From assembly GCA_902789675.1 (NCBI GenBank), contig CADAPG010000005.1, positions 868 to 64,867 on the forward strand: DNA of 64,000 nt, written 5' to 3'. Positions 1 to 64,000 of the stretch are shown here, piece by piece. The position numbers and the translations under genes were made by a program. The notes under the pieces were generated by a model. It worked only from the letters and a program-made list of their open reading frames with translations, searched no databases and was not told the DNA's origin. Numbering within the stretch: the first letter of the stretch is position 1; each line of letters opens with the position of its first letter. Source of the stretch: an uncultured Eubacteriales bacterium. Lineage in GTDB: Bacteria; Bacillota; Clostridia; Christensenellales; CAG-138.

Positions 1-18
1 CAAAGCGGTATTATACTC

Positions 19-711
19 GTGCAGACGGATGTGCCTACTGCTGCCCCGAGATCCATCATTCCTAACCTTGAGATCGGCGTCCCTCTCGTGCTACGAGAGC
101 GAGAGGGACGCCCAGTTAAAACCGTTATGGAGAAAAAGCTATCGGACGTCGCAATCCTGCAGAGTGGATTGGTCCTGAGTCGAAAAGAAGCGAGAGCCGG
201 AGATGACGCAATCGAGTATAAGCGATTGAATCTTCGGTCAGTTGAAGCTGGTGGCAAAATCAACTTGTCAACACTCGAAGCTTATTATTCGAGAAGCGAA
301 ATACCGCCTGCTCAACTCACAAAGAAGAATGATATTGTAATTCGATTGCTCGACCCTCTTTATCCTGTTCTTATCGGAAAAAGCGAAGAAGGATTGGTAG
401 TTCCATCACAACTGGCAATCATACGAGTTACAAATAATATGGTTCTGCCGGCTTTCTTGTGCATATTTCTGTCGCGGCCGGCTATCTCTGAAAAACTGAC
501 GGCTGAAGACACGCACGCGTTCAGGACCATTTCTGTTGGTGCGATTTTAAACACCACGATACCTATTCTCCCACTGGACATTCAAAAAAAGCTGATTGAG
601 ATTTACAACGCAAATAATCGTCGTATTCAGCTGTACCGCGAGTTAATTGAAAAGGAACAACTTTACACAGACCTTGTAATTGAAAAAATGATTGGAGGAC
701 ATCATGAGTAA
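19..711 (+). CDS. hsdS: Type I R-M specificity subunit, half-size (one target-recognition domain plus C-terminal coiled-coil conserved region). The 5' end is uncertain: GTG19, ATG127, or upstream of the window.
   Basis: TRD-like body followed by the helical tail LPLDIQKKLIEIYNANNRRIQLYRELIEKEQ typical of HsdS conserved regions. The stop overlaps the hsdM start. There is no in-frame stop between nt 1 and 19, so the ORF may be open to the left edge. Confidence 0.7.
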   Translation: MQTDVPTAAPRSIIPNLEIGVPLVLREREGRPVKTVMEKKLSDVAILQSGLVLSRKEARAGDDAIEYKRLNLRSVEAGGKINLSTLEAYYSRSEIPPAQLTKKNDIVIRLLDPLYPVLIGKSEEGLVVPSQLAIIRVTNNMVLPAFLCIFLSRPAISEKLTAEDTHAFRTISVGAILNTTIPILPLDIQKKLIEIYNANNRRIQLYRELIEKEQLYTDLVIEKMIGGHHE

Positions 712-2272
712 AACCACAAAAAAAGACATTGAAAATGCATTGATGCGCGGAGCGGACTCGTTACGCGACACAATTGATGCAGCAAACTATAAGGACTATG
801 TCCTTCCGATCATGTTTGTTAAATACCTCAGTGATTCTTATCGTGAAGAGGTTGAAAAGCTTCAGAAAGAATATGAGGGCATCCGCTTGGAGCGGCAAAA
901 GCGTTATCTTCCGTTCACAGTGGCGGAGGAGTGTTCTTTCCAAAGTCTGTATGACCAGCGCTTTTCCGAGAACATCGGGCAGCTGATCAATGTTGCGCTT
1001 CGCCAGATCGAGAATGACAACCATCAGCAGCTTTCCGGTGTATTAAGCGCAGTTGACTACAACAGCGAAACCACGCTTGGAACACGGGAGCATAAGAAAG
1101 CTATTCTTTGCGACCTGCTTGAGGACTTTGTCAATCTTGATCTTCGTCCGTCAATGATCGAAACGAAGGATGGACAGATCGCGGCTGACGTGATCGGAGA
1201 TGCTTATGAATACATGATCGGTCAGTTTGCGAGCATGGCAGGAAAGAAAGCTGGTTCCTTCTACACGCCTGCAGCTGTTTCCGAAATCATGGCGCGGCTC
1301 GTAGCGGTTCAACCTCGTGAACGTGTATATGATCCGACATGCGGATCTGGTTCTTTGCTGATAAAGGCGGCAAAGCATCAGAATACGAATGAGGTTTCCA
1401 TCTTCGGCCAGGAGGTGAACGGATCTTCTGTCGCCATGGCGAAGATGAATATGTATATCCATGAAATCCGCGACGCGAAGATCGCCTGGGGGGATACGCT
1501 TGCAAATCCGATCTTCAAGGATTCCGACGGCAATCTGCTGACGTTTGACGCGATTGTCGCAAATATGCCTTTCTCCAAGGATAAATGGGCTTCCGGCTTT
1601 AACCCGGGTGGTGAATCCAGTGGAAAAGGCAAGAAAGAGTTCAAAATGGAAGCATCTCTGGACAAGTTCCACCGCTTTGATTGGGGAGTTCCGCCTGCAA
1701 GCAAAGGTGATTGGGCGTTTCTTTTACACATGATCGCAAGTATGTCGGTAAAAGGACGCATTGCAGCGGTTGCACCGCACGGCGTTTTGTTCCGCGGCGC
1801 GGCGGAAGGACGAATTCGTCAGCGCGTTATTGAGGAGAACCTGCTTGATGCGGTGATTGGTTTGCCGGAGAATCTATTCTATGGCACACCTATACCGGCA
1901 TGCATTCTCGTGTTCAAAGCGAATCGTCAGACAAAAGACATCCTGTTTATCGACGCGAGTAAAAAGGACGAAAACGGGAATCTCCGTTACATTAAGGCAA
2001 AGAATCAGAACGAATTGGGGCAAAAGCACGTTGATGATATCATCCACGCTTATACAGAGCGGAAAGACGTTGACAAATTTGCGCACGTTGCATCGCCGGA
2101 AGAGATTAAGGCAAATGACTATAATCTGAACATCCCGCGTTATGTCGATACATTTGAAGAAGAAGAGCTGATCGATATCGAGGAGGTTCAAGCAAATATT
2201 GCAAAGCTAAAGACCGAAATCGCAGAGGCAGAAGCCAAAATGGAAGCATATCTGAAGGAGCTGGGATTATGA
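704..2272 (+). CDS. hsdM: Type I R-M N6-adenine DNA methyltransferase subunit M
   Basis: AdoMet motif DPTCGSGSLL and catalytic NMPF (ANMPFS). GGAGG lies 5 nt upstream of ATG704; the ORF-track start TTG692 is less likely. C-terminal coiled coil. Confidence 0.95.
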   Translation: MSKTTKKDIENALMRGADSLRDTIDAANYKDYVLPIMFVKYLSDSYREEVEKLQKEYEGIRLERQKRYLPFTVAEECSFQSLYDQRFSENIGQLINVALRQIENDNHQQLSGVLSAVDYNSETTLGTREHKKAILCDLLEDFVNLDLRPSMIETKDGQIAADVIGDAYEYMIGQFASMAGKKAGSFYTPAAVSEIMARLVAVQPRERVYDPTCGSGSLLIKAAKHQNTNEVSIFGQEVNGSSVAMAKMNMYIHEIRDAKIAWGDTLANPIFKDSDGNLLTFDAIVANMPFSKDKWASGFNPGGESSGKGKKEFKMEASLDKFHRFDWGVPPASKGDWAFLLHMIASMSVKGRIAAVAPHGVLFRGAAEGRIRQRVIEENLLDAVIGLPENLFYGTPIPACILVFKANRQTKDILFIDASKKDENGNLRYIKAKNQNELGQKHVDDIIHAYTERKDVDKFAHVASPEEIKANDYNLNIPRYVDTFEEEELIDIEEVQANIAKLKTEIAEAEAKMEAYLKELGL

Positions 2273-3291
2273 GCGATGAACTAGCGAATACCGGGAAGAT
2301 CCTGATTTATCAAACCGAAAAAGGCGATACCAAGGTTGACGTCTACTTTGCAGAGGACACCATCTGGATGACGCAGCGCGCCATGGCGGAGCTTTATCAG
2401 ACCACACCGCAAAACATTACCACACATATAAAAAACATCTATGCAGATGGTGAACTTGACATGAATTCAACTTGTAAGGATTACTTACAAGTTCAAACCG
2501 AGGGATCAAGAGAAGTAGAGCGTGCCAGAAAGTATTACAGTCTGGATATGATTCTGGCGGTCGGTTATCGTGTGCGCAGCAACGTTGGTATCCATTTCCG
2601 CAGATGGGCGAGCAGCGTCCTTACGGAATACATGAAGAAGGGCTTCGTGCTGAACGACGAACGCCTGCGCAACCCGAAGGAGTTTGGCGCCGACTACTTC
2701 GACGAATTGCTGGAGCGCATCCGCGACATCCGTGCCAGCGAAAAGCGGCTCTATCAAAAGGTTAAGGAAATCTTCGCTTTGTCCGTCGATTACGACAGCC
2801 GAAGCGATGCGGCACAGCTGTTTTTCAAAACCGTGCAGAACAAGCTCGAATATGCGGCGACCGGTCACACCGCGCCGGAGATCATTGCCGCACGCGCGGA
2901 CGCTTCCAAAGACAATATGGGGCTGACGTCATTCAAAGGTGTCAAGGTTCGCAAAACGGATGTGACCGTGGCAAAGAACTATATGACGCACGAGGAAATC
3001 AGCACGCTGAATCTGATTGTCAATATGTATCTCGACTATGCAGAACTGCAGGCAAAACACCATCGCGTTATGCACATGGCGGATTGGGAATTGAAGCTCA
3101 ACCAATTCCTGCAATTCAACGGTCGGGAAGTACTGCAGAACTTTGGTACGGTAAGGCGTGAGGTTGCAGAAGCATTGGCAATTGGCGAGTATGAAAAGTA
3201 TGATGCGCATCGCCGAATGATCGAATCTATAGACAGCGCTGATGAATTAGCAGAGGATGCAAGAAGAATTGAGGAAGGATTTGAAAAATGA
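2269..3291 (+). CDS. rhuM: RhuM-family protein, commonly nested in type I R-M loci
   Basis: The N-terminus ILIYQTEKGDTKVDVYFAEDTIWMTQRAMAELYQTTPQNITTHIKNIY and the body SLDMILAVGYRVRSNVGIHFRRWA match my memory of the RhuM family. ATGA overlaps at both ends. Confidence 0.75.
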   Translation: MSDELANTGKILIYQTEKGDTKVDVYFAEDTIWMTQRAMAELYQTTPQNITTHIKNIYADGELDMNSTCKDYLQVQTEGSREVERARKYYSLDMILAVGYRVRSNVGIHFRRWASSVLTEYMKKGFVLNDERLRNPKEFGADYFDELLERIRDIRASEKRLYQKVKEIFALSVDYDSRSDAAQLFFKTVQNKLEYAATGHTAPEIIAARADASKDNMGLTSFKGVKVRKTDVTVAKNYMTHEEISTLNLIVNMYLDYAELQAKHHRVMHMADWELKLNQFLQFNGREVLQNFGTVRREVAEALAIGEYEKYDAHRRMIESIDSADELAEDARRIEEGFEK

Positions 3292-3938
3292 TGAGCAATC
3301 CTAAAAAGAATGATCCAAGACAATTCTCGGAAAGGCATCCGAAGTGGAACACAATACTGGGTTTGTTTTTATTTTTGATATTGTTAGCAGCAGCAGGGAC
3401 GATACTGTTCTTCGGATTCAAATTCCTAGGAATTGCGATATCACGCTTTCTTGACTGGCTCAAAGACATTTCATCCAGTTTTGACGCTGTTGTCATAGTT
3501 GCTTTGATAACAGGGACTGTTTCGATCATTACAGTTCTTATTAGTTCCGTTGTCGCAAAAAGCATTGAATATAAAAAACAAAGACGTGCTTATCTTGCTC
3601 AAAAACGCGAAAAATCATATGGTGAATTCGTTGAGATGGTATATAAAATACAAATGTATAGTAAAAATGCTGGAAGCTATACAGAAGAAGAAATGAAAGA
3701 TGATATTCGGTCTTTTTCACAAGAATTAACACTCTGGGGGTCGAAAAGAGTTGCTGATAAATGGGTTCAGTTTAGACTGAATGGTGTAAACCCAAAGGTT
3801 GCTACAGATAATTTGTTTTTATTAGAACAAATAATGAACGAAATGAGAAAAGATCTCGGAGTAAAGCGTGTGAAGAAGGGAAAATTGCTTTCGTTTTTTG
3901 TCAATGACATAGATTCGATTATGGGGAAAAACAAATGA
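3288..3938 (+). CDS. Hypothetical 2-TM membrane protein with a ~125-aa helical cytoplasmic tail, nested in the R-M operon
   Basis: Two hydrophobic helices (ILGLFLFLILLAAAGTILFFGF and VVIVALITGTVSIITVLISSVVA) followed by a charged helical region. ATGA overlap with rhuM upstream and with hsdS downstream. No family recognised. Confidence 0.6.
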   Translation: MMSNPKKNDPRQFSERHPKWNTILGLFLFLILLAAAGTILFFGFKFLGIAISRFLDWLKDISSSFDAVVIVALITGTVSIITVLISSVVAKSIEYKKQRRAYLAQKREKSYGEFVEMVYKIQMYSKNAGSYTEEEMKDDIRSFSQELTLWGSKRVADKWVQFRLNGVNPKVATDNLFLLEQIMNEMRKDLGVKRVKKGKLLSFFVNDIDSIMGKNK

Positions 3939-5224
3939 CCACGAAAATCAAGCAACGAATTGAACAGACTCGTCGCGGGGAAGTGCCTGAGGGATATTGT
4001 ATGAAAAGAGCAATGCTATATCCTATGGGCTGGGGGGAGCCAACACCTTTGAACACCGTACTGCACGAGAATACAGATAGAAATGAAAAACTAGAATATG
4101 GGAAGGAGGACGTTCTATCGGTTTCTGGTGAACTTGGGATAATTAACCAGATTGAGCTCCTTGGCCGATCATATGCAGGAGAGTCTGTTGCTCCATATCA
4201 TGTCGTGGAAACAGGTGATGTGGTATATACAAAGAGCCCGCTGAAGGACAATCCGTATGGAATTATTAAGCAGAACCGCGGTAAACCAGGGATAGTATCA
4301 ACACTCTATGCGGTATACCATTGTGATAACCTGATTACCGGTCAGTATCTTGAAAACTATTTTTCTATTGACTCCTTTTTGAACAACTACCTTAGACCTA
4401 TCGTAAAACGTGGTGCAAAAAATGACATGAAAGTCAACAACGAGGATGTTCTGTTGGGAACAATTCCGCTTCCTCAAATTGATGAACAAAAGATAATCAA
4501 CGAAATAATATCTCATGCGGATCATCTAATCAGGCTTAAGCAAATGCTGATTGATGAACTGAAGAAGTTAAAGCGGGCATGCCTGGCAAAGATGTTTCCT
4601 CAAGAAGGGGAAACGGTACCGGAGATTCGCTTCCCTGGATTCACTGCTCCTTGGGAAAAGCGAATGCTTAGGGATGAATTCGCAAGAAGAAGTGAACGAA
4701 ATGACGGCTCGTTCAAAAAACAACATTGGATTTCTGTTGCGAAAATGTATTATCAATCAGCAGATAAAGTCCAATCAAATAATATAGATACAAGAACATA
4801 TATCATGAGGAAAGGAGATATCGCTTTCGAAGGACACCCAAATGCAGATTTCAAGTATGGGAGATTTGTTGTAAACGATATTGGTGATGGCATTATTTCA
4901 GAGCTATTTCCTATTTATCGACATTTAGGGGAGTTTGATATTGCGTATTGGAAAGTGGCTATTCAAAAAGAAGACATCATGGCACCAATAATAGCAAAAG
5001 CAATAACGACGTCAGGTGCTTCTTCAAACAAGCTTAATGAAGAACACTTTTTACGGCAATTTATATTTGTTCCTTCAATGCCAGAACAAGTTGTGATTGG
5101 AAAGTTCTTTTCTTGCTTGGACTCCATGATTAGCCTTTACCAAAACCAGCTTAAACAGGAGGTACAAAAAAAGAAAGCCATAATGCAGCTATTACTGACG
5201 GGGATCGTGAGGGTAAATCAATGA
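3935..5224 (+). CDS. hsdS: Type I R-M specificity subunit, full length (two TRDs)
   Basis: Two TRD-like halves separated by the central coiled coil IPLPQIDEQKIINEIISHADHLIRLKQMLIDELKKLKRACLAKMFPQEGE. Matching C-terminal conserved region VPSMPEQVVIGKFFSCLDSMISLYQNQL. Confidence 0.9.
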   Translation: MTTKIKQRIEQTRRGEVPEGYCMKRAMLYPMGWGEPTPLNTVLHENTDRNEKLEYGKEDVLSVSGELGIINQIELLGRSYAGESVAPYHVVETGDVVYTKSPLKDNPYGIIKQNRGKPGIVSTLYAVYHCDNLITGQYLENYFSIDSFLNNYLRPIVKRGAKNDMKVNNEDVLLGTIPLPQIDEQKIINEIISHADHLIRLKQMLIDELKKLKRACLAKMFPQEGETVPEIRFPGFTAPWEKRMLRDEFARRSERNDGSFKKQHWISVAKMYYQSADKVQSNNIDTRTYIMRKGDIAFEGHPNADFKYGRFVVNDIGDGIISELFPIYRHLGEFDIAYWKVAIQKEDIMAPIIAKAITTSGASSNKLNEEHFLRQFIFVPSMPEQVVIGKFFSCLDSMISLYQNQLKQEVQKKKAIMQLLLTGIVRVNQ

Positions 5225-6018
5225 ACATGAACAAGAAGGATGTTACGAATTCGGAAGACTTGCAAAGATATTTGCAGGAAAAGTCCCGTGAATCCGATAG
5301 GTTGTATCATTATACATCTTTTGATAGCTTGATTTGTATTATCAAAAACAAGTGTGTCCGTTTGTCAAGAATGGATTTGATGAATGATAAAGCCGAACAG
5401 ACTTTAGGACGTCAGGATCAACATTTGAAAAACTATATCATGAGTTTTACGAGAGACAAAGAGTATGTTTCTATGTGGGCGATGTATGGCAAACCGAGCG
5501 GAATAAAGATTCGGGTTGATTTTTCAAGAGATTGCTTTGAGAGAGCAATTAACAACAACTTCTATGAAGATGCTGCGCTAGTGAAGAAAATACCTTTTGA
5601 ATCCGATAACGCCCCTGGGGCATTTTATAAAAAAGATATTCTTATTTCTGATGTGGTTTACCTTGATAAGATATCACAGCAATTACGGCATAATGAGAAT
5701 AAATTCTCTAGTATTGTAGCTGATCAACTGGTTGTTAATGAAATGACAGGGTTCATCAAATATGATGCATGGGAGTTTGAAAGGGAAACGCGTTTGCGTG
5801 TATTAATGCATCATGAGAAAGGGGCTAATCTTGCGGAAATACCAAAGTATATATATGCTGGAATAGATGGGGATTTGGTTCGCGATCTGCATATTACTTT
5901 TAACCCTTGGATGTCTAAAGAATTGAAAGAAGAGATTAAAAAGAGTTTAGACTCTTTAGCAGGATGTCATTTATCATATGATAACAGTCAAAATGACGGC
6001 GAAATATCAGAGCTGTAA
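5221..6018 (+). CDS. DUF2971-like protein
   Basis: N-terminal LYHYTSFDSLICIIKNKCVRLSRMDLMNDKAEQ matches the remembered DUF2971 signature (YHYTS...L...ND..E). ATGA overlap with hsdS. Confidence 0.55.
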   Translation: MNMNKKDVTNSEDLQRYLQEKSRESDRLYHYTSFDSLICIIKNKCVRLSRMDLMNDKAEQTLGRQDQHLKNYIMSFTRDKEYVSMWAMYGKPSGIKIRVDFSRDCFERAINNNFYEDAALVKKIPFESDNAPGAFYKKDILISDVVYLDKISQQLRHNENKFSSIVADQLVVNEMTGFIKYDAWEFERETRLRVLMHHEKGANLAEIPKYIYAGIDGDLVRDLHITFNPWMSKELKEEIKKSLDSLAGCHLSYDNSQNDGEISEL

Positions 6019-6030
6019 GGAGGATAATCC

Positions 6031-6204
6031 ATGAGCATTGAAGAGCATATCAGCAAAGAAATACTCAAAAACTCTGTCAAGAATTGCCCAAACTATACGG
6101 AGAAAATGAAAAGAGATTTGTGTGAGATAATTGATGTGGGACAGACACCAGATGAGATATGCAGGGCTGTTCTGTTATACTTTGCCGCATATACTTGGTG
6201 CTGA
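6031..6204 (+). CDS. Unlisted 57-aa Cys-containing small ORF: MSIEEHISKEILKNSVKNCPNYTEKMKRDLCEIIDVGQTPDEICRAVLLYFAAYTWC
   Basis: AGGAGG at 6019-6024 lies 6 nt upstream of ATG6031, and the ORF starts 12 nt after the DUF2971 stop. It is below the 60-aa cut-off of the ORF track. Four Cys. No family recognised. Confidence 0.4.
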   Translation: MSIEEHISKEILKNSVKNCPNYTEKMKRDLCEIIDVGQTPDEICRAVLLYFAAYTWC

Positions 6205-6268
6205 ATAAAGGGCGTTGTAGCCCTGCAGGATTCTATTAGTGTGTAACAGATAATACGGAGACAGATTT

Positions 6269-9200
6269 ATGCCAAACCATACCATTTTCAATGAACGTCC
6301 GGAATCGCAGGATCGTGCAATTAGGGTAATCGAACAACTCGGCTACACGGTTGTATCACGCGGCGATGCAGAACAAAAGCGCGGATCGCGGCGAGACGTA
6401 CTCTTTTCGGGAGAGCTGCAGTCCTTTTTAGGCAAGCAGACCTATCCTTTCAACAAAGAACAACGCTTCTTTTCCGGCGGAGGGATCTCGAAAGCCGTGC
6501 GTGCCATCGATCATGTTACGGCTGCCGGTCTGTATGCCTGCAACAAAGAGATCTATGATTTGCTGTGCGAAGGGAAGAGCGTAGAGGAAACGCTGCCGGA
6601 CGGTACACAGCAATCCTTTGATATTCGCTATATCGACTTTGATCATCCGGAAAACAATATCTTTCAAGTCACGGATGAGTTTGAAGTGGAACGACCGAAC
6701 GGGAAGTTTGCCCGTCCGGATATTGTTGTGCTGATTAACGGAATCCCCGTGGTTGTGATCGAATGCAAAAAGTCTTCTGTAGACGTGATGGAAGGTGTAA
6801 CACAGAACATCCGAAACCAGGGGGACGATTATATTCCGCAGCTGTTCCGCTATACGCAGATGGTGGTTGCCGTGAATCCGAATAAGGTGCTTTACGGCAC
6901 TTGCGGAACGCCAGCAAAGCATTTTGTTTCGTGGCATGAGGATGACAAACAGTGGCTCGATGCCTGGTGCAAAAAGTGCTCGCCGGACGGACAGATTCTG
7001 GAACAGGATCGTGCGTTGGTTTCTTTGCTGCATCCGGAACGCTTGTTGGATATTATCCGCAACTTTATCATCTATGACAACAATATCAAGAAGGTCTGCC
7101 GTTATAAACAGTTCTTTGCGGTCAAGAAATGCATGGACCGTGTACTGGAGCGAGACGGCGCCAATACACGAAGCGGCGTTGTTTGGCATACGCAGGGCAG
7201 CGGCAAGACCATCACCATGATTATGCTCACGAAGATGATTATTCGGGAAAGCATGAAAAAGGACAGTCCGATCAAAAAGCCCCGATTCATCATGGTGACC
7301 GACCGTATCAACCTCGATAAGCAGATCCGTGACAACTTTATACATACACAGATGGCACCGCACAGGGCAAAGACAGGAAAGGGCTTGGTTGAACTCCTGA
7401 AAGATGACAGCAACACGGTTATTACAGCACTGGTCAACAAGTTTGAGGCGGCAATCAAGCAAAAGTATTGCAACGAGAGTAAAAACATCTTTCTATTCAT
7501 CGATGAAGGACATCGTACGCAGTATGGCTCTTTGAATATGTATATGACGGAGGTTCTGCCGAATGCAGCAAAGATTGCCTTCACAGGAACGCCGTTGATG
7601 CAGAAAACACCAGAGGGAAGCAAGACACCGATTCAACCCAAACGCAACACGTTTGCCAAGTTCGGAACGCTGATTGACAGCTATACGCTTCAGGATGCGA
7701 TTGATGACGGCGTAACGGTTCCTTTGGTTTATGAAGGCCGTGTTGTTCCGCAATCTGTTACAAGCGAGCAGATCAACGCGCATCTGAAATATATCACGGT
7801 AGGGCTTTCGGAAGATGCGAGACTGGATCTGGAAAAGAAATACAGTCAATTCGTTTATACCGCAGAAACGGAGCAGCGGTTGAATATGATCGCTTTCGAC
7901 CTGCACGAGCATTTTATCAGCTATGTAAAGCCGAAAGGATTCAAAGCGATTCTGACCTGTTCCTCACGTGCTGCAGCCGTGCAAATGTTTTACAAGCTGC
8001 GCAGCATCGGGGGGATTACTCCTGCTGTCGTCATCACACCCAACACGGCAAACGAAGGAGATGACGAGGAAAACACGACAGAATCCAAGAGAATCATCGG
8101 AGATTTCTTCAAAAAGGAAATCGATCCGCTCTACAAGAACAACTATGAGGCATACGAAGATTCTGTTACCGGTGAGTTTGTAGACCCGGAAGGGGAGATT
8201 GATCTTCTCATCGTAAAAGATAAGTTGCTGACCGGCTTTGATGCACCAATTGCTGCGGTATTGTATGTTGATAAGAAGCTGAGAGATCACACTTTGCTGC
8301 AAGCAATCGCACGTGTCAACCGCGTATATGCAGATAAGGATTTCGGATTGATCGTTGATTATATCGGGATCTTCAAGAAGTTGAATTCGGCACTTGATTT
8401 GTATTCGGACGAAAAATCCGGAATGGATGCATTCGATCAAAGCGATATTACGTCTGCAATTACCTCGGTAGAAGAAGAAAAAACTGCGTTGGAGAAAGCA
8501 CATAAGATGCTTTGGGATGTATTCGAAGGCATTCCGAAGAATGAAAAACGAGCGAATGTCTGGCAGGAGCATCTTCGCGAATATGAAAAACGCGTACTAT
8601 TCTATGAAAAACTGGCTGCTTTTGCAAAGCGCGTTGACTTCCTTTATACGAGCTACGACTTGTTCAAAGCAATCGGGCAGGAAAAGGCAGAACAATATCG
8701 AAAAGACTACTTATTCTTCAAAAAACTGAAGGATAGCGTTTCCTTGCGTTTCAACGACAGGGTAGACTTCTCGCAATATGAAGATGGCATTCGCAGATTG
8801 TTGAACACCTATGTTAATGCAGAAGATGTAAGAACGATCATAGAACCGCTCGATATTTCCAATAAGGATAAAATGGAAGAGCAGTTGGCAAGGTTGGGAT
8901 CAAACGAGGCAAAGGCAGAGGCAATTCAAACTCGTCAGGTAGAGGTCTTGGAGAGCAGAAGATTCGAAGATCCGATTCTGTACATGACCTTCATGGAGCG
9001 AATTAACAAAACGATCCGTGACTATCTTGCTGAACGTGATAGCGAAAAATACTTGTCATCTATGGAGCAACTGGCAGACGATTATCGTGCCGGCAGAGGA
9101 AGTACGAATTACCCGGAGATCATCATGGACGATGGGGACGCTAAGTCTTTCTACGGAGCGGTGTGTGCGGGAATTAAAAAGTCAATTGGCGAGGTGACCA

Positions 9201-9427
9201 ACCCGACAAGTGACGCAATGGGCAAGCTGGCAATTAGCATTAAAAACATTATAATTGCCAACACGAAAAGGGATTGGAAAGATAATATTGTCGTTCATCG
9301 CAATATCAAGAAAGCGCTTGATGACCTGCTTTTCGACTATATTGAAGAAAATCATTTAGACTGGTCGTTGGATACAATCGACATTATCATCGATGAAATC
9401 ATGATGGTCGCAAAAAAAGGATTCTGA
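6269..9427 (+). CDS. hsdR: Type I restriction enzyme R subunit (endonuclease/helicase)
   Basis: PD-(D/E)xK nuclease motif PDIVVLINGIPVVVIECKK. Helicase motif I TQGSGKT and motif II DEGHR, plus QAIARVNR. Size is typical (1052 aa). Confidence 0.95.
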   Translation: MPNHTIFNERPESQDRAIRVIEQLGYTVVSRGDAEQKRGSRRDVLFSGELQSFLGKQTYPFNKEQRFFSGGGISKAVRAIDHVTAAGLYACNKEIYDLLCEGKSVEETLPDGTQQSFDIRYIDFDHPENNIFQVTDEFEVERPNGKFARPDIVVLINGIPVVVIECKKSSVDVMEGVTQNIRNQGDDYIPQLFRYTQMVVAVNPNKVLYGTCGTPAKHFVSWHEDDKQWLDAWCKKCSPDGQILEQDRALVSLLHPERLLDIIRNFIIYDNNIKKVCRYKQFFAVKKCMDRVLERDGANTRSGVVWHTQGSGKTITMIMLTKMIIRESMKKDSPIKKPRFIMVTDRINLDKQIRDNFIHTQMAPHRAKTGKGLVELLKDDSNTVITALVNKFEAAIKQKYCNESKNIFLFIDEGHRTQYGSLNMYMTEVLPNAAKIAFTGTPLMQKTPEGSKTPIQPKRNTFAKFGTLIDSYTLQDAIDDGVTVPLVYEGRVVPQSVTSEQINAHLKYITVGLSEDARLDLEKKYSQFVYTAETEQRLNMIAFDLHEHFISYVKPKGFKAILTCSSRAAAVQMFYKLRSIGGITPAVVITPNTANEGDDEENTTESKRIIGDFFKKEIDPLYKNNYEAYEDSVTGEFVDPEGEIDLLIVKDKLLTGFDAPIAAVLYVDKKLRDHTLLQAIARVNRVYADKDFGLIVDYIGIFKKLNSALDLYSDEKSGMDAFDQSDITSAITSVEEEKTALEKAHKMLWDVFEGIPKNEKRANVWQEHLREYEKRVLFYEKLAAFAKRVDFLYTSYDLFKAIGQEKAEQYRKDYLFFKKLKDSVSLRFNDRVDFSQYEDGIRRLLNTYVNAEDVRTIIEPLDISNKDKMEEQLARLGSNEAKAEAIQTRQVEVLESRRFEDPILYMTFMERINKTIRDYLAERDSEKYLSSMEQLADDYRAGRGSTNYPEIIMDDGDAKSFYGAVCAGIKKSIGEVTNPTSDAMGKLAISIKNIIIANTKRDWKDNIVVHRNIKKALDDLLFDYIEENHLDWSLDTIDIIIDEIMMVAKKGF

Positions 9428-9430
9428 GAA

Positions 9431-10153
9431 ATGAGCAGTATTTTACTAACACTATCTAATGGGCAGATTGTTTCTGTGCAGATTGATAGAAAGAAAATGA
9501 AGACATGTCGATTAAAGGTGTTTCCTGATCGACAGATCATTCTTTCTGTTCCGGAATTCGTCAGCGATGAATGGGCAGATGCTTTTTTGGAGGAAAAAAG
9601 ATCTTGGATCGAGAAAAAACTGGAGGTATTTAATTCGACAAGAGGATATGCTTCGACAAATATAATCAAAAATGGTTTCTCTATTCAAATGCTTGGCGAA
9701 GACTTGATCTTTAGTGTATTTCAAGCCGAGAAAGACTATGTAACGCGGGAGGATCGGATTATACAAATTTGCGTTAAGGACCCATCTGATCAAGATCACA
9801 TTATGGATCTTTTCCAAAAGTGGTGGAAAAAACAAGCGTTAAGAATACTACGCGAACGCGTTGACTACTGGTATCCTATTATTCAAAAATATGGGATATC
9901 AAAACCAAAAGTGTACATAAGAAAGATGAAAACGCTTTGGGGAAGCTGCAGCAGAGACAGAGGAATCGTAACCTTCAATTTCTATTTAATAAAAGCGAGG
10001 AGCGCGTGCATTGATTACGTTGTACTTCATGAGCTGACGCATTTTCTATATCCAAACCATAGCAAGCAGTTCTATTCTTTTTTGAGTAATTATATGCCTG
10101 ACTGGAAGGAAAGGAAAACGATATTAGATCAGGATGTTGTTCATGGATTGTGA
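9431..10153 (+). CDS. DUF45/YgjP-like (M48-type) zinc metallopeptidase, a frequent hsdR neighbour
   Basis: HExxH motif in VVLHELTHFLYPNHS near the C-terminus. Starts 3 nt after the hsdR stop. Confidence 0.8.
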   Translation: MSSILLTLSNGQIVSVQIDRKKMKTCRLKVFPDRQIILSVPEFVSDEWADAFLEEKRSWIEKKLEVFNSTRGYASTNIIKNGFSIQMLGEDLIFSVFQAEKDYVTREDRIIQICVKDPSDQDHIMDLFQKWWKKQALRILRERVDYWYPIIQKYGISKPKVYIRKMKTLWGSCSRDRGIVTFNFYLIKARSACIDYVVLHELTHFLYPNHSKQFYSFLSNYMPDWKERKTILDQDVVHGL

Positions 10154-10214
10154 GAAATAGAGTACTAGCTTTACAAAGATACAACAGGATCACGAGAGAA
10201 GCTTGCATAGTTAA

Positions 10215-10265
10215 AAAAGGAGAAGAATCCTTGATCTACGAATACGTCACGGGGAAGAAGGAGGT
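10215..10265 (+). repeat. 51-nt leader element, copy 1 (3 mismatches to copy 2)
   Basis: aaaaggagaagaatccttgatctacgaatacgtcacggggaagaaggaggt, read directly. It ends 6 nt before GTG10272. Confidence 0.95.
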
Positions 10266-10269
10266 ATAA
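10231..10269 (+). promoter_or_regulatory. Candidate leader micro-ORF (TTG start) encoding (M)IYEYVTGKKEV, stop TAA
   Basis: AGGAG-N8-TTG. Codons 10-12 (aag gag gta) form the GGAGG Shine-Dalgarno of the 444-aa ORF. The stop lies 2 nt before GTG10272. Confidence 0.4.
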
Positions 10270-10271
10270 TT

Positions 10272-11606
10272 GTGCGAATGAGGAAAGATAAACTGACGGG
10301 AGCTTTAGATGATGCGAACATTGTTTTTAGTAACAATGATTATCAGTTTACTCTAATGGCAGCTAATAAAGAAGAACCAGAATGTAAACTTGAGTCTTCT
10401 GACGGGTTTATCTATGGTACCTCGTATTACAACAAAAGAGTTGGACTTTTTATTGGGGAATCAAAACTGTGCATTAGCAAATCGCTGTTGTACACTCCTT
10501 TACTCTACGTTCAGTCAGAAACAGCTTGGAATAAAAACATAGATATCAGCAAGTTTCAGCGCATCGTGTTTTCAGGAGGAACACTCAATAATCTTTTTGA
10601 AACTCGATTCTATCAAGATCAGTTACAATTTGATAATGACAAAATAACTATTAACTACCCTACATATAAAAAGCAGTATTCATTTAGAATAAAAGGGACT
10701 AAATGTAATATTACAATTGGCATACTTCCGAACGATTCCTGTGATGATACCTCCTTAAACTATCATAATGAGGCTTACATATGTTTAGAATTTGAGGAAG
10801 AACAACCGTTATCAGATGTGCGAATGCATTATAAATATATTAATCAGGTAGTGTCTGTTATGACACATAGAAAAGAGAATCACTTCGATTATATATTTGT
10901 AGAACAAAGTGGAGACGCGATGATGAGGATGATGAACAGATGTTTGGTTCATCTATGGGAGAATGATAATGCTCAAATGCACAGTAACTGTTGCGCTACA
11001 TTTGATTTTCTGGGAGATAGTCTACCGAGACTATTAAGTCTCGTCTATAACAGTAAAGACAAAGAGGCATCGTACTCATTAGGTTTCATACCGCAAAACA
11101 ATGATGATAGCAGAATCATTACAGATGACACAATTCGATCAATATCAGCGGCCATTGAATGCGAATATCAATTGAGTGATGATCTAACAATTAATTATTC
11201 AGAAGAGTTGGATACAATTTGTGAATTGGCAAGAAATGCAGTAATTAAGTACCGTGAAGAGTATAAGAACTCTACAAAGCTTTCTCCAGATACATATAAT
11301 TCCATTTTCAAAAGTATAAGCTTTTGGAAGATAACTACCGCTGAAAAGGCTTATGCCTTATACGAAAGATTCAAGAACAATATGGAGAGTTATTTTAGCT
11401 TTCGGCAGAGAATAGCGCAGGAAGACATACAACGATTTGTACAGTATAGAAACAGCATATCACATGGTAGTTATCGTAAGATGACGAAGGAAATTAGAGA
11501 TACGGCTTTTGCAATGAAAGTGCTGGTGTATTATAGTTTGCTTCATCGTATTGGTATTCCCGATGAGAAGTTGAATGAATTAAATGTTATGGGGGTTGTG
11601 TTTTGA
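10272..11606 (+). CDS. ApeA-like HEPN-domain protein: beta-rich N-terminal region plus C-terminal HEPN with RNSISH
   Basis: FVQYRNSISHGSYRK (R-x4-H) lies about 45 aa from the C-terminus, where HEPN helix 4 sits. Size and layout resemble the single-gene ApeA abortive-infection proteins. This assignment is from memory only. Confidence 0.5.
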   Translation: MRMRKDKLTGALDDANIVFSNNDYQFTLMAANKEEPECKLESSDGFIYGTSYYNKRVGLFIGESKLCISKSLLYTPLLYVQSETAWNKNIDISKFQRIVFSGGTLNNLFETRFYQDQLQFDNDKITINYPTYKKQYSFRIKGTKCNITIGILPNDSCDDTSLNYHNEAYICLEFEEEQPLSDVRMHYKYINQVVSVMTHRKENHFDYIFVEQSGDAMMRMMNRCLVHLWENDNAQMHSNCCATFDFLGDSLPRLLSLVYNSKDKEASYSLGFIPQNNDDSRIITDDTIRSISAAIECEYQLSDDLTINYSEELDTICELARNAVIKYREEYKNSTKLSPDTYNSIFKSISFWKITTAEKAYALYERFKNNMESYFSFRQRIAQEDIQRFVQYRNSISHGSYRKMTKEIRDTAFAMKVLVYYSLLHRIGIPDEKLNELNVMGVVF

Positions 11607-11618
11607 TAAGAATAAGGG

Positions 11619-12197
11619 GTGATTTGCGTGCTGCTACAAATAATAAATGAAATTAAACAGTGCATATCCAATGATCTATACCTCGCTGCTTTGAGCATGG
11701 CACTGACGATTCCGGATATATGCGGTAAAGCAGAGTATCCCGAGCTGAAAGATAATAGAGACAAAACGAAGAAACGCTATGTGCAGTGGTTTGATACATA
11801 CATCGGGCAACATCAACGCAAATATAGCATTTCTGAAAATGACGGTGTGCCTGATCTCCCATATATCAGCGGCGAACTGGTTTACAAGCTGAGGAACAGC
11901 GTTTTGCATTCCGGCATGGTTGATGTTGACGGACAGAAACTCTCAGAAGAGCAGAACAAGGTTACGAAATTCCGGTTGATGATTTCGGAGAATTTGAGCG
12001 GCGGCTATGCAGCAAGCGATGCAGCGATCACTCGTTCATTGAGCGGTGAAGAAGTGAGCAGGGAATACACGGTTTCGATCCAGTATCTTTGCAACATCCT
12101 TTGTTACGCTGCTGAGAAGTATTACAATGCAAACAAGGATAAGTTCGATTTCTTCCAATACAACATCGTTGACGAACGAAAAGGGGAAAGAGTATGA
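11619..12197 (+). CDS. Small HEPN-like protein (RNSVLH motif); start is GTG11619 or GTG11628
   Basis: Helical N-terminal half LAALSMALTIPDICGK ... ELVYKLRNSVLHSG contains an R-N-x3-H motif. AAGGGG precedes GTG11628. The gene begins 12-21 nt after the upstream stop. Confidence 0.5.
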   Translation: MICVLLQIINEIKQCISNDLYLAALSMALTIPDICGKAEYPELKDNRDKTKKRYVQWFDTYIGQHQRKYSISENDGVPDLPYISGELVYKLRNSVLHSGMVDVDGQKLSEEQNKVTKFRLMISENLSGGYAASDAAITRSLSGEEVSREYTVSIQYLCNILCYAAEKYYNANKDKFDFFQYNIVDERKGERV

Positions 12198-12811
12198 GCA
12201 AGAACGAAAAGCAAAACAAACAACGTAATTTGATAATTGCCGTCTTTTGCGTTATGGCGTTCTTCGTGACGGCGGCTCTGTTATTGGATGTATTCGATGT
12301 TCCGTCAAGACTCGGCTTTAACTGCAAAGATGTGAATTGGAGCATCCAAGGGACAATCATCGGCTCGGTTATTACGATTGGATTGTATCTCATAACATAC
12401 CTGTTAATTCAGCGATGGGATCTAAGAAGGCAGAATAATAAGCAAGAGATAGCTGTCCTGCTATTAAAAGATGCCTATACTGATTGTGAAAAGGGCTTGG
12501 CAATTTTAGAAAAAGGCTATTATCAGATGTTGAAGGATTCTGACGATGATATCGCAAAACAAATTTGCTCCAACGCCGAAAGATTTGCGGATTCATCTTT
12601 TCAAAACGAAACTGTTATCATGGATCTATGCAAAGATGGAGTGATTTCGTCAGAACAGTTGAGAGCCTATTTCAGGGTAAAAACATTTTACTTACAATAC
12701 GTTAGGCTGTCTCTTGCCATGCCGGACAATTCAGGCTTGCATAAGAAAACCAAAGAGATGGCGGAACAAGAAATAAAAGCGGCACTTGAATTGTTAGATA
12801 AGGAAAGATAG
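12194..12811 (+). CDS. Hypothetical 2-TM membrane protein with a helical C-terminal domain
   Basis: TM helices LIIAVFCVMAFFVTAALLLDVF and TIIGSVITIGLYLITYLLI. ATGA overlap with the mini-HEPN gene. No family recognised. Confidence 0.6.
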   Translation: MSKNEKQNKQRNLIIAVFCVMAFFVTAALLLDVFDVPSRLGFNCKDVNWSIQGTIIGSVITIGLYLITYLLIQRWDLRRQNNKQEIAVLLLKDAYTDCEKGLAILEKGYYQMLKDSDDDIAKQICSNAERFADSSFQNETVIMDLCKDGVISSEQLRAYFRVKTFYLQYVRLSLAMPDNSGLHKKTKEMAEQEIKAALELLDKER

Positions 12812-12816
12812 TCGAC

Positions 12817-12867
12817 AAAAGGAGAAAAGTCCTTGATCTACGAATATGTCACGGGGAAGAAGGAGGT
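12817..12867 (+). repeat. 51-nt leader element, copy 2
   Basis: aaaaggagaaaagtccttgatctacgaatatgtcacggggaagaaggaggt, read directly. It ends 9 nt before ATG12877. Confidence 0.95.
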
Positions 12868-12880
12868 TGCCGATTCATGA
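12833..12880 (+). promoter_or_regulatory. Candidate leader micro-ORF copy 2, (M)IYEYVTGKKEVADS; the stop TGA overlaps ATG12877 (ATGA)
   Basis: Same AGGAG-N8-TTG and the same first 12 codons as copy 1. The only codon difference is TAC to TAT (both Tyr). Confidence 0.4.
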
Positions 12881-14073
12881 CAATAAAAGAGCTGGGCTTG
12901 TTGCTTCACGAATACGATGTGTATGATGCACTGCAGTTTATCACTGGCGCACAGAGAGCAATTCTTTCAGCTCTGTTTTGCAAGGATGTAATAGCTGGCT
13001 TACATAACGAAGTTCAAACCGTGACAGAGAAATGGGATGAAGCAATATCTGAAAAAGTAAAAGAGAACCGCGGGAAAGGTGGATGGACAGGGGTTAGCGA
13101 CTGGCCGAATTATAATGTGACAATTGCTGGTGTCGAGATCAACTCGATGTTTGTTCAGGATTTCTTGGTTAGAACTTTCTTTCAGAACGGAAGAAATGCT
13201 TTTGATATATTAGCGCAAGCGGCGAATACCGGATGCTTGGCGACGAAAGCAAAAGCAATTGAACGTGTTAATTTTCGAAGGATGAGCGAGGCTTTCCAAC
13301 AGCAGACATATCAGCAAGCTTCCCCGGAAATGAGCGAGTGGTTCAGCAGTATAGCAAATTCTGACGAATTTAAATATATTGACGCATACTGCAACAGAAC
13401 AAAGCATACGTGTTCGATACCAACGAAGTTTACGATGCCAATACTCAGTAGTGATAATACCGCGACGATACCGGCGTTTCATAAAGAAACCAATCAGTAT
13501 GATGAAAAGGATGTATTAGAACATATTCCTGCTATTTATGAATTCGTTTCAAAAGTGTACCATGATTTCATCGTAATCTTGAAGAAGGAGATAACGAAGC
13601 GTACATATACGGATAACAGGTACTATACTGTAAAGGTTTATCAGCAGAAATATCGTCAAAAGGAGGAGGAAGGTTTCTCGGCTGCGCTGATCGAAGCAAC
13701 AACAGACATAGGTTCTATGCCGGATTCCATACAGATCCTGTTTGCTAAAGCACTCAAGTATAGCGATGGCAACAAAGAGGTAATGGCGCAGAATTGTCCA
13801 TTTGATACGGTTTATATCAAAGCAAAGGATGCAACAGACGAATGCGACTTCATCGGTAAATATGTAGCGAAGGATGTCATTGTCAAGGATGCTCTTCTTC
13901 GATTCAGAACATATAAGAAAGTAATACCTGATAAAGGCGAACAACCGTTGGCTTTGCAAGCGGCGGGGGATGAGAAGCAAAAAGGGAAGTATTATCGCGC
14001 CAACCATTTCTTTGCTATAAAAACAGTCAGCGACGATGAAGCGTTTCTTAAAAAGGTAAATCTGACACTGTAA
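12877..14073 (+). CDS. Hypothetical 398-aa protein, possibly a degenerate HEPN (CNRTKH)
   Basis: Helical N-terminal half with FFQNGRNAFDILAQAAN and IDAYCNRTKHT. The N and H line up with RNSISH and RNSVLH of the two upstream proteins, but the canonical R is a C. The C-terminal ~200 aa are unassigned. Confidence 0.35.
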   Translation: MTIKELGLLLHEYDVYDALQFITGAQRAILSALFCKDVIAGLHNEVQTVTEKWDEAISEKVKENRGKGGWTGVSDWPNYNVTIAGVEINSMFVQDFLVRTFFQNGRNAFDILAQAANTGCLATKAKAIERVNFRRMSEAFQQQTYQQASPEMSEWFSSIANSDEFKYIDAYCNRTKHTCSIPTKFTMPILSSDNTATIPAFHKETNQYDEKDVLEHIPAIYEFVSKVYHDFIVILKKEITKRTYTDNRYYTVKVYQQKYRQKEEEGFSAALIEATTDIGSMPDSIQILFAKALKYSDGNKEVMAQNCPFDTVYIKAKDATDECDFIGKYVAKDVIVKDALLRFRTYKKVIPDKGEQPLALQAAGDEKQKGKYYRANHFFAIKTVSDDEAFLKKVNLTL

Positions 14074-14082
14074 GAGGGAAGA

Positions 14083-14406
14083 GTGATGGAAAAACGAGCT
14101 ACACTGGATGATAGAATCTATACTGCGATCAGGGATAAAGCGGAAGCGTGGGAAGTGGCTGAATTGTCTGCTGAAGAAACACAAGAAAAGCTTTGCGATG
14201 CCACGACGGAAGCTTTTGATAACATTATTCCCGGGGAACGGGTTGATAGGTTCGAGTATTATAAATCACATATGTATGGCTTTGGTCAACTCGTGCAAGA
14301 TGTACACGAAGGTATAATGAACGCTCCTATTGGTTCAAGCGATGAAAAGAAAATAGAACAAAATGCGCCGCAAACAGTTGTTTCCGACGAATTGCCAGAC
14401 CTTTGA
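14083..14406 (+). CDS. Small acidic hypothetical protein (107 aa; ATG14086 is an alternative start)
   Basis: GAGGGAAGAG lies upstream. The protein is rich in D/E. It starts 10 nt after the 398-aa ORF and ends 9 nt before the next ORF. Confidence 0.5.
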   Translation: MMEKRATLDDRIYTAIRDKAEAWEVAELSAEETQEKLCDATTEAFDNIIPGERVDRFEYYKSHMYGFGQLVQDVHEGIMNAPIGSSDEKKIEQNAPQTVVSDELPDL

Positions 14407-14415
14407 GGAAAGAAT

Positions 14416-15996
14416 ATGTCCGAACGTTATACTCGCTTATTTACACTTCCGGAGGGAAACCTATATGCTATCGGTTCTTCTATTATCATTTGTGCCGGAG
14501 CATTATTAAAAGACACTTTATCTGGAAACATTATCGCGCAGTTGAAGTTTCGCAACATCGGAAACAAAACAGTCTCTGCTTTGAAGGTTTCTATACGAAC
14601 GTATGATATTTTTGGAAAAGAATTAGAAGGTATAACAGAGTATCAGTATCTAGATTTAGCGGTTTTGAGGGATCAAGAATTCGGTCAGAAAACCGCTGTG
14701 GTTCTGCCAAACCCGGATACTCGTTCTTTTTGCTGTGATTGCCGTAGCATAGTATTTGCTGATGGCTCTGTTTGGGAAGCAAAAGAAGCGAATTGGTCAC
14801 CTTTGAAAAAGCAAGAATCATTACAATCTCGTTTTGGCGATCTGATAAGTCAATATCAACGTGATATAGGAGATCCGGAAGCAAGATTTGTTGCAATCGA
14901 AGACCGCGATCTTTGGCTTTGCACGTGTGGGGCAATCAACAATAGTGAGGAAAAAATCTGTCATAGTTGCAAGACAAGAATTGAGAAATTAAAAGAGGCA
15001 GAAGATATGACGCTCTTAAATGAGCATTTACAGGAGTATCTACAGAAGGAAGAACAGGCTCGTCTTGAAACTGAACGCAGAGCAGAAATCGCACGTGCGG
15101 AAGAAGCACAAAAAGCTGAAGAAGAACGAATCGCGGCAGAAAAAACGAAAAAGAGATGGAAACAAATTGTTGCGATAGTAACGCCGATCATTCTTGCTTG
15201 CATCGCTTTTGTCATAGTATTAGTCTCTTATATAATTCCTAATAAGAAATACAATTCGGCTTTAGAACTCTACAAATCCAGAAAATACGAAGAGGCAATT
15301 GCGGCATTTGAAGCAATAGCAGGATTTAAGGATAGTAAGGAGAAGATTCAAGTCATCAAGCCTTTGTACCACGATGAATTACTGAATAATGCAAGCGCTG
15401 GATCAGTAGTATTCTTCGGATGCTATGAACAGGATAATGAAGTGGCTACAGCAAATGAAGATATTGAGTGGTTAGTGCTAAAAAGAGATAACAATAGAAT
15501 CCTTTTGATCAGTAGATATGTACTTGATTGTCATCGTTTTGATTATGATATACCCGAGGGAAGCGCATCATGGGGAAATTCATCAATCAGATACTGGCTT
15601 AATAATTCCTTTTTTGAGAATGCCTTTTCAAGTGAAGAACAGGAAAGAATACAAGCGATCCCCATTGAATCAATATCTCCTGCAACTGGCTATGTTTATA
15701 CCACAACAGACAAAGTGTTCTTGTTATCAATTAGCGAAGCAAGCGATTATTTTGTAACAGACAAAGAAAGGACCTGTTTGCCTACAGATTATGCTTCTGA
15801 ACAGATTGTTGTTAATGGAGGTAAACTATACGGGGCAACATGCGAGTGGTGGTTATTGCCTTCTGATAGCGACCCAGCAGGTGTATATGCTGCAGGTGTA
15901 TTAGATGATGGTTGGATTCAACGAAGTCTTCTTAGTGACATAACATACTTTGGTGTACGACCAGTGATATGGGTTGATTTAAATAGTGAAAATTAA
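14416..15996 (+). CDS. Zn-ribbon / coiled-coil / single-TM / DUF6273-like protein
   Basis: CTCGAINNSEEKICHSCK (CxC...CxxC). Charged coiled coil EQARLETERRAEIARAEEAQKAEEERIAAEK. TM helix IVAIVTPIILACIAFVIVLVSYII. The C-terminal WWLLPS...YFGVRPVIWVDL resembles the DUF6273 pattern. Confidence 0.6.
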   Translation: MSERYTRLFTLPEGNLYAIGSSIIICAGALLKDTLSGNIIAQLKFRNIGNKTVSALKVSIRTYDIFGKELEGITEYQYLDLAVLRDQEFGQKTAVVLPNPDTRSFCCDCRSIVFADGSVWEAKEANWSPLKKQESLQSRFGDLISQYQRDIGDPEARFVAIEDRDLWLCTCGAINNSEEKICHSCKTRIEKLKEAEDMTLLNEHLQEYLQKEEQARLETERRAEIARAEEAQKAEEERIAAEKTKKRWKQIVAIVTPIILACIAFVIVLVSYIIPNKKYNSALELYKSRKYEEAIAAFEAIAGFKDSKEKIQVIKPLYHDELLNNASAGSVVFFGCYEQDNEVATANEDIEWLVLKRDNNRILLISRYVLDCHRFDYDIPEGSASWGNSSIRYWLNNSFFENAFSSEEQERIQAIPIESISPATGYVYTTTDKVFLLSISEASDYFVTDKERTCLPTDYASEQIVVNGGKLYGATCEWWLLPSDSDPAGVYAAGVLDDGWIQRSLLSDITYFGVRPVIWVDLNSEN

Positions 15997-16424
15997 ATAA
16001 TAATTCCTACATGATAACTGCAATGTTAGCATATATAAAAAGGAGGTAAACAATATGAAGATTATTAAATCCATTTTGTTGATCTCCAGCATAGCACTAT
16101 TGCTTTTGTAGCCTCTGGTGCTGCTGGGGATCGTGACAGACCCGGCTGTTGTGGCTGTGGCTTCATGGTTTAATTTCGTTGTTGATTTCGTATAGCTAGT
16201 TATTAGCATATGGGAAAAATGCATGAATAAATCGCGAAAGCCGCGCACATAATGCGTGTCCACCGGGATTCGGAACACTCCGAATCCCGGTGTTAATATA
16301 TTCATAATGATAATTGTTTAGTAATGATTATGTTTTCCAAAGCATTAACTTGGTTTGTTTTGTAAAAGTATTATGCATAAAATGTTGAAAACAACGGGCG
16401 ATGAACAGCACCTCCAAAAAGCCG

Positions 16425-16457
16425 GTGTCGTCAAAGTGTCGTCAAAGTGTCGTCAAA
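16425..16457 (+). repeat. Perfect 3 x 11-bp tandem repeat (gtgtcgtcaaa)
   Basis: Read directly. It lies 66 nt from the tRNA 3' end in the ORF-free island border. Confidence 0.9.
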
Positions 16458-16494
16458 ACCCCAAAAATGACAGTTTGCGAAAGAACCAAAAAGG

Positions 16495-16523
16495 AAAAAT
16501 GCCCTAGATTAGGGCACTTTTTT
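16495..16523 (-). terminator. Bidirectional intrinsic terminator just past the tRNA 3' end
   Basis: GCCCTA-gat-TAGGGC stem flanked by an A-run (16495-16500) and a T-run (16518-16523). Confidence 0.6.
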
Positions 16524-16598
16524 GGTTGCGGGGGCAGGACTTGAACCTGCGGCCTCCGGGTTATGAGCCCGACGAGCTACCGACTGCTCCACCCCGCG
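16523..16598 (-). tRNA. Initiator tRNA-fMet (anticodon CAT), CCA encoded
   Basis: The reverse complement is CGCGGGGTGGAGCAGTCGGTAGCTCGTCGGGCTCATAACCCGGAGGCCGCAGGTTCAAGTCCTGCCCCCGCAACCA. It folds as a cloverleaf, with the C1:A72 mismatch and the GGG/CCC anticodon stem of initiator tRNAs. It is nearly identical to E. coli tRNA-fMet as I remember it. Confidence 0.95.
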
Positions 16599-16772
16599 AT
16601 GTTGGAACTACAGTATAACAAGACGCACGGGATTTGTCAACCCCTTTTTTCGGATGGTTTTGTCGATCGGTGAAAAAGGACGGGGACAATGCTGCGGGAA
16701 TCGCGGAACAAGCCTTGCGCAAAACGGCGGGATTTGGTATAATACAGATAATTCAAACTGGGGGCATATGGA

Positions 16773-17453
16773 ATGAAGATCCTTTTGGTCAACGACGACG
16801 GCATCGACGCAGTCGGCATCCGCAGTCTCGTCGGCGCGCTTTCGAAGACGCATACGGTGTGGATCGCGGCGCCGGACCGGCAGCGGAGCGCGGCAAGCAT
16901 GTCGATGATGCTCGAGCAGCCGCTGCGCGCCGTACCGAGGCGGGTCGAAGGCGCGGCGCTTGCGTACTCCGGGATCAATCACGGACCGAACCTCGGCAGC
17001 GACACGCTTTATTCCGGCACCTGCGGGGCGGCGCAGCAGGCGGCGGTTCTCGGCGTACAGGCGATCGCGATGTCGCTGGATCGCCGCGATCCGGCGCATT
17101 TTGAAACGGCGGTCGCATGCACCGAGCGCATGATCGGGATCGTCGAAAGGCATCCGCTGCCGTTCGGGATGTTCTATAACGTCAACGTGCCCGATCTGCC
17201 GCTTGCCGAAATCAAGGGCGTTCGGGTCACGGGGCTTGCCACGGTACGCTACAGCAGCACTTATGAACGGCGCGAGGATCCGATCGGACGCCCGTATTAC
17301 TGGGTGCCGCGCGGCAAGCTGCCGTGCGATCCGGACGAGGATACCGATTACGCATGGATGAAAAAGGGATGGGTCACGGTCACGCCGATGGGCTTCCATT
17401 CCGAAAAGCTCGACGCGGTCGATCTGTCGGCGGAGTTCGGAGGCGAAGCATGA
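16773..17453 (+). CDS. surE: 5'/3'-nucleotidase SurE, lacking a conserved internal segment
   Basis: MKILLVNDDGIDAVGI and SGINHGPNLGSDTLYSGTCGAA signatures. See the finding on the missing GTPxDC segment. Confidence 0.85.
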   Translation: MKILLVNDDGIDAVGIRSLVGALSKTHTVWIAAPDRQRSAASMSMMLEQPLRAVPRRVEGAALAYSGINHGPNLGSDTLYSGTCGAAQQAAVLGVQAIAMSLDRRDPAHFETAVACTERMIGIVERHPLPFGMFYNVNVPDLPLAEIKGVRVTGLATVRYSSTYERREDPIGRPYYWVPRGKLPCDPDEDTDYAWMKKGWVTVTPMGFHSEKLDAVDLSAEFGGEA

Positions 17454-18679
17454 GAGTTGCAGTCATCGGCGGCGGCGCGGCGGGACAGCTTGCGGCAATC
17501 AAGGCGGCGGAGAACGGGCATCGGGTGACGATCTTCGAACAGAACGAAAAGCTCGGTAAGAAGCTGTTCATCACCGGCAAAGGCCGCTGCAATGTGACGA
17601 ACGCTGCAGACCGGGAGGGCTTCTTCCGGCATGTGGTAAAAAACCCGCGGTTCCTGTACAGCGCATACGCGCATTTCGACAGCGCGGCGATCATGCAGCT
17701 CATCGAGGCGGCGGGCGTGCCGCTGAAGATCGAACGCGGACAGCGCGTGTTTCCGGTCTCCGACCATTCGAGCGACATCCTGAAGGCGCTCGAAAAGACG
17801 GTTCGTTCCAGCGGGGTCGACGTGCGGCTTAACACGCGCGTGTCGGGGATCCTGACGAACGGTGAAGCGGTGTCCGGCGTGCGCGTCGGACAGACGGTCG
17901 AGCCGTTCGACGCGGTGATCCTTGCAACCGGCGGGCTTTCCTATCCGTCCACGGGCAGCACGGGCGACGGCTATCGGTTTGCGCAGGCGCTCGGGCACAC
18001 GGTCGTTCCGCCGGTGGGCTCGCTCGTTCCGTTCGAGACGGAGGAAGCGTGGTGCGCGGCGCTTTCGGGGCTGACGCTCAAGAACGTCACGCTGACCGCC
18101 TATAACTATAAAGGTAAGGAAGTCTATTCCGAGCTCGGCGAAATGCTGTTCACGCACTTCGGCGTCAGCGGACCTCTGGTGCTGTCGGCGTCCGCGCTCG
18201 TTGCGGAGGAGCCGGCGGGCACGGTGCTTTCGATCGACCTGAAGCCGGGGCTTACGGAGGAGCAGCTGGACGCAAGGCTTTTAAGGGATCTTGCGGCGAA
18301 CGCGAAAAAGACGTTCTCCGGCGCGCTGTACGGGCTGCTGCCGCAGAAGCTTCTGGGCGTCGTGCTCGACGCAGCCGGGATCGACGGAACCGCGCAGGCG
18401 GGCAACTGCACGAAGGCGCAGAGGAGAGCGCTCGTCGAAACGCTGAAGGGGCTGAAGCTGCATGTGACCGGCACGCGCCCGATCGCGGAGGCGATCGTCA
18501 CGCGCGGCGGCGTGAAGGTTGCGGAGGTCAACCCTTCCACGATGGAGTCAAAGAAGATCGCAAACCTGTATTTTGCGGGGGAGCTTCTCGATACGGACGC
18601 CTTTACGGGCGGATTCAACCTGCAGATCGCCTGGTCGACAGGCGCGCTTGCGGGCAGCAGCATTCCTACGGAGGTATAG
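17450..18679 (+). CDS. HI0933/YhiN (BaiN-like) FAD-dependent oxidoreductase
   Basis: Rossmann motif VAVIGGGAAGQLAAIKAAENG, then GKGRCNVTN. ATGA overlap with surE. The ORF-track extension to 17324 was rejected. Confidence 0.85.
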   Translation: MRVAVIGGGAAGQLAAIKAAENGHRVTIFEQNEKLGKKLFITGKGRCNVTNAADREGFFRHVVKNPRFLYSAYAHFDSAAIMQLIEAAGVPLKIERGQRVFPVSDHSSDILKALEKTVRSSGVDVRLNTRVSGILTNGEAVSGVRVGQTVEPFDAVILATGGLSYPSTGSTGDGYRFAQALGHTVVPPVGSLVPFETEEAWCAALSGLTLKNVTLTAYNYKGKEVYSELGEMLFTHFGVSGPLVLSASALVAEEPAGTVLSIDLKPGLTEEQLDARLLRDLAANAKKTFSGALYGLLPQKLLGVVLDAAGIDGTAQAGNCTKAQRRALVETLKGLKLHVTGTRPIAEAIVTRGGVKVAEVNPSTMESKKIANLYFAGELLDTDAFTGGFNLQIAWSTGALAGSSIPTEV

Positions 18680-18683
18680 TCAA

Positions 18684-19340
18684 ATGAAACCAAGCATCGG
18701 CATCGACGGACCCGCGGGCGCGGGCAAGAGCACGGTTGCAAAGCGGGTCGCAAAGATCCTGAACATCCCGTATCTCGATACGGGCGCAATGTATCGCGGC
18801 GTTGCGGTGGCGGCAAAGCGGCACGGCGTGGGCTTCACGGACGAGGAAGCGGTCGCGGCGCTGGTCGAAGCGATCGACCTTCGCGTGCAGTACACGGAAA
18901 CCGGCGAGCAGCACATCGTTGTCGACGGCGAGGACGTCACGGGAGAGCTCCGCACCGAGGAGATCGGGCAGGGCGCGTCGCTCGTGAGCCGCGTTCCCGC
19001 CGTGCGCGACCGGATGACGGAGCTGCAGCGCGAGGTGGCGCATGCGCAGCGCGTGATCATGGACGGACGCGACATCTGCACGAACGTTCTTTTCGACACG
19101 CCCTACAAGTTTTTCATCACGGCGTCGGCGGAGGAGCGCGCGAACCGGCGGTACAAGCAGCTTCTGGAGAGCGGGCAGGAAGCCGATTACGACACGATCC
19201 TGAAGGACATCATCCGCCGCGACAAACAGGACAGCGAGCGCGCCTACAAGCCGCTGTACTGCGGCGCGGACACGAAGCGGATCGACACGACGAACATGAC
19301 GATCGAGGAAGCAGTCGAAGCAATTCTTTCGGAGGTATGA
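18684..19340 (+). CDS. cmk: Cytidylate kinase
   Basis: P-loop GIDGPAGAGKST and YLDTGAMYR. Start ATG18684 (MKPSIGIDG); the upstream extension was rejected. Confidence 0.95.
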   Translation: MKPSIGIDGPAGAGKSTVAKRVAKILNIPYLDTGAMYRGVAVAAKRHGVGFTDEEAVAALVEAIDLRVQYTETGEQHIVVDGEDVTGELRTEEIGQGASLVSRVPAVRDRMTELQREVAHAQRVIMDGRDICTNVLFDTPYKFFITASAEERANRRYKQLLESGQEADYDTILKDIIRRDKQDSERAYKPLYCGADTKRIDTTNMTIEEAVEAILSEV

Positions 19341-19341
19341 T

Positions 19342-19944
19342 ATGCTGTACGTCTTTGCGTGCATCATCCTGAAGCCGATCCTCTGGCTGTACGGGCGGCC
19401 GAAGATCTACAACCGTGCGGCGCTGAAGAGCAAGGGCAAGGTGATCTATGTCAGCAACCATGTCAAGATGAGCGATCCGATCTGGATCGCGGCGATCGTG
19501 TGGCGCTGCATCCACTTCATGGCAAAGTCCACGCTGTTTTCGTCGAAGTTTATGACGACGGTCTTCCGCCTGCTTTTGTGCTTCCCGGTCAATCAGCGCA
19601 CGGCGGACACCAAGTCGATCAAGCACGCGTGCGAGCTCCTGAACAAGGGCAAGGCGTTCGGCGTGTTCCCAGAGGGACACCGTTCGGCGACGGAGACCGA
19701 TACGGACGCGTTCGACAAGGGCTGCGCGTTCATCGCGCTTCGCGCGGACGCGCCGATCGTGCCGCTGTACATCGTGCACCACGACCGGAAGTTCGGGCAA
19801 AGGCTGAAGGTCGCGGTCGGCGATCCGATCTATCCCGCCGAGGTGAAAGCGCACTGCCCGGGCAAGAAGCCGGTTGACGCCGTCAACGCGGCGATCACGG
19901 ATTCCATGATGATGCTCAGGGACATCGCGGAGAACCGTCTATGA
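19342..19944 (+). CDS. plsC: 1-acyl-sn-glycerol-3-phosphate acyltransferase
   Basis: HX4D motif (NHVKMSD) and FPEGHRS. Confidence 0.85.
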   Translation: MLYVFACIILKPILWLYGRPKIYNRAALKSKGKVIYVSNHVKMSDPIWIAAIVWRCIHFMAKSTLFSSKFMTTVFRLLLCFPVNQRTADTKSIKHACELLNKGKAFGVFPEGHRSATETDTDAFDKGCAFIALRADAPIVPLYIVHHDRKFGQRLKVAVGDPIYPAEVKAHCPGKKPVDAVNAAITDSMMMLRDIAENRL

Positions 19945-22346
19945 GGATCCTTCTCGCAAAGCACAGCGGGTTCTGCTTCGGCGTGTCGCGGGCGATCGGG
20001 CTGGTGAACAAAGCGGCGGACGGGAACGCGCGGGTCTTTACCTACGGCAGGATCATCCACAACGAGCGCGCGGTCGGCGAGCTCGAAGCGCGCGGCGTTC
20101 ATGCGGTCGATTCGATTGACATGCTCGCGGCGGGCGACACGCTGGTGATCCGGGCGCACGGCGCGCCGCCGGAGATCTTTCGCGCGTGCGAAGAAAAGGG
20201 CGTTCGCGTGATCGACGCCACGTGTCCGTTTGTGAAGCGCATCCATCGGATCGTTGAGCGGGCGGCGGAGAAGGGGGAGCGCGTCGCGATCCTCGGAAAG
20301 CCCGAGCATCCCGAGGTGATCGGGATCAGAAGCCGCGCGGGGGAGAACGCCGCGGTCCTGACGGGCGAAGCGGACGCGGAGCGGTTTCCGCCCTGCGGAT
20401 CGCTGACCTTCGTTTCGCAGACGACGGCGAAGAAGGAGACGTACGACGCGGTCCTGCGCATTCTTTCGGAAAAGATCCCGGCGCTTTCTGCGCACTGCAC
20501 GGTCTGCGACACGACGCAGCTGAGGCAGGAGGAGGCGAAGATGCTTGCAAAGCGGTGCACGCGGATTTTCGTTCTCGGCTCCGAAACGAGCGCAAACACC
20601 TGCGCTCTGTATGATTTGTGTAAAAAATCTTGCGAAAAGGCAGAAATCATCGACAATATCGGTAAAATTCCTCTTGCAAAAATCAAAGACGATGATATAA
20701 TAGGGATTATCGCAGGCGCATCGACGCCACCAGCGATGATTAGGGAGGTTAAACAAGTAATGAGCGAACTCGAAAAGACGACAGTTGAAACCATCGAAGC
20801 GGAAGCTCCCGCTGAGGTTGTCGCCGAAACCACTGAACAGGTCGTTGCGGAAGCAGAACAGGCAGTTACGGAAGCGGCAGCGGAAACAGTCGAAGCGGTC
20901 GAAGAAGTGAAAGAGACCGTCGAAGAAGCACCGGCAGTCGTGGAAGAAGCAGTCGAAGAAGCAGTTGAAGCAGCGCCCGCTGCTGTCGAGGCGGAGGCGG
21001 AAGCCGAACCCGAAACGTTTGAACAGGCCTTTGAAAAGACCGTGAAGCGGATTCGTCCGGGCCAGATGATCACGGGCACCGTGATCCAGGTGGTCGACGG
21101 CGAAGTATTTGTCAACATCGGTTACAAGGCTGACGGCGTGATTCCGAAGGGAGAATTCTCCGCGGATCCCGAAGTCCGTGCGGAAGACGTTGTCAAAGAG
21201 GGTGACAGCATCGACGTAGAAGTACTCATGGTCAACGACGGCGAAGGCAATGTCCGCCTTTCCCGCAAGAATGTCGAAGGCAGAAAGCTGATGGACGAAA
21301 TGTTCGCAGAAGACGTCGAAGGCAAGACCTTTGAGGCAGTGGTCAAGGAAGTCGTCAAGGGCGGCCTGATCGCCGATATCAACGGCGTTCGCGCGTTCGT
21401 TCCGGCTTCGCACGTTTCTACGAAATACGTTGAGAATCTCAACGACTACGTCGGCAAGACCATCAAGGTCAAGGTCCTCGAAGCGGACAAGGCAAAGAAG
21501 CGCATCGTCGCTTCCATCAAGCAGGTCCTCATCGAGGAGGCAAAGGCAGCGAAGGCGGCCAAGTGGGACGCGCTCGTCGTCGGCGAGAAGGTCCACGGCG
21601 TCGTCCGCCGCATCACCGATTTCGGCGCGTTTGTCGACATCGGCGGCCTGGACGGTCTCGTTCACGTAACGGACTGCGCATGGGGCAGAGTCAAGCATCC
21701 GAGCGACGCGCTGTCCATCGGTCAGGAGATCGAGGTTCTGATCCTCGGCGTCGACCGTGAAAAGGAACGCATCTCGCTGGGCTACAAGCAGCTCCAGCCG
21801 AAGCCCTGGACCAAGGCGGCGGAGAAGTATCCGATCGGCTCGATCGTCGAGGGCAAGGTCGTCCGCATCGTTCCGTTCGGCGCGTTCGTCGCGCTGGAGC
21901 CGACGATCGACGGTCTCATCCACATCTCTCAGGTCGGCGTACACCGCATCGAGAAGGTCGAGGACGAGATCAAGGTCGGCGACATCGTTCGCTGCAAGGT
22001 GCTCGATGTCAACGTCGAAGCAAAGCGCATCAGCCTCTCCCGCAAGGATGCTCTGATCGAGGAGAACCCCGAGATCGCGGAGCAGCTCGCGGCGGAGAAG
22101 GCGGAGCGCGAACGTGTGAACGCGGAGCGCAAGGCGCAGCGTGAGGCACAGCGCGAGCAGCAGAACAAGGAGCGCGAGGAGCGCAATGCCCGCCGCGCGC
22201 AGGACAACAACGGCGAGCGCCGCGAATCCCGTCCGGATCGCCGCCGCCGCAATTCCGAGGACGGCGAGTACGAGCTGCCCCCGGTCACGCAGACGACCAC
22301 CTCTCTGGCGAGCCTGTTTGCGAATTTCAAGGCGGAAGAGGAGTAA
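19941..22346 (+). CDS. ispH: Bifunctional IspH (HMBPP reductase) / ribosomal protein S1 fusion
   Basis: N-terminal LytB/IspH region (ATCPFVKRIH). An acidic Ala/Glu/Val linker follows. Four S1 repeats (GxV..I..FGAFV type) come next, then a charged tail. The cmk-plsC-ispH/rpsA order is typical of Clostridia. Confidence 0.9.
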   Translation: MRILLAKHSGFCFGVSRAIGLVNKAADGNARVFTYGRIIHNERAVGELEARGVHAVDSIDMLAAGDTLVIRAHGAPPEIFRACEEKGVRVIDATCPFVKRIHRIVERAAEKGERVAILGKPEHPEVIGIRSRAGENAAVLTGEADAERFPPCGSLTFVSQTTAKKETYDAVLRILSEKIPALSAHCTVCDTTQLRQEEAKMLAKRCTRIFVLGSETSANTCALYDLCKKSCEKAEIIDNIGKIPLAKIKDDDIIGIIAGASTPPAMIREVKQVMSELEKTTVETIEAEAPAEVVAETTEQVVAEAEQAVTEAAAETVEAVEEVKETVEEAPAVVEEAVEEAVEAAPAAVEAEAEAEPETFEQAFEKTVKRIRPGQMITGTVIQVVDGEVFVNIGYKADGVIPKGEFSADPEVRAEDVVKEGDSIDVEVLMVNDGEGNVRLSRKNVEGRKLMDEMFAEDVEGKTFEAVVKEVVKGGLIADINGVRAFVPASHVSTKYVENLNDYVGKTIKVKVLEADKAKKRIVASIKQVLIEEAKAAKAAKWDALVVGEKVHGVVRRITDFGAFVDIGGLDGLVHVTDCAWGRVKHPSDALSIGQEIEVLILGVDREKERISLGYKQLQPKPWTKAAEKYPIGSIVEGKVVRIVPFGAFVALEPTIDGLIHISQVGVHRIEKVEDEIKVGDIVRCKVLDVNVEAKRISLSRKDALIEENPEIAEQLAAEKAERERVNAERKAQREAQREQQNKEREERNARRAQDNNGERRESRPDRRRRNSEDGEYELPPVTQTTTSLASLFANFKAEEE

Positions 22347-22370
22347 TCTCCGCCCCGAAACAAGAAGGAA

Positions 22371-22404
22371 AAGCCGATCGGTAAAACGATCGGCTTTCTT
22401 TTTT
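22371..22404 (+). terminator. Intrinsic terminator after ispH-rpsA
   Basis: AAGCCGATCG-gtaaaa-CGATCGGCTT followed by tctttttt. Confidence 0.8.
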
Positions 22405-22562
22405 CCGATCGGCGAACGGTTCAAACTATGAAAAATATTTGAAAAATATGCGAGAATCCTCTTCCATTCTTGAAAAGTATCTGTTATAATACGTTCGTAC
22501 GTATGGCGTGCAAATTTATAATCCTGCACGGCAGGAAAAACAAATCAGGAGGAAAACAAACT

Positions 22563-23783
22563 ATGAAGAAAATCATTGCATTGCTGATGGTTCTCGCAAT
22601 GGTCTTTGCGCTGGTTGCTTGCCAGACAAAGCCCGCTGAGACGGAGAAGCCGGCAGAGCAGCCCGCGGAACAGCCGGCAGAGCAGCCCGCGGAACAGCCG
22701 GCAGAGCAGCCCGCAGAGCAGCCCGCTGAGCAGCCGGAACAGCAGGCGGCGGTCGACCCCGAGTCCATCCCGGACACGATGACGAGCGCAGACGGCAAGT
22801 ATGAGATCGCGTTCGTTACCGACGTCGGTCAGCTGAAGGACAAGTCCTTCAACCAGGGCACCTGGGAAGGCTGCAAGCTCTATGCAGCTGCACACGGTCT
22901 GTCCTACAAGTACTATCAGCCCGCGAACGCCGATCAGGCGACGGACGATGACCGCTATGACGCCATGAAGGCGGCAGCGGACGGCGGTGCGAAGATCATC
23001 GTTTGCGCAGGCTTCATGCAGGCAGGCGCACTCGAGAAGGCAGCGAAGGAATTCACGGACGTCAACTTCATCTTCATCGATGGTTGGGATCTCGGTCTTC
23101 CCAATGTTGCAGGTATCGCGTATCATGAGGAGCAGGCCGGTTACCTCGCAGGCTATGCGGTAGTCATGGAAGGCTACACCAAGCTCGGCTTCTGCGGCGG
23201 CGGCGGCGGCACCAACCCGGCATGCTGCCGTTACGGCTACGGCTTCGTCCAGGGCGCAAATGCTGCGGCAGAGAAGAAGGGCATCACCGTTGACGTGAAG
23301 TACTCCTGGCAGTACGGCGCATCCTTCTCCGCATCCCCCGAACTGCAGACCATGGCAGCGGGCTGGTACGAGAGCGGCACGGAGATCATCTTCGCTTGCG
23401 GCGGTTCCATGTTCTCCTCGATCGCAGCAGCAGCTGCTGAGAACGATGCGAAGGTCGTCGGCGTTGACGTTGACCAGTCTCCGGAATCCGACACCGTTGT
23501 TACCTCCGCGATGAAGGGTCTGTCTGCATCCGTGCAGTGGGCAATTGCGAAGAACTATGACGGCGCATGGACCGAGATCGGCGGCAACGGCACCGGCACG
23601 ATGCTGGGCGCTGAGAACGATGCAGTCGGTCTGCCGACCGCAACCTGGAGCCTCAAGAACTGGAGCGTTGAAGAGTATGAAGCTCTGTTCGCCGCAATGA
23701 AGGACGGTTCGCTCGTCGTCGACGCGAACTTCCCGGCGGATCACGTCTTCACGTTCTCCAATGCGAATGTTGAAGTTATCTGA
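22563..23783 (+). CDS. BMP-family (PnrA/Med-like) ABC transporter substrate-binding lipoprotein, copy 1
   Basis: Signal peptide with lipobox LVAC. AGGAGG lies upstream of ATG22563. A (PAEQ)x7 linker precedes the BMP-like body. Confidence 0.85.
   Translation: MKKIIALLMVLAMVFALVACQTKPAETEKPAEQPAEQPAEQPAEQPAEQPAEQPAEQPEQQAAVDPESIPDTMTSADGKYEIAFVTDVGQLKDKSFNQGTWEGCKLYAAAHGLSYKYYQPANADQATDDDRYDAMKAAADGGAKIIVCAGFMQAGALEKAAKEFTDVNFIFIDGWDLGLPNVAGIAYHEEQAGYLAGYAVVMEGYTKLGFCGGGGGTNPACCRYGYGFVQGANAAAEKKGITVDVKYSWQYGASFSASPELQTMAAGWYESGTEIIFACGGSMFSSIAAAAAENDAKVVGVDVDQSPESDTVVTSAMKGLSASVQWAIAKNYDGAWTEIGGNGTGTMLGAENDAVGLPTATWSLKNWSVEEYEALFAAMKDGSLVVDANFPADHVFTFSNANVEVI
22650..22733 (+). repeat. In-frame 12-nt tandem repeat x7 encoding (PAEQ)7
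   Basis: Read directly from ccg gca gag cag / ccc gcg gaa cag units and the translation. Confidence 0.9.
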
Positions 23784-23800
23784 TTCAACACGTCACGAAA

Positions 23801-23828
23801 AGGACTTTCTTCGGAAAGTCCTTTTTTT
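23801..23828 (+). terminator. Intrinsic terminator between the SBP and ATPase genes
   Basis: AGGACTTTC-ttcg-GAAAGTCCT followed by T6. Confidence 0.8.
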
Positions 23829-23880
23829 ATGCGCAAAAACGGGAAATGTTTCAATTTCTTCACAAATTTTTCATACAAGC

Positions 23881-23909
23881 TTGCAATTTACCCTTGCAGG
23901 AATTATAAT
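23881..23909 (+). promoter_or_regulatory. SigA-type promoter TTGCAA-N17-TATAAT for the ATPase/permease genes
   Basis: Hexamers and spacing read directly. It lies 55 nt upstream of ATG23964. Confidence 0.55.
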
Positions 23910-23963
23910 ATATGCAATACTTGTGGAAGTGTTTTCGCAAGTCACAATGAAGGAGGTGGAGTC

Positions 23964-25517
23964 ATGGAGCAAGCTCCCGAATATGTCATTGAGATGCTGC
24001 ACATTACCAAGATCTTTCCTGGTATCAAGGCAAACGATGATATTACGCTGCAGCTCAAAAAAGGCGAGATCCACGCGCTGTTGGGGGAAAACGGAGCAGG
24101 CAAGTCCACGCTGATGAGCGTTCTCTTCGGTCTGTATCAGCCGGAGGAGGGCATCATCAAGAAGGACGGCAAGGAAGTCAAGATCAACAACCCGAACGAT
24201 GCGACGGCACTGCACATCGGCATGGTGCATCAGCACTTCAAGCTGATCGACGTGTTCACGGTTCTCGACAACATCATTCTCGGCGCTGAGGATACCAAGC
24301 TCGGTTTTCTGCAGAAGAAGGAAGCGCGCAAGAAGGTCAAGGAGCTTTCGGAGCGTTACGGTCTGCACGTGGACCTCGACGCCAAGATCGAGGATATCAC
24401 GGTCGGCATGCAGCAGCGCGTCGAGATCCTCAAGATGCTCTACCGCGACAATGAGATCCTGATCTTCGACGAACCGACGGCGGTTCTGACGCCGCAGGAA
24501 ATCGAAGAGCTCATGGCGATCATGCGCGGGCTGGTGAAGGAAGGGAAGTCGATCCTGTTCATCTCCCATAAGCTGAACGAGATCATGGAGGTCTCCGACC
24601 GCGTTTCCGTTCTCCGCAAGGGCAAGTACATCGGCACGGTCAACACCAAGGACACCACAAAGGAGGAGCTGTCCTCCATGATGGTCGGACGCCCGGTCCA
24701 GCTCGTCGTCGACAAGGACGAGGCGAAGCCCGCCGAGCCGATCCTCAAGGTCGAAAACCTCACCGTTCCGTCCAAGCTGCATAAGAACAACGCCGTCAAA
24801 AACGTCACGTTCACCGCGCACGCGGGCGAGATCACCTGTATCGCGGGCATCGACGGAAACGGTCAGACCGAGCTCGTCTATGCGCTGTCCGGTCTCGAAA
24901 AGGCAAGCGGCGGCAAGATCACGCTGTGCGGCAAGGACATCACCAAGGCGTCCATCCGTCAGCGCAGCCTGACGGGCATGAGCCACATTCCCGAGGACCG
25001 TCATAAGCACGGTCTGGTGCTGGATTTCACGCTCGAACAGAACATGGTTCTCCAGCGCTACTATGAAAAGGACTTCCAGAAAGGCGGCTTCATCAAGTTC
25101 GGTGCCGTCCGCGAATACGCGAACAAGCTGATCGAACAGTTCGACATCCGCTCCGGTCAGGGCCCGATCACGATCGCGCGCTCCATGTCCGGCGGCAACC
25201 AGCAGAAGGCGATCGTCGCGCGTGAGATCGACCGCAACCTCCCGCTGATCATTGCGGTGCAGCCGACCCGCGGTCTCGACGTCGGCGCGATCGAGTTCAT
25301 CCATAAGCGTCTCGTCGAAGAGCGCGACGCGGGCAAGGCGGTCCTGCTCGTCTCGCTCGAGCTCGAAGAGGTCATGAGCCTTTCTGACCGCATCCTCGTC
25401 ATGTACGAGGGCGAGATCGTCGGCGAGCTCGATCCCAAGAAGACCACCGTGCAGGAGCTCGGCCTTTACATGGCGGGCGCCAAACGCGACGGTAAGGAAA
25501 AGGAGGAACAGGCATGA
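23964..25517 (+). CDS. ABC transporter ATP-binding protein (duplicated ATPase, sugar/nucleoside type), copy 1
   Basis: Walker [10 protein letters not shown] and signature MSGGNQQK, with two ATPase halves. AGGAGG lies 7 nt upstream of ATG23964. Confidence 0.9.
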
Positions 25518-26764
25518 GCGAATTTCTGAAGAAAAACGGAACACGCTCCGTTCTCGCAACCATCATTTCCATCCTTGTCGGTCTCATCGCCGGTTCGATC
25601 CTGATTCTGATCGTCGGTCTTTCCAGCAGCGAGATCGGTCTTTCCGGCGCATGGGAAGGCATCCGGCTGATCCTTGCGGGCACCTTCAGCACCGGACGTT
25701 CCGCGTCCGGCGCGCTGTCCTTCGGTTTTAACCCGCAGATCATCGGCAACATGCTGTTCCGCGCGGTCCCGCTGATCCTCTGCGGTCTGTCCGTCGCGCT
25801 GGCGTATAAGACGGGTCTGTTCAACATCGGTGCATCCGGTCAGTATCTGGCGGGCACCTGCGCAACGCTGTATGTGGCGCTGTCGATCCCGGCGGGCATC
25901 CTTCCGCAGTTCGTGGTATGGATCCTCGCATTCCTGGCAGGCGTCCTTGCCGGCGCGCTCTGGGGCGCGATCCCGGGCCTCCTGAAGGCGTACCTGAACA
26001 TCAACGAGGTTCTCGCCTGCATCATGACCAACTGGATCGCGGCGAACCTCGTCACCTGGATGTTCGATATCAGCAATCTCAAGAACATGGTCGAGGGCAC
26101 CAAGACCGGTTACATCTATAAGACCACCTACGGGCTTGTCAATCTCGACGGCGCGTGGACATATAAGGACGGTCTCGGCGTTGCGACGCCCAAGCTGGGT
26201 CTGAACAAGATCTTCCCGGGCTCGCAGGCGAACGCCGGCATCCTGATTGCAATCGTCATTGCGGTTGCGGTGTACATCATCCTCACCAAGACGACCTTCG
26301 GCTACGAGCTCAAGGCGTGCGGCGCAAACCGCCATGCGGCGCGTTACGCGGGCATCAAGGACAAACGCAGCATCGTCCTTTCCATGGCGATCGCGGGCGC
26401 GCTCGCCGGTTCCGCCGCGGCGCTGTACTACCTCTCCGGCAACACCGAGCTTTACTGGTCGGTCTATCAGAAGCTTCCGGCGGAGGGCTTCAACGGCATC
26501 GCGGTCGCAATGCTCGCATCCTGCAACCCGATCGCGTGTATCTTCACCGGTCTGTTCATGTCGGCGATCGACCTGCACGGTCTGCAGCTTGCAAACCTCA
26601 CGGCGTATAACGAGTACATCACGGACGTTATCATCGCGGTCATCGTGTATCTGTCCGCGTTCTCTCTGCTGATCAAGACCTGGCTCAGCGGACGCAAAAA
26701 GACCGCAGCACCGAAACCGGCAAAAGAGAATAAAGCCAATCCGGGAAAGGGGGTCGCTGAATAA
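25514..26764 (+). CDS. ABC transporter permease (BMP-type system), copy 1a
   Basis: Polytopic membrane protein. ATGA overlap with the ATPase gene. Confidence 0.85.
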   Translation: MSEFLKKNGTRSVLATIISILVGLIAGSILILIVGLSSSEIGLSGAWEGIRLILAGTFSTGRSASGALSFGFNPQIIGNMLFRAVPLILCGLSVALAYKTGLFNIGASGQYLAGTCATLYVALSIPAGILPQFVVWILAFLAGVLAGALWGAIPGLLKAYLNINEVLACIMTNWIAANLVTWMFDISNLKNMVEGTKTGYIYKTTYGLVNLDGAWTYKDGLGVATPKLGLNKIFPGSQANAGILIAIVIAVAVYIILTKTTFGYELKACGANRHAARYAGIKDKRSIVLSMAIAGALAGSAAALYYLSGNTELYWSVYQKLPAEGFNGIAVAMLASCNPIACIFTGLFMSAIDLHGLQLANLTAYNEYITDVIIAVIVYLSAFSLLIKTWLSGRKKTAAPKPAKENKANPGKGVAE

Positions 26765-27831
26765 TGTCATTCTTAATCAGCAAAACTCTGATCTACGCAG
26801 TCCCGCTGATGATCGTTGCGCTCGCAGGCGTTTTCGCAGAACGAAGCGGCGTCATCAACCTCGCGTTGGAAGGCATCATGATCTTCGGCGCATTCATCGG
26901 CGCGCTGACCATCAACCTGATGCAGAAGGCGAACACGTTCCAGATCATCGACGTCGCAAAGGACATGGGCGCGAACTGGGGCAAACTGCAGGCATTCCTG
27001 CTGCTGGTCATGCTGATCACGGCGGTAGCGGGCGCGGTGTTCTCATTGCTGCTCGCATTCGCGGCGATCAACCTGAAGGCGGACCAGACCATCGGCGGCA
27101 CGGCGCTGAACATGCTGTCTCCGGCGCTCGTCTGCTTCTTCATCCGTCTCATCGCGCAGCAGAGCGAATTGAGAATGTTCAAGGGCGACGCGGCAAGCTG
27201 GTTCATGGTGAAAAAGACCATGCTCGGCTTTGAAAAGTCGCAGGATATCGGGTTCCTCGGGGAGACCTTCCTGAACAAGGTCTACCTGACCACGTACATC
27301 TGTATCATCCTGTTCGTCCTGCTCTCGATCTTCCTCTATAAGACGCGCTTCGGTCTCCGTCTCCGCGCATGCGGCGAGAATCCGCAGGCGGCGGCTTCGC
27401 TGGGCATCAACGTCTTCAAGATGCGTTACAGCGGCGTGATCATTTCCGGCGCGCTTGCCGGCATGGGCGGCTTCGTCTATACGCTGACCACCGCGAACTG
27501 CGTGGCAAACGGCGACGTTGCGGGCTTCGGCTTCCTCGCTCTGGCGGTTATGATCTTCGGTAACTGGAAGCCGCTGAGCATTGCGGGCGCGGCGCTGCTG
27601 TTCGGTTTCTTCAAGTGTATCGCGGCGTCGTACTCCACGCTGGACATCAACGGCGACGGCATCGCGCTGCTGCTGAACCTCAGCAAGCATCCGACCTGGG
27701 GCAAGATCCTCAATCCGCATCTGTACCGCCTGATCCCGTACGTGATCTCGCTCTTAGTGCTCGCGTTCACTTCCAAGAAGTCCCGCGCGCCGAAGGCGGA
27801 AGGTATTCCGTACGACAAGGGCATGCGTTAA
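26764..27831 (+). CDS. ABC transporter permease (BMP-type system), copy 1b
   Basis: Polytopic membrane protein immediately following permease 1a. Confidence 0.85.
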   Translation: MSFLISKTLIYAVPLMIVALAGVFAERSGVINLALEGIMIFGAFIGALTINLMQKANTFQIIDVAKDMGANWGKLQAFLLLVMLITAVAGAVFSLLLAFAAINLKADQTIGGTALNMLSPALVCFFIRLIAQQSELRMFKGDAASWFMVKKTMLGFEKSQDIGFLGETFLNKVYLTTYICIILFVLLSIFLYKTRFGLRLRACGENPQAAASLGINVFKMRYSGVIISGALAGMGGFVYTLTTANCVANGDVAGFGFLALAVMIFGNWKPLSIAGAALLFGFFKCIAASYSTLDINGDGIALLLNLSKHPTWGKILNPHLYRLIPYVISLLVLAFTSKKSRAPKAEGIPYDKGMR

Positions 27832-27843
27832 GGGCAGAGCCCT

Positions 27844-27882
27844 CGGTCTGTTGAAAAGCATGTTTTCAACAGACCGGTTTTC
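27844..27882 (+). terminator. Intrinsic terminator after ABC operon 1
   Basis: 14-bp stem CGGTCTGTTGAAAA / TTTTCAACAGACCG followed by gttttc. Confidence 0.8.
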
Positions 27883-28034
27883 AGCCCGCGCCTATGCATC
27901 AAAGATGCACCGGGCGGCGCATCCACTTCGCTGTCGCTTCGTTACAGCGGCAGATCGCGCGCTGCCCGCGCGTACCATCGCAAAGAGTCAAATGCACCGC
28001 GCATGTCGCTGCATTTGACGGATTGAAATGTGAA

Positions 28035-28065
28035 AGGACCGTTCATTTCCGGACGGTCCTTTTTC
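28035..28065 (+). terminator. Terminator or attenuator hairpin directly upstream of the ytfI-like gene
   Basis: AGGACCG ... CGGTCCT followed by T5. Confidence 0.55.
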
Positions 28066-28100
28066 GTATGCAAAAACGGCGGATCGGAAATACTGTGCAT

Positions 28101-28667
28101 ATGGGTATTCTCATCGTTCTTTTCATGGTACTGTTCCTGATTCTGCTGCTGTCCATGCCGCTGATCGTCGAGGCAAGAGCGCGGATCGGCGTGCGCGGGG
28201 CGGTCGTGCACGGCAGGGTGTGGCTGCTCGGGCTTGTGCCGATTCCCGTCCGGCTGCGGATCTATCTGTTTGAGCAGCCGTATTTCACGCTCGGAATCGG
28301 AAAAAAACGCGTATTTCTGCTGCAAAAACAGAGGAAACAACAAAAGCCGCCGATCGCGGGCGTCCGGCTTCTGCGGCTCGGCACAAGGACGACCGTCGGC
28401 GTGGAAGGCGAGCCCGCGCAGGCGGTGCTGCTTGCGGGAACGCTCGCGGTTCTGCTTGCCATGCTGACGACGCGCGTTGCGGAGAGCGGCAGCGCAGGAG
28501 CGGCGCTGGCAAAGACCTCGCTGTTTCGGATCACGGCAGGCGTGCAGGCGATCGTGTCCCCGCCGCAGCTGCTGTTTTCGATCGCGCGCCGGCGTATAGC
28601 GCGGCGCAAAGCGGCAAACAATACCCGTAAACTCAAAGAAAAGAGGACATCCTATGCATCCTGTTGA
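28101..28667 (+). CDS. DUF2953/YtfI-like membrane protein (start uncertain: 28068 or 28101)
   Basis: N-terminal TM helix ILIVLFMVLFLILLLSMPLIV. Sits immediately upstream of, and overlapping, a ytfJ homologue as in Bacillus ytfI-ytfJ. The ORF-track start 27894 spans a terminator and was rejected. Confidence 0.5.
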   Translation: MGILIVLFMVLFLILLLSMPLIVEARARIGVRGAVVHGRVWLLGLVPIPVRLRIYLFEQPYFTLGIGKKRVFLLQKQRKQQKPPIAGVRLLRLGTRTTVGVEGEPAQAVLLAGTLAVLLAMLTTRVAESGSAGAALAKTSLFRITAGVQAIVSPPQLLFSIARRRIARRKAANNTRKLKEKRTSYASC

Positions 28668-29079
28668 AACGATTCTGCAAACGACGATGCGCGAGCTCAA
28701 GAACATCGTCGACGTCAATACGATCGTGGGCTCGCCGATTTACGGCGAGGGCGGCGCGGTCGTGATTCCGGTCTCAAAAGTCTGCCTCGGCTTCTTTGCG
28801 GGCGGCGGCGATTTCCCGACGCAGGCGGTGGCGAAGAAGGGCGCGCCGGATTTCGACGCAAACGGCTATCCCTTCCTCGGCGCAAGCGTCGTCGGCGTCT
28901 CGATCAGCCCGAAGGCGTTTCTGTACATGCAGGGCAAAGAGGTGACGCTGCTGCATGCCGACTGCGACAACACGCTCGACCGGCTCGTGCAGATGATCCC
29001 GACCGCATTGACCGAGATCCGCGACGCGATCGAAAACGTTCGCGCGCAGCGGCAGAGCCCGCCGGAGGACGAGCCGTGA
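28654..29079 (+). CDS. ytfJ: GerW/YtfJ-family sporulation protein
   Basis: VNTIVGSPIYGEGGAVVIPVSKVCLGFFAGGGDF matches the remembered YtfJ pattern. Confidence 0.8.
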   Translation: MHPVETILQTTMRELKNIVDVNTIVGSPIYGEGGAVVIPVSKVCLGFFAGGGDFPTQAVAKKGAPDFDANGYPFLGASVVGVSISPKAFLYMQGKEVTLLHADCDNTLDRLVQMIPTALTEIRDAIENVRAQRQSPPEDEP

Positions 29080-30182
29080 AACGGCTTTGCGTCGCGCTGT
29101 TCGCCGTACTGCTGCTGATCCCGCGGATCGCAAAGGCGGAGGAAGCGTTTCCGGACGTGCCCGCCGAGGCGGCGTATCTCATCGAGGCGAATTCCGGCCG
29201 CGTGCTGTATGCGAAAAACGAGAGCGCGCGGCTGCCGATGGCGAGCACGACCAAGATCATGACCGCGCTTTTGGCGATCGAATCGGGCAGGCTCGACGAG
29301 CTTGTGACCGTTCCGGACGAAGCCGTCGGCACGGAGGGCTCGTCGATGTACCTGCGGACGGGCGAACGGATCCCGCTCCGCGATCTCGTGTACGGGCTGA
29401 TGCTCGTCTCCGGCAACGACGCGGCGGTTGCGATCGCGTACATCCTGGACGGCGGCACGGCGGCGTTTGCGGACCGCATGAACGCGCGGGCGCGGGCGCT
29501 CGGCATGGACGATACGCATTTCGTCACGCCGAACGGACTGCACGATCCGGCGCACTGTACGACGGCGAAGGACCTGGCGCTGCTCGGCGCGGCAGCGCTT
29601 GAAAACCCGGCGTTTGCGGAGATCGCGCGGACGCAGTATCGGAAAACGGAGGGCACGAACCCGCACACGCTGAAGAACAAGAACCGGCTCCTGTGGGAGT
29701 ATGAGGGCGGGATCGGCGTCAAGACCGGCTACACGAAGGCGGCGGGGAAGTGCCTCGTCTTTGCGGCGGAGCGCGGCGGGATGAAGCTTGTCGGCGCGAT
29801 CCTGAACTGTCCCACGATGTGGAACACGGCAAAATCCATGCTCGACGCGGGCTTCCGGCTCTATACCGCAAAGCAGTTTGTGTCCGCGGACACGGTTTTT
29901 CTGATCCCCGTGCAAAACGGCGTGAAAAAAACATTGTGCGCCGCGCCGATCCGCGGTATACTGTATCCGACGGAGACCGGCGGGGAAGAAACGTTTGCCG
30001 TGGAGACGTCGCTCGATCCGGACCTTAATGCGCCGGTGCGGGCGGGGGACACGGTCGGAAGCGTTTCGCTTCTCAGAAACGGGGTCGTCGCGGCAACGGT
30101 TCCGATCGTTGCGGCGGAGACGGTCGAACCGGCGGGCTTCGGTTACTATCTCAGAAAGGCGGTCTCGGCGTTTTTCGGCTGA
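29076..30182 (+). CDS. D-alanyl-D-alanine carboxypeptidase (S11 low-MW PBP)
   Basis: SxxK (STTK), SxN (SGND) and KTG (KTGYT) motifs plus a signal peptide. GTGA overlap with ytfJ. Confidence 0.9.
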   Translation: MKRLCVALFAVLLLIPRIAKAEEAFPDVPAEAAYLIEANSGRVLYAKNESARLPMASTTKIMTALLAIESGRLDELVTVPDEAVGTEGSSMYLRTGERIPLRDLVYGLMLVSGNDAAVAIAYILDGGTAAFADRMNARARALGMDDTHFVTPNGLHDPAHCTTAKDLALLGAAALENPAFAEIARTQYRKTEGTNPHTLKNKNRLLWEYEGGIGVKTGYTKAAGKCLVFAAERGGMKLVGAILNCPTMWNTAKSMLDAGFRLYTAKQFVSADTVFLIPVQNGVKKTLCAAPIRGILYPTETGGEETFAVETSLDPDLNAPVRAGDTVGSVSLLRNGVVAATVPIVAAETVEPAGFGYYLRKAVSAFFG

Positions 30183-30200
30183 ACCGCAGGGGCGGGGCAT

Positions 30201-30917
30201 ATGCGTTTACAGAAATTCATGGCGGATTGCGGCGTGGCGTCGCGACGCGCCTGCGAAACGATCATCACGGACGGACGGGTCACGGTCAACGGCATCCCGG
30301 CCGTCCTCGGCATGTCCGTGGAGGAAACGGACGACGTGCGGCTGGACGGCAAGCGCCTTACGCCGCAGGCGGAGCGCGTCGTGCTGATGCTGTACAAGCC
30401 GCGCGGCGTGGTCTCGACCTCGAGCGACGAGTCGGGACGAAAGACCGTGCAGGCGTTCGTTTCCGAGCTGCCGTACCGGCTGTACAACGTCGGGCGGCTC
30501 GACCTGAATTCCGAGGGGCTGCTGCTGCTGACGAACGACGGCGAGCTTGCGAACCATCTGATGCACCCGCGCTACAAGGTGGACAAGACCTATCGCGTGG
30601 TGTGCGACGGAACGCTTTCGGCGTCGGAGATCGCAACGCTCACGAACGGCGTGCTGCTCGACGACGGGTTCACGGCACCGGCAAGGGTGACGAACATCCG
30701 CCGCTCCACGACCGGCGGCACGGCGTTTTCGATCACGATCCACGAGGGCAGAAACCGCCAGATCCGGCGCATGCTCGAGGCGGTCGGACACCGCACGCTG
30801 CGGCTGAAGCGCGAGGCGTACGGACCTTTGAAGCTCGGCGATCTTCGTCCCGGCGAGTGGCGGTACCTTACGAAGGAGGAGATCGACGGACTGAATGAGG
30901 CAAGCGGCACAAAATGA
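30201..30917 (+). CDS. rluB: Pseudouridine synthase, RsuA/RluB family
   Basis: S4 domain MRLQKFMADCGVASRRACE and the catalytic GRLDLNSEGLLLLTNDG. Confidence 0.9.
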   Translation: MRLQKFMADCGVASRRACETIITDGRVTVNGIPAVLGMSVEETDDVRLDGKRLTPQAERVVLMLYKPRGVVSTSSDESGRKTVQAFVSELPYRLYNVGRLDLNSEGLLLLTNDGELANHLMHPRYKVDKTYRVVCDGTLSASEIATLTNGVLLDDGFTAPARVTNIRRSTTGGTAFSITIHEGRNRQIRRMLEAVGHRTLRLKREAYGPLKLGDLRPGEWRYLTKEEIDGLNEASGTK

Positions 30918-30926
30918 ACGATTCCC

Positions 30927-30959
30927 GCAGGCAGTTCCTTCCCGGACAGCCTGCTTTTT
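30927..30959 (+). terminator. Probable intrinsic terminator after rluB
   Basis: GCAGGC ... GCCTGC followed by T5. The 16-nt loop is long. Confidence 0.45.
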
Positions 30960-31022
30960 GACAGGAATATGCAAAATTATATATCTTTAGATGGCAAATT
31001 GAATATTCTGCCTCCGGATCGC

Positions 31023-31051
31023 TTGACTTTATGCACGGTTGCGGTTACAAT
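31023..31051 (+). promoter_or_regulatory. SigA-type promoter TTGACT-N17-TACAAT for BMP operon 2
   Basis: Hexamers and spacing read directly. It lies 80 nt upstream of ATG31131. Confidence 0.55.
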
Positions 31052-31130
31052 ATAAATGCGTATTGCGTTGTGAACACGGCGAACCGTGTGCTGCGATACA
31101 GCAAATTCAGAAATGAGTATGGAGGGAAAC

Positions 31131-32363
31131 ATGAAGAAATTTTTTGCAATCGTTCTTTGCCTGCTGATGGTTGCCGCTCTGGTTGCCTGCAAGACAACGG
31201 ATGCTGAGAAGCCTGCAGAGAACCAGGAACAGACGCAGAATGAAACGAAAGGTCTGGACATCAAGGTCGGCTTTATCTGCCTGCATGATGAGAACTCCAC
31301 CTACGACCTGAACTTCATCAACGCGGCGAAAGGCGCATGCGCGACGCTCGGCATCACGGACTACATCATCAAGACGAACATCCCCGAGGGTCAGGAATGC
31401 TACGAGACCGCGGCGGACATGGCGGCTTCCGGCTGCAAGATCATCTTTGCGGACAGCTTCGGTCATGAGGACTACATGATCCAGGCGGCAAAGGAATTCC
31501 CGGATGTCCAGTTCTGCCACGCAACGGGCACCAAGGCGCACACCGAGAATCTCCCGAACTACCACAACGCATTCGCGGCGATCTACGAGGGCCGTTACCT
31601 CGCGGGTATCGCGGCGGGCATGAAACTCCAGCAGATGCTCGATGAGGGCAAGATCACCAAGGACCAGCTCAAGATCGGCTACGTCGGCGCGTTCACCTAT
31701 GCAGAGGTCGTTTCCGGCTACACCTCCTTCTTCCTGGGCGTCCGCTCCATCGTTCCGGAGGTCACCATGGAAGTTACCTTCACCGGTTCCTGGTATGATG
31801 AGACCGCCGAAAAGGAAGGCGCTATGAAGCTGATCAACAACGGCTGCGTGCTCATTTCGCAGCATGCTGACTCCATGGGCGCACCGTCCGCTTGCGAGAG
31901 CATGGGCGTTCCGAACGTCTCCTACAACGGCAGCACCGTCAAGGTCGGCCCGAACACCTACATCGTTTCTTCCCGCATCAACTGGGAGCCGTACTATGAG
32001 TACGCGATCAAGGCTGCGGCGGCAGGCGAAGCGATCCCGGCAGACTGGACCGGCACGATCGAGACCGGCTCCGTTGAGCTCTTCGAGCTGAACAGCGCGG
32101 TTGCGGCAGACGGCACGCAGGCGAAGATCGACGAGGCGAAGGCTGCGATGATCGCGGGCACGCTCCACGTCTTCAGCACCGATGCGTTCACCGTCGGCGG
32201 CGAAAAGCTTACGAGCTATATGGCAGACGTCGACACCGATCCGGCATACACCCCGGACACCGAGGTCATCAAGGACGGTTACTTCCATGAGTCCGAGTTC
32301 CGCAGCGCGCCGTACTTCGATCTGCGCATCGACGGCATCACCCTGCTGAACGAGAGCTATTAA
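31131..32363 (+). CDS. BMP-family ABC transporter substrate-binding lipoprotein, copy 2
   Basis: Signal peptide with lipobox LVAC. GGAGGG lies upstream of ATG31131. BMP-like body. Confidence 0.85.
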   Translation: MKKFFAIVLCLLMVAALVACKTTDAEKPAENQEQTQNETKGLDIKVGFICLHDENSTYDLNFINAAKGACATLGITDYIIKTNIPEGQECYETAADMAASGCKIIFADSFGHEDYMIQAAKEFPDVQFCHATGTKAHTENLPNYHNAFAAIYEGRYLAGIAAGMKLQQMLDEGKITKDQLKIGYVGAFTYAEVVSGYTSFFLGVRSIVPEVTMEVTFTGSWYDETAEKEGAMKLINNGCVLISQHADSMGAPSACESMGVPNVSYNGSTVKVGPNTYIVSSRINWEPYYEYAIKAAAAGEAIPADWTGTIETGSVELFELNSAVAADGTQAKIDEAKAAMIAGTLHVFSTDAFTVGGEKLTSYMADVDTDPAYTPDTEVIKDGYFHESEFRSAPYFDLRIDGITLLNESY

Positions 32364-32381
32364 GTCGCATCAGAACCCCTT

Positions 32382-32413
32382 GCAGGCAGTCAAATGACTG
32401 CCTGCTTTTTTTT
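32382..32413 (+). terminator. Intrinsic terminator between the SBP and ATPase genes of operon 2
   Basis: GCAGGCAGTCA-aa-TGACTGCCTGC followed by T8. Confidence 0.85.
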
Positions 32414-32434
32414 CGCCTGCGGGATCGGTTTTCA

Positions 32435-32463
32435 TTTACAAATGAAATCTTATATGATACAAT
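32435..32463 (+). promoter_or_regulatory. SigA-type promoter TTTACA-N17-TACAAT for the ATPase/permease genes of operon 2
   Basis: Hexamers and spacing read directly. Confidence 0.5.
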
Positions 32464-32502
32464 ACTGTATTATCGGCAGAAGTGTTTTCTTCTGCGGAAA
32501 GG

Positions 32503-34053
32503 ATGGGGGACTTGGAAGCAGTCAAAAATGCCGTCAGGATGGAAGGCATCACCAAGCATTTCGGCAGCGTGATCGCCAACCGGGATATTCATCTCGAACT
32601 GCATGAAGGCGAGATCCTTTCGCTGCTCGGCGAGAACGGCAGCGGAAAGACCACGCTGATGAACATGCTCTCCGGTATTTATTATCCGGACGAGGGACAG
32701 ATCTATATCCATGATAAACCGGTGACGATCCGGTCGCCGAAGGACGCGTTTGAGAACGGGATCGGCATGATCCATCAGCATTTCAAGCTGGTGGACGTCT
32801 TTACCGCGACGGAAAACATCATCCTCGGGCTCAAGGAAGAAGGCATGCTGAACCTGAAGCGCGCCGCAAAAAGGATCAAGGAGATCAGCGACCGCTACGG
32901 GTTCGAGATCGATCCGAATCAAAAGGTGTACAATATGTCGGTATCGCAGAAGCAGACCGTTGAGATCATCAAGGTCCTGTATCGCGGCGCCGATATTCTG
33001 ATTTTGGACGAGCCGACGGCGGTTCTGACGCCGCAGGAGACGGACAAGCTCTTCAAGGTCATGCGCAACATGCAGAAGGACGGCAAGTCGCTGATCATCA
33101 TCACGCATAAGCTGCATGAGGTTTTAGAGGTCTCCGACCGCGTTGCGATCCTGCGGAAGGGCGAGTATATCGGCGACGTGCTGACCAGGGACGCAAACCA
33201 GCAAAGTCTGACCGACATGATGGTCGGACGCGCCGTTTCACTCAACATCGACCGTCCGCGCTCGCAGGAGATCCATCCGCGGCTGATCGTCGAACACCTG
33301 ACGGTCAAGGACATCGAGGGCGTGAAGCGGCTTGACGACATCAACTTCACGGCGAATTCCGGCGAGATCCTCGGCATTGCGGGCATCGCGGGGAGCGGGC
33401 AGCGCGAGCTTCTGGAATCGATCGCGGGCATGCAGACCGTGGAACCGGGCAGCAAGATCACCTATATCGATCCGGAGACCGATCTGGAACAGAACCTTGT
33501 CGGCATGGATCCTTTGAAGATCATTCGCTCCGGCGTGCTGCTGTCGTTCGTGCCGGAGGACCGCTTCGGCATGGGACTGGTCGGCAGCATGAGCATTGCG
33601 GATAACGTCATGCTGCGGAGCTACCGGAGAGGAAAACACAATCCGTTCCTCGACCGCAAGTTCCCGAAAGCCCTTGCAAACAAGATCGTCAACGATCTCG
33701 AGGTCGTCACGCCGAACGTGGATCAGATTCCGCTGCGCCGTCTTTCCGGCGGCAACGTGCAGAAGGTGCTGGTCGGACGCGAGATCGAGCAGAACCCGAC
33801 GGTGCTGATGACCGCTTACGCGGTGCGCGGACTGGACATCAACACGTCCTACACGATCTATAACCTTTTGACCGAGCAAAAGATGAAAGGCGTCGCCGTC
33901 ATCTACGTCGGCGAAGATCTGGACGTTCTTCTGGAGCTTTGCGACCGCATCCTGGTGCTTTGCGGCGGCAAGGTGTCCGGCATCGTGGACGGGCGTTCCG
34001 TCACCAAGGAACAAGTCGGTCTCTTGATGACCAAGGTCGGGGGAGGTGAATAA
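32503..34053 (+). CDS. ABC transporter ATP-binding protein (duplicated ATPase), copy 2
   Basis: Walker A GENGSGKTT and signature LSGGNVQK, with two ATPase halves. Confidence 0.9.
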   Translation: MGDLEAVKNAVRMEGITKHFGSVIANRDIHLELHEGEILSLLGENGSGKTTLMNMLSGIYYPDEGQIYIHDKPVTIRSPKDAFENGIGMIHQHFKLVDVFTATENIILGLKEEGMLNLKRAAKRIKEISDRYGFEIDPNQKVYNMSVSQKQTVEIIKVLYRGADILILDEPTAVLTPQETDKLFKVMRNMQKDGKSLIIITHKLHEVLEVSDRVAILRKGEYIGDVLTRDANQQSLTDMMVGRAVSLNIDRPRSQEIHPRLIVEHLTVKDIEGVKRLDDINFTANSGEILGIAGIAGSGQRELLESIAGMQTVEPGSKITYIDPETDLEQNLVGMDPLKIIRSGVLLSFVPEDRFGMGLVGSMSIADNVMLRSYRRGKHNPFLDRKFPKALANKIVNDLEVVTPNVDQIPLRRLSGGNVQKVLVGREIEQNPTVLMTAYAVRGLDINTSYTIYNLLTEQKMKGVAVIYVGEDLDVLLELCDRILVLCGGKVSGIVDGRSVTKEQVGLLMTKVGGGE

Positions 34054-35194
34054 GATGCTGCATATTTCAAAGCGGTCGGGACTCCCCGTATGGAAGGCAT
34101 GGCTGATCCGCGGCGCGGCGATCCTGCTTGCGCTCGTCGTCTGCTCGATCGTCACGATGATCGTGACCAAGCTGAACCCGATCACCGTGTTCAAGACCAT
34201 GTTCGAAGGAACGCTGGGCACGCAGAGGCGCGTGTGGGTCACCGTCTACCGTCTCGTGATCCTGCTCGGCATTTCCCTTGCGGTCACGCCTGCGTTCAAG
34301 ATGCGGTTCTGGAACATCGGCGCCGAGGGACAGGTGCTGATCGGCGCGTTCGCAACGGCGATCTGCATGTTCTATGCGGGCAAGATGCCGTTCTTCCAGA
34401 ATCCGGACATTCCGCTTTCGGTCAAGAACCTCATCCTGATCCCCTGCATGGTGCTCGCGAGTCTGCTTGCAGGCGCGCTGTGGGGCTTTTTGCCCGCGTT
34501 TTTCAAGTCGCGCTGGAACACGAACGAAACGCTGTTTACGCTGATGATGAACTACGTCGCGCTGCAGCTTGTCAAGTTCATGATCTCCTATCGCGGATTC
34601 AAGTATATCTGGTCTCCGAACGGCACGGTGGTCGGCATCATCAATTCCGACGCCTCGCTCGGCTCCTACGGCGTGGGGTGGCTTCCGGAGATCGGCGGTT
34701 CGCGGTATCTGCTTCCGACGGCGGTGATCGGCGTGCTGACGGTCGTGCTGTATCTGTACCTCCGGTACAGCAAGCACGGCTATGAGATCGCGGTCGTCGG
34801 CGAAAGCGAGCGCACCGCGTCGTATTCGGGCATCAAGGTCAATCGCGTCATCATCCGCACGATGGTCCTTTCCGGCATGCTGTGCGGTCTGGTCGGCTGT
34901 CTCTTGGCGGGAACCGACCGTACGCTGACCGATACGCTCGTCGACGGACGCGGCTATACGGCGGTCATGGTTTCGTGGATGTCGAAGTTCAATCCGATTG
35001 GCATGATCTTCTCGTCGTTTTTGATCGTGTTCATGCAGTACGGCGCAAAGGAGGTCGCAAGCCGTCCGGAGCTCGGACTGAACCATTCGTTCGCGGATAT
35101 TCTGACCGGCATCATTCTGTTCTTCATCATCGGCTGCGAGTTCTTCATCAACTATCAGCTGCAGTTCAGCCGGCACAAGAAACGGGAGGTGTAA
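34046..35194 (+). CDS. ABC transporter permease, copy 2a
   Basis: Polytopic membrane protein that overlaps the end of the ATPase gene. Confidence 0.85.
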   Translation: MNKMLHISKRSGLPVWKAWLIRGAAILLALVVCSIVTMIVTKLNPITVFKTMFEGTLGTQRRVWVTVYRLVILLGISLAVTPAFKMRFWNIGAEGQVLIGAFATAICMFYAGKMPFFQNPDIPLSVKNLILIPCMVLASLLAGALWGFLPAFFKSRWNTNETLFTLMMNYVALQLVKFMISYRGFKYIWSPNGTVVGIINSDASLGSYGVGWLPEIGGSRYLLPTAVIGVLTVVLYLYLRYSKHGYEIAVVGESERTASYSGIKVNRVIIRTMVLSGMLCGLVGCLLAGTDRTLTDTLVDGRGYTAVMVSWMSKFNPIGMIFSSFLIVFMQYGAKEVASRPELGLNHSFADILTGIILFFIIGCEFFINYQLQFSRHKKREV

Positions 35195-35199
35195 ACGGT

Positions 35200-36153
35200 A
35201 TGTGGGAATTCTTGGTATCATTCATCCCGAGAGCGGTCATGCAGGGCATGCCGCTGCTATACGGCAGTACCGGTGAGATCCTCACGGAGAAGGCGGGCAA
35301 CCTGAACCTCGGTATTCCGGGCATCATGTATGTCGGCGCGATCTCCGGCGTCATCGGCGCGTTCTTCTATGAGCAGGCAACGATCGGCGCGGGGCAGCCG
35401 ATGGTCGGCATCCTTGCGGTGCTGATCCCGATGCTCTGCTGTCTTCTCGGCTCGTTCCTGATGGGGCTTCTCTATTGCTTCCTGACCGTTACGCTGCGCG
35501 CGAACCAGAACGTCACCGGTCTTGCCATGACGATGTTCGGCGTCGGCTTCGGCAACTTCTTCGGCGGCTCCCTGATCAAGCTGGCGCACAGCGAGGTCCC
35601 GAGCCTGACGTTTGCCGCGACCTGCAACTTCTTCGGCGACGGCAAGCATCCGGGCTGGCTTGCGTATCTCGGCATCGTCATTGCGATCCTTGCCTCGCTG
35701 TTTTTGCGGTACACCCGCAAGGGCATGCAGCTGCGCGCGGTCGGCGAGAATCCGGCGACTGCGGATGCGGCGGGCATCAACGTGACGCGGTACAAGTACG
35801 TTGCAACGCTCGTCGGCAGCATGATCGCGGGGCTCGGCGGACTCTACTACGTCATGGAGTGCGCGCATGGCACGTGGGCGAACGAGGGCTTCGGCGACCG
35901 TGGCTGGCTGGCGATTGCGCTGGTCATCTTCACGACATGGCGTCCGAGCGTCAGCATCTTTGCGTCGATCCTGTTCGGCGGGCTCATCATCCTGTCCGAG
36001 CATCTGTCGCTTCCGCTCGGCATCAAGGAGCTCTATAAGCTCGCGCCGTACGTGGTCACGCTGCTGGTGCTCATCATCGTCTCGCTGCGCAAGAAGCGCG
36101 AGAATCAGCCGCCGCAGAGCCTCGGGCTTGCGTACTTCCGCGAAGAGCGGTAA
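35200..36153 (+). CDS. ABC transporter permease, copy 2b
   Basis: Starts at MWEFLVSFIPRAVMQG (ATG35200), 6 nt after permease 2a. The ORF-track extension to 34882 was rejected. Confidence 0.85.
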   Translation: MWEFLVSFIPRAVMQGMPLLYGSTGEILTEKAGNLNLGIPGIMYVGAISGVIGAFFYEQATIGAGQPMVGILAVLIPMLCCLLGSFLMGLLYCFLTVTLRANQNVTGLAMTMFGVGFGNFFGGSLIKLAHSEVPSLTFAATCNFFGDGKHPGWLAYLGIVIAILASLFLRYTRKGMQLRAVGENPATADAAGINVTRYKYVATLVGSMIAGLGGLYYVMECAHGTWANEGFGDRGWLAIALVIFTTWRPSVSIFASILFGGLIILSEHLSLPLGIKELYKLAPYVVTLLVLIIVSLRKKRENQPPQSLGLAYFREER

Positions 36154-36174
36154 AATCCTTGCAACTGCATACGG

Positions 36175-36205
36175 GCACAGCTCTTTTCGGGGCTGTGCTT
36201 TTTTT
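36175..36205 (+). terminator. Intrinsic terminator after ABC operon 2
   Basis: GCACAGC ... GCTGTGC followed by T7. Confidence 0.7.
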
Positions 36206-36223
36206 GATTCCGGGAGAATACGC

Positions 36224-36252
36224 TTGACAGATTCGGTCTATCGTGATAAACT
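36224..36252 (+). promoter_or_regulatory. Candidate promoter TTGACA-N17-TAAACT for blaI/blaR1
   Basis: Perfect -35 box, 17-nt spacer, 4/6 match at -10. It lies 42 nt upstream of ATG36294. Confidence 0.45.
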
Positions 36253-36293
36253 GCACATGAGGTCTATTTGAATAAACCAAAGGAGAAGCATGT

Positions 36294-36656
36294 ATGGAAA
36301 TCGAATTGGGCGCCGTACAGGAACGCTTTGCCGATCTCATCTGGGAAAGGGAACCGATCGACTCGGGGGAGCTTGTCAAGCTCTGCGCCGAACGCTTTGA
36401 ATGGAAAAAATCCACCACGTATACCGTTCTTCGAAAGCTCTGTGAGAAGGGGCTGTTTGTGAACGAAAACGGTACGGTTCGCGCCTGCATGCAGCGGGAC
36501 GCGTTCTATGCGAAGCGCAGCAAACAGATCGTTGCGGATTCGTTCAGGGGATCGCTGCCCGCGTTCTTCGCTGCGTTCCTGTCCGATCGCGGGCTTTCGG
36601 AAAACGAGGCGGAGGAGATCCGGACCATGATCGACGCGTATCGGAAAGGGGAATGA
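36294..36656 (+). CDS. blaI: BlaI/MecI/CopY-family transcriptional repressor
   Basis: 120-aa winged-helix protein (KKSTTYTVLRKLCEKGL). Translationally coupled to an M56 peptidase gene. Confidence 0.8.
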   Translation: MEIELGAVQERFADLIWEREPIDSGELVKLCAERFEWKKSTTYTVLRKLCEKGLFVNENGTVRACMQRDAFYAKRSKQIVADSFRGSLPAFFAAFLSDRGLSENEAEEIRTMIDAYRKGE

Positions 36657-38947
36657 CGATGGAAGCCGCCTTTTTGAAGATTCTGAACATGAGCCTTTCG
36701 GCAAGCATCCTGATTCTTGTCGTGCTGCTTGTGCGGCTGCTGCTGTTTCGCGCGCCGAAGTGGGTGCGCGGCGTCCTTTGGGCGATCGTCGCGGTGCGGC
36801 TCGTGCTGCCGTTTTCCATCGAGAGCATTTTCAGCCTGATCCCAGCGGCGGAACCGATCCCGAACAACATCGCCTTGATGGAGCATCCCGCGGTGGAAAC
36901 GGGCATTCCGATCGTGAACCGGTCGGTCAATCCGGTGATCGAACGGCAGTTTGCGCCGAACCCGGCAAACAGCATCAATCCGCTGCAGGTCGTGACGTAC
37001 GCTGCGGCGATCATTTGGATCGCAGGCGTTTGCGGCATGCTGCTCTTTCTGTTTCTGAGCTGCCTCCGTGCCAAAAACAGCGTCCGCGCGTCGGTTCCGA
37101 ACGGGAGCGGCGTTTATCTCTGCGACGAGATCCGTTCTCCGTTCATCCTCGGCATGTTCCGCCCGCGCATCTATCTGCCGTCGGATCTTGAGGGGACGAC
37201 GCGCGAAAGCGTTCTGATGCACGAGCGCGCGCATCTGCGCCGCCGCGATCATTGGTGGAAGCCGCTCGGGTTTCTGATCCTTGCGGTGCATTGGTTCAAT
37301 CCGCTTTGCTGGCTTGCCTACATCCTGTTTTGCCGGGACATTGAATCCGCGTGTGACGAGAAAGCGATCGCGCAGATGGATCGCGAAGGCCGCGCCGCCT
37401 ATTCGCAGGCGCTTCTGGATTGCAGCCGCCCGCAGCGCGTCGTTTCGGTCTGTCCGCTTGCATTCGGAGAAAACGGCGTCAAAAGCCGCGTGAAGTCGGT
37501 TCTGCACTACAAGAAGCCGCTTCTGTGGATCTTCATCGCGGCGATCCTCGTATCCGTGATCGTTGCGGTATGCTTCCTGACGAACCCGAAGGCAAAGCGC
37601 GAAGCGGAGAGGCAGGCGGCGGAAACACAGACGGCTGCAGCCGAAACGCCTTCTTTGTCAAATGCGCCGGAGTCTGCCGAGCCTGCGCCGACGCCGTGGG
37701 CGGGGGACGGACATTGGTACACGTTTCAGCTTACCGCGCCGGGACTGATCAGCTCGATCGGAACAGAGTATCTCTATGTTCCGGAGGGATACACGGTATG
37801 TCCGATCAACAGCGTCGCGATCGGGAAGCTGAAGGGTATGCGCAGTGAGACCAAGGTCTATACCGCCGATCCGGAGGAACGCGTGATCTGGTTCGAATCC
37901 TGGTTTTCGTATTACCGGTCCGGGCTGGCGCTGCCGAAACCGGATCCCAAAACCTGCAATTACGCAATCAGTGTTTATCATGCCGATTCGGAATCTTGGA
38001 TGTATCTTTCGGAAGAAGCAGGCAAAGAGCTGCATACTCTTTTGAACAGGCTCGATACGGAGGGCGAAAAAGCGAAGATCTCAGAGTTCGATAAGACGGC
38101 GAATGTTTACCAAACGGTCCCGGAGATTCCGGGTCTGCTGCATGACACAAGACTGCTTCTCGCTCGACGCAACGGAGATGCATTTTTGTATGCGGGAAAA
38201 ACGAGGGCGTATACCAAAGAAGGAACCGCAATCAAAATGAATGCGGACAGCGCTTTGTTCCGCGAGTTTGCCGCGGCGCTCGACGTCAGAACGACGCCGG
38301 TTCCGCTTCCCGCATTCACGGAAATCGACGGCGGCATTACGGACGGCACGAACAACTATTATGACGCGCCGCCGCACTGGCATCTGTTTTTTGACGAGAG
38401 AGAGTTGAGCTTCGAGGAGACGATCGGCGAGATCAAGATCAAGGACGATGCGGAGAGCGATGCGCATATAGAATCTGTCCGGTCGTTTGCAAAGGCAAAC
38501 CGGTTTTTGAAAATATGGGATAAGCGGTATCCGTATCAAGACAGAACATTGATCCGCGAGGGGGAAGCTCTGCGGGATCCGTTTGGGGATGGATTTTCCG
38601 TCTATCTGCTGAATGACAATAAGAACGTAGACCTTCCGCTGTCCGAGGAGGCGAGCGCAGAGCTTTGCGAACGGTACAAGGCGGCAGAGAACGGAACGGC
38701 GGATGCAGTGACGCCGATCGACGAAAATGCAGAGGAATACGGCACGCTGATCCTCAGGAACATCCGGTATGACAGCATACTGTGCTATGAGTTCGCCGGG
38801 ATCCGCATCCTGGGCGAAACGATCTGGCTCAGCACCATGGACACCGGTCTCATCACGGAGATCCCGAAAGATACGGCGGCATATACCGAATTGATGGAGA
38901 TCTACAAAAACAACAAGCTGCCGCAGGGCGTGTTTGTTCTTCACTGA
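36653..38947 (+). CDS. BlaR1-like M56 peptidase/sensor with an uncharacterised ~450-aa extracytoplasmic C-terminal region
   Basis: N-terminal TM helices and the Zn motif MHERAHLRRRDHWWK. The C-terminal region shows no PBP motif triad that I can see. Confidence 0.8.
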   Translation: MTMEAAFLKILNMSLSASILILVVLLVRLLLFRAPKWVRGVLWAIVAVRLVLPFSIESIFSLIPAAEPIPNNIALMEHPAVETGIPIVNRSVNPVIERQFAPNPANSINPLQVVTYAAAIIWIAGVCGMLLFLFLSCLRAKNSVRASVPNGSGVYLCDEIRSPFILGMFRPRIYLPSDLEGTTRESVLMHERAHLRRRDHWWKPLGFLILAVHWFNPLCWLAYILFCRDIESACDEKAIAQMDREGRAAYSQALLDCSRPQRVVSVCPLAFGENGVKSRVKSVLHYKKPLLWIFIAAILVSVIVAVCFLTNPKAKREAERQAAETQTAAAETPSLSNAPESAEPAPTPWAGDGHWYTFQLTAPGLISSIGTEYLYVPEGYTVCPINSVAIGKLKGMRSETKVYTADPEERVIWFESWFSYYRSGLALPKPDPKTCNYAISVYHADSESWMYLSEEAGKELHTLLNRLDTEGEKAKISEFDKTANVYQTVPEIPGLLHDTRLLLARRNGDAFLYAGKTRAYTKEGTAIKMNADSALFREFAAALDVRTTPVPLPAFTEIDGGITDGTNNYYDAPPHWHLFFDERELSFEETIGEIKIKDDAESDAHIESVRSFAKANRFLKIWDKRYPYQDRTLIREGEALRDPFGDGFSVYLLNDNKNVDLPLSEEASAELCERYKAAENGTADAVTPIDENAEEYGTLILRNIRYDSILCYEFAGIRILGETIWLSTMDTGLITEIPKDTAAYTELMEIYKNNKLPQGVFVLH

Positions 38948-38960
38948 TGCGCACGGTGTA

Positions 38961-39017
38961 AAGCGCGGAATCGCCCGCAGAGTCTCGGGCTTGCGTATTT
39001 TTTGCGAAGAGCGGTAA
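38961..39017 (+). repeat. Decayed, non-coding duplicate of the last ~19 codons plus stop of permease 2b (36094-36153)
   Basis: The blocks cgcagag[t]ctcgggcttgcgta and gcgaagagcggtaa are shared in the same order. Indels break the frame. Confidence 0.85.
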
Positions 39018-39031
39018 GAGAATGACGCATG

Positions 39032-39058
39032 GGACCGTCCTTTCGGGCGGTCCTTTTT
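39032..39058 (+). terminator. Intrinsic terminator after the relic and the blaR1-like gene
   Basis: GGACCG ... CGGTCC followed by T5. Confidence 0.6.
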
Positions 39059-39127
39059 CCTGCCGAAAATACCGAAAAAGTTCACAATTCAAAAAAAGGG
39101 TTTTGGCAAAAAACGTCGTATTTATTG

Positions 39128-39334
39128 TAATTACATAGATATAATTACATAGATATAATTACATAGATATAATTACATAGATATAATTACATAGATATAA
39201 TTACATAGATTTAATTACATAGATTTAATTACATAGATTTAATTACATGGATATAATTACATGGATATAATTACATGGATTTTATTACATCAATGTAATT
39301 ACATAGAATGAAATCAAATGAATGTAATTACAGG
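39128..39334 (+). repeat. 13 tandem copies of a 14-bp AT-rich unit (TAATTACATAGATA and variants) plus one detached partial copy
   Basis: Units were counted base by base. There are 5x ...atagata, 3x ...atagatt, 2x ...atggata and 1x ...atggatt, then 2 degenerate units. A 15-nt spacer follows, then taattacagg. The 10-bp palindrome TGTAATTACA occurs at 39126, 39293 and 39322. Confidence 0.95.
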
Positions 39335-39341
39335 TATTTAC

Positions 39342-39377
39342 AAAACGCCTCCCCGAAAAAAGCAGGGGAGGCGTTTT
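39342..39377. terminator. Bidirectional intrinsic terminator, serving the ade operon on the minus strand
   Basis: 13-bp stem AAAACGCCTCCCC / GGGGAGGCGTTTT. It begins 4 nt beyond the minus-strand stop at 39381-39383. Confidence 0.85.
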
Positions 39378-39380
39378 CTT

Positions 39381-39971
39381 TCAGTTCTGAAAATTGCTCA
39401 GCGATTCGCCGTTCAGCCAGCGGACAAGCTCGGGCGGCGTGTCGGGCACGTTGACGGTCGTGAAGGTCGTGCGCTTCGGCACCATGCTTTCGGGGTCGTC
39501 GCTTTCCGCCCAGATGAGTCGCTGCAGGACCTTCTTTTCACAGCCGACCGCGCCCGCTTCGGGGAGCTCCTCGATCTGCAAAAGGATCGAAGCATGCTTC
39601 TGATCGGAGCTCCAGCGCCCGAAATTCGTCGTCGGACGCTTCCAGAGCCATTGCATCCGCTTGCCGCCGTCCTCGACCTTTTTGCGCTTCAGGTAGCCGT
39701 TGTGGATGTCCTGCGTGCAGCGCATCAGCCAGATGACGTGGTAGCCCGCTTTCTGAAACAGCTCGCACACGTCGAAGAACGTCGCCTGCATCAAAAGCCC
39801 ATCCTGCAGCATCATGGCGTTGTGTCCGACGAGCACATAGGCGATGTGCGTCACGCCGTCGACGGTCACGGGGACGTTGCGGCATTCCGGCGGGAACAGC
39901 TCCTGCCACTGCGACCGCCAGACCTCATGCATAGACTGCGTAAACGGTTGTTTTTTACGGAACAGACACAT
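39381..39971 (-). CDS. Hypothetical protein, possibly an inactivated CoiA-like/PD-(D/E)xK-type fold (very tentative)
   Basis: Start chosen at MCLFRKK (AAGAGG 8 nt upstream). THIAYVLVGHNAMMLQDG...FQKAGYHVIWLM loosely recalls the HIADV...IEFQHS...Y..G..VIWL pattern, but with the acidic residues replaced. Confidence 0.5.
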   Translation of the reverse strand: MCLFRKKQPFTQSMHEVWRSQWQELFPPECRNVPVTVDGVTHIAYVLVGHNAMMLQDGLLMQATFFDVCELFQKAGYHVIWLMRCTQDIHNGYLKRKKVEDGGKRMQWLWKRPTTNFGRWSSDQKHASILLQIEELPEAGAVGCEKKVLQRLIWAESDDPESMVPKRTTFTTVNVPDTPPELVRWLNGESLSNFQN

Positions 39972-40064
39972 AGGCATTACCTCTTGTTGGATCATAAACG
40001 GAATCGACAAATTTCAGGCGCGTTGAAAACGCGCGCGCGGATGCAGCGGGGGAAGAACGAAGCA

Positions 40065-41795
40065 TCAATCCGTCGAATCCGGCGACATGTGCGGCGAATT
40101 GTACAAAAACGACATCGTCCGCACGTCGAACAGTCCGCAGTCGGTCAGACGCACCTCCGGGATGACCGGCAGGGCAAGGAAGGACAGCAGAACGAGCGGG
40201 TCGCAGGCGTCGTCCGCGCCGAGCGCTTTTGCGGCGCACAGCAGCTCGCGCTGCTTTTCGAGCACGGTCTCCACCGGCGCGTCGCTCATCAGCCCTGCGA
40301 CGGGCAGCTCCAGAAGCGCCTTCACTTCGCCGTTCGAGACGACCGTGAACCCGCCGCCGCACGCCTTCAGCGCTTCCACGGCGCAGATCATATCGCCGTC
40401 GTTGTCGCCGACGACCACGATGTTGTGCGAATCGTGCGCGACGGTCGCCGCGATCGCGCCGCCGCGGATGTGCATGCCGTCGACGATGCCGACGCCGATG
40501 TTGCCGGTGGCGTGATGCCGCTCGATGACGGCAAGCTTGTTCAGCACGTCGTCCGCGACGAAGTATCCGTTCTCGTCGGTCGGCACGGTGCCGGAGACGA
40601 GCCGCGTCACGAGCTGGTGCGGAACGGTCTCGATGATCGGCATGAAGGCTTTTGCTTTCAGCCGGAGGTCGTCCGGCGTGACCGGCGCGGCGTGGACGCT
40701 GTTTTTCACGCTCTCGGGAACCGCGGGGGAGGGGATCGGCGCGTTCGGGTCGATGCGGACCCCGTTTGCAAAGACCGCCTTCGGTTCGATCGTGTGCAGG
40801 TCGTCGAACAGGATAAAGTTCGCGCGGTATCCCGGAGCGACCGCGCCGACGCGGCGAAGACCGTACGCCCTTGCCGTATTCAGCGTCGCCATGCGGATCG
40901 CGTCGAGCGGACGAATCCCGCGGGAGATCGCGGTGTTGACGATGTGGTTGATGTGTCCCTCGGTGCGGATGTTCTCAAGATGCTTGTCGTCGGTGCAGAA
41001 GCAGATCCGGTCGGTGGGAAGCCCCTCCGAAACGATCCCGTCGAGCATCTCCCGGACGCCGTTTGCCGCCGAGCCCATGCGGATCAGAATGTACATGCCG
41101 TTGCGCAGCTTTTCTTTGAGCTCCGGGAAGTTCGAGCATTCGTGATCGGTCATCGGTCCCGCCAGACAGTAGGCGTTCAGCGCGCGTCCGGTGAGCATCG
41201 GCGCGTGACCGTCGATCGGACGGTCGAAAAAGCATTGCAGCTTAAAGATCATCTCCGGCGCGCACGACACGACCGAGGGATAATCCATCACTTCGCCGAG
41301 CCCGACCACGCTCGGTTCGTCCATGAACACGGCAAGGTCCTTTGCGGAAAGCGAAGCGCCGCTGTGCTCGAACGGCGTTGCGGGAACGCAGGAGGGCAGC
41401 ATGAAGTGGATGTCCAGCGGCAGGTTCTCGGAAAGCGCCATGATCGCTTTGAGCCCCTCCTTGCCCGCGACGTTTGCGATCTCGTGCGGGTCGGCGACGA
41501 TCGAGGTCGTGCCCTTCGGCAGGATCACCTGCGCAAAAGAAGCGGGCGTGACCATCGAGCTTTCGATGTGTACATGCCCGTCGATGAACCCCGGCGCAAG
41601 GTACGCGCCGTGGGCGTTGTATTCGTTTTCGCACGAGTAGTTTCCGACGCCGATGACCGTGTCGCCTGCGATCGCGACGTTCGTGTGCATGATCTCGTTG
41701 GTAAAGACGTTGATCACGCGCGCATCCCGGATGACAAGGTCCGGTTTGCCTTTGCGCGCGGCGGTGATCAGCCGGGGAAGATCGCCTGCGTTCAT
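40065..41795 (-). CDS. ade: Adenine deaminase
   Basis: The N-terminus LVIRDARVINVFTNEIMHTNVAIAGDTVIGVG and the metal-binding FIDGHVHIESSMV are typical of Ade. Start MNAGDLPRL at 41795; the upstream extension was rejected. Confidence 0.9.
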   Translation of the reverse strand: MNAGDLPRLITAARKGKPDLVIRDARVINVFTNEIMHTNVAIAGDTVIGVGNYSCENEYNAHGAYLAPGFIDGHVHIESSMVTPASFAQVILPKGTTSIVADPHEIANVAGKEGLKAIMALSENLPLDIHFMLPSCVPATPFEHSGASLSAKDLAVFMDEPSVVGLGEVMDYPSVVSCAPEMIFKLQCFFDRPIDGHAPMLTGRALNAYCLAGPMTDHECSNFPELKEKLRNGMYILIRMGSAANGVREMLDGIVSEGLPTDRICFCTDDKHLENIRTEGHINHIVNTAISRGIRPLDAIRMATLNTARAYGLRRVGAVAPGYRANFILFDDLHTIEPKAVFANGVRIDPNAPIPSPAVPESVKNSVHAAPVTPDDLRLKAKAFMPIIETVPHQLVTRLVSGTVPTDENGYFVADDVLNKLAVIERHHATGNIGVGIVDGMHIRGGAIAATVAHDSHNIVVVGDNDGDMICAVEALKACGGGFTVVSNGEVKALLELPVAGLMSDAPVETVLEKQRELLCAAKALGADDACDPLVLLSFLALPVIPEVRLTDCGLFDVRTMSFLYNSPHMSPDSTD

Positions 41796-41862
41796 GGGAA
41801 CGGATGCACCTCGTTTCGTATATTTTTTACAGTATACCACGATTTGCACCCGAAGACAATCG

Positions 41863-42255
41863 CTAAAGCAAAGAATTCCACGAAAAAAGTTCGATCCCCT
41901 CGATGCGGACGAGGATGGAGCGCGCCTCGGCAAGCGCTTCCGCCGCCGCGCCCGTGTCATCCGCCCGCGCGGCGCAGTCCGCAACGGCTGCCGCCGCGTC
42001 GAGCGCGTCGATGCTTGCATGGTTCAGAAACCGTTCCAGCACCGGCATCCGATCGCGCACAAGGGTTTTGAGCGCGGCGCAGTGCGCGCGCGCCGCTTCG
42101 GGATCGCCGCCGAGCAGCGCGGTCTCGGCGTCGCCGATCAGGGCGTCCGCTTCCTCGGAAAACCGCCGGAGGATCGCCGAGGGAAGCAGAAACAGCAGCA
42201 CCAGAAACGCGCAGATCAGCAGCGTCACGGTCGTGCGAAAGATCGTAAAGCCCAT
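41863..42255 (-). CDS. DUF4363-like small membrane-anchored protein
   Basis: N-terminal TM helix followed by an Ala-rich helical domain. AAGGAG lies upstream of ATG42255. Paired with a DUF421 gene, as is commonly seen. Confidence 0.5.
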   Translation of the reverse strand: MGFTIFRTTVTLLICAFLVLLFLLPSAILRRFSEEADALIGDAETALLGGDPEAARAHCAALKTLVRDRMPVLERFLNHASIDALDAAAAVADCAARADDTGAAAEALAEARSILVRIEGIELFSWNSLL

Positions 42256-42291
42256 TTTTTCTCCTTTCCTGCGGGGCTGCCGCAATGTATT

Positions 42292-43008
42292 CTAAGGCTC
42301 GTTTGCCGAAAAACACATCACGCGGCTTTGGTTTTTGCGGTCCAGCTGCACGTGCAGCTCGCCGTCGCCGTTCATCTGCGCAAAGAAAATGTTAGAAAGC
42401 GCAAGCCCGTTCCTCTTCAGCATCGTCTCCACGTCCTTCTGCGAAAGGTGCAGGGTTTCGAGCCCGCTCTTCTGGATCTTTCCCTCGAGGATCAGAAGGT
42501 GCGAGAGCGCCGCGCTTCCCGGTTCAAGCCCGAGCTCGCGCTTGCTCGGCTGCTGAAACGCCGCCTTCTCGAGCACGCTCACCGTGCCGTTCGTTTCGAG
42601 GATCGCATAGGCGACTTCGCCGACGTCGAAGATGTCCTTCGAACGCAGGCTGTCAAGCAGGTCGCGCACCGTGTAGTTCGTGCGGCGCATGATCTTTTCC
42701 TGCAGCACCCCGTCGAGGATCAGAATCTGCGGCGTGCCGCAGATGAGCCGCCGCATCGCGGACGATTTCAGACACAGCTTCGCGATCGCCTGCTGCACCA
42801 GGTACAGGGCGAGGATCGGCACGATGCTGTAGAGCAGCGGAATGTCCGTGTCCGCGATCGCCGTGCTCGCAAGGTCTGCGATGATCAGCGTCATCAGAAG
42901 ATCGTACGGCTGCAGATCGCTCACCTGACGCTTGCCGGTCAGCCGCAGGATCAGCAGCACGAAGAGGTCCAGAAAAACGGCACGTAAAAACAAAGTCAGC
43001 ATACGCAT
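42292..43008 (-). CDS. DUF421/YetF-family membrane protein
   Basis: LRLTGKRQVSDLQPYDLLMTLIIADLAS and RTNYTVRDLLDSLRSKDIFDVGEVAYAILETNGTVSVL match the remembered YetF pattern. The start is uncertain. Confidence 0.7.
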   Translation of the reverse strand: MRMLTLFLRAVFLDLFVLLILRLTGKRQVSDLQPYDLLMTLIIADLASTAIADTDIPLLYSIVPILALYLVQQAIAKLCLKSSAMRRLICGTPQILILDGVLQEKIMRRTNYTVRDLLDSLRSKDIFDVGEVAYAILETNGTVSVLEKAAFQQPSKRELGLEPGSAALSHLLILEGKIQKSGLETLHLSQKDVETMLKRNGLALSNIFFAQMNGDGELHVQLDRKNQSRVMCFSANEP

Positions 43009-43169
43009 AGCCTGTCCGAAAACGCCCTGCGGCATACGCGGGAGTTGACGTATCAAAAATAATGATATATACTATTTAAAACCGGTAAGAGGAAAAAAAG
43101 GTTTTCCGTCGAATATATCAGTAAGAGGGAGAGATTGAGATGAGATCTCCCGAACGGATGGAGGTATCT

Positions 43170-43505
43170 ATGCTGTTTTCATCGGAAAGCGCCGCAGGCC
43201 TTGATTTCACGGGAGGCGCCGCGGCAACATCGACGCTGATCACGTTCCTTCTGGGCCTCGGCATCGTCTTCATCGGACTGATCGCGCTGATCCTGATCAT
43301 CAAGGTGATGGGAGCGATCATGCGCGCATCCGGAAAGAAAAAGACAAAAGCCGTTCCGCCGGTCGAGGCGGAGAAGCCCGCAGCCGTTCCCGTTCCGGAG
43401 GGCGACATGGGCGAGATCAAGGCGGCCGTCGCTGCCGTCATTGCAACCATGCTGGGCGAAAGCGTCAGCGGGATCCGGATCGTATCGTTCAAAAAAGTGG
43501 ATTAA
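43170..43505 (+). CDS. oadG: OadG-family small membrane subunit of a Na+-translocating decarboxylase
   Basis: Single TM helix LITFLLGLGIVFIGLIALILIIKVMG, first gene of the decarboxylase operon. GGAGG lies 5 nt upstream of ATG43170; ATG43140 is an alternative start. Confidence 0.6.
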   Translation: MLFSSESAAGLDFTGGAAATSTLITFLLGLGIVFIGLIALILIIKVMGAIMRASGKKKTKAVPPVEAEKPAAVPVPEGDMGEIKAAVAAVIATMLGESVSGIRIVSFKKVD

Positions 43506-43523
43506 ACAGGGGGGAAGGAAACC

Positions 43524-43862
43524 ATGCGTAAGTTTTCAGTCAACGTCAACGGAACCAAGTACGAAGTAGAAGTCGAAGAGCTCGACGCAAACGCGGTCGC
43601 GCAGGCGCCGAAGGCGGCGGAACCGGTGAAGAGCGCGCCCGCAGGCGCAGGCACCGAGGTCAGAAGCCCGATGCCCGGCAACATCCTGCAGGTCAACGTC
43701 AATCCCGGCGACACCGTCAAGGAAGGCCAGCAGCTGATGATCCTCGAAGCCATGAAGATGGAAAACGAGATCCTTGCGCCGTGCGCGGGCAGGATCAGCT
43801 CCATCGGCGTCGCCAAGGGTTCCTCGGTCGAAAGCGGCGCGCTGCTTTGCACCATCGCCTGA
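43524..43862 (+). CDS. Biotin carboxyl carrier protein subunit
   Basis: Biotinylation motif ILEAMKMENEI. Confidence 0.9.
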   Translation: MRKFSVNVNGTKYEVEVEELDANAVAQAPKAAEPVKSAPAGAGTEVRSPMPGNILQVNVNPGDTVKEGQQLMILEAMKMENEILAPCAGRISSIGVAKGSSVESGALLCTIA

Positions 43863-43874
43863 TCGGGGGCGCCT

Positions 43875-45089
43875 ATGGAAGCCATCTGGAAAACCATTTC
43901 CGAGTTCTTCTCCGGATCGGGCTTTGCCCTGTTCTTTGAGGGGGACAACTGGAAATGTCTGCTTATGATCGTGCTTGCATGCGGACTGTTGTTCCTTGCG
44001 ATCGTCAAGAAGTTCGAGCCGCTGCTGCTCGTGCCGATCGCGTTCGGCATGCTTCTCACGAACCTGCCCGGCGCGGGTCTGTTCCATGAGGAGTTCTTCG
44101 CGGGCGGGCACGTGCACTGGGAGAACCTCACCGGCGGCGCGGGTCTTCTGGACTATCTGTATCTCGGCGTCAAGCTCGGCATCTATCCGTGCCTGATCTT
44201 CATGGGCGTCGGCGCGATGACGGACTTCGGTCCGCTGATCGCGAACCCGAAGAGCCTGATCCTCGGCGCGGCGGCGCAGCTCGGCATCTACATCGCGTTT
44301 GCGCTCTCCGTGCTGGTGTTCCAGCTTCCGTTCATGAACCTGATGGGGACGAACATCCAGAACGTCGCCGCGTCCATCGGCATCATCGGCGGCGCGGACG
44401 GCCCGACGGCGATCCTCGTCACCTCGCAGCTTGCTCCGGCGTTCCTGGGACCGATCGCGGTCGCCGCGTATTCGTACATGGCGCTCGTGCCGGTCATTCA
44501 GCCGCCGATCATGAAGGCGCTCACCACCAAGAAGGAACGGCAGATCGTGATGGCGCAGCTGCGTCCGGTCTCGCAGGCCGAAAAGATCCTGTTCCCGATC
44601 GTGGTCACGATCTTCGTCGCGCTGCTCGTACCCTCCGCGGCGCCCCTGGTCGGCTGCCTGATGCTCGGCAACCTCTTCAAGGAATGCGGCGTGACCGAGC
44701 GCCTTTCGAAGACCGTGCAGAACGAGCTTTGCAACATCGTTACGATCTTCCTCGGCGTCTGCGTCGGCGCAACGGCGACCGGCACGACGTTCCTTTCGTG
44801 GACGACGCTTGCGATCGTCATCCTCGGCGTGGTCGCGTTCATGGGCGGCACCGCCGGCGGCGTGCTCCTTGCGAAGCTCATGAACCTGTTCCTGAAGCAG
44901 AAGATCAACCCGCTGATCGGCTCCGCGGGCGTGTCCGCAGTTCCGATGGCGGCGCGTGTTTCGCAGGTCGTCGGTCAGAAGGAGAATCCGAAGAACTTCC
45001 TGCTGATGCACGCAATGGGTCCCAACGTGGCGGGCGTCATCGGCTCGGCGATCGCGGCGGGCGTGTTCCTGTCGCTGTTCGGAAACTGA
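43875..45089 (+). CDS. oadB: Na+-translocating decarboxylase beta subunit
   Basis: Polytopic membrane protein of the OadB/GcdB/MmdB type, placed between the BCCP and carboxyltransferase genes. Confidence 0.85.
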
Positions 45090-45101
45090 GGAGGAACGAC
45101 T

Positions 45102-46538
45102 ATGGGAAAACTGTTTGTTACCGATACCATTCTGCGTGACGCGCATCAGTCGCTTGCCGCGACGCGCATGACCACGAAGGAGATGCTCCCCGCCTGCGAG
45201 ATGCTCGACGCGATCGGCTACTGGTCGCTGGAGGTCTGGGGCGGCGCGACGTTCGACTCCTGCCTCAGATACCTCAACGAGGATCCGTGGGAGCGTCTTC
45301 GCACGCTTAGAAAGGCACTGCCGAACACCAAGCTGCAGATGCTGTTCCGCGGACAGAACATCCTGGGCTACAAGCACTATGCGGACGACGTCGTCGAGCA
45401 GTTCTGCCGCAAGGCGATCGAAAACGGCATCGACGTGATCCGTATCTTCGACGCGCTGAACGATCCGAGAAACCTCGAAGCCGCGATCAAGTATACCAAG
45501 AAATACGGCGGCTTCTGCGAGACGGCGATCTCCTATACGACCTCGCCGGTGCACAGCGAGGAGTATTTCGTAAAGCTTAGTAAGGAGCTTGTCCAGATGG
45601 GCGCGGATTCGATCTGCATCAAGGATATGGCGAATCTTTTGCTCCCGTACGACGCATACTCTCTGGTGAAGAAGCTGAAGGCGGAGGTCGACATTCCGAT
45701 CCACCTGCACACGCACAACACCACCGGCACGGGCGACATGGTGCTTCTGAAGGCTGCGGAGGCGGGCGTCGACATCGTCGATACCGCGCTTTCCCCGCTC
45801 GGAAACGGCACCTCGCAGCCTGCGACCGAATCGCTCGTCGCAACGCTCAAGGGCACCGAACGCGACACCGGGCTGGACCTCAACGCGCTCTCGGAGTGCG
45901 CAAAGTATTTCCGTCAGGTCTACGAACGTCTCAAGCAGGACGGACTGATCTCCGATAAGTCCCTGCGCGTCGACACGAACACGCTCCTGTATCAGGTTCC
46001 GGGCGGCATGCTCTCGAACCTCATCAAGCAGCTTCGCGACGCGGGCGCGGAGGATAAGTATTACGACGTGCTCGCGGAGATCCCGCGGGTCAGAAAGGAC
46101 TTCGGCTACCCGCCTCTGGTCACGCCCACGAGTCAGATCGTCGGCACGCAGGCGGTGTTCAACGTGCTCGTCGGACGCTACAAGACCTTCCCGAACAACT
46201 CGAAGGCGCTGCTGCGCGGCGAATACGGAAAGCTTCCGGGACCCGTCAACGAGGAAGTGCGCAGAATGGCGATCGGCGACGAAGAGGTCGTCACCTGCCG
46301 TCCGGCGGACCTTCTGGAGCCGGAGCTTGAAAAGTACAAGGCGGAGCTCGGCGATCGCGCAAGAAGCGAGGAGGACGTTCTGAGCTATGCGCTGCTGCCG
46401 CAGGTTGCGATGAAGTATTTCGACTGGCGCGACGAGCAGGAGCGGAAGGCGAAAGAGCCCGCGCCCGAAAAGAAGGCGGAACCCGCGATCGACCCGAACG
46501 CGGTCCGTGAATTATATGTAGAGGACGTCAGTATCTGA
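45102..46538 (+). CDS. oadA: Oxaloacetate decarboxylase alpha / pyruvate-carboxylase-B-type carboxyltransferase (no fused biotin domain)
   Basis: TDTILRDAHQSLAATRMTT TIM-barrel carboxyltransferase signature. GAGGAGG RBS. Confidence 0.85.
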   Translation: MGKLFVTDTILRDAHQSLAATRMTTKEMLPACEMLDAIGYWSLEVWGGATFDSCLRYLNEDPWERLRTLRKALPNTKLQMLFRGQNILGYKHYADDVVEQFCRKAIENGIDVIRIFDALNDPRNLEAAIKYTKKYGGFCETAISYTTSPVHSEEYFVKLSKELVQMGADSICIKDMANLLLPYDAYSLVKKLKAEVDIPIHLHTHNTTGTGDMVLLKAAEAGVDIVDTALSPLGNGTSQPATESLVATLKGTERDTGLDLNALSECAKYFRQVYERLKQDGLISDKSLRVDTNTLLYQVPGGMLSNLIKQLRDAGAEDKYYDVLAEIPRVRKDFGYPPLVTPTSQIVGTQAVFNVLVGRYKTFPNNSKALLRGEYGKLPGPVNEEVRRMAIGDEEVVTCRPADLLEPELEKYKAELGDRARSEEDVLSYALLPQVAMKYFDWRDEQERKAKEPAPEKKAEPAIDPNAVRELYVEDVSI

Positions 46539-47156
46539 ATGAAGCACATTCCCAACATCCTGTCAAGTCTGCGGATCGCCATGGTCGGCGTATTCGCATG
46601 GCTGTTCCTGACGGCGAAGATCCCGCATCCCGCGAACTATCTCTGGGCGCTCGGCGTATTCGTGCTGGCGTTCGTCACCGACGTGCTGGACGGATTTCTG
46701 GCGCGCCGGTTCAACTGGGTCACGCCGGTCGGCAAGCTTCTGGACCCGCTCGCGGATAAGCTGATGATGATCACCGCGCTGATCGTGATCCTGATCGGCA
46801 AGTTCGACGACGATCTCTTCTGGGTCTACCTCGTGCTGGTGATCCTCATCGTGGTCAAGGAAGGGCTCATGGTCGCCGGCGGGCTGGTGATGCTGCGACA
46901 GCACAAGGTCGCGTATTCCGACTGGTACGGCAAAACGGCGACGGGGCTGTTTGCGATCGGCACCGTGATGACGCTGGTGAGTTTTGTGGTCCCGAAGATG
47001 GAGCCGTGGAACATCGCCGTGCTTTCGGCGGCGATCGGACTCGGATACGTTGCGCTGACGCACTACGCAAGGACGCAGCTGTTCGTGCCGAACAAGACGG
47101 ATCCGAGCGAGGACGAACAGAAATTATTCGATAAGTTCGACCGATTGGCGAAATAA
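46539..47156 (+). CDS. pgsA: CDP-diacylglycerol-glycerol-3-phosphate 3-phosphatidyltransferase
   Basis: CDP-alcohol phosphatidyltransferase motif DVLDGFLARRFNWVTPVGKLLDPLADKL. Confidence 0.85.
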   Translation: MKHIPNILSSLRIAMVGVFAWLFLTAKIPHPANYLWALGVFVLAFVTDVLDGFLARRFNWVTPVGKLLDPLADKLMMITALIVILIGKFDDDLFWVYLVLVILIVVKEGLMVAGGLVMLRQHKVAYSDWYGKTATGLFAIGTVMTLVSFVVPKMEPWNIAVLSAAIGLGYVALTHYARTQLFVPNKTDPSEDEQKLFDKFDRLAK

Positions 47157-47159
47157 TGC

Positions 47160-47188
47160 TTGCAATCCGGACAATACTGTGATATACT
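47160..47188 (+). promoter_or_regulatory. SigA-type promoter TTGCAA-N17-TATACT for the rimP-nusA-infB operon
   Basis: Hexamers and spacing read directly. Confidence 0.55.
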
Positions 47189-47211
47189 GCGTCTGTTGGT
47201 ATGTTGAACTT

Positions 47212-47243
47212 GAAGGAGTGGGGAGATCCCACTCCTTCGTTTT
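47212..47243 (+). terminator. Leader hairpin plus U-tract (candidate attenuator) upstream of rimP
   Basis: GAAGGAGTGGG-gagat-CCCACTCCTTC followed by gtttt, between the promoter and ATG47261. Confidence 0.5.
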
Positions 47244-47260
47244 GAGAGAGGAAGCGCGAT

Positions 47261-47716
47261 ATGAAAACGACCGAGATCTGTGAAAATCTCTGCAAAGCGA
47301 AGATCGAATCCATGGGGTTCGAGCTCTGCGACGTGGAATATCAGAAGGAATACGGCGACTGGGTGCTGACGTTCTATATCGATAAGCCCCGCGGCGTAAC
47401 GATCGACGAATGCGAGGAAGTCAGCCGCGCGATCGAACCGATCCTGGACGAAGCGGATCCGATCGAGTCGGAATACGTGCTTTCGGTCTCGTCGCTCGGC
47501 ATCGACCGCCCGCTCAAAAAGGACCGCGATTTCGAACGCGCGATGGGCACGGAGCTTGAGATCAAGCTCTACGCGCCGCAGGGCGGCAAAAAGCAATGGA
47601 TCGGGACGCTGACCGCATACGACGCGGACAGCTTCACCGTGGAAACGGAATCGGGGGAGACGCTCACCGTCAAAAAGAAGGACTGCGCGCTCGTCCGTCC
47701 GAATATCAGATTTTAA
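47261..47716 (+). CDS. rimP: Ribosome maturation factor RimP
   Basis: 151 aa, directly upstream of nusA. GFELCDVEYQKEYGDWVLTFYIDKPRGVTIDECEEVSR is typical. Confidence 0.85.
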   Translation: MKTTEICENLCKAKIESMGFELCDVEYQKEYGDWVLTFYIDKPRGVTIDECEEVSRAIEPILDEADPIESEYVLSVSSLGIDRPLKKDRDFERAMGTELEIKLYAPQGGKKQWIGTLTAYDADSFTVETESGETLTVKKKDCALVRPNIRF

Positions 47717-47748
47717 TCACCAGGTTTCAGAACAGAAAGGAAAGAACC

Positions 47749-48825
47749 ATGAACGCAGAGTTTATCGAAGCATTGAACGCGCTGGAAAAGGAGCGCGGCA
47801 TCAAAAAGTCCGTGCTGCTCTCCGCATTTGAAGCGGCGCTGATCGTTGCCTATAAGCGCAACTACAATTCGACCGCGAACGTCCGCGCGGAGGTCGACGG
47901 CGACACCGGCGACTACCACATCTACGCGAGCAAGACCGTCGTCGAAAAGGTCGAGACCCCCTCCATGGAGATCTCGCTCGAACGCGCAAAGAAGATCAAT
48001 CCGCTCTACGAGCTCGGCGACGTGCTCGAGGAGGAAGCCTTCACGAAGGATTTCGGACGCATTGCGGCGCAGACCGCGAAGCAGGTCATGGTGCAGCGCA
48101 TCCGCGAGGCGGAACGCGGCAACATCTACGACGAATACATTGAGAAGGAAAACGAGATTCTGACCGCGATCGTGCAGCGCGTCGAAAAGGGCAACGCGTA
48201 CGTCGAGCTCGGCAAGACGGACGGCATCCTCACCGAAAAGGAAATGATCCCCGGCGAGCAGTACGAGATGAACGAGCGCATCAAGGTCTACGTCCTCGAA
48301 GTCCGCAAGGAAAACAAGGGTCCGCAGGTCGTCGTGAGCCGCACGCACCCGGGTCTTGTCAAGCGTCTCTTCGAGCTGGAGGTGCCGGAGATCATGAGCG
48401 GCACCGTGCAGATCAAGTCGATCGCGCGCGAAGCGGGCTTCCGCACCAAGGTCTCCGTGTTCTCGACGGATCCGCAGGTCGACGCGGTCGGCGCCTGCGT
48501 GGGTCCGCGCGGCGCGCGCGTGGAGCGCATCGTCAACGAGCTGCACAACGAGAAGATCGACATCATCGAGTACGATTCCGACAGCGCAATCTATATCGCG
48601 AAGGCGCTGAGCCCCGCGAAGGTGCTGATGGTCTACGTCAATGAGGACGAAAAAGCGGCGCGCGTGGTCGTGCCGGATTCGCAGCTTTCGCTTGCCATCG
48701 GCAAGGAGGGTCAGAACGCGCGTCTTGCGGCGAAGCTGACCGGCTGGAAGATCGACATCAAGAGCCAGTCGCAGGCGGACGCGGCGGTGGACGCGGCGAC
48801 GGCGGAACGGAACGCGGAGGAGTAA
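47749..48825 (+). CDS. nusA: Transcription termination/antitermination factor NusA
   Basis: MNAEFIEALNALEKERGI start with S1 and KH domains. The upstream extension was rejected. Confidence 0.95.
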   Translation: MNAEFIEALNALEKERGIKKSVLLSAFEAALIVAYKRNYNSTANVRAEVDGDTGDYHIYASKTVVEKVETPSMEISLERAKKINPLYELGDVLEEEAFTKDFGRIAAQTAKQVMVQRIREAERGNIYDEYIEKENEILTAIVQRVEKGNAYVELGKTDGILTEKEMIPGEQYEMNERIKVYVLEVRKENKGPQVVVSRTHPGLVKRLFELEVPEIMSGTVQIKSIAREAGFRTKVSVFSTDPQVDAVGACVGPRGARVERIVNELHNEKIDIIEYDSDSAIYIAKALSPAKVLMVYVNEDEKAARVVVPDSQLSLAIGKEGQNARLAAKLTGWKIDIKSQSQADAAVDAATAERNAEE

Positions 48826-48829
48826 GCGC

Positions 48830-49105
48830 TTGAAAAAGATCCCGATGCGGATGTGCGTCGCCTGCCGCGAGATGCGGGCGAAGAAGGACCTGATGCGCGT
48901 GGTGAAGACCGCGGAGGGCGAGCTTCGGCTCGACACGACCGGAAAGCTGAACGGCCGCGGCGCATACCTGTGCCGCAGCGCGGAGTGCCTCAAAAAGGCG
49001 GTCAAGACCCGCGCCCTGGAACGCGCGCTGGAAGCGCCGACGAACGAAACGCTGCTTGCGGCGCTGGAATCGGAGATCGGACATGGGGACGGATCGGCTG
49101 TATAA
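48830..49105 (+). CDS. ylxR: YlxR/RnpM (DUF448) RNA-binding protein
   Basis: KKIPMRMCVACREMRAKKDLMRVV and GRGAYLC motifs. TTG start. Confidence 0.85.
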   Translation: MKKIPMRMCVACREMRAKKDLMRVVKTAEGELRLDTTGKLNGRGAYLCRSAECLKKAVKTRALERALEAPTNETLLAALESEIGHGDGSAV

Positions 49106-49397
49106 CGCGATCGGACTTTGTCAGAGAGCGGGCAAGGCGCAGAGCGGCGCATTCGCCGCGGAGAAAGCGATCCGCGCCGGCAAGGCGAAGCTGGTCCTTT
49201 TGGAGGAGACCGCGTCCGAGGCGACAAGGACGCATTACGAACAACTGTGCGCCGCGCACGGCGTTCCGCTTTACGGGGTGGAGACCGTGGGGCGCGCGAT
49301 CGGAAAGGACGCCCGCATCGTGATGGCGGTGACGGACGCGAATTTCCGGGACATGATAGAACGCGCAATGCGCAATACCGATGAAAAGCGGGGATGA
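49083..49397 (+). CDS. ylxQ: L7Ae-family ribosome-associated protein (YlxQ-like)
   Basis: [31 protein letters not shown]. Sits between ylxR and infB as in Bacillus. Confidence 0.8.
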
Positions 49398-51901
49398 GTA
49401 TGGCAACGAATTTTCTGGATACTGCAAAAAGTTTAAAAGAGGAGATGCAGGCGCTTCTGAATAAGCTCGAGGCGGCGAAGGGTACGATCGGTACGCTTCT
49501 CGACGCCGCGCGCCGCACGGAAGGCAGCATGATCGACCGCGAAGAGCGGGAGAAGCAGGAGCGCGAGGAACGCGAACGCGCCGAGCGTCTCAAAGCGATG
49601 CTCGAGAGCGACACGGACGTCGTCGCGCATGCCGGCGGAACGGACGAGCCCGAGCCGAAGGCGGAGGAGCCTGCGCCGGCGGCGGTCGAGCCGCAGCCGG
49701 AACCCGTCGCGCCCGAAAAGCCTGCGGAGGTAAAGAAGGCGCCGGAGCAGAAGCCGCAGCGCCCGCAGCAGCCGCGCGAGCAGCGTGAACCGCGCGAGCA
49801 GCGTCCGCGCAGCGAAGGACAGCGTCCGCAGCAGGGCGATCGCCGTTCGGGCGAGAACGATCGCAGGCAGAACGACAGCCGCGGTCCGCACCGCGACGCA
49901 AACGCCGGTTCGCAGCGCGCCGTGATGATCAATCCGCCGGGTCCTGCGGATACCGGCAAGCAGAGGACCGACAAGAAAAAGACGTTTGACACAACAGATA
50001 AAAAGGCAAAGAACAAGAAAACCATGATGAAAGAACAGGGCCCGACCGCGCGCGGCTGGGAAGACGACGGACAGATGGGCAACCGCCGCAAGGTGAAGCG
50101 GCATGAAGCGGAGGCGCAGCAGCCGAAGCCCGCGCCCGTCGTGATCGACCACGCGGTGATCACCACCGAAACGATCACGGTCAAGGACCTTTCCGAAAAA
50201 CTCGGCAAGCCCGCAAACGAGATCCTGAAGAAGCTCCTGATGCTCGGCATCATCGCGAACATCAACCAGGAGCTGGATTTCGACACCTGCGAGCTCATCG
50301 CCGGAGAGTTCAATATCACGCTCGAACAGCAGCTTGCAAAGTCGTTTGAGGACGTCCTTCTGGACGCGGCGGACGACGTCGACGCGCCGGAAACGCTGAA
50401 ACCGCGTCCCCCGGTCGTCACGATCATGGGTCACGTCGACCACGGCAAGACGTCGCTCCTCGACGCGATCCGCAACTCGCACGTCACCGCGGGCGAGGCG
50501 GGCGGCATCACGCAGCACATCGGCGCGTACACCGTCACCCTGAACGGCAAGCAGATCACCTTCATCGACACGCCGGGTCACGAGGCGTTCACCGCCATGC
50601 GTGCCCGCGGCGCGCAGGTCACGGACGTCGTCATCCTCGTCGTTGCGGCGGACGACGGCATCATGCCGCAGACGATCGAGGCGATCAACCACGCGAAGGC
50701 GGCGGGCGTTCCGATCGTCGTCGCGATCAACAAGATCGACCGCGACACCGCGGATCCCGAGCGCGTCAAGCAGCAGCTCACCGAATACGGTCTCGTCACC
50801 GAGGAATGGGGCGGCGACACGATCTGCGTGCCGGTTTCGGCAAAGAAGCAGATCAACCTCGATCAGCTCCTCGAAATGGTTCTGCTGCAGGCGGACGTTC
50901 TGGAGCTCAAGGCGAATCCCGACCGTCTTGCGAAGGGCACGATCATCGAGGCGCAGCTCGACAAGGCGCGCGGTCCCGTGGCGACCGTTCTCGTGCAGAA
51001 CGGCACGCTGAAGAAGGGCGACATGATCGTCGCGGGCACGGCGTTCGGCAAGGTCCGCGCCATGATGGACGACAAGGGCAGGCTCGTCAATTCCGCGGGT
51101 CCGTCCATGCCGGTCGAGGTGCTCGGCTTCAACGAGGTCCCGGCGGCGGGCGATATGCTGTTTGCGGCGAACGACGACAAGCTGAGCCGTCAGGTCGCCG
51201 ACGAACGCCGTCAGAAGGCAAAGGCGGCGCAGGTCAAGCAGGCGCAGAAGGTCTCCCTGGACGACCTGTTCAGCCAGATGGCGGAGGGCGATCTCAAGGA
51301 GCTCAACCTGATCGTCAAGGCGGACGTGCAGGGCTCGGTCGAGGCGGTCAAGCAGTCGCTTGAAAAGCTTTCGAACGAGGAAGTCCGCGTGAAGGTCATT
51401 CACAGCGGCGTCGGCGCGATCACCGGATCGGACATCATGTTCGCGTCCGCGTCGAACGCGATCGTCATCGGCTTCAACGTGCGTCCGGATTCTACGGCGC
51501 GCACCGCGGCCGAAAAGGAAAAGGTCGACGTCCGCACGTACCGCGTCATCTACAACGCGATCGAGGACGTGCAGAACGCCATGAAGGGCATGTTCAAGCC
51601 CGTCTATCAGGAGGTCGAACTCGGCCGCTGCACGGTCCGCAGCACGTTCCGCATCTCCGGCGTCGGCACGATCGCGGGCGCGTACGTCAACGAGGGCAAG
51701 GTCACGAGAACGGCGCAGGTCCGCGTGGTCCGCGGCGGCATCGTTCTGCACGACGGCAAGATCGGCTCGCTGAAGCGCTTCAAGGACGACGCGAAGGAAG
51801 TCATGGCGGGCTACGAGTGCGGTATCTCGATCGAGAACTTCAACGACATCCTCGAGGACGACGTGATCGAATGCTATGAGATGGAGGAAGTGAAGCGCTG
51901 A
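49394..51901 (+). CDS. infB: Translation initiation factor IF-2
   Basis: Low-complexity N-terminus. GTPase motifs [22 protein letters not shown] and NKID. Confidence 0.95.
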
Positions 51902-52275
51902 TGGCAAAGGTCAGAAACGAACGGCTCCGCGAGGAGCTCAAAAAGACGGTCAGCGCGATCATCTTCGATATGAAGGATCCGCGGATCCCGGCGGTGACCT
52001 CGATCACCGAGATGGAGATCACGCCCGATCTCAAATACGCGAAGGCGCACGTGTCCGTGTACGACGCGGACGAGAACGCGGCAAAGACCGCGGTCGACGC
52101 GCTGAACCATGCGGCAGGCTTCATCGGACATGAAGTAGGAAGCCGCATGACGATCCGCCGCGTGCCGGCGATCAAGTTTGTGGCGGACGATTCGATCGCC
52201 TATTCGGTGCATATCTCCGAGGTGATCCGCTCGCTGCACAAGGACGACAAACCCGAAAAGGAGCCGGAAGCATGA
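51901..52275 (+). CDS. rbfA: Ribosome-binding factor A
   Basis: 124 aa. KDPRIPAVTSITEMEITPDLKYAKAHVSV is typical. TGATG overlap with infB. Confidence 0.9.
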   Translation: MAKVRNERLREELKKTVSAIIFDMKDPRIPAVTSITEMEITPDLKYAKAHVSVYDADENAAKTAVDALNHAAGFIGHEVGSRMTIRRVPAIKFVADDSIAYSVHISEVIRSLHKDDKPEKEPEA

Positions 52276-53228
52276 ACCTCGAACGGGCGAAGGCGTTCAT
52301 ACAATCGCATCAAAACTTTGTTCTGGCAGCCCACCAGTCGCCCGACGGCGACACGCTGGGCTCTTGCCTTGCTTTGCGGGCGGCGCTGCTTTCGATGGGC
52401 AAGACGGCGCAGGTCGTCTGTCCCGACCGCGTTCCGCCGGTGCTCGGCTTTCTCGTCGGCGCCGATACGATGACCGGCACGGACGGGATCGAACCGCCCG
52501 CAGAGGCGGTGATCTACGTCGACTGCGCGGATCATAAGCGCACCGGCGCGCTCAAAGAAGCGCTCGAAGCCGCGCCGTATCAGTTCTGCATCGACCATCA
52601 CGGCACGAATCCGAAAGAGACGAAGGACGGCGACTGGGTGGAGGAGGTTTCCGCGACGGGCGAGCTGATCCTGCGCTTGCTCGAAGCGCTGGACGTTCCG
52701 GTCACAAGGGAGATCGCGATCGCGCTGTATACGGCGATCGCCACCGATACCGGCAATTTCTCGTACGGGAATACCTCTCCGGAGGCGTTCGAGGCGGCGG
52801 CGAAGCTTTTGGCGCACGGCATCAATCTGCCGGAGCTGAACCGCGTGCTGTTCCGCGAAATGCCGGTCAGCAAAGCGAAGATGATCGCCTATACGCTCGG
52901 GCACATGGAGCTTTCGGCGGACGGGCGGCTGAACCTTTGCGCGATCCCCGCGTCCGCGCTCAGGGACTGCGGCGCGACCAAGGAGGACTGCGAGGGGCTG
53001 ATCGACTGGCTGCGCGATATCGACACGGTCGAGGCGGCGTGCGTGCTGCGCGAAAGCGACGGCTGCGTGCGCGTGAGCATGCGCAGCAAACGGTATTGCG
53101 ACGTGGCGGCGATCGCAAAGCGCTTCGGCGGCGGCGGACATGTCGCCGCGGCGGGCTGCACGCTGTATCTGCCTCTGGACGAGGCGACGGCAGCCATGCG
53201 CGACGCGCTCATCGAGGCACTGCAATGA
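52272..53228 (+). CDS. nrnA: DHH-family phosphoesterase (NrnA-like oligoribonuclease/pAp phosphatase)
   Basis: DGDTLGS, DHH and GGGH motifs. Confidence 0.85.
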   Translation: MNLERAKAFIQSHQNFVLAAHQSPDGDTLGSCLALRAALLSMGKTAQVVCPDRVPPVLGFLVGADTMTGTDGIEPPAEAVIYVDCADHKRTGALKEALEAAPYQFCIDHHGTNPKETKDGDWVEEVSATGELILRLLEALDVPVTREIAIALYTAIATDTGNFSYGNTSPEAFEAAAKLLAHGINLPELNRVLFREMPVSKAKMIAYTLGHMELSADGRLNLCAIPASALRDCGATKEDCEGLIDWLRDIDTVEAACVLRESDGCVRVSMRSKRYCDVAAIAKRFGGGGHVAAAGCTLYLPLDEATAAMRDALIEALQ

Positions 53229-54094
53229 TCGAGGGGATCGTGACCGTGCTGAAGCCGCCTGCGATGTCCTCGAGCGACGTCGTGGTGGACGTACGGAAAA
53301 TCTTTGAAACGAAGCGCGTCGGACATCTCGGGACGCTGGATCCCGAGGCGGCGGGCGTTCTGCCCGTGTGCGTCGGACGCGCGGTGCGGCTGTTCGATTA
53401 TCTGGTCGACAAGCGAAAGACCTATCTTGCCGAGATCGCGTTCGGTGTAAGCACCGACACGCAGGACGCGCAGGGGAAGGTGCTCGAAACGAGCGGCGCG
53501 ATCGTGACGGAGGACATGCTGGACGCGGTCCTCAAGCGCTTTACCGGCACGATCCTGCAGACGCCGCCGATGTATTCCGCGCTGAAATGCAACGGACAGA
53601 AGCTTTACGACCTCGCGCTTTCGGGGAAGGAGATCCCGGACAAATCGCGCGAGGTGGAGATCTTTGCGCTCCGGCGCGTCGGAACGCGCGGCGAAAACCG
53701 GTTTCTGATCGAAACGACCTGCTCGCGCGGGACGTATATCCGCACGCTCTGCGCCGACATCGGCAAGGCGGTCGGCGTGCCCGCGCACATGGCGTTTCTG
53801 CTGCGGACCGCGTCCGGACCGTTCACGCTCGAACACGCGCATTCGATCGCGGAGCTTACGCAGATGAAAGCGGAGGGGCGTCTTGCGGACGCGCTCACAA
53901 GCTGCGAGGACGCGCTCGGATTCTTGCCGCGGCTGGACCTTGCGCGCGATCGCAGAAAGCCCGCGATGAACGGGCTGCCCACGCGCACGAACGCGGCGGA
54001 CGGCACGTACCGCCTTTACTGCGAAGGCTTCCTCGGCGTCGGCGCCGTGCAGAACGGCAACGCCGTGCTGAAAGTACACTTATACGGGGAATGA
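53225..54094 (+). CDS. truB: tRNA pseudouridine-55 synthase
   Basis: GHLGTLDPEAAGVLPVCVG. ATGA overlap with nrnA. The upstream extension was rejected. Confidence 0.95.
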   Translation: MIEGIVTVLKPPAMSSSDVVVDVRKIFETKRVGHLGTLDPEAAGVLPVCVGRAVRLFDYLVDKRKTYLAEIAFGVSTDTQDAQGKVLETSGAIVTEDMLDAVLKRFTGTILQTPPMYSALKCNGQKLYDLALSGKEIPDKSREVEIFALRRVGTRGENRFLIETTCSRGTYIRTLCADIGKAVGVPAHMAFLLRTASGPFTLEHAHSIAELTQMKAEGRLADALTSCEDALGFLPRLDLARDRRKPAMNGLPTRTNAADGTYRLYCEGFLGVGAVQNGNAVLKVHLYGE

Positions 54095-54100
54095 CAACCC

Positions 54101-54185
54101 CTCAGTCGCCTTGCGGCGACAGCTCCCCTTGCACAGGGGAGCCAAGACTGACTGAAACAGCTCGCCTTACACGGCGGAGCAGGGA
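54101..54185 (+). repeat. REP-like GC-rich triple-hairpin element between truB and ribF
   Basis: Hairpins GTCGCC-ttgc-GGCGAC and CTCCCCT-tgcac-AGGGGAG, plus the imperfect GCTCGCC...GGCGGAGC. Confidence 0.6.
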
Positions 54186-54195
54186 ATGACGGAGG

Positions 54196-55125
54196 ATGCA
54201 AACGGGTATGAACCAAACGGTTGTGGCGCTGGGAATGTTCGACGGGGTGCACCTTGCGCATCGGGCGCTGTTGCGGAAAGCGGCGGAGATCGCGCACGCG
54301 AACGGCGACGAGGCGGTTGCGTTTACCTACGACAATCACCCGCGCGAGCTGTTTTCCGGCACGTTTTCGTACCTTTGCACCCGGGAACAGCGCGACGCGC
54401 TGATCCGCGCCGCGGGCTGCGACCGCATGGACAGCATTCCGTTCGACGCGGCGTTTGCCGCCATGACGCCGGAGCAGTTCGCGGATTGGCTTACGGCGCG
54501 CTACGAGGGCGGAATTTCCGCGATCGTGGTCGGCTTCGATTATCGCTTCGGCGCAAAGGCGGCGGGCGATACGGACACGCTCAGGACGCTGTGCGGGGCG
54601 CGGGGCATTGCCCTGACCGTGATCGACGAGGTCAGGGTCGGCGGCGAGAGCTGTTCCTCCACGAACATCCGCGAGGCGATCCGGGCGGGGGACATGGCGC
54701 GCGCAGAACGGATGCTGGGACGTCCCTACGTGCTGTCGGGCGAGGTTGTGCACGCAAAGGCTTTGGGACGCCGGTTCGACTGTCCGACGGCGAATCTCGA
54801 CGCGGGGCTGCAGCTTCTGCCGAAGGACGGCGTCTACGCGACGGAGCTGCTGTTTGAAAGGAACCGATACGACGCGGTGACCAACGTGGGCACGAACCCC
54901 ACGGTCGGCGGAAGCGCCCGCACCGTGGAGACGCACGCGATCGGTCAATCGCTCGATCTCTACGGAAAGCGGATCGAGGTCGCGTTTTTGAAGCGCCTCC
55001 GGGACGAGAAACGGTTTGAAACGAAGGATCTGCTGTTTGCGCAGATCCGGGCGGACGCCGCGGAAGCAAAAAAAGTTTGCGAAGAACGCAAAAAAAGTGT
55101 TTACAATTCGGAACCGTTGTGCTAA
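54196..55125 (+). CDS. ribF: Bifunctional riboflavin kinase / FMN adenylyltransferase (ATG54208 is an alternative start)
   Basis: VALGMFDGVHLAHRAL and the C-terminal riboflavin kinase region. Confidence 0.9.
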   Translation: MQTGMNQTVVALGMFDGVHLAHRALLRKAAEIAHANGDEAVAFTYDNHPRELFSGTFSYLCTREQRDALIRAAGCDRMDSIPFDAAFAAMTPEQFADWLTARYEGGISAIVVGFDYRFGAKAAGDTDTLRTLCGARGIALTVIDEVRVGGESCSSTNIREAIRAGDMARAERMLGRPYVLSGEVVHAKALGRRFDCPTANLDAGLQLLPKDGVYATELLFERNRYDAVTNVGTNPTVGGSARTVETHAIGQSLDLYGKRIEVAFLKRLRDEKRFETKDLLFAQIRADAAEAKKVCEERKKSVYNSEPLC

Positions 55126-55218
55126 ACTGTCAAAGGTTAAACCGTAAGCTGGGTTGATGCGACTCTCCGACGCCATACGCAGCCTGCGGGGATACGAAAT
55201 AAAAGGAGGAAAACAACT

Positions 55219-55473
55219 ATGACGAAACAGGAAATCATCGCAAAGTACGCGCTGCACGAGGGCGACACGGGTTCTCCCGAGGTTCAGATCGCGCTTCTCA
55301 CCGAACGCATCAACCACCTCAACGAGCACCTCAAGGTCAACCAGAAGGACCATCACTCCCGCCGCGGTCTTCTGAAGATGGTCGGTACCCGCAGGGGTCT
55401 TCTGAACTATCTGAAGGAAAAGGACATCGAGCGTTACAGAGCGATCATCGCAGCATTGAACCTCAGAAAGTAA
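55219..55473 (+). CDS. rpsO: 30S ribosomal protein S15
   Basis: [51 protein letters not shown]. Confidence 0.95.
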
Positions 55474-55480
55474 GTGAAAA

Positions 55481-55512
55481 AGGCGGGGGTTTTATTCCCC
55501 GCCTCACTTTTT
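55481..55512 (+). terminator. Intrinsic terminator after rpsO
   Basis: AGGCGGGG ... CCCCGCCT followed by cacttttt. Confidence 0.75.
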
Positions 55513-55569
55513 GGGCGCTGCACTTTGAAAGGCAATTATTAAATAAAGATAAAGAGGAAAAAAGACAAA

Positions 55570-57660
55570 ATGTTCAGAGTGTTCGAAACCATGGTAGGCG
55601 ATCGCAAGCTGATCGTCGAAACCGGAAAGTACGCCGAGCAAGCGGGCGGCAACTGCCTCGTGCGCTGCGGCGGAACGGCGGTCATGGTCAACGCAACGGT
55701 CGCAAAGGAACCGCGCGACGGCGTTGATTTTCTGCCGCTGTCCATTGAATTTGAAGAGAAGCTGTACGCGGTCGGCAAGATCCCCGGCGGCTTCATCAAG
55801 CGCGAAGGCCGCCCGACCGAAAAGGCGATCCTGACGAGCCGCTTGATCGACCGTCCGCTGCGTCCGTTGTTCCCGAAGGGATTCTACAACGACGTGCAGG
55901 TCATCGCGACCGTGCTCTCCGTGGAGCAGGACGTCCAGCCCGACGTGCTGGGCATGATCGGCTCCTCCATTGCGCTGTCCATCAGCAACGCTCCGTTCAT
56001 GGGTCCGACGGGCTCCGTGGCGGTCGGCATGATCGACGGCGAGTATATCCTGAACCCCGACTGCGCGCAGCGTGAAAAGAGCCGCCTTGCGCTGACCGTC
56101 GCCGGCACGCGCGACGCCGTCATGATGGTCGAGGCGGGTGCGAACGAGGTCACCGAGGAGGAAATGCTCGGCGCGATCCTGTTTGCGCATGAGGAGATCA
56201 AGAAGATCGTCGACTTCATCGAGATGATCCAGAAGGAAGTCGGCAAACCCAAGATGGAAGTCAACATCCACGTTCCGGACGAAGACCTCAACCGCCGCGT
56301 GCGCGAGTACGCGATGGACAAGGTCGTCTGGCAGATGGACACCTTCGACCGCCACGAGCGCGAGATGCGCACCGAGCAGGTCAAGGAGGAGACCAAGGCA
56401 GCGTTCGCGGAGTCCGATCCCGGCATGGAGAAGGACGTCGACGCGATCCTGTACCAGATGCAGAAGGAAGTCATGCGCGACAAGATCATCAACAAGAAGA
56501 TCCGTCCCGACGGACGCGCGCAGGACGAGATCCGTCCGATCTGGAGCGAGGTCCACATGCTTGAGCGTCCGCACGGCAGCGCGGTGTTCACCCGCGGTCA
56601 GACGCAGGTCATGACGATCGCGACCCTCGGCACCATTGCCGAAGCGCAGATCCTCGACGGGCTGACCCTCGAAGACAGTAAGCGCTACATGCATCAGTAC
56701 AACATGCCGCCGTATTCGACCGGTGAAACGCGCCCCGTGCGCAGCCCCGGCCGCCGCGAGATCGGTCACGGCGCTTTGGCGGAGCGCGCGCTCCTGCCGG
56801 TGCTTCCGAGCGAGGAGGAGTTCCCGTACTGCATGCGTCTGGTCTCCGAAGTCATCAGCTCGAACGGCTCCACGTCGCAGGCTTCGATCTGCGCGAGCAC
56901 GCTGGCGCTGATGGACGCGGGCGTTCCGATCAGGAAGCCCGTTGCGGGCGTTGCGATGGGTCTCATCAAGGACGTCGAGAGCGGCAACATCGCGATCCTC
57001 ACCGACATCCAGGGTCTCGAGGACTTCCTCGGCGACATGGACTTCAAGGTGGCGGGCACGCGTGACGGCATCACCGCGATCCAGATGGACATCAAGATCA
57101 AGGGCATCGACCGCGAGATCCTGACCAGAGCGCTGGAGCAGGCGCGCAAGGGCCGTCTGTTCATCCTGGACAAGATGGCGGAGACGATCGCCGAGCCGCG
57201 CGCAGAGCTTTCGCCCTATGCGCCGCGCATCCTCTCCTTCAAGATCAATCCGGACAAGATCCGCGACGTCATCGGCAGCGGCGGCAAGACCATCAACGGC
57301 ATCATCGCGAAGACCGGCGTCAAGATCGACATCGAGGACGACGGCAGTGTGTTCATCGCGTCGCCCGACCAGGCGGCTGCCGAGGAAGCGAAGCGCATCA
57401 TCGACGGCATCGTCGAGGAAATCGAAGTCGGCAAGGTCTATCTCGGCACGGTGGTCAACATCAAGGAGTTCGGCGCATTCGTGAACCTGAAGCCCGGCAC
57501 CGACGGACTGTTGCACATCTCGCGCATCGCGAAGGAGCGCGTGAACAAGGTTGAGGACGTTCTGAACCTCGGCGATCAGGTGCTCGTGCGCGTGATCGAG
57601 ATCGACCCGAAGACCGGCAAGATCAGCCTGACCCGCAAGGATCTGCTGCCCGACGCATAA
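55570..57660 (+). CDS. pnp: Polyribonucleotide nucleotidyltransferase (PNPase)
   Basis: 696 aa with two RNase PH domains plus KH and S1 domains. The rpsO-pnp order is conserved. Confidence 0.97.
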
Positions 57661-57700
57661 GATCGGGAAAATCGGGGGAAACAAGGAACAGAATCAGGAG

Positions 57701-57727
57701 GGGCAGAGGGACTTCTGCCCTTCTTTT
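57701..57727 (+). terminator. Intrinsic terminator after pnp
   Basis: GGGCAGA ... TCTGCCC followed by ttctttt. Confidence 0.65.
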
Positions 57728-57746
57728 ACAATCGGAGGTATCGGAT

Positions 57747-59036
57747 ATGATCGAAACGACCGTTCTCAAAAACGGCATTCGCGTGATGACGGAGCATATG
57801 GCGTCGGTGCGCTCGGTGGCGATCGGCGTGTGGGTCAACGCGGGCTCGGTCTTTGAGTCGGACGCGGAGGCGGGCGTTTCCCACTTCATCGAGCACATGC
57901 TCTTCAAGGGCACCGAAACGCGCGGCGCTTCGGACATTGCCGCGGAAATGGACGCGATCGGGGCGAACCTCAACGCCTTCACCGCAAAGGAGTGCACCTG
58001 CTTCCATGTGAAGGCGCTGGACGAGGACCTCGAAAAAGCGGTCGACATGCTTTCGGACATCGTTTTGAGAAGCACGTTCGATCCGGAGCAGATGGCGCTC
58101 GAAAAGGGCGTCGTGCTCGAGGAGATCGCCATGACCGAGGACAGCCCGGAGGACATCGTGTTCGACCGCGCCAGCGAACAGCTCTTTGCGGGAACGCCGA
58201 TCGAGTCCGAGATCCTCGGTACGGAAAAGACCGTAAACCGCCTTTCGCGCGAGGATCTTCTGCGTTACATGCAGAAGCATTACACGGCGGAGAACATCGT
58301 GATCGCCGTTGCGGGAAGCTTCGAACGCGAAAACCTGATCGCGCTGCTCGAACGGTACTTTGCGGACGTTCTGCACGGCGAGCGGCACAAGACGCCGTCC
58401 GTGTCGATGCGTCCGGGATTCCGCACCGCGCTCGTCAAAAAGGACGTGGAGCAGATCAATCTGTGCCTTGCGCTGCCCGGCGCGGCGCTCGGCACCGACG
58501 CATACTATGCGCAGGCGGTGCTTTCGAACGCTCTGGGCGGCAGCATGAGCTCGCGACTGTTCCAGCGGATCCGCGAGGAACGCGGGCTTGCGTACTCCGT
58601 CTATTCCTATCCGATGGCATACCGCGGCGCGGGCAGCCTCTGCTTCTATGCGGGCTGCACGGAGGGGCAGGCGAAGGAGGTCCTTTCGCTGATGCTCGCG
58701 GAGATCGAAGACGTGAAGCGGAACGGCATATCCGAGGAGGAATTCCTCCGCGCAAGGCAGCAGCTGAAGGGCAGCTACGTGCTCGGCATGGAATCCACGA
58801 TGGCGCACATGAGCGCGCTCGGCAAAACCGCGCTGCTTCTGGAAAAAGAATATGATCTGGAGGCTACCCTGAACCGCATCGATTGTGTTACAATAGAAGC
58901 GGTGAAGGCTGCTGCGCGGGAACTGTTCACGCCGGAGACCGCCGCGTTCTGCGCGGTGGGACGGCTTGACGGCGTCGGGGACGCGCTGAAATCTGCCGCA
59001 GAGGATTGGTGGAACAAACATGGAAGACAGGCTTGA
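57747..59036 (+). CDS. M16-family (pitrilysin-like) zinc peptidase
   Basis: HxxEH motif in GVSHFIEHMLFKGT. Confidence 0.85.
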   Translation: MIETTVLKNGIRVMTEHMASVRSVAIGVWVNAGSVFESDAEAGVSHFIEHMLFKGTETRGASDIAAEMDAIGANLNAFTAKECTCFHVKALDEDLEKAVDMLSDIVLRSTFDPEQMALEKGVVLEEIAMTEDSPEDIVFDRASEQLFAGTPIESEILGTEKTVNRLSREDLLRYMQKHYTAENIVIAVAGSFERENLIALLERYFADVLHGERHKTPSVSMRPGFRTALVKKDVEQINLCLALPGAALGTDAYYAQAVLSNALGGSMSSRLFQRIREERGLAYSVYSYPMAYRGAGSLCFYAGCTEGQAKEVLSLMLAEIEDVKRNGISEEEFLRARQQLKGSYVLGMESTMAHMSALGKTALLLEKEYDLEATLNRIDCVTIEAVKAAARELFTPETAAFCAVGRLDGVGDALKSAAEDWWNKHGRQA

Positions 59037-59406
59037 AATGATTTTCCGGCTGCAGAAGCTCCTTGACGAGGACATCATGGAGCGGCGGCATCTGGAGTTT
59101 CCCTATGAGGTATGGATGCAGAAGGACATCCTTGCCTGCATGGACGAGCTCACGGAGCTTTTGAACGAGCTGAACTGGAAGTGGTGGAAGAACGAAAAGC
59201 CGCTGGATCCGGGGGCGATCCGGGGCGAGCTCGTCGACGTGCTGCACTTTTTCGTGAGCATGTGCTTAAGGAGCGGCATGACGGCGCAGGACCTGTTCGA
59301 CGGATACGTCGCAAAGAACAGGGAGAACTTCGACCGCCAGTACGGCAGATCCCAAAAGACGGGTTATGAGGTAAATTCGAATGGAACGGAGCTTCCGGGC
59401 AAGTAA
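59020..59406 (+). CDS. Dimeric (all-alpha, YncF-like) dUTPase-family protein
   Basis: ILACMDELTELLNELNWKWWK ... GELVDVLHFFVSMC resembles the dimeric dUTPase/MazG-like helical pattern. Confidence 0.55.
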   Translation: MEDRLEMIFRLQKLLDEDIMERRHLEFPYEVWMQKDILACMDELTELLNELNWKWWKNEKPLDPGAIRGELVDVLHFFVSMCLRSGMTAQDLFDGYVAKNRENFDRQYGRSQKTGYEVNSNGTELPGK

Positions 59407-60664
59407 ACGGTTTTATCTGCTTCTGGGCGCAAGCGGCGTGCTGCTGATCGCCTTCGTGGTCGGCGCGATCTGGCTGATGCGAAAGGTCACGGGCAACGTG
59501 CGGAAGCTCGAGCAGATGACGCTTTATACCGAGGTCGAGAGCGAGGCGGTCGTTGTGCGCAGCGAGCGTCTGTTCACCGAGTCCGCAAGCGAAAGCCGCA
59601 TCCTGTTCTCGGAGGGCGCAACGGTCTCCGAGGGCGACGCGATCGCCGTGCTGTTCCCGTATTCCTACGAGAGCACGCTCAACACGATCTGCACCAGGGA
59701 AGCGACGCTGTACATGACCATGCTGAACGTGATCAAAACGGCGACCGGCGGAACGGTCCCGTCGGAGATCACACAGTACAACGAGCGGATCGGCTCGATC
59801 TCGAAGCAGATGCGCGGGGCGTCGAACCGGGAACGCGATCCGGTCAACTACGCAAAGCTCGAAGCACAGCTGACTGCGGTGCTCGCGCAGCGGCGAGCGG
59901 TCATGCTCGACTGGCTCGATCTGCACACCCGCAAAACGGCGGAGGACGCGAGCAATCCCTCCAAGAACGTGGAACAGAGCGCGCTTGACGACGTGAACCG
60001 CGAGGCGGCGGAGATCGACGCGCTGCGGTCCAATTTCGAACAGAACAGCGCGCGCACGGTCACGTCCGAATACAACGGCTATGTGAGCTTCTATTCCGAC
60101 GCGAACGAGGACAACCTGCGCGACGTCTCGCAGCTCACGGTGCCGCTGATCAAGCGAATCCTGAACGCGCCGTCGATCAGTATGGACAACGAAAACTTCA
60201 GCTACCGCATCGTGACCGACCGTACGTCGTTCTATCTCGCGTTCGTGCAGAGCGGCAAGAGCGCCGACCGTCTGATGCCGGGTCTGACCTATTCGTTCAC
60301 CGTCAAGGGCATCCGGCAGGCGTATCAGGGCAGGATCATCACGGAGCGCGACACCGCGTCCGGCGTTCTGTACGTCATGCAGGTCAACGCCGACGTGCGG
60401 CCGCTGCTCACCACGCGCGTGGTCGAGATCTCCGTGCAGAACAACGCGACGGGGCTGTACGTGCCGGTCGACTACCTGCAGTATACCGACGGCGTTCCCT
60501 ATATTTACGCGAAATCGACGGACGGCACCTTCCAGAAGGTCGCGGTGTACGTCGCGGGAAGCGACGGCGAGAACGCGATCATCAGCGCGCGCGACAGCCA
60601 CATCACGCTGTTTGCGGGGCTGAAGGTGCGCATTCCGGTGGAAGAGGAGGAAAAGAAGTCGTGA
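59381..60664 (+). CDS. Membrane-anchored hypothetical protein, possibly a HlyD-like barrel-sandwich protein
   Basis: N-terminal TM helix followed by a predicted beta/coiled-coil region. The family assignment is weak. Confidence 0.35.
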   Translation: MERSFRASKRFYLLLGASGVLLIAFVVGAIWLMRKVTGNVRKLEQMTLYTEVESEAVVVRSERLFTESASESRILFSEGATVSEGDAIAVLFPYSYESTLNTICTREATLYMTMLNVIKTATGGTVPSEITQYNERIGSISKQMRGASNRERDPVNYAKLEAQLTAVLAQRRAVMLDWLDLHTRKTAEDASNPSKNVEQSALDDVNREAAEIDALRSNFEQNSARTVTSEYNGYVSFYSDANEDNLRDVSQLTVPLIKRILNAPSISMDNENFSYRIVTDRTSFYLAFVQSGKSADRLMPGLTYSFTVKGIRQAYQGRIITERDTASGVLYVMQVNADVRPLLTTRVVEISVQNNATGLYVPVDYLQYTDGVPYIYAKSTDGTFQKVAVYVAGSDGENAIISARDSHITLFAGLKVRIPVEEEEKKS

Positions 60665-61368
60665 CGATCCGGGAAAATCTCGAACAGGTACGGGAGCGGA
60701 TGGCGCTTGCGTGCCAAAGGAGCGGCAGAGCGGAGCGCGACGTGACGCTGATCGCGGTCACCAAGTTTGTCGAAACGGCAAGGATCGCGGAGGCGGTTGC
60801 GGCGGGCGTGACCGAAATCGGCGAGAATCGCGCGCAGGAGTTCTCCGAAAAGTTAAATTTTTATAAACAGAATCATTTACGGGCTCATTTTATTGGACAA
60901 CTGCAGACGAACAAGGTAAAATATGTTTGCGGGAAAGCGGATCTGATCCAATCGGTGGATCGCGAACCGCTGCTCGACGCGATCGCCGCGTACGCCGCAA
61001 AGAACGGCGTGACGCAGGACATCCTGATCGAAGTCAACATCGGCCGTGAGGAACAGAAGGGCGGCGTTCTGCCGGAGGCGCTCGACGCGCTTACGGAAAG
61101 GATCGCATCGCTCGAATCCGTTCGGCTGCGGGGACTGATGTGCGTGCCGCCGGCGGTGGACCGGGAAGCGGTCCGGGTCTATTTCCGGGAGATGCGCTGC
61201 CGGTTCGAACGTCTGACGGCGGCGTATCCGCAGCTTCCGATCGACACCCTGTCGATGGGAATGAGCCACGATTTTGACACCGCGATCGAGGAAGGCGCAA
61301 CGACCGTTCGCGTCGGGACAGCGATCTTCGGACCGCGTATTATTACGGGAGGAAAACAGAATGGGTAA
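60661..61368 (+). CDS. yggS: YggS/YlmE-family PLP homeostasis protein
   Basis: VTLIAVTKFV (PLP lysine), GENRAQE and the C-terminal VRVGTAIFG. Confidence 0.9.
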   Translation: MTIRENLEQVRERMALACQRSGRAERDVTLIAVTKFVETARIAEAVAAGVTEIGENRAQEFSEKLNFYKQNHLRAHFIGQLQTNKVKYVCGKADLIQSVDREPLLDAIAAYAAKNGVTQDILIEVNIGREEQKGGVLPEALDALTERIASLESVRLRGLMCVPPAVDREAVRVYFREMRCRFERLTAAYPQLPIDTLSMGMSHDFDTAIEEGATTVRVGTAIFGPRIITGGKQNG

Positions 61369-61789
61369 GTTTTTGAATTTCATCGGACTGGAAGAGAACG
61401 ACGACGAAGAGATCCTCAACGACGAGGCGCAGCCGGAACAGCCGAAGCGCGAGCCGCGCTCGAGACGCCGTGAGAACGCTCTGGTCGGCGGAGGAGATCC
61501 GCAGCCGGTTCCTTCGAGCGTTGCGTCGATGAAGATGATCGTGTATCATCCGGTCTGCTACGACGACGCGCAGAGTATCGTCGACAATCTCAAGAATCGC
61601 CGCCCGGTCATCGTCAATATGGAGGAGCTCGACGGGAACTGCGCGCAGCGCGTGCTGGACTTTCTGCTCGGTTCGATCTATGCGCTGAACGGCACGATCA
61701 ACAAGATCTCGAGAGGGATCTTCCTGGTTGCCCCGCGCGACGTCGACGTCGAGGACACCGGCGAGGATTCCGGCTACACCGACATGTAA
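61361..61789 (+). CDS. sepF: Cell division protein SepF
   Basis: MKMIVYHPVCYDDAQSIVDNLKNRRPVIVNMEELD...RVLDFLLGSIYALNGTINKIS. Start MGKFLNF at 61361. Confidence 0.9.
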   Translation: MGKFLNFIGLEENDDEEILNDEAQPEQPKREPRSRRRENALVGGGDPQPVPSSVASMKMIVYHPVCYDDAQSIVDNLKNRRPVIVNMEELDGNCAQRVLDFLLGSIYALNGTINKISRGIFLVAPRDVDVEDTGEDSGYTDM

Positions 61790-61798
61790 TTTCGCTCC

Positions 61799-62086
61799 AT
61801 GATCAAGGCGGAGAACATCGTCAATAAGGAGTTTCGCAAATCTCTGTTCGGGTACGACCGCGAGGACGTGGACAAGTATCTGGACGAATTGATCGTGCAG
61901 CTCCGTCAGATGGAGGAGGAGCGCAAGGAGATGGTCGCCACCATCGAATACCTCGTTTCGGAGGTCACCGATCAGGGCGTCCGGGACGCGAGACTGGACC
62001 GCGTGGTCGGACCGATCTCTCCGCACGCCACGGTCAGCGACGAGGAACGCAGACGCGCACAGGAATTGGAAAAGAGCATCCAATGA
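61799..62086 (+). CDS. divIVA: Short DivIVA-domain protein
   Basis: NKEFRKSLFGYDREDVDKYLDELIVQL N-terminal DivIVA motif. Confidence 0.75.
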   Translation: MIKAENIVNKEFRKSLFGYDREDVDKYLDELIVQLRQMEEERKEMVATIEYLVSEVTDQGVRDARLDRVVGPISPHATVSDEERRRAQELEKSIQ

Positions 62087-63993
62087 ACCGAAAGCCGATC
62101 AACCGAATACCGCCCTTATCGGCACAGGAAATGAAAGCCCGCGGAATCGACGGGCTTGATTTTGTGTATATCAGCGGCGACGCGTACATCGATCATCCGA
62201 GCTTCGGCACGGCGATCATTGCGCGCGTGCTGCAAAGCCGCGGGTATTCGGTCGGCATCCTGGCGCAGCCGGACTGGCACGACGTCGAGGTGTTCCGGAG
62301 CATGGGCAAGCCGCGGCTCGGGTTTCTGGTGTCCGCGGGCAACCTCGATTCGATGGTCGATCACTATACCGCCGCAAAGCACAGAAGAAGCGACGACGCC
62401 TATACCCCCGGCGGCAGGGCGGGCAAGCGCCCCGACCGCGCCGTGATCGTGTACGCAAACCGCTGCAGGGAGGCGTTTCCGCACGTGCCGGTGCTGATCG
62501 GCGGGATCGAAGCAAGCCTTCGCCGCTTCGCCCATTACGACTACTGGGACGACAGGGTACGCCACTCGATCCTGTACGACGCGGGCGCGGACATTCTGAT
62601 GTACGGCATGGGCGAGCGCAGCGTGGTTGCGATCGCCGACGCGCTGGACGCGGGCGTTCCCGTGCACGAGATCCGGGACGTGCCCGGCACGTGCTTCCGC
62701 GTGAACGACCCGGGTGAGGTTCCGGACGCGGTACTGCTGCCGTCGTACACGGAGGTGGCAGGCGATAAGCGCAGGTATGCCGAAGCCTTTAAGCTGCAGT
62801 TCGAGGAGCAGGACGCGATCCGCGGGCATCGGCTTATCCAGGCGCACGAAAAAGGGTATCTCGTGCAGAATCCGCCGCAGGCGCCGCTTTCGACCGAGGA
62901 GATGGACGCGGTCTATGCGCTGCCGTTTACGCGGCGTCCGCACCCGTCCTACAAAGAGCCGATCCCCGCGATCGACGAGGTGAAGTTTTCGATCACCTCC
63001 TGCCGCGGGTGCTTCGGCGGCTGCAATTTCTGCGCGCTGACGTTCCATCAGGGGCGCGTGATCTCGGCGCGAAGCCACGAGTCGATCCTCAAAGAGGCGC
63101 GGGAGATGACGAAGGATCCCGAGTTCAAGGGCTTTATCCACGACGTCGGCGGACCGACCGCGAACTTCCGAAAGCCCGCGTGTCATAAGCAACTCAAGAG
63201 CGGCGTGTGCAAAAACCGCTCCTGCATCGGCTATGAGCGCTGTCAAAACCTGGAGGTCAGCCACGAGGACTACGTCGCGCTTCTAAAGAAGCTGCGCGCC
63301 GTGCCGGGTGTCAAGAAGGTGTTCATCCGCAGCGGCGTGCGCTTCGATTATCTGCTGTACGACAAAAGCGACGCGTTCCTTCGGGAGCTCTGCGAGCATC
63401 ACATCTCCGGACAGCTCAAGATCGCGCCGGAGCACATCGCGGACCGCACGCTCTACTACATGAACAAGACGCCGCACGCGCTCTATGAGGAGTTTATCAA
63501 ACGCTACGAGCGCATGAACGCGCGGCTCGGCAAAAAGCAGTTCGTCGTGCCGTACCTGATGAGCTCGCACCCGGGATGCACGCTCAGCGACGCGATCGAG
63601 CTTGCGCAGTATCTCAAAAAGATCGGGCACCGTCCGCAGCAGGTGCAGGACTTTTACCCGACGCCGGGAACGGTGTCGACCTGCATGTATCATACCGGGC
63701 TTGACCCGAGAACGATGCAGCCGGTGTTCGTGCCCAAAAGTCCGCAGGAGAAGGCGATGCAGCGGGCGCTGATGCAGTTTTTCCTGCCCGCAAATTTCAG
63801 CACGGTTCGAAAAGCGCTTAAGCTTGCAAACCGCGAGGATCTGATCGGCACGGGCAAAAATGCGCTTGTTCCGCCGGAGCGCACGCGTGAAATGTCCGCG
63901 CAGGGAACAAAACCGCAGCGGAAACGCGAAATCCCGCCAAAAAAGGAAAAACAGGCAAAGAAATCTGTTGACAAACGGCGCCGGAATGGTTAA
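62083..63993 (+). CDS. ygiQ: YgiQ-family (UPF0313) radical SAM protein
   Basis: CRGCFGGCNFCALTFHQG cluster motif, typical size, basic C-terminal tail. Confidence 0.9.
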   Translation: MNRKPINRIPPLSAQEMKARGIDGLDFVYISGDAYIDHPSFGTAIIARVLQSRGYSVGILAQPDWHDVEVFRSMGKPRLGFLVSAGNLDSMVDHYTAAKHRRSDDAYTPGGRAGKRPDRAVIVYANRCREAFPHVPVLIGGIEASLRRFAHYDYWDDRVRHSILYDAGADILMYGMGERSVVAIADALDAGVPVHEIRDVPGTCFRVNDPGEVPDAVLLPSYTEVAGDKRRYAEAFKLQFEEQDAIRGHRLIQAHEKGYLVQNPPQAPLSTEEMDAVYALPFTRRPHPSYKEPIPAIDEVKFSITSCRGCFGGCNFCALTFHQGRVISARSHESILKEAREMTKDPEFKGFIHDVGGPTANFRKPACHKQLKSGVCKNRSCIGYERCQNLEVSHEDYVALLKKLRAVPGVKKVFIRSGVRFDYLLYDKSDAFLRELCEHHISGQLKIAPEHIADRTLYYMNKTPHALYEEFIKRYERMNARLGKKQFVVPYLMSSHPGCTLSDAIELAQYLKKIGHRPQQVQDFYPTPGTVSTCMYHTGLDPRTMQPVFVPKSPQEKAMQRALMQFFLPANFSTVRKALKLANREDLIGTGKNALVPPERTREMSAQGTKPQRKREIPPKKEKQAKKSVDKRRRNG

Positions 63994-64000
63994 AATAGCT

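What the first reader, a model, noticed from the sequence alone, without database searches (positions are those of the whole stretch)
12877..14406. Cassette B: 398-aa protein with a degenerate HEPN-like motif plus a small acidic partner
The 398-aa protein sits behind the second leader copy. It has a helical N-terminal half with IDAYCNRTKHT. When aligned to RNSISH and RNSVLH, the N and H are kept but the canonical R is a C, with an R two residues later. The next gene encodes a 107-aa highly acidic protein, a composition typical of antitoxins, DNA mimics or immunity proteins. Neither protein matches a family I recognise.
Basis: inference. Interest (0 to 1): 0.6.

Follow-up and report, generated by a model that had tools for sequence, protein, structure and literature searches.

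The report
Restriction-linked HEPN-like gene, false partner
The 398-aa protein belongs to an uncharacterised family (Pfam DUF8310) that repeatedly sits just after the specificity gene of Type I restriction systems and is probably a phage-defence RNase, while its supposed small acidic partner is only a recent fusion of two broken genes.

Summary
Both ORFs, the IDAYCNRTKHT motif and the second "leader" copy are at the stated coordinates.

**The 398-aa protein** is a real, conserved gene of Pfam DUF8310 (266 family representatives, Firmicutes only). AlphaFold2 gives a confident two-domain model.
- The helical N-domain links, through about 230-aa intermediate relatives, to the Cthe_2314-like HEPN family.
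- N173, K176 and H177 sit at the end of the third core helix, where HEPN active sites lie, and are over 90% conserved. The canonical arginine is absent.
- The C-terminal beta domain has no PDB match.

**The 107-aa acidic protein** is not a partner family. It is an in-frame fusion of the first 63 codons of a DUF5677 gene and the last 44 codons of a small membrane-protein gene, joined at a TATGT microhomology (14271-14275). Five other metagenomes carry sequence ≥99% identical (100% over 13900-14275) that runs on into DUF5677.

**The "leader"** is the fossil 3' end of an hsdS gene (…SLIYEYVTGKKEV*). In relatives, DUF8310 starts at the stop codon of an intact hsdS, between hsdS and hsdR, as prrC does.

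**Best reading:** a single-gene, restriction-embedded HEPN-like abortive-infection effector. The toxin-antitoxin reading is not supported.

The parts
12812..12880 (+). It encodes ...GEKSLIYEYVTGKKEVADS*. Its TGA overlaps the ATG of the 398-aa gene (ATGA), and its codons supply the AAGGAGG ribosome-binding site.
   Evidence: Repeat. Translation and comparison with the intact HsdS of L045 (...SLIFEYVTGKKEVCTL*). The same peptide precedes DUF8310 in L044, L045, L053, L054, L057, L059 and L060.
12877..14073 (+). 398-aa DUF8310 (PF26979) protein: intact, full length, all family-invariant residues present.
12877..13611 (+). N-terminal helical domain (residues 1-245), a distant relative of Cthe_2314-like HEPN. 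Core helices are 18-64, 90-124, 163-177 and 213-239. A helical insert spans 133-160 and a beta insert spans 184-208.
   Evidence: AF2 model. hhalign to short relatives. PF18730 hits in relatives.
13177..13227 (+). Helix-2 motif FFQxxRNAFDxxAQAAN (F101-N117). D110, Q114 and N117 are at least 90% conserved family-wide; R106 and N107 are conserved in most members.
13393..13407 (+). NRTKH (N173-H177) at the C-terminal end of core helix 3: the putative catalytic motif. It is the xNxxKH variant of R-N-x-x-x-H, with the canonical R missing.
   Evidence: Positional rule from PMC3710099.
13615..14070 (+). C-terminal beta-rich domain (residues 247-398). It has no recognisable fold relative and is absent from the roughly 230-aa relatives.
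   Evidence: AF2 domain model pLDDT 89.6. Foldseek against PDB, best E 0.2. Short relatives.
14083..14406 (+). 107-aa acidic ORF: an in-frame fusion of two gene fragments, not a conserved gene.
14083..14275 (+). 5' remnant (63 codons) of a DUF5677-family gene. This gene is intact (334-335 aa) after DUF8310 in L044 and L059.
   Evidence: blastn and tblastn. L059. Contigs of runs X2, X3, X6, X8 and X13 run on into DUF5677 after 14275.
14271..14275 (+). TATGT microhomology at the recombination breakpoint.
   Evidence: Three-way DNA alignment. Coordinates. Loose ends at 14275.
14276..14406 (+). 3' end (44 codons) of a 100-aa membrane-protein gene that elsewhere precedes a DUF6273 gene. It is 95% identical in DNA to L050/L051.
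10215..10265 (+). First copy of the hsdS fossil (...GEESLIYEYVTGKKEV*), upstream of the 444-aa HEPN gene. With the second copy it brackets 'cassette A' as a direct repeat.
   Evidence: L044 and L059 have a single copy and no cassette A.
14416..15996 (+). 526-aa DUF6273 protein: the real neighbour of the membrane-protein fragment, not of DUF8310.

Best explanation
The 398-aa gene encodes a stand-alone member of the uncharacterised DUF8310 family. It is most likely a single-gene abortive-infection or phage-defence effector that travels as cargo of Type I restriction-modification operons and other mobile elements.

**Shown**
- It has two domains. The N-terminal domain is a helical bundle distantly related to Cthe_2314-like HEPN domains. 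The C-terminal domain is beta-rich with no known fold relative.
- The family-wide conserved residues are N173, K176 and H177 at the end of core helix 3, and D110, Q114 and N117 (plus R106 and N107 in most members) on one face of helix 2.
- In the clade containing the window's protein, the gene starts at or overlaps the stop codon of hsdS, between hsdS and hsdR.
- In the window it has been moved, together with a 3' hsdS stub, to the end of a different Type I RM operon.

**Inferred**
- These residues form a HEPN-type, metal-independent RNase site. H177 would be the catalytic histidine. K176, R174 or R106 would replace the missing canonical arginine.
- The protein is made together with the RM complex by translational coupling. 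It acts as a second line of defence by cutting host or phage RNA when infection gets past restriction, as PrrC does.
- The C-terminal domain is the sensor or regulatory part.

**The 107-aa ORF** plays no designed role. It is a recent microhomology-mediated fusion of the 5' end of the DUF5677 gene that normally follows DUF8310 in this lineage with the 3' end of a membrane-protein gene that belongs to the downstream DUF6273 cassette.
For: **Family and conservation**
- 40 homologues all carry PF26979. There are 266 representatives at E<=1e-3.
- Invariant residues.

**Fold**
- AF2 pLDDT 89.8, pTM 0.86.
- The topology fits the HEPN description in PMC3710099: motif at the end of helix 3, acidic residue in helix 2, insert between helices 2 and 3.

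**HEPN link**
- hhalign probability 99.95 to the short relatives.
- PF18730 is the only recurrent Pfam hit: 7 of 20 and 9 of 97 members, best E 8.1e-6.
- P0193 carries a precomputed PF18730 hit.

**Restriction-modification embedding**
- L045-49: hsdM-hsdS-DUF8310-...-hsdR.
- L053: hsdM-Abi_alpha-hsdS-DUF8310-SLFN_AlbA_2-hsdR.
- L054-56: hsdM-x-hsdS-DUF8310-hsdR.
- L058: after a truncated hsdS.
- An hsdS C-terminal peptide lies directly upstream in seven of the related locus groups checked, and also in the window.

**Defence and mobile-element context of distant members**
- Neighbours include GmrSD, BrxL, HsdR and large serine recombinases.

**Published precedent**
- At least 16 HEPN clades are linked to RM systems, with PrrC as the paradigm (PMC3710099).
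- Genes embedded in Type I RM, BREX or DISARM are enriched for defence, and the HEPN protein HEC-08 needs its motif histidine (bioRxiv 10.1101/2024.01.29.577857).

**Chimera**
-.
Against: - The window protein and the family consensus do not hit any HEPN model directly.
- Foldseek finds no HEPN structure or any significant PDB or BFVD match. There is no PDB sequence match.
- The canonical arginine of Rx4-6H is absent, so catalysis is not assured.
- There is no hit in PADLOC-DB v2.
- Most distant homologues are not next to RM genes, so RM coupling cannot be the general mechanism.
- In this lineage a DUF5677 gene follows in every close relative, intact or as a stub. A two-gene system is therefore not excluded.
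- No experimental data exist for the family.
Confidence: 0.5

Rival explanations
1. One reading: the 398-aa HEPN-like protein is a toxin, and the adjacent 107-aa acidic protein is its antitoxin, immunity protein or DNA mimic.
For: The two ORFs are 9 nt apart on the same strand and the small one is acidic. Many HEPN proteins are toxins of TA pairs (PMC3710099).
Against: - The 107-aa ORF is an in-frame fusion of a DUF5677 5' stub and the 3' end of a membrane-protein gene.
- Among the seven runs laid that hold this locus, only X1 has the fusion. Five others carry sequence ≥99% identical up to 14275 (100% over 13900-14275) that continues into DUF5677.
- None of 41 distant loci has a homologue.
- Other relatives are followed by hsdR, SLFN_AlbA_2, intact DUF5677 or nothing.
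Confidence: 0.03
2. DUF8310 and DUF5677 form a two-gene defence module in this lineage. The window carries a crippled copy in which the second gene has been truncated, so the system may be inactive or altered here.
For: - An intact DUF5677 (334-335 aa) starts about 10 nt after DUF8310 in L044 and L059.
- The same holds in five metagenomes with an allele ≥99% identical to the window's.
- Stubs remain in the window and in L045-49.
- DUF5677 is enriched next to serine recombinases in Bacillota defence islands (PMC12632615).
Against: - DUF5677 was truncated independently twice while DUF8310 stayed intact.
- It is absent from L053, L054-56, L057, L058 and all distant loci.
- The one DUF5677 gene tested in PMC12632615 was not among the active defences.
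Confidence: 0.2
3. The N-domain is a non-catalytic HEPN-like or unrelated helical bundle. The protein would then be a nucleic-acid-binding or regulatory accessory of Type I RM, for example modulating HsdS/HsdM, rather than an RNase effector.
For: - The canonical arginine is missing.
- Some HEPN families without the motif are non-catalytic binders (PMC3710099).
- The gene is tightly coupled in translation to hsdS.
- There is no structural hit to any nuclease.
Against: - The near-invariant His, Lys and Asn plus Asp, Gln and Asn cluster looks like an active site.
- Many family members are solo genes in prophages or ICEs without any RM system.
- The Parep1/8 HEPN family also lacks the R but keeps the H.
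Confidence: 0.17
4. Ordinary mobile-element cargo with a function unrelated to phage defence.
For: No functional data exist. There is no PADLOC hit. Neighbours in distant loci are heterogeneous.
Against: The gene is repeatedly placed inside Type I RM operons, next to GmrSD and BrxL, and at recombinase-proximal ends of integrated elements.
Confidence: 0.1

Closest known systems
PrrC anticodon nuclease of the EcoprrI Type Ic RM locus (hsdM-hsdS-prrC-hsdR)
   Same: In relatives, the gene sits between hsdS and hsdR of a Type I RM operon. It has a (putative) HEPN-type effector domain. The logic of a second line of defence coupled to restriction applies (PMC3710099).
   Different: - It has no ABC-ATPase domain.
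- It lacks the canonical Rx4-6H arginine.
- It has an unrelated C-terminal beta domain.
- There is no sequence similarity to PrrC.
- Many family members occur without RM.
- No activation mechanism is known.
Cthe_2314-like HEPN family (Pfam PF18730; Anantharaman et al. 2013)
   Same: It is the only Pfam family recurrently hit by DUF8310 relatives. The hit covers the helix-2 motif through the xNxxKH motif. Both families are Firmicutes proteins, and for Cthe_2314 'none detected' is listed for conserved context.
   Different: - The window protein itself scores below detection.
- Pfam keeps DUF8310 as a separate family.
- Cthe_2314 is listed as having Rx4-6H, whereas DUF8310 lacks the R.
- DUF8310 has an extra 150-aa C-terminal domain.
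HEC-08 (DUF3644 HEPN plus C-terminal domain), a single-gene defence embedded in Hma systems (Payne et al. 2024, bioRxiv 10.1101/2024.01.29.577857)
   Same: A single protein with an N-terminal HEPN domain and a C-terminal domain without structural relatives, genetically embedded in a DNA-targeting defence system. Its defence depends on the motif histidine.
   Different: It belongs to a different HEPN family, has a canonical Rx4-6H motif and zinc-ribbon-like C-terminal domains, and is embedded in Hma rather than Type I RM.
HEPN toxins of type II toxin-antitoxin pairs (e.g. HEPN-MNT)
   Same: A possible HEPN RNase with an adjacent small ORF.
   Different: There is no conserved adjacent partner, and the small ORF is a fusion relic.
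Other cargo embedded in Type I RM operons (e.g. TgvAB in V. cholerae VPI-2, PMC11411939; RhuM, DUF2971, Abi_alpha = PADLOC PDC-S05/S31/S47)
   Same: The same genomic niche. The window's own RM operon carries RhuM and DUF2971, and L053 carries Abi_alpha beside DUF8310.
   Different: The proteins and mechanisms are unrelated.

Membership tests
Pfam DUF8310 (PF26979) | Significant match to the family model over the whole protein | tested here: met
   The precomputed Pfam annotation PF26979 is given for the window protein and for all 40 homologues. The family is named DUF8310. The local Pfam copy lacks this model.
HEPN superfamily | Four-helix up-down core with an insert between helices 2 and 3 | tested here: inconclusive
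   The order of secondary-structure elements in the AF2 model fits: H18-64, H90-124, insert 133-160, H163-177, H213-239. Foldseek returned no HEPN structure, and the model coordinates could not be inspected.
HEPN superfamily | Rx4-6H motif: conserved histidine at the end of helix 3 or the start of the following loop | tested here: met
   H177 is the last residue of helix 163-177. It is invariant in 27 sequences and at least 90% conserved in 97. Positional rule: PMC3710099.
HEPN superfamily | Rx4-6H motif: conserved arginine 4-6 residues before the histidine | tested here: not met
   Position 172 is C, N, S, D or T, and positions 170-171 are not basic. R174 (Rx2H spacing) is conserved only in the close clade. 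K176 is family-wide.
HEPN superfamily | Polar residue (N, D or H) right after the R position; conserved acidic residue in helix 2 | tested here: met
   N173 and D110 are at least 90% conserved.
HEPN superfamily | Profile similarity to an established HEPN family | tested here: inconclusive
   The link is indirect only. PF18730 is hit by 9 of 97 relatives, best E 8.1e-6, and P0193 carries a precomputed PF18730 hit. The relatives are tied to the window protein by hhalign at probability 99.95. The window protein and the consensus have no hit.
HEPN superfamily | Metal-independent endoribonuclease activity | not testable with these tools
   This needs biochemistry.
Type II toxin-antitoxin pair | The toxin and a small adjacent antitoxin gene co-occur across genomes | tested here: not met
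   No homologue of the 107-aa ORF lies beside DUF8310 in 41 distant loci. The close relatives L044-49, L053-56 and L058-59 carry only the DUF5677 gene or its 5' stub, or other genes, after DUF8310, never the fused ORF. The ORF is a chimera.
Type II toxin-antitoxin pair | Toxicity of the large protein is neutralised by the small one | not testable with these tools
   This needs co-expression in a laboratory strain.
PrrC/RloC-type RM-linked anticodon nucleases | Gene embedded in a Type I RM operon between hsdS and hsdR | tested here: met
   Met in relatives L045-49, L053, L054-56 and L058. In the window only an hsdS 3' fossil remains, and the gene lies downstream of hsdR-ygjP.
PrrC/RloC-type RM-linked anticodon nucleases | N-terminal ABC/Rad50-like ATPase fused to the HEPN nuclease | tested here: not met
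   No ATPase family hit and no P-loop. The N-terminus is the HEPN-like bundle itself.
PrrC/RloC-type RM-linked anticodon nucleases | Latency through binding to the RM complex and activation by a phage anti-restriction factor | not testable with these tools
   This needs genetics and biochemistry.

The most novel reading that the evidence does not exclude
DUF8310 is a new, ATPase-less counterpart of PrrC. In this reading it is a guardian RNase translationally coupled to HsdS. Its structurally novel C-terminal beta domain holds it silent on the Type I methyltransferase or restriction complex, and phage anti-restriction proteins release it. It would cut RNA with a non-canonical HEPN site, xNxxKH plus R/N/D from helix 2, in which the canonical arginine has moved. 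In addition, the conserved hsdS 3' end (…EYVTGKKEV) that carries the Shine-Dalgarno sequence for the downstream gene would serve as a portable homology patch. Defence cassettes would be swapped between RM loci through it.
Probability: 0.2. Interest if true: 0.65.

Novelty: new member of a known kind. Interest (0 to 1): 0.4.

Why it matters
**What would be gained**
- If DUF8310 is an active effector, it adds a Firmicutes-specific family to the set of RNA-targeting back-up defences wired into Type I restriction systems.
- Its active-site variant (histidine kept, arginine lost or relocated) would widen the sequence definition used to find HEPN nucleases.
- Its C-terminal domain has no structural precedent.
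- The hsdS-stub "leaders" suggest a simple way in which defence cargo moves between restriction loci.

**A caution for genome scans**
A tidy-looking small acidic "partner" ORF can be a very recent in-frame fusion scar. Reads from other samples resolved this within a few calls.

Tried and rejected
**Searches with no useful hit**
- Pfam, NCBIfam, PHROGs and PADLOC on the window proteins gave nothing significant for the 398-aa or 107-aa ORFs.
- Foldseek of the full model against PDB and BFVD returned only non-specific long-helix matches, best E 0.2 and 0.01.
- Foldseek of the separately modelled C-domain found nothing.
- HMM searches of PDB sequences with A1, A5 and the DUF5677 protein found nothing.
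- tblastn against isolate phages and plasmids found no match.
- Literature searches for PF26979 and DUF8310 found nothing.
- The supplement of the HEPN paper does not hold the Cthe_2314 alignment, so the Cthe_2314 motif could not be compared residue by residue.
- An exact scan of JGI metagenomes for the leader returned 0 hits.
- An attempt to build a second HEPN profile from the 192-aa neighbour through viral contigs found no relatives.

**Ideas rejected**
- That the 28 identical N-terminal residues shared by the window's 107-aa ORF and the 43-aa stub in L047 reflect purifying selection. The DNA there is 100% identical while the rest of the gene is 65-70% identical, so this is a recent recombination tract.
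- That small overlapping upstream ORFs in distant loci are a conserved partner. They fall into several unrelated small clusters.
Full report
**1. What is at the coordinates**

The window carries a low-GC island of about 40% GC (about 3.0-16.5 kb) in a genome of about 60% GC. All genes listed here are on the + strand. Their order is given:
- hsdM (692-2272)
- rhuM (2269-3291)
- a 216-aa ORF
- hsdS (3935-5224)
- DUF2971 (5221-6018)
- hsdR (6269-9427)
- a YgjP-like peptidase (9431-10153)
- a 444-aa protein with weak ApeA / MAE_28990-type HEPN hits (10272-11606)
- a 192-aa protein (11619-12197)
- a 205-aa membrane protein (12194-12811)
- the 398-aa ORF of the finding (12877-14073)
- the 107-aa ORF (14083-14406)
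- a 526-aa DUF6273 protein (14416-15996)

The only strong terminator-like site on the + strand between 9.3 and 16.8 kb is at 16500-16516. The core genome follows (SurE and others).

The motif IDAYCNRTKHT is present. The protein's N-half is helical. The 107-aa ORF has 24 D/E against 11 K/R. The 51-nt repeat at 10215-10265 and 12817-12867 (94% identical) is real.

**2. The 398-aa protein is a conserved gene of Pfam DUF8310**

- A search of 5.8 billion proteins gave 40 clusters, 33-100% identical. All are about 390-400 aa and all carry the precomputed hit PF26979. One search names this family DUF8310.
- A profile search of 1.84 billion representatives gave 266 hits at E<=1e-3.
- Genomic hits are all Firmicutes: Oscillospiraceae, Lachnospiraceae, Ruminococcus, Paenibacillus, Enterococcus, Gracilibacillus and others. 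Eight are on IMG/VR contigs.
- There is no match in isolate phage genomes or plasmids.
- There is no paper on the family.

**3. Structure and conserved residues**

AlphaFold2 with 27 homologues gives pLDDT 89.8 and pTM 0.86.
- The N-domain contains long helices 18-64 and 90-124, short helices 133-160, helix 163-177, a beta insert at 184-208 and helix 213-239.
- The C-domain (about 247-398) is beta-rich.

Conserved residues:
- In 27 homologues the invariant residues include F101, Q103, R106, N107, D110, Q114, N117, and N173, R174, K176, H177.
- Across 97 diverse representatives, the positions at least 90% conserved are D110, Q114, N117, Y167, N173, K176, H177 and F201.
- The constraint therefore lies on xNxxKH at the very end of helix 163-177 and on one face of helix 90-124.
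- The position where HEPN has its arginine (172) is C, N, S, D or T. R174 is clade-specific.

**4. Is it HEPN?**

Evidence against or missing:
- The window protein hits no HEPN model. The consensus of its N-domain does not either.
- Foldseek against PDB and BFVD gives nothing significant for the whole model or for the C-domain alone.
- PDB sequence searches are empty.

Evidence for:
- The family includes stand-alone relatives of about 230 aa that consist of the N-domain only.
- These align to residues 8-245 at hhalign probability 99.95.
- PF18730 (Cthe_2314-like HEPN) is the only Pfam family they hit recurrently: 7 of 20 and 9 of 97 members, best E 8.1e-6. All other hits are singletons.
- P0193 carries a precomputed PF18730 hit.
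- The matched region runs from the helix-2 motif to beyond xNxxKH.

Anantharaman et al. 2013 (PMC3710099) describe the HEPN domain in these terms:
- A polar residue follows the R.
- A conserved acidic residue lies in helix 2, near the motif.
- Inserts occur between helices 2 and 3.
- At least one family (Parep1/8) keeps the H but lacks the R, and other basic residues are presumed to substitute.

The model and the conservation pattern fit each of these points. My judgement is that a HEPN-type fold is likely (about 0.7) and that catalytic RNase activity is plausible but unproven (about 0.45). The "R two residues later" is not the family-wide feature, however; K176 is.

**5. The 107-aa "partner" is a fusion scar**

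- Only three clusters match it in the 5.8-billion-protein search. One is itself. The other two are 100-aa membrane proteins that share only its last 44 residues.
- Those 100-aa genes sit directly upstream of DUF6273 genes in L050/L051. The DNA of window 14271-15144 is 95% identical to them.
- The first 63 residues are the N-terminus of a 335-aa DUF5677 protein that follows DUF8310 in L044. Window 12808-14275 is 83% identical to L044.
- A three-way alignment puts the switch at TATGT, 14271-14275.
- In public runs, contigs from X2, X3, X6, X8 and X13 are ≥99% identical to the window up to 14275 (100% over 13900-14275). They then continue TTGAGATTGCTTTGGAGGAG…, which is the DUF5677 reading frame. 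Only X1 carries the fusion.
- An independent 43-codon stub of the same gene follows DUF8310 in L045-49.
- L059 (87% identical DUF8310) has an intact DUF5677.

The acidic ORF is therefore a recent, rare, in-frame junction. Its 3' half belongs to the DUF6273 cassette.

**6. The "leader" is the 3' end of an hsdS gene**

- In frame with the TGA that overlaps the DUF8310 start codon (ATGA), the second repeat reads …GEKSLIYEYVTGKKEVADS*.
- The first repeat reads …GEESLIYEYVTGKKEV*.
- The intact HsdS of L045 ends …SYKKSLIFEYVTGKKEVCTL*, and its stop codon overlaps the DUF8310 start.
- The same peptide directly precedes DUF8310 in L044, L045-49, L053, L054-56, L057, L059 and L060.
- The codons for GKKEV supply the AAGGAGG ribosome-binding site. 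This explains why the repeat looked like a leader.
- The window's resident HsdS ends differently (…LLLTGIVRVNQ*). The stub therefore came with the cargo from another RM locus.
- L044 and L059 have YgjP, one stub, then DUF8310 directly. The window's cassette A (444, 192 and 205 aa) is thus an insertion bracketed by two stub copies. This pattern is expected from homologous recombination at the stub.

**7. Genomic context of the family**

Type I RM-embedded cases:
- L045-49 (72% identity): hsdM-hsdS-DUF8310-stub-296 aa-hsdR.
- L053 (62%): hsdM-Abi_alpha-hsdS-DUF8310-SLFN_AlbA_2-hsdR.
- L054-56 (61%): hsdM-x-hsdS-DUF8310-hsdR.
- L058 (41%): hsdM-x-truncated hsdS-DUF8310-large ORF.
- L057 (46%): after an ORF ending in the hsdS peptide.
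- L040/41: hsdR-GmrSD+DUF5655-136 aa-DUF8310.

In the remaining roughly 35 loci (at most 45% identity) the gene is solo.
- No conserved partner appears on either side.
- Upstream neighbours include GmrSD (4 loci), DUF5655 (3) and BrxL (1).
- Large serine recombinase genes match eight downstream ORFs, in five loci, usually convergent and in tandem. This is the typical cargo end of an integrated element.
- A recent preprint uses serine recombinases as markers of defence cargo in Bacillota. It lists DUF5677 among enriched domains, although the DUF5677 gene tested was not among the active ones (PMC12632615).
- Genes embedded in Type I RM, BREX or DISARM are enriched for defence functions. PrrC is found almost exclusively embedded in Type I RM (bioRxiv 10.1101/2024.01.29.577857).
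- TgvAB is another tested example of embedded cargo (PMC11411939).
- DUF8310 has no hit in PADLOC-DB v2.

**8. Mechanism proposed**

- Shown: the family, its domains, its conserved residues, its coupling to hsdS, its mobility and the chimera.
- Inferred: the residues form a HEPN-type RNase site with H177 as the catalytic histidine. K176, R174 or R106 would compensate for the lost arginine. The protein acts as an abortive-infection or back-up effector made together with the RM complex. The C-domain has a sensor or latency role.
- Because distant members work without RM neighbours, RM coupling is likely a clade-specific deployment of an autonomous single-gene system.

The rivals are listed with probabilities in the Rival explanations section: a two-gene DUF8310+DUF5677 module, a non-catalytic RM accessory, and non-defence cargo.

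**9. Verdict**

- The HEPN-like reading is supported indirectly.
- The partner reading is wrong.
- The feature is a new, uncharacterised member of the known class of HEPN-type, RM-embedded defence candidates. It has a non-canonical motif and a C-domain with no PDB match.
- Interest is moderate, at 0.4.

Noticed in passing
window 10215-10265 and 12817-12867 (with 10272-12811 between): The two 'leaders' are hsdS 3' fossils in direct orientation. They bracket the 444/192/205-aa cassette. Close relatives (L044, L059) have one fossil and no cassette. This looks like cassette gain by homologous recombination at the conserved hsdS end, and the cassette could be lost the same way.
   Followed up: partly
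window 13935-14170 vs L047 7050-7290: A mosaic tract. The DUF8310 genes of the window and L047 are 65-70% identical over most of their length. They are 98-100% identical over the last ~140 nt and the first ~90 nt of the downstream stub, which indicates a recent recombination within the gene.
   Followed up: partly
window 10272-12811: Cassette A has three genes. The 444-aa protein has sub-threshold ApeA_NTD1 plus HEPN_Apea / MAE_28990 hits and the motif RNSISH. The 192-aa protein has RNSVLH and matches phrog_18591 (E 1e-27). The third is a 205-aa membrane protein. This is probably a separate HEPN-based defence cassette.
   Followed up: no
window 14416-15996; L050 8001-11067: The DUF6273 protein (526 aa here, 655-756 aa elsewhere) is normally preceded by a 100-aa two-TM protein with a conserved C-terminal tail (…MYGFGQLVQDVHEG…SDELPDL). 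In L050 it is followed by DUF2971 and lies next to an integrase and a relaxase. In the window the membrane gene is decapitated by the fusion.
   Followed up: partly
window 692-10153: The resident Type I RM operon is itself loaded with embedded genes. These are RhuM (PADLOC PDC-S05, E 3e-143), a 216-aa ORF, DUF2971 (PDC-S31) between hsdS and hsdR, and a YgjP-like metallopeptidase right after hsdR.
   Followed up: no
L018, L025, L037, L038, L043 (downstream of DUF8310): In the ~33%-identity clade the gene is followed by two or three tandem, convergently oriented large serine recombinase genes. In L025, L027, L040 and L041 it is preceded by GmrSD (with a DUF5655 domain) plus a small ORF. This marks the cargo end of an integrated element.
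   Followed up: partly
P0142-P0194: Stand-alone proteins of about 230 aa consist of the DUF8310 N-domain only, with xNxxKH but often without R106 or R174. They bridge DUF8310 to PF18730 HEPN_Cthe2314.
   Followed up: partly
window 16495-16521: A strong bidirectional terminator-like hairpin marks the end of the low-GC island, just before the GC-rich core genes.
   Followed up: no
L033, L034, L035, L009: Several genomic DUF8310 copies are broken by frameshifts or stops: split ORFs in L033 and L034, an early stop in L009 and a fragment in L035. The family therefore also decays in place.
   Followed up: no

What the first reader, a model, noticed from the sequence alone, without database searches (positions are those of the whole stretch)
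39126..39334. Thirteen tandem 14-bp AT-rich units between convergent terminators in a GC-rich genome
TAATTACATAGATA is repeated head-to-tail 13 times (39128-39309). The variants are ordered in blocks: 5x ...atagata, 3x ...atagatt, 3x ...atgga(t/a), then 2 decayed units. That pattern implies stepwise local amplification. A 14-nt period cannot be coding. The 10-bp palindrome TGTAATTACA marks the start (39126), the 12/13 junction (39293) and a detached partial unit (39322).

Seven unit junctions create perfect TATAAT hexamers. Each is preceded at 18 nt by ATTACA (4/6 match to TTGACA), all on the plus strand. The bidirectional terminator at 39342-39377 follows. The locus could therefore emit about 100-230-nt repeat-containing RNAs ending at a terminator shared with the convergent ade-operon mRNA.

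Other readings:
- an iteron or operator array, since ATTACAT resembles the TACA half-site of BlaI/MecI operators and a blaI gene lies 2.5 kb upstream
- a sink for RNA polymerase or nucleoid proteins
- a hypervariable VNTR
Basis: seen in the sequence. Interest (0 to 1): 0.65.

Follow-up and report, generated by a model that had tools for sequence, protein, structure and literature searches.

The report
Variable AT-rich repeat with promoter-like module
The 13-copy, 14-bp AT-rich tandem repeat is real; it is the fast-changing part of a small family of intergenic elements in uncultured gut Clostridia, each joined to a conserved promoter-like sequence, it has nothing to do with the neighbouring BlaI repressor, and its function is unproven.

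Summary
Thirteen head-to-tail 14-bp units lie at 39128-39309, with variants in blocks, between two terminator hairpins.

The array is one half of a composite element. On its left sits a conserved ~62-bp module (39061-39122). The same module-plus-array pair occurs at three or more unrelated loci in a 97%-identical MAG, and at orthologous loci in sister species.

The module is conserved, but the array turns over fast:
- 13 versus 9 units between near-identical genomes.
- 4 to about 10 copies of a different 18-bp unit among ten strains of a sister species.
- Other unit types, or an empty site, elsewhere.

Within the window's lineage, 11 of 14 unit positions are nearly invariant at three loci, and three positions are free.

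The module has promoter anatomy (AGGRWWT-N13/14-CG(T/A)AT, closest to sigma-H) and always points into the array.

blaI-blaR1 is a lineage-specific 2.86-kb insertion, and the family operator TACANNTGTA is absent. The TATAAT hexamers depend on a free position.

Best reading: a hypervariable minisatellite, probably transcribed from the module promoter. Nothing shows what it does. It most resembles pneumococcal BOX elements.

The parts
39031..39054 (+). Intrinsic terminator ending the upstream transcription unit (the blaR1-like gene and the duplicated 3' remnant of the permease gene). It is the left boundary of the intergenic element.
   Evidence: The terminator scan finds a 10-pair stem followed by a T-run. 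An orthologous hairpin follows the permease gene in L026, L121, L123 and L141-150.
39061..39122 (+). Conserved module. It contains the invariant block TTCACA (39081-39086) and an A7 tract (39091-39097). It also has a -35-like AGGGTTT (39097-39103), a 13-nt spacer of variable sequence, and a -10-like CGTAT (39117-39121). It points into the array.
   Evidence: An nhmmer profile built from 9 module copies hits 39061-39122 at E = 8.5e-15 and nothing else in the window. The alignment shows conserved blocks separated by a variable spacer of fixed length. All versions fit AGGRWWT-N13/14-CG(T/A)AT. No consensus RNA structure is predicted on either strand.
39126..39309 (+). The array: a TGTAATTACA start followed by 13 head-to-tail 14-bp units (39128-39309). 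The variants lie in blocks.
   Evidence: The unit logo comes from 49 units at 3 non-homologous loci: positions 1-9 (TAATTACAT) and 12-13 (AT) are nearly invariant, and positions 10, 11 and 14 are free.
39310..39337 (+). Degenerate spacer (GAAATCAAATGAA) followed by a detached TGTAATTACA unit at 39323-39332. The same layout (isolated unit, odd spacer of about 20 nt, then the regular array) closes the arrays in L040 and L104.
39342..39377 (.). GC-rich hairpin with 13 pairs and a 10-nt loop, an A-run before it and a T-run after it. It is a bidirectional terminator shared with the convergent 196-aa gene and ade operon, and it is the right boundary of the element.
   Evidence: Sequence and folds. 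A hairpin of different sequence closes every related element.
39381..39971 (-). Convergent 196-aa conserved hypothetical gene, the last gene of the adenine deaminase operon. It serves as the anchor for the orthologous loci. It is not evidently linked to the array.
   Evidence: Homologues are 196 aa long. It has no Pfam or NCBIfam match. The AlphaFold2 model has pLDDT 81.5 with no PDB fold match. The gene is also present at loci that lack the element.
36154..39017 (+). The blaI-blaR1 insertion (blaI 36294-36656, blaR1-like 36653-38947). It is bounded by a ~55-bp direct duplication of the permease gene's 3' end (36100-36153 and 38963-39017). It is not part of the element.
   Evidence: It is absent from L026, L121, L123 and L141-150, where the permease gene abuts the module directly.

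Best explanation
The array is the variable half of a lineage-restricted composite intergenic element.

The constant half is a ~62-bp module (39061-39122). It has the anatomy of an alternative-sigma promoter: -35 AGGRWWT, a 13-14-nt spacer of free sequence, and -10 CG(T/A)AT. This is closest to the sigma-H consensus. The module always points into an AT-rich minisatellite that begins 5-45 nt downstream and ends at a GC-rich hairpin.

Shown:
- The minisatellite expands, contracts and replaces its unit very fast, presumably by slipped-strand mispairing or unequal exchange.
- The module persists while the array changes.
- The element is multi-copy per genome and is present or absent at orthologous sites.
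- In this lineage the 12-mer ATnTAATTACAT is under sequence constraint at three loci.

Inferred:
- The module fires in stationary or transition phase and makes a ~250-nt non-coding repeat RNA, from about 39127 to about 39380 on the + strand.
- The constrained 12-mer is recognised by some partner, either a protein or a complementary RNA.

No downstream function is demonstrated.
For: 1. The module accompanies every TAATTACAT array found. These are the window, its ortholog L026, two further contigs of the same MAG (L040, L104), and L117/L119.
2. The module is kept at orthologous loci whose arrays use other units:
   - L121: ATAATAGCTATTCTT.
   - L123: TAATTACACTGTCATTCT.
   - L141-150: AACCTGTTTATTATAAGT.
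   - L118/L120: TAATTAGAT-like.
3. The module alignment shows two conserved blocks separated by a spacer of constant length and free sequence, with no consensus RNA fold. That is promoter-like conservation.
4. All 9 module versions fit AGGRWWT-N13/14-CG(T/A)AT. The published sigma-H motif is AGGAATT-N14-CGAAT (PMC6849360). The sister-species version scores 12/12 and most others 11/12. Only one site in the whole window scores 11/12 or better. That site is a conserved candidate promoter in front of the oxaloacetate decarboxylase operon.
5. The orientation is constant: the module always faces the array, and a hairpin always closes the array. In the window, L117 and L123 the hairpin has a T-run in that direction.
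6. VNTR behaviour:
   - 13 versus 9 units, with flanks 97.2% identical over 3.9 kb.
   - Five array alleles of 4 to about 10 units among ten strains with an identical flanking protein. Each allele or near-allele was recovered twice from independent samples.
7. Constraint: 49 units (24 distinct) at 3 non-homologous loci are almost invariant at 11 positions. All four bases occur at positions 10, 11 and 14.
Against: - There are no expression data.
- The window's own module scores only 10/12 against sigma-H. Thirty-six sites in the window score that well.
- The -10 reads CGTAT, not CGAAT, in 8 of 9 versions.
- I tried several sigma consensus sequences by eye before this one fitted.
- The distal hairpin lacks a good T-run in the promoter direction in L026, L104, L121 and L141-150.
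- The asymmetric 9-mer core lies on opposite strands relative to the module at locus A versus loci B and C. The RNAs would therefore not share a sequence.
- Complete unit turnover between close species argues against a conserved sequence-specific role.
- Copy numbers come from short-read metagenome assemblies.
Confidence: 0.45

Rival explanations
1. The array is a neutral minisatellite inside a decaying interspersed repeat of the MITE or BOX type. The module is conserved only through recent common ancestry or some unrelated local role. The array is slippage-prone junk with no function.
For: - The element is present or absent at both orthologous loci. Empty sites are L127-129 and L140, and other inserts occupy L125, L131 and L132-139.
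- Units are fully replaced between close species.
- Copy number is polymorphic.
- Other MITE-like repeats occupy the same intergenic spaces.
- No gene association is shared by the three loci.
Against: - Variation within units is highly non-uniform. Eleven positions are nearly fixed and three are saturated, across 24 distinct unit variants at three loci. Neutral decay does not predict this.
- The module is conserved as two blocks with a free spacer, not uniformly.
- No terminal inverted repeats or target-site duplications were seen.
- The same core occurs in both orientations relative to the module, so the loci are not simple copies of one ancestor.
Confidence: 0.3
2. The array is a double-stranded DNA binding platform (operator-, iteron- or centromere-like). 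A dimeric sequence-specific protein, not BlaI, occupies the quasi-palindromic 12-mer ATnTAATTACAT every 14 bp. The A-tract module acts as a bend or nucleation site.
For: - The 12-mer is constrained and is followed by a free 2-bp spacer.
- The core is a quasi-palindrome, and the whole array is 70-78% self-complementary.
- The core is used in either orientation relative to the module, as expected for recognition of duplex DNA.
- L121 carries 8 or more ATAGCTAT palindromes at irregular spacing rather than a strict tandem array.
- The module contains A-tracts.
Against: - No rep, par or regulator gene lies next to any copy.
- There is no match in phage, plasmid or viral collections.
- Only one of the two symmetric positions of the palindrome is conserved.
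- The sister-species 18-mer is not palindromic.
- A partner protein would have to change specificity repeatedly between close species.
Confidence: 0.15
3. One reading: the unit junctions form six or seven tandem sigma-70 promoters (ATTACA-18-TATAAT) that fire nested RNAs of about 100-230 nt.
For: Six sites score 10/12 on the + strand, against 1.9 expected. A terminator lies downstream.
Against: - TATAAT requires an A at unit position 14, which is A, T, G or C almost at random in related arrays. It is TTTAAT or TGTAAT in many units.
- The -35 matches only 4/6, and the 18-nt spacer is suboptimal.
- Arrays at loci B and C are inverted.
- Sister species use unrelated units.
Confidence: 0.06
4. The array is a set of BlaI/MecI-type operators bound by the BlaI-like repressor encoded 2.5 kb upstream.
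For: ATTACAT resembles a TACA half-site. A blaI gene is nearby.
Against: - TACANNTGTA (PMC1935004, PMC7253601) is absent from the array. The array has only the everted TGTA-AT-TACA and a single TACA-N4-TGTA.
- The blaI promoter region has no such motif.
- blaI-blaR1 is an insertion flanked by a duplication.
- Orthologous elements exist without it.
- The array lies 3' of blaR1 and beyond its terminator.
Confidence: 0.02

Closest known systems
Pneumococcal BOX elements, boxA-(boxB)n-boxC (PMC3049150)
   Same: Both are small, multi-copy intergenic composite repeats in Firmicutes. Both have a conserved module joined to a tandem array whose copy number varies between strains. Both are often found after genes, show presence/absence polymorphism, and are thought to be transcribed and to influence neighbouring genes.
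   Different: - Here there is a conserved module on one side only.
- No terminal inverted repeats or target duplications were seen.
- The units are 14-18 bp, not 45 bp.
- The unit sequence itself is replaced between close species.
- The module looks like a promoter rather than a stem-forming end.
- There is no sequence similarity.
Bacterial VNTR or MLVA loci (intergenic minisatellites, e.g. those used for typing; PMC1315331 lists such loci)
   Same: Both are head-to-tail short units with variants in blocks. Copy number is polymorphic between strains. Both are non-coding, AT-rich and prone to slippage.
   Different: An ordinary VNTR is a single locus. Here the same unit recurs at three or more loci, always beside the same conserved module, and within-unit variation is confined to 3 of 14 positions.
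Sigma-H (Spo0H) promoters of Firmicutes, AGGAATT-N14-CGAAT (PMC6849360)
   Same: The module has a -35 AGGATTT, AGGAAAT or AGGGTTT, a 13-14-nt spacer of free sequence, and a -10 CG(T/A)AT. The region after it, where transcription would start, is AT-rich.
   Different: The -10 is CGTAT in most copies. An extra invariant TTCACA block lies about 10 nt upstream of the -35. Dependence on sigma-H is untested.
Centromere or iteron arrays of Firmicute plasmids (omega-protein heptad arrays of pSM19035, parC/ParR, tubC/TubR). This comparison is from my own knowledge and was not tested here.
   Same: Both are contiguous short repeats with a conserved core, in direct or inverted orientation. The 14-bp unit equals two 7-bp half-units. 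Unit sequence diverges fast between relatives while the layout is kept.
   Different: The element is chromosomal, has no adjacent par, rep or regulator gene, has no plasmid or phage match, and sits at several loci between housekeeping genes.
BlaI/MecI/CopY operators, TACANNTGTA (PMC1935004, PMC7253601)
   Same: Both share TACA and TGTA tetranucleotides and an AT-rich context.
   Different: The arrangement is everted (TGTA-AT-TACA) or spaced by 4. The units are direct repeats rather than one or two dyads at a promoter. There is no conserved linkage to blaI.

Membership tests
VNTR / minisatellite | Head-to-tail copies of one short unit without spacers | tested here: met
   Period 14, 12.9 copies, 93% matches. 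The units are in exact register.
VNTR / minisatellite | Copy number or variant order differs between closely related genomes | tested here: met
   The window has 13 units and L026 has 9, with flanks 97.2% identical. A sister species has 4 to about 10 copies among 10 strains with an identical neighbouring protein, and alleles were recovered twice independently. Caveat: these are short-read assemblies.
BlaI/MecI/CopY operator | TACANNTGTA dyad (PMC1935004, PMC7253601) | tested here: not met
   The window has two matches, at 3649 and 27295. Neither is in the array or near blaI.
BlaI/MecI/CopY operator | Located at the promoter of a regulated gene and genetically linked to the repressor | tested here: not met
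   The array lies 3' of blaR1, beyond a terminator. blaI-blaR1 is an insertion that is absent from orthologous elements.
BlaI/MecI/CopY operator | Binding by the repressor | not testable with these tools
   This needs an EMSA or DAP-seq.
Sigma-70 promoter (inside the units) | -35 and -10 hexamers at 16-18 nt | tested here: met
   Six sites score 10/12 with an 18-nt spacer and a 4/6 -35.
Sigma-70 promoter (inside the units) | Hexamers conserved in related copies | tested here: not met
   TATAAT depends on unit position 14, which has 0.27 bits of information. Arrays at other loci are inverted.
Sigma-H-type promoter (the module) | AGGAWWT, 13-14 nt, (C)GAAT (PMC6849360) | tested here: inconclusive
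   The window scores 10/12, which is not rare (36 such sites). Other copies score 11/12 and the sister species scores 12/12. The -10 is CGTAT in 8 of 9 versions.
Sigma-H-type promoter (the module) | Two conserved blocks with a spacer of fixed length and free sequence, in constant orientation to the transcribed part | tested here: met
   Alignments. The module always faces the array.
Sigma-H-type promoter (the module) | Transcription start and dependence on the sigma factor | not testable with these tools
   No transcriptome is available for this uncultured organism.
Iteron / centromere-like binding array | Contiguous repeats with a conserved recognition core | tested here: met
   Eleven of 14 positions are nearly invariant over 24 distinct units at 3 loci.
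Iteron / centromere-like binding array | Adjacent rep, par or regulator gene, or location on a plasmid or phage | tested here: not met
   The neighbours are housekeeping or unknown genes. There is no match in the viral, plasmid or phage collections.
BOX-like / MITE-like interspersed composite repeat | Several copies per genome at unrelated loci | tested here: met
   Three contigs of MAG JAZNHI01 (L026, L040, L104) carry the element.
BOX-like / MITE-like interspersed composite repeat | Conserved module(s) plus a variable number of tandem internal units | tested here: met
   There is a module on one side only.
BOX-like / MITE-like interspersed composite repeat | Terminal inverted repeats and target-site duplication | tested here: not met
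   None is visible at the element boundaries in the window, L040 or L104. This was judged by inspection only.
BOX-like / MITE-like interspersed composite repeat | Presence/absence polymorphism at orthologous sites | tested here: met
   Locus A is empty in L127-129. Locus B is empty in L140 and L135-139.
CRISPR array | Repeats separated by unique spacers | tested here: not met
   The units abut with no spacers. There is no Rfam CRISPR hit above noise.
Any Rfam RNA family | Covariance-model match | tested here: not met
   The gathering-threshold scan finds only a tRNA at 16526-16598. The permissive scan of 38900-39450 gives only chance-level hits with E of 0.6 or more.

The most novel reading that the evidence does not exclude
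The module-plus-array elements could be a new family of alternative-sigma-driven tandem-repeat RNA genes (or a co-evolving recognition platform) that evolve in concert within a genome. The conserved core lies on opposite strands relative to the promoter at locus A versus loci B and C. The predicted RNAs (…AUnUAAUUACAU… and …AUGUAAUUAnAU…) would therefore be mutually complementary, and could pair in trans into long duplexes. Selection for mutual complementarity, rather than for any fixed sequence, would explain two things at once: 11 of 14 positions are fixed within a lineage, yet the unit is replaced wholesale between lineages.
Probability: 0.08. Interest if true: 0.75.

Novelty: new variant of a known kind. 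Interest (0 to 1): 0.4.

Why it matters
If the module is an active stationary-phase promoter, these elements would be a previously undescribed class of repeat-containing non-coding RNA genes in uncultured ruminant-gut Clostridia. Their fast turnover would make them a natural system for studying how a repeat and its partner co-evolve.

Even on the neutral reading they are useful. They are strain-level markers (a VNTR) for a clade known only from metagenomes. They also show that terminator-flanked spacers between convergent genes are preferred landing and expansion sites for several unrelated small repeats.

The result also removes a tempting but wrong link between the array and beta-lactam sensing.

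Tried and rejected
- **Over-loose genome scan.** The genome-contig scan used a pattern that was too loose (ATTACAT-N7 x3). Only L026, L040, L104 and L117 were relevant.
- **Metagenome scan.** Scanning with the module pattern gave only 3 loci.
- **Mobile-element collections.** Viral contigs (array and module patterns), plasmids and phages gave no match.
- **Rfam.** Neither the gathering nor the permissive threshold found anything.
- **Literature.** A search for the motif strings found only primers.
- **Structured RNA in the module.** RNAalifold predicted no pairs on either strand. The 11-13-bp inverted repeat GAATTGTGAAA...TTTCACAATTC exists only at loci B and C.
- **Folding of the array.** The strongly negative z-scores (-6.3 on the + strand, -9.3 on the - strand) follow from the quasi-palindromic unit and are not evidence of function.
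- **Sigma-70 promoter in the module.** I looked in both directions by eye and found no conserved hexamer pair. I also considered and dropped sigma-54, ECF, sigma-D, sigma-B and the sporulation sigma consensus sequences.
- **Operator motifs recalled from memory.** Rex, CRP, LacI-like, PurBox, CodY, Fur/Zur, dif and DnaA-box motifs showed only partial resemblances. None was tested further.
- **Terminal inverted repeats and target duplications.** None was seen.
- **A shared gene theme.** Locus A is adenine deaminase plus a nucleoside-type ABC permease and locus B is ssnA, both purine-related. Locus C lies between an LRR/caspase surface protein and a YARHG protein. There is no consistent theme.
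- **The adjacent 196-aa protein as the binding partner.** It has no family or fold match, it occurs at loci without arrays, and it is absent from loci B and C.

Full report
**1. The observation**

The array is real and is the strongest tandem repeat in the window. Tandem Repeats Finder reports 39128-39307, period 14, 12.9 copies, 93% matches, score 283.

In exact register the units are:
- 5 x TAATTACATAGATA
- 3 x TAATTACATAGATT
- 2 x TAATTACATGGATA
- 1 x TAATTACATGGATT
- TTATTACATCAATG
- TAATTACATAGAAT

A degenerate 14 nt follows, then a detached GTAATTACAG. The unit with up to 2 mismatches occurs 14 times, against 0.03 expected.

There are seven TATAAT hexamers, and six of them have ATTACA 18 nt upstream.

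No frame is open. The flanks are about 60% GC.

- blaI at 36294-36656.
- A blaR1-like M56 gene at 36653-38947.
- A terminator at 39031-39054.
- The array.
- A 13-pair hairpin at 39342-39377, with an A-run before it and a T-run after it.
- The convergent 196-aa gene at 39381-39971 (-).
- Adenine deaminase at 40065-42020 (-).

**2. The array is half of a composite element**

A loose pattern scan of one genome per species returned mostly unrelated repeats. Four loci carried the same TAATTACAT-N5 repeat.
- L026 is the ortholog of the window locus. Its flanks are 97.2% identical over 3.9 kb.
- L040 and L104 are two other contigs of the same MAG (JAZNHI01).
- L117 is an ortholog of L104 in another MAG.

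In all of them the array abuts the same conserved sequence on one side: ATACGACG-N7-SCAAAAYCCTTTTTTTGAATTGTGAA, read on the window's minus strand.

An nhmmer profile of this module hits 39061-39122 in the window and nothing else in the 64 kb.

The element therefore occupies at least three unrelated loci in one genome:
- Locus A lies between the ade operon and a nucleoside-type ABC permease.
- Locus B lies upstream of ssnA.
- Locus C lies between an LRR/caspase protein and a YARHG protein.

Every copy has the same layout: module, regular array, an odd spacer of about 20 nt, an isolated TGTAATTA unit, and then a GC-rich hairpin whose sequence differs by locus.

**3. The module persists while the array turns over**

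I fetched loci through relatives of the 196-aa protein and of SsnA. At locus A:

| Locus | Identity of the 196-aa protein to the window's | What sits beside the module |
|---|---|---|
| L121 | 89% | Module kept; ATAATAGCTATTCTT repeats and 8 or more ATAGCTAT palindromes at irregular spacing |
| L123/L124 | 81% | Module kept; TGTAATTACA x2 and TAATTACACTGTCATTCT x2 |
| L141-L150 (ten strains) | identical to each other | Module kept; 18-bp unit AACCTGTTT(C/A)TTATAA(C/G)(T/C) |

The ten L141-L150 strains carry five array alleles of 4 to about 10 copies. Each allele, or a near-identical one, was recovered from two independent samples.

At locus B, L118/L120 encode an SsnA about 96% identical to that of L117/L119. 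Yet their arrays have changed to TAATTAGAT-like units.

Other relatives have an empty site or different inserts:
- L127-129 have a single bidirectional terminator.
- L140 has a short plain spacer.
- L125, L131 and L132-139 carry other inserts.
- In L122 a different gene follows directly and there is no element.

Between the window and L026 the array differs in copy number (13 versus 9) and in variant composition. The VNTR reading is therefore demonstrated, with the caveat that these are short-read metagenome assemblies.

**4. Constraint inside the unit**

I pooled 49 units (24 distinct) from the window, L026, L040, L104 and L117. Positions 1-9 (TAATTACAT) and 12-13 (AT) are nearly invariant. 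Positions 10, 11 and 14 carry all four bases, with 0.27-0.42 bits of information.

Selecting units on the 9-mer core biases positions 1-9 somewhat. However, the arrays are contiguous in register, and positions 12-13 were not selected on.

The recognisable element is the 12-mer ATnTAATTACAT plus a 2-bp spacer. It is a quasi-palindrome in which only one of the two symmetric positions is fixed.

On the module strand, the window and L026 carry ATGTAATTA (12 and 8 copies). L040, L104 and L117 carry TAATTACAT (7, 8 and 9 copies). The core is therefore inverted relative to the module between locus A and loci B and C.

Neutral decay does not predict this pattern. It points to recognition of the repeat, as duplex DNA or through complementarity. 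The wholesale unit replacement in sister species nevertheless shows that no particular sequence is required in the long run.

**5. What the module looks like**

RNAalifold finds no shared structure on either strand. Conservation is at the level of primary sequence.

Read on the window + strand, the conserved blocks are:
- TTCACA (39081-39086).
- AAAAAAAGG(G/A)TTT.
- A stretch of 13-14 nt with free sequence but fixed length.
- CGTCG(T/A)AT.

That is promoter-like. All nine versions fit AGGRWWT-N13/14-CG(T/A)AT. This pattern occurs once in the window, against 0.07 expected.

The published Bacillus sigma-H motif is AGGAATT-N14-CGAAT (PMC6849360). Against it:
- The sister-species module (AGGAAAT-N14-CGAAT) scores 12/12.
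- Most other versions score 11/12.
- The window version (AGGGTTT-N13-CGTAT, 39097-39121) scores 10/12.

A 10/12 score is not rare, with 36 such sites in the window. A score of 11/12 or better occurs only once. That single site (43090, AGGAAAA-N13-CGAAT) lies in front of the oxaloacetate decarboxylase operon, and it is conserved in L123. The promoter class therefore plausibly exists in this clade.

The module always faces the array, which starts 5-45 nt after the -10. In the window a transcript would start near 39127 and end at the 39342-39377 terminator, giving about 250 nt.

Weak points:
- I reached sigma-H after trying other consensus sequences by eye.
- The -10 is CGTAT in most copies.
- The distal hairpin lacks a T-run in that direction in L026, L104, L121 and L141-150.
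- There are no expression data.

**6.

*Internal sigma-70 promoters.* The hexamers exist, but TATAAT needs an A at the free position 14. Related arrays are also inverted or use unrelated units. Selection is therefore not maintaining these promoters.

*BlaI operator.* The family operator is TACANNTGTA (PMC1935004, PMC7253601).
- It is absent from the array and from the blaI promoter region.
- The array offers only the everted TGTA-AT-TACA and one TACA-N4-TGTA.
- blaI-blaR1 is a 2863-bp insertion bounded by a ~55-bp duplication of the permease 3' end.
- L026, L121, L123 and L141-150 have the element but no blaI or blaR1 next to it.

*Iteron or centromere.* The repeat architecture fits. However, no rep, par or regulator gene is adjacent at any locus, and no plasmid, phage or viral match exists.

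**7. Verdict**

Shown:
- A hypervariable AT-rich minisatellite is coupled to a conserved ~62-bp module.
- The element is multi-copy and restricted to a narrow clade of uncultured Clostridia. The sample and MAG names suggest a ruminant-gut origin.
- Unit positions are constrained within the lineage.

Inferred:
- The module is an alternative-sigma promoter that transcribes the array (about 0.45).
- The repeat is recognised by a partner.

Rivals are a neutral BOX- or MITE-like repeat (0.3) and a duplex-DNA binding platform (0.15).

The closest described architecture is the pneumococcal BOX element, a conserved end plus a variable tandem boxB array (PMC3049150). This element differs from it in having one module only, no terminal inverted repeats, much shorter units, unit replacement between species, and a promoter-like module.

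It is a new variant of a known kind and of moderate interest. It would become more interesting if a transcript, or concerted evolution of the arrays, is confirmed.

Noticed in passing
window 692-16600: A low-GC island (36-47% GC against about 60% in the flanks) carries a type I restriction-modification system: HsdM at 692-2272, RhuM at 2269-3291, HsdS at 3935-5224 and HsdR at 6269-9427. It also carries a YgjP-like peptidase, a HEPN-like protein and a DUF6273 protein. It ends at a tRNA gene (16526-16598, -), next to a perfect 3 x 11-bp repeat GTGTCGTCAAA at 16425-16457. It looks like a defence island inserted at a tRNA.
   Followed up: partly
window 36100-39017: blaI-blaR1 is a 2863-bp insertion flanked by a ~55-bp direct duplication of the 3' end of the ABC permease gene (36100-36153 and 38963-39017). 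The 97%-identical relative L026 lacks it.
   Followed up: yes
L026 240-400; L132-L134 upstream of ssnA (about 1700-2300): A different, GC-richer hairpin repeat (GTCATTCTGA...GGATGACA, MITE-like) occupies the same kind of intergenic space. In L026 it sits between two copies of the permease terminator. Upstream of ssnA it is present in 2 versus 3 copies in strains with an identical SsnA.
   Followed up: no
L131 3600-3830: At locus A this relative has an unrelated insert of about 200 bp, flanked by two copies of the terminator hairpin AGGACCGTCCGAAGACGGTCCCC. This suggests insertion into, or duplication of, the terminator.
   Followed up: no
window 39381-39971 (-): The 196-aa protein in the adenine deaminase operon is widely conserved in Clostridia, with 379 hits. 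It has no Pfam, NCBIfam or PDB sequence match. It gives a confident AlphaFold2 model (pLDDT 81.5, pTM 0.80) that has no significant fold match in the PDB.
   Followed up: partly
window 43046-43170; L123 980-1075 (-): Upstream of the oxaloacetate decarboxylase operon there is a sigma-70-like TTGACG-N17-TATATA. It is followed by the window's best sigma-H-like site (AGGAAAA-N13-CGAAT at 43090). Both are conserved in L123.
   Followed up: partly
window 22644-22750: GC-rich repeats of 12 and 24 bp (GAGCAGCCGGCA, 8.9 copies). The period is a multiple of three, so they probably encode a repeat inside a protein.
   Followed up: no
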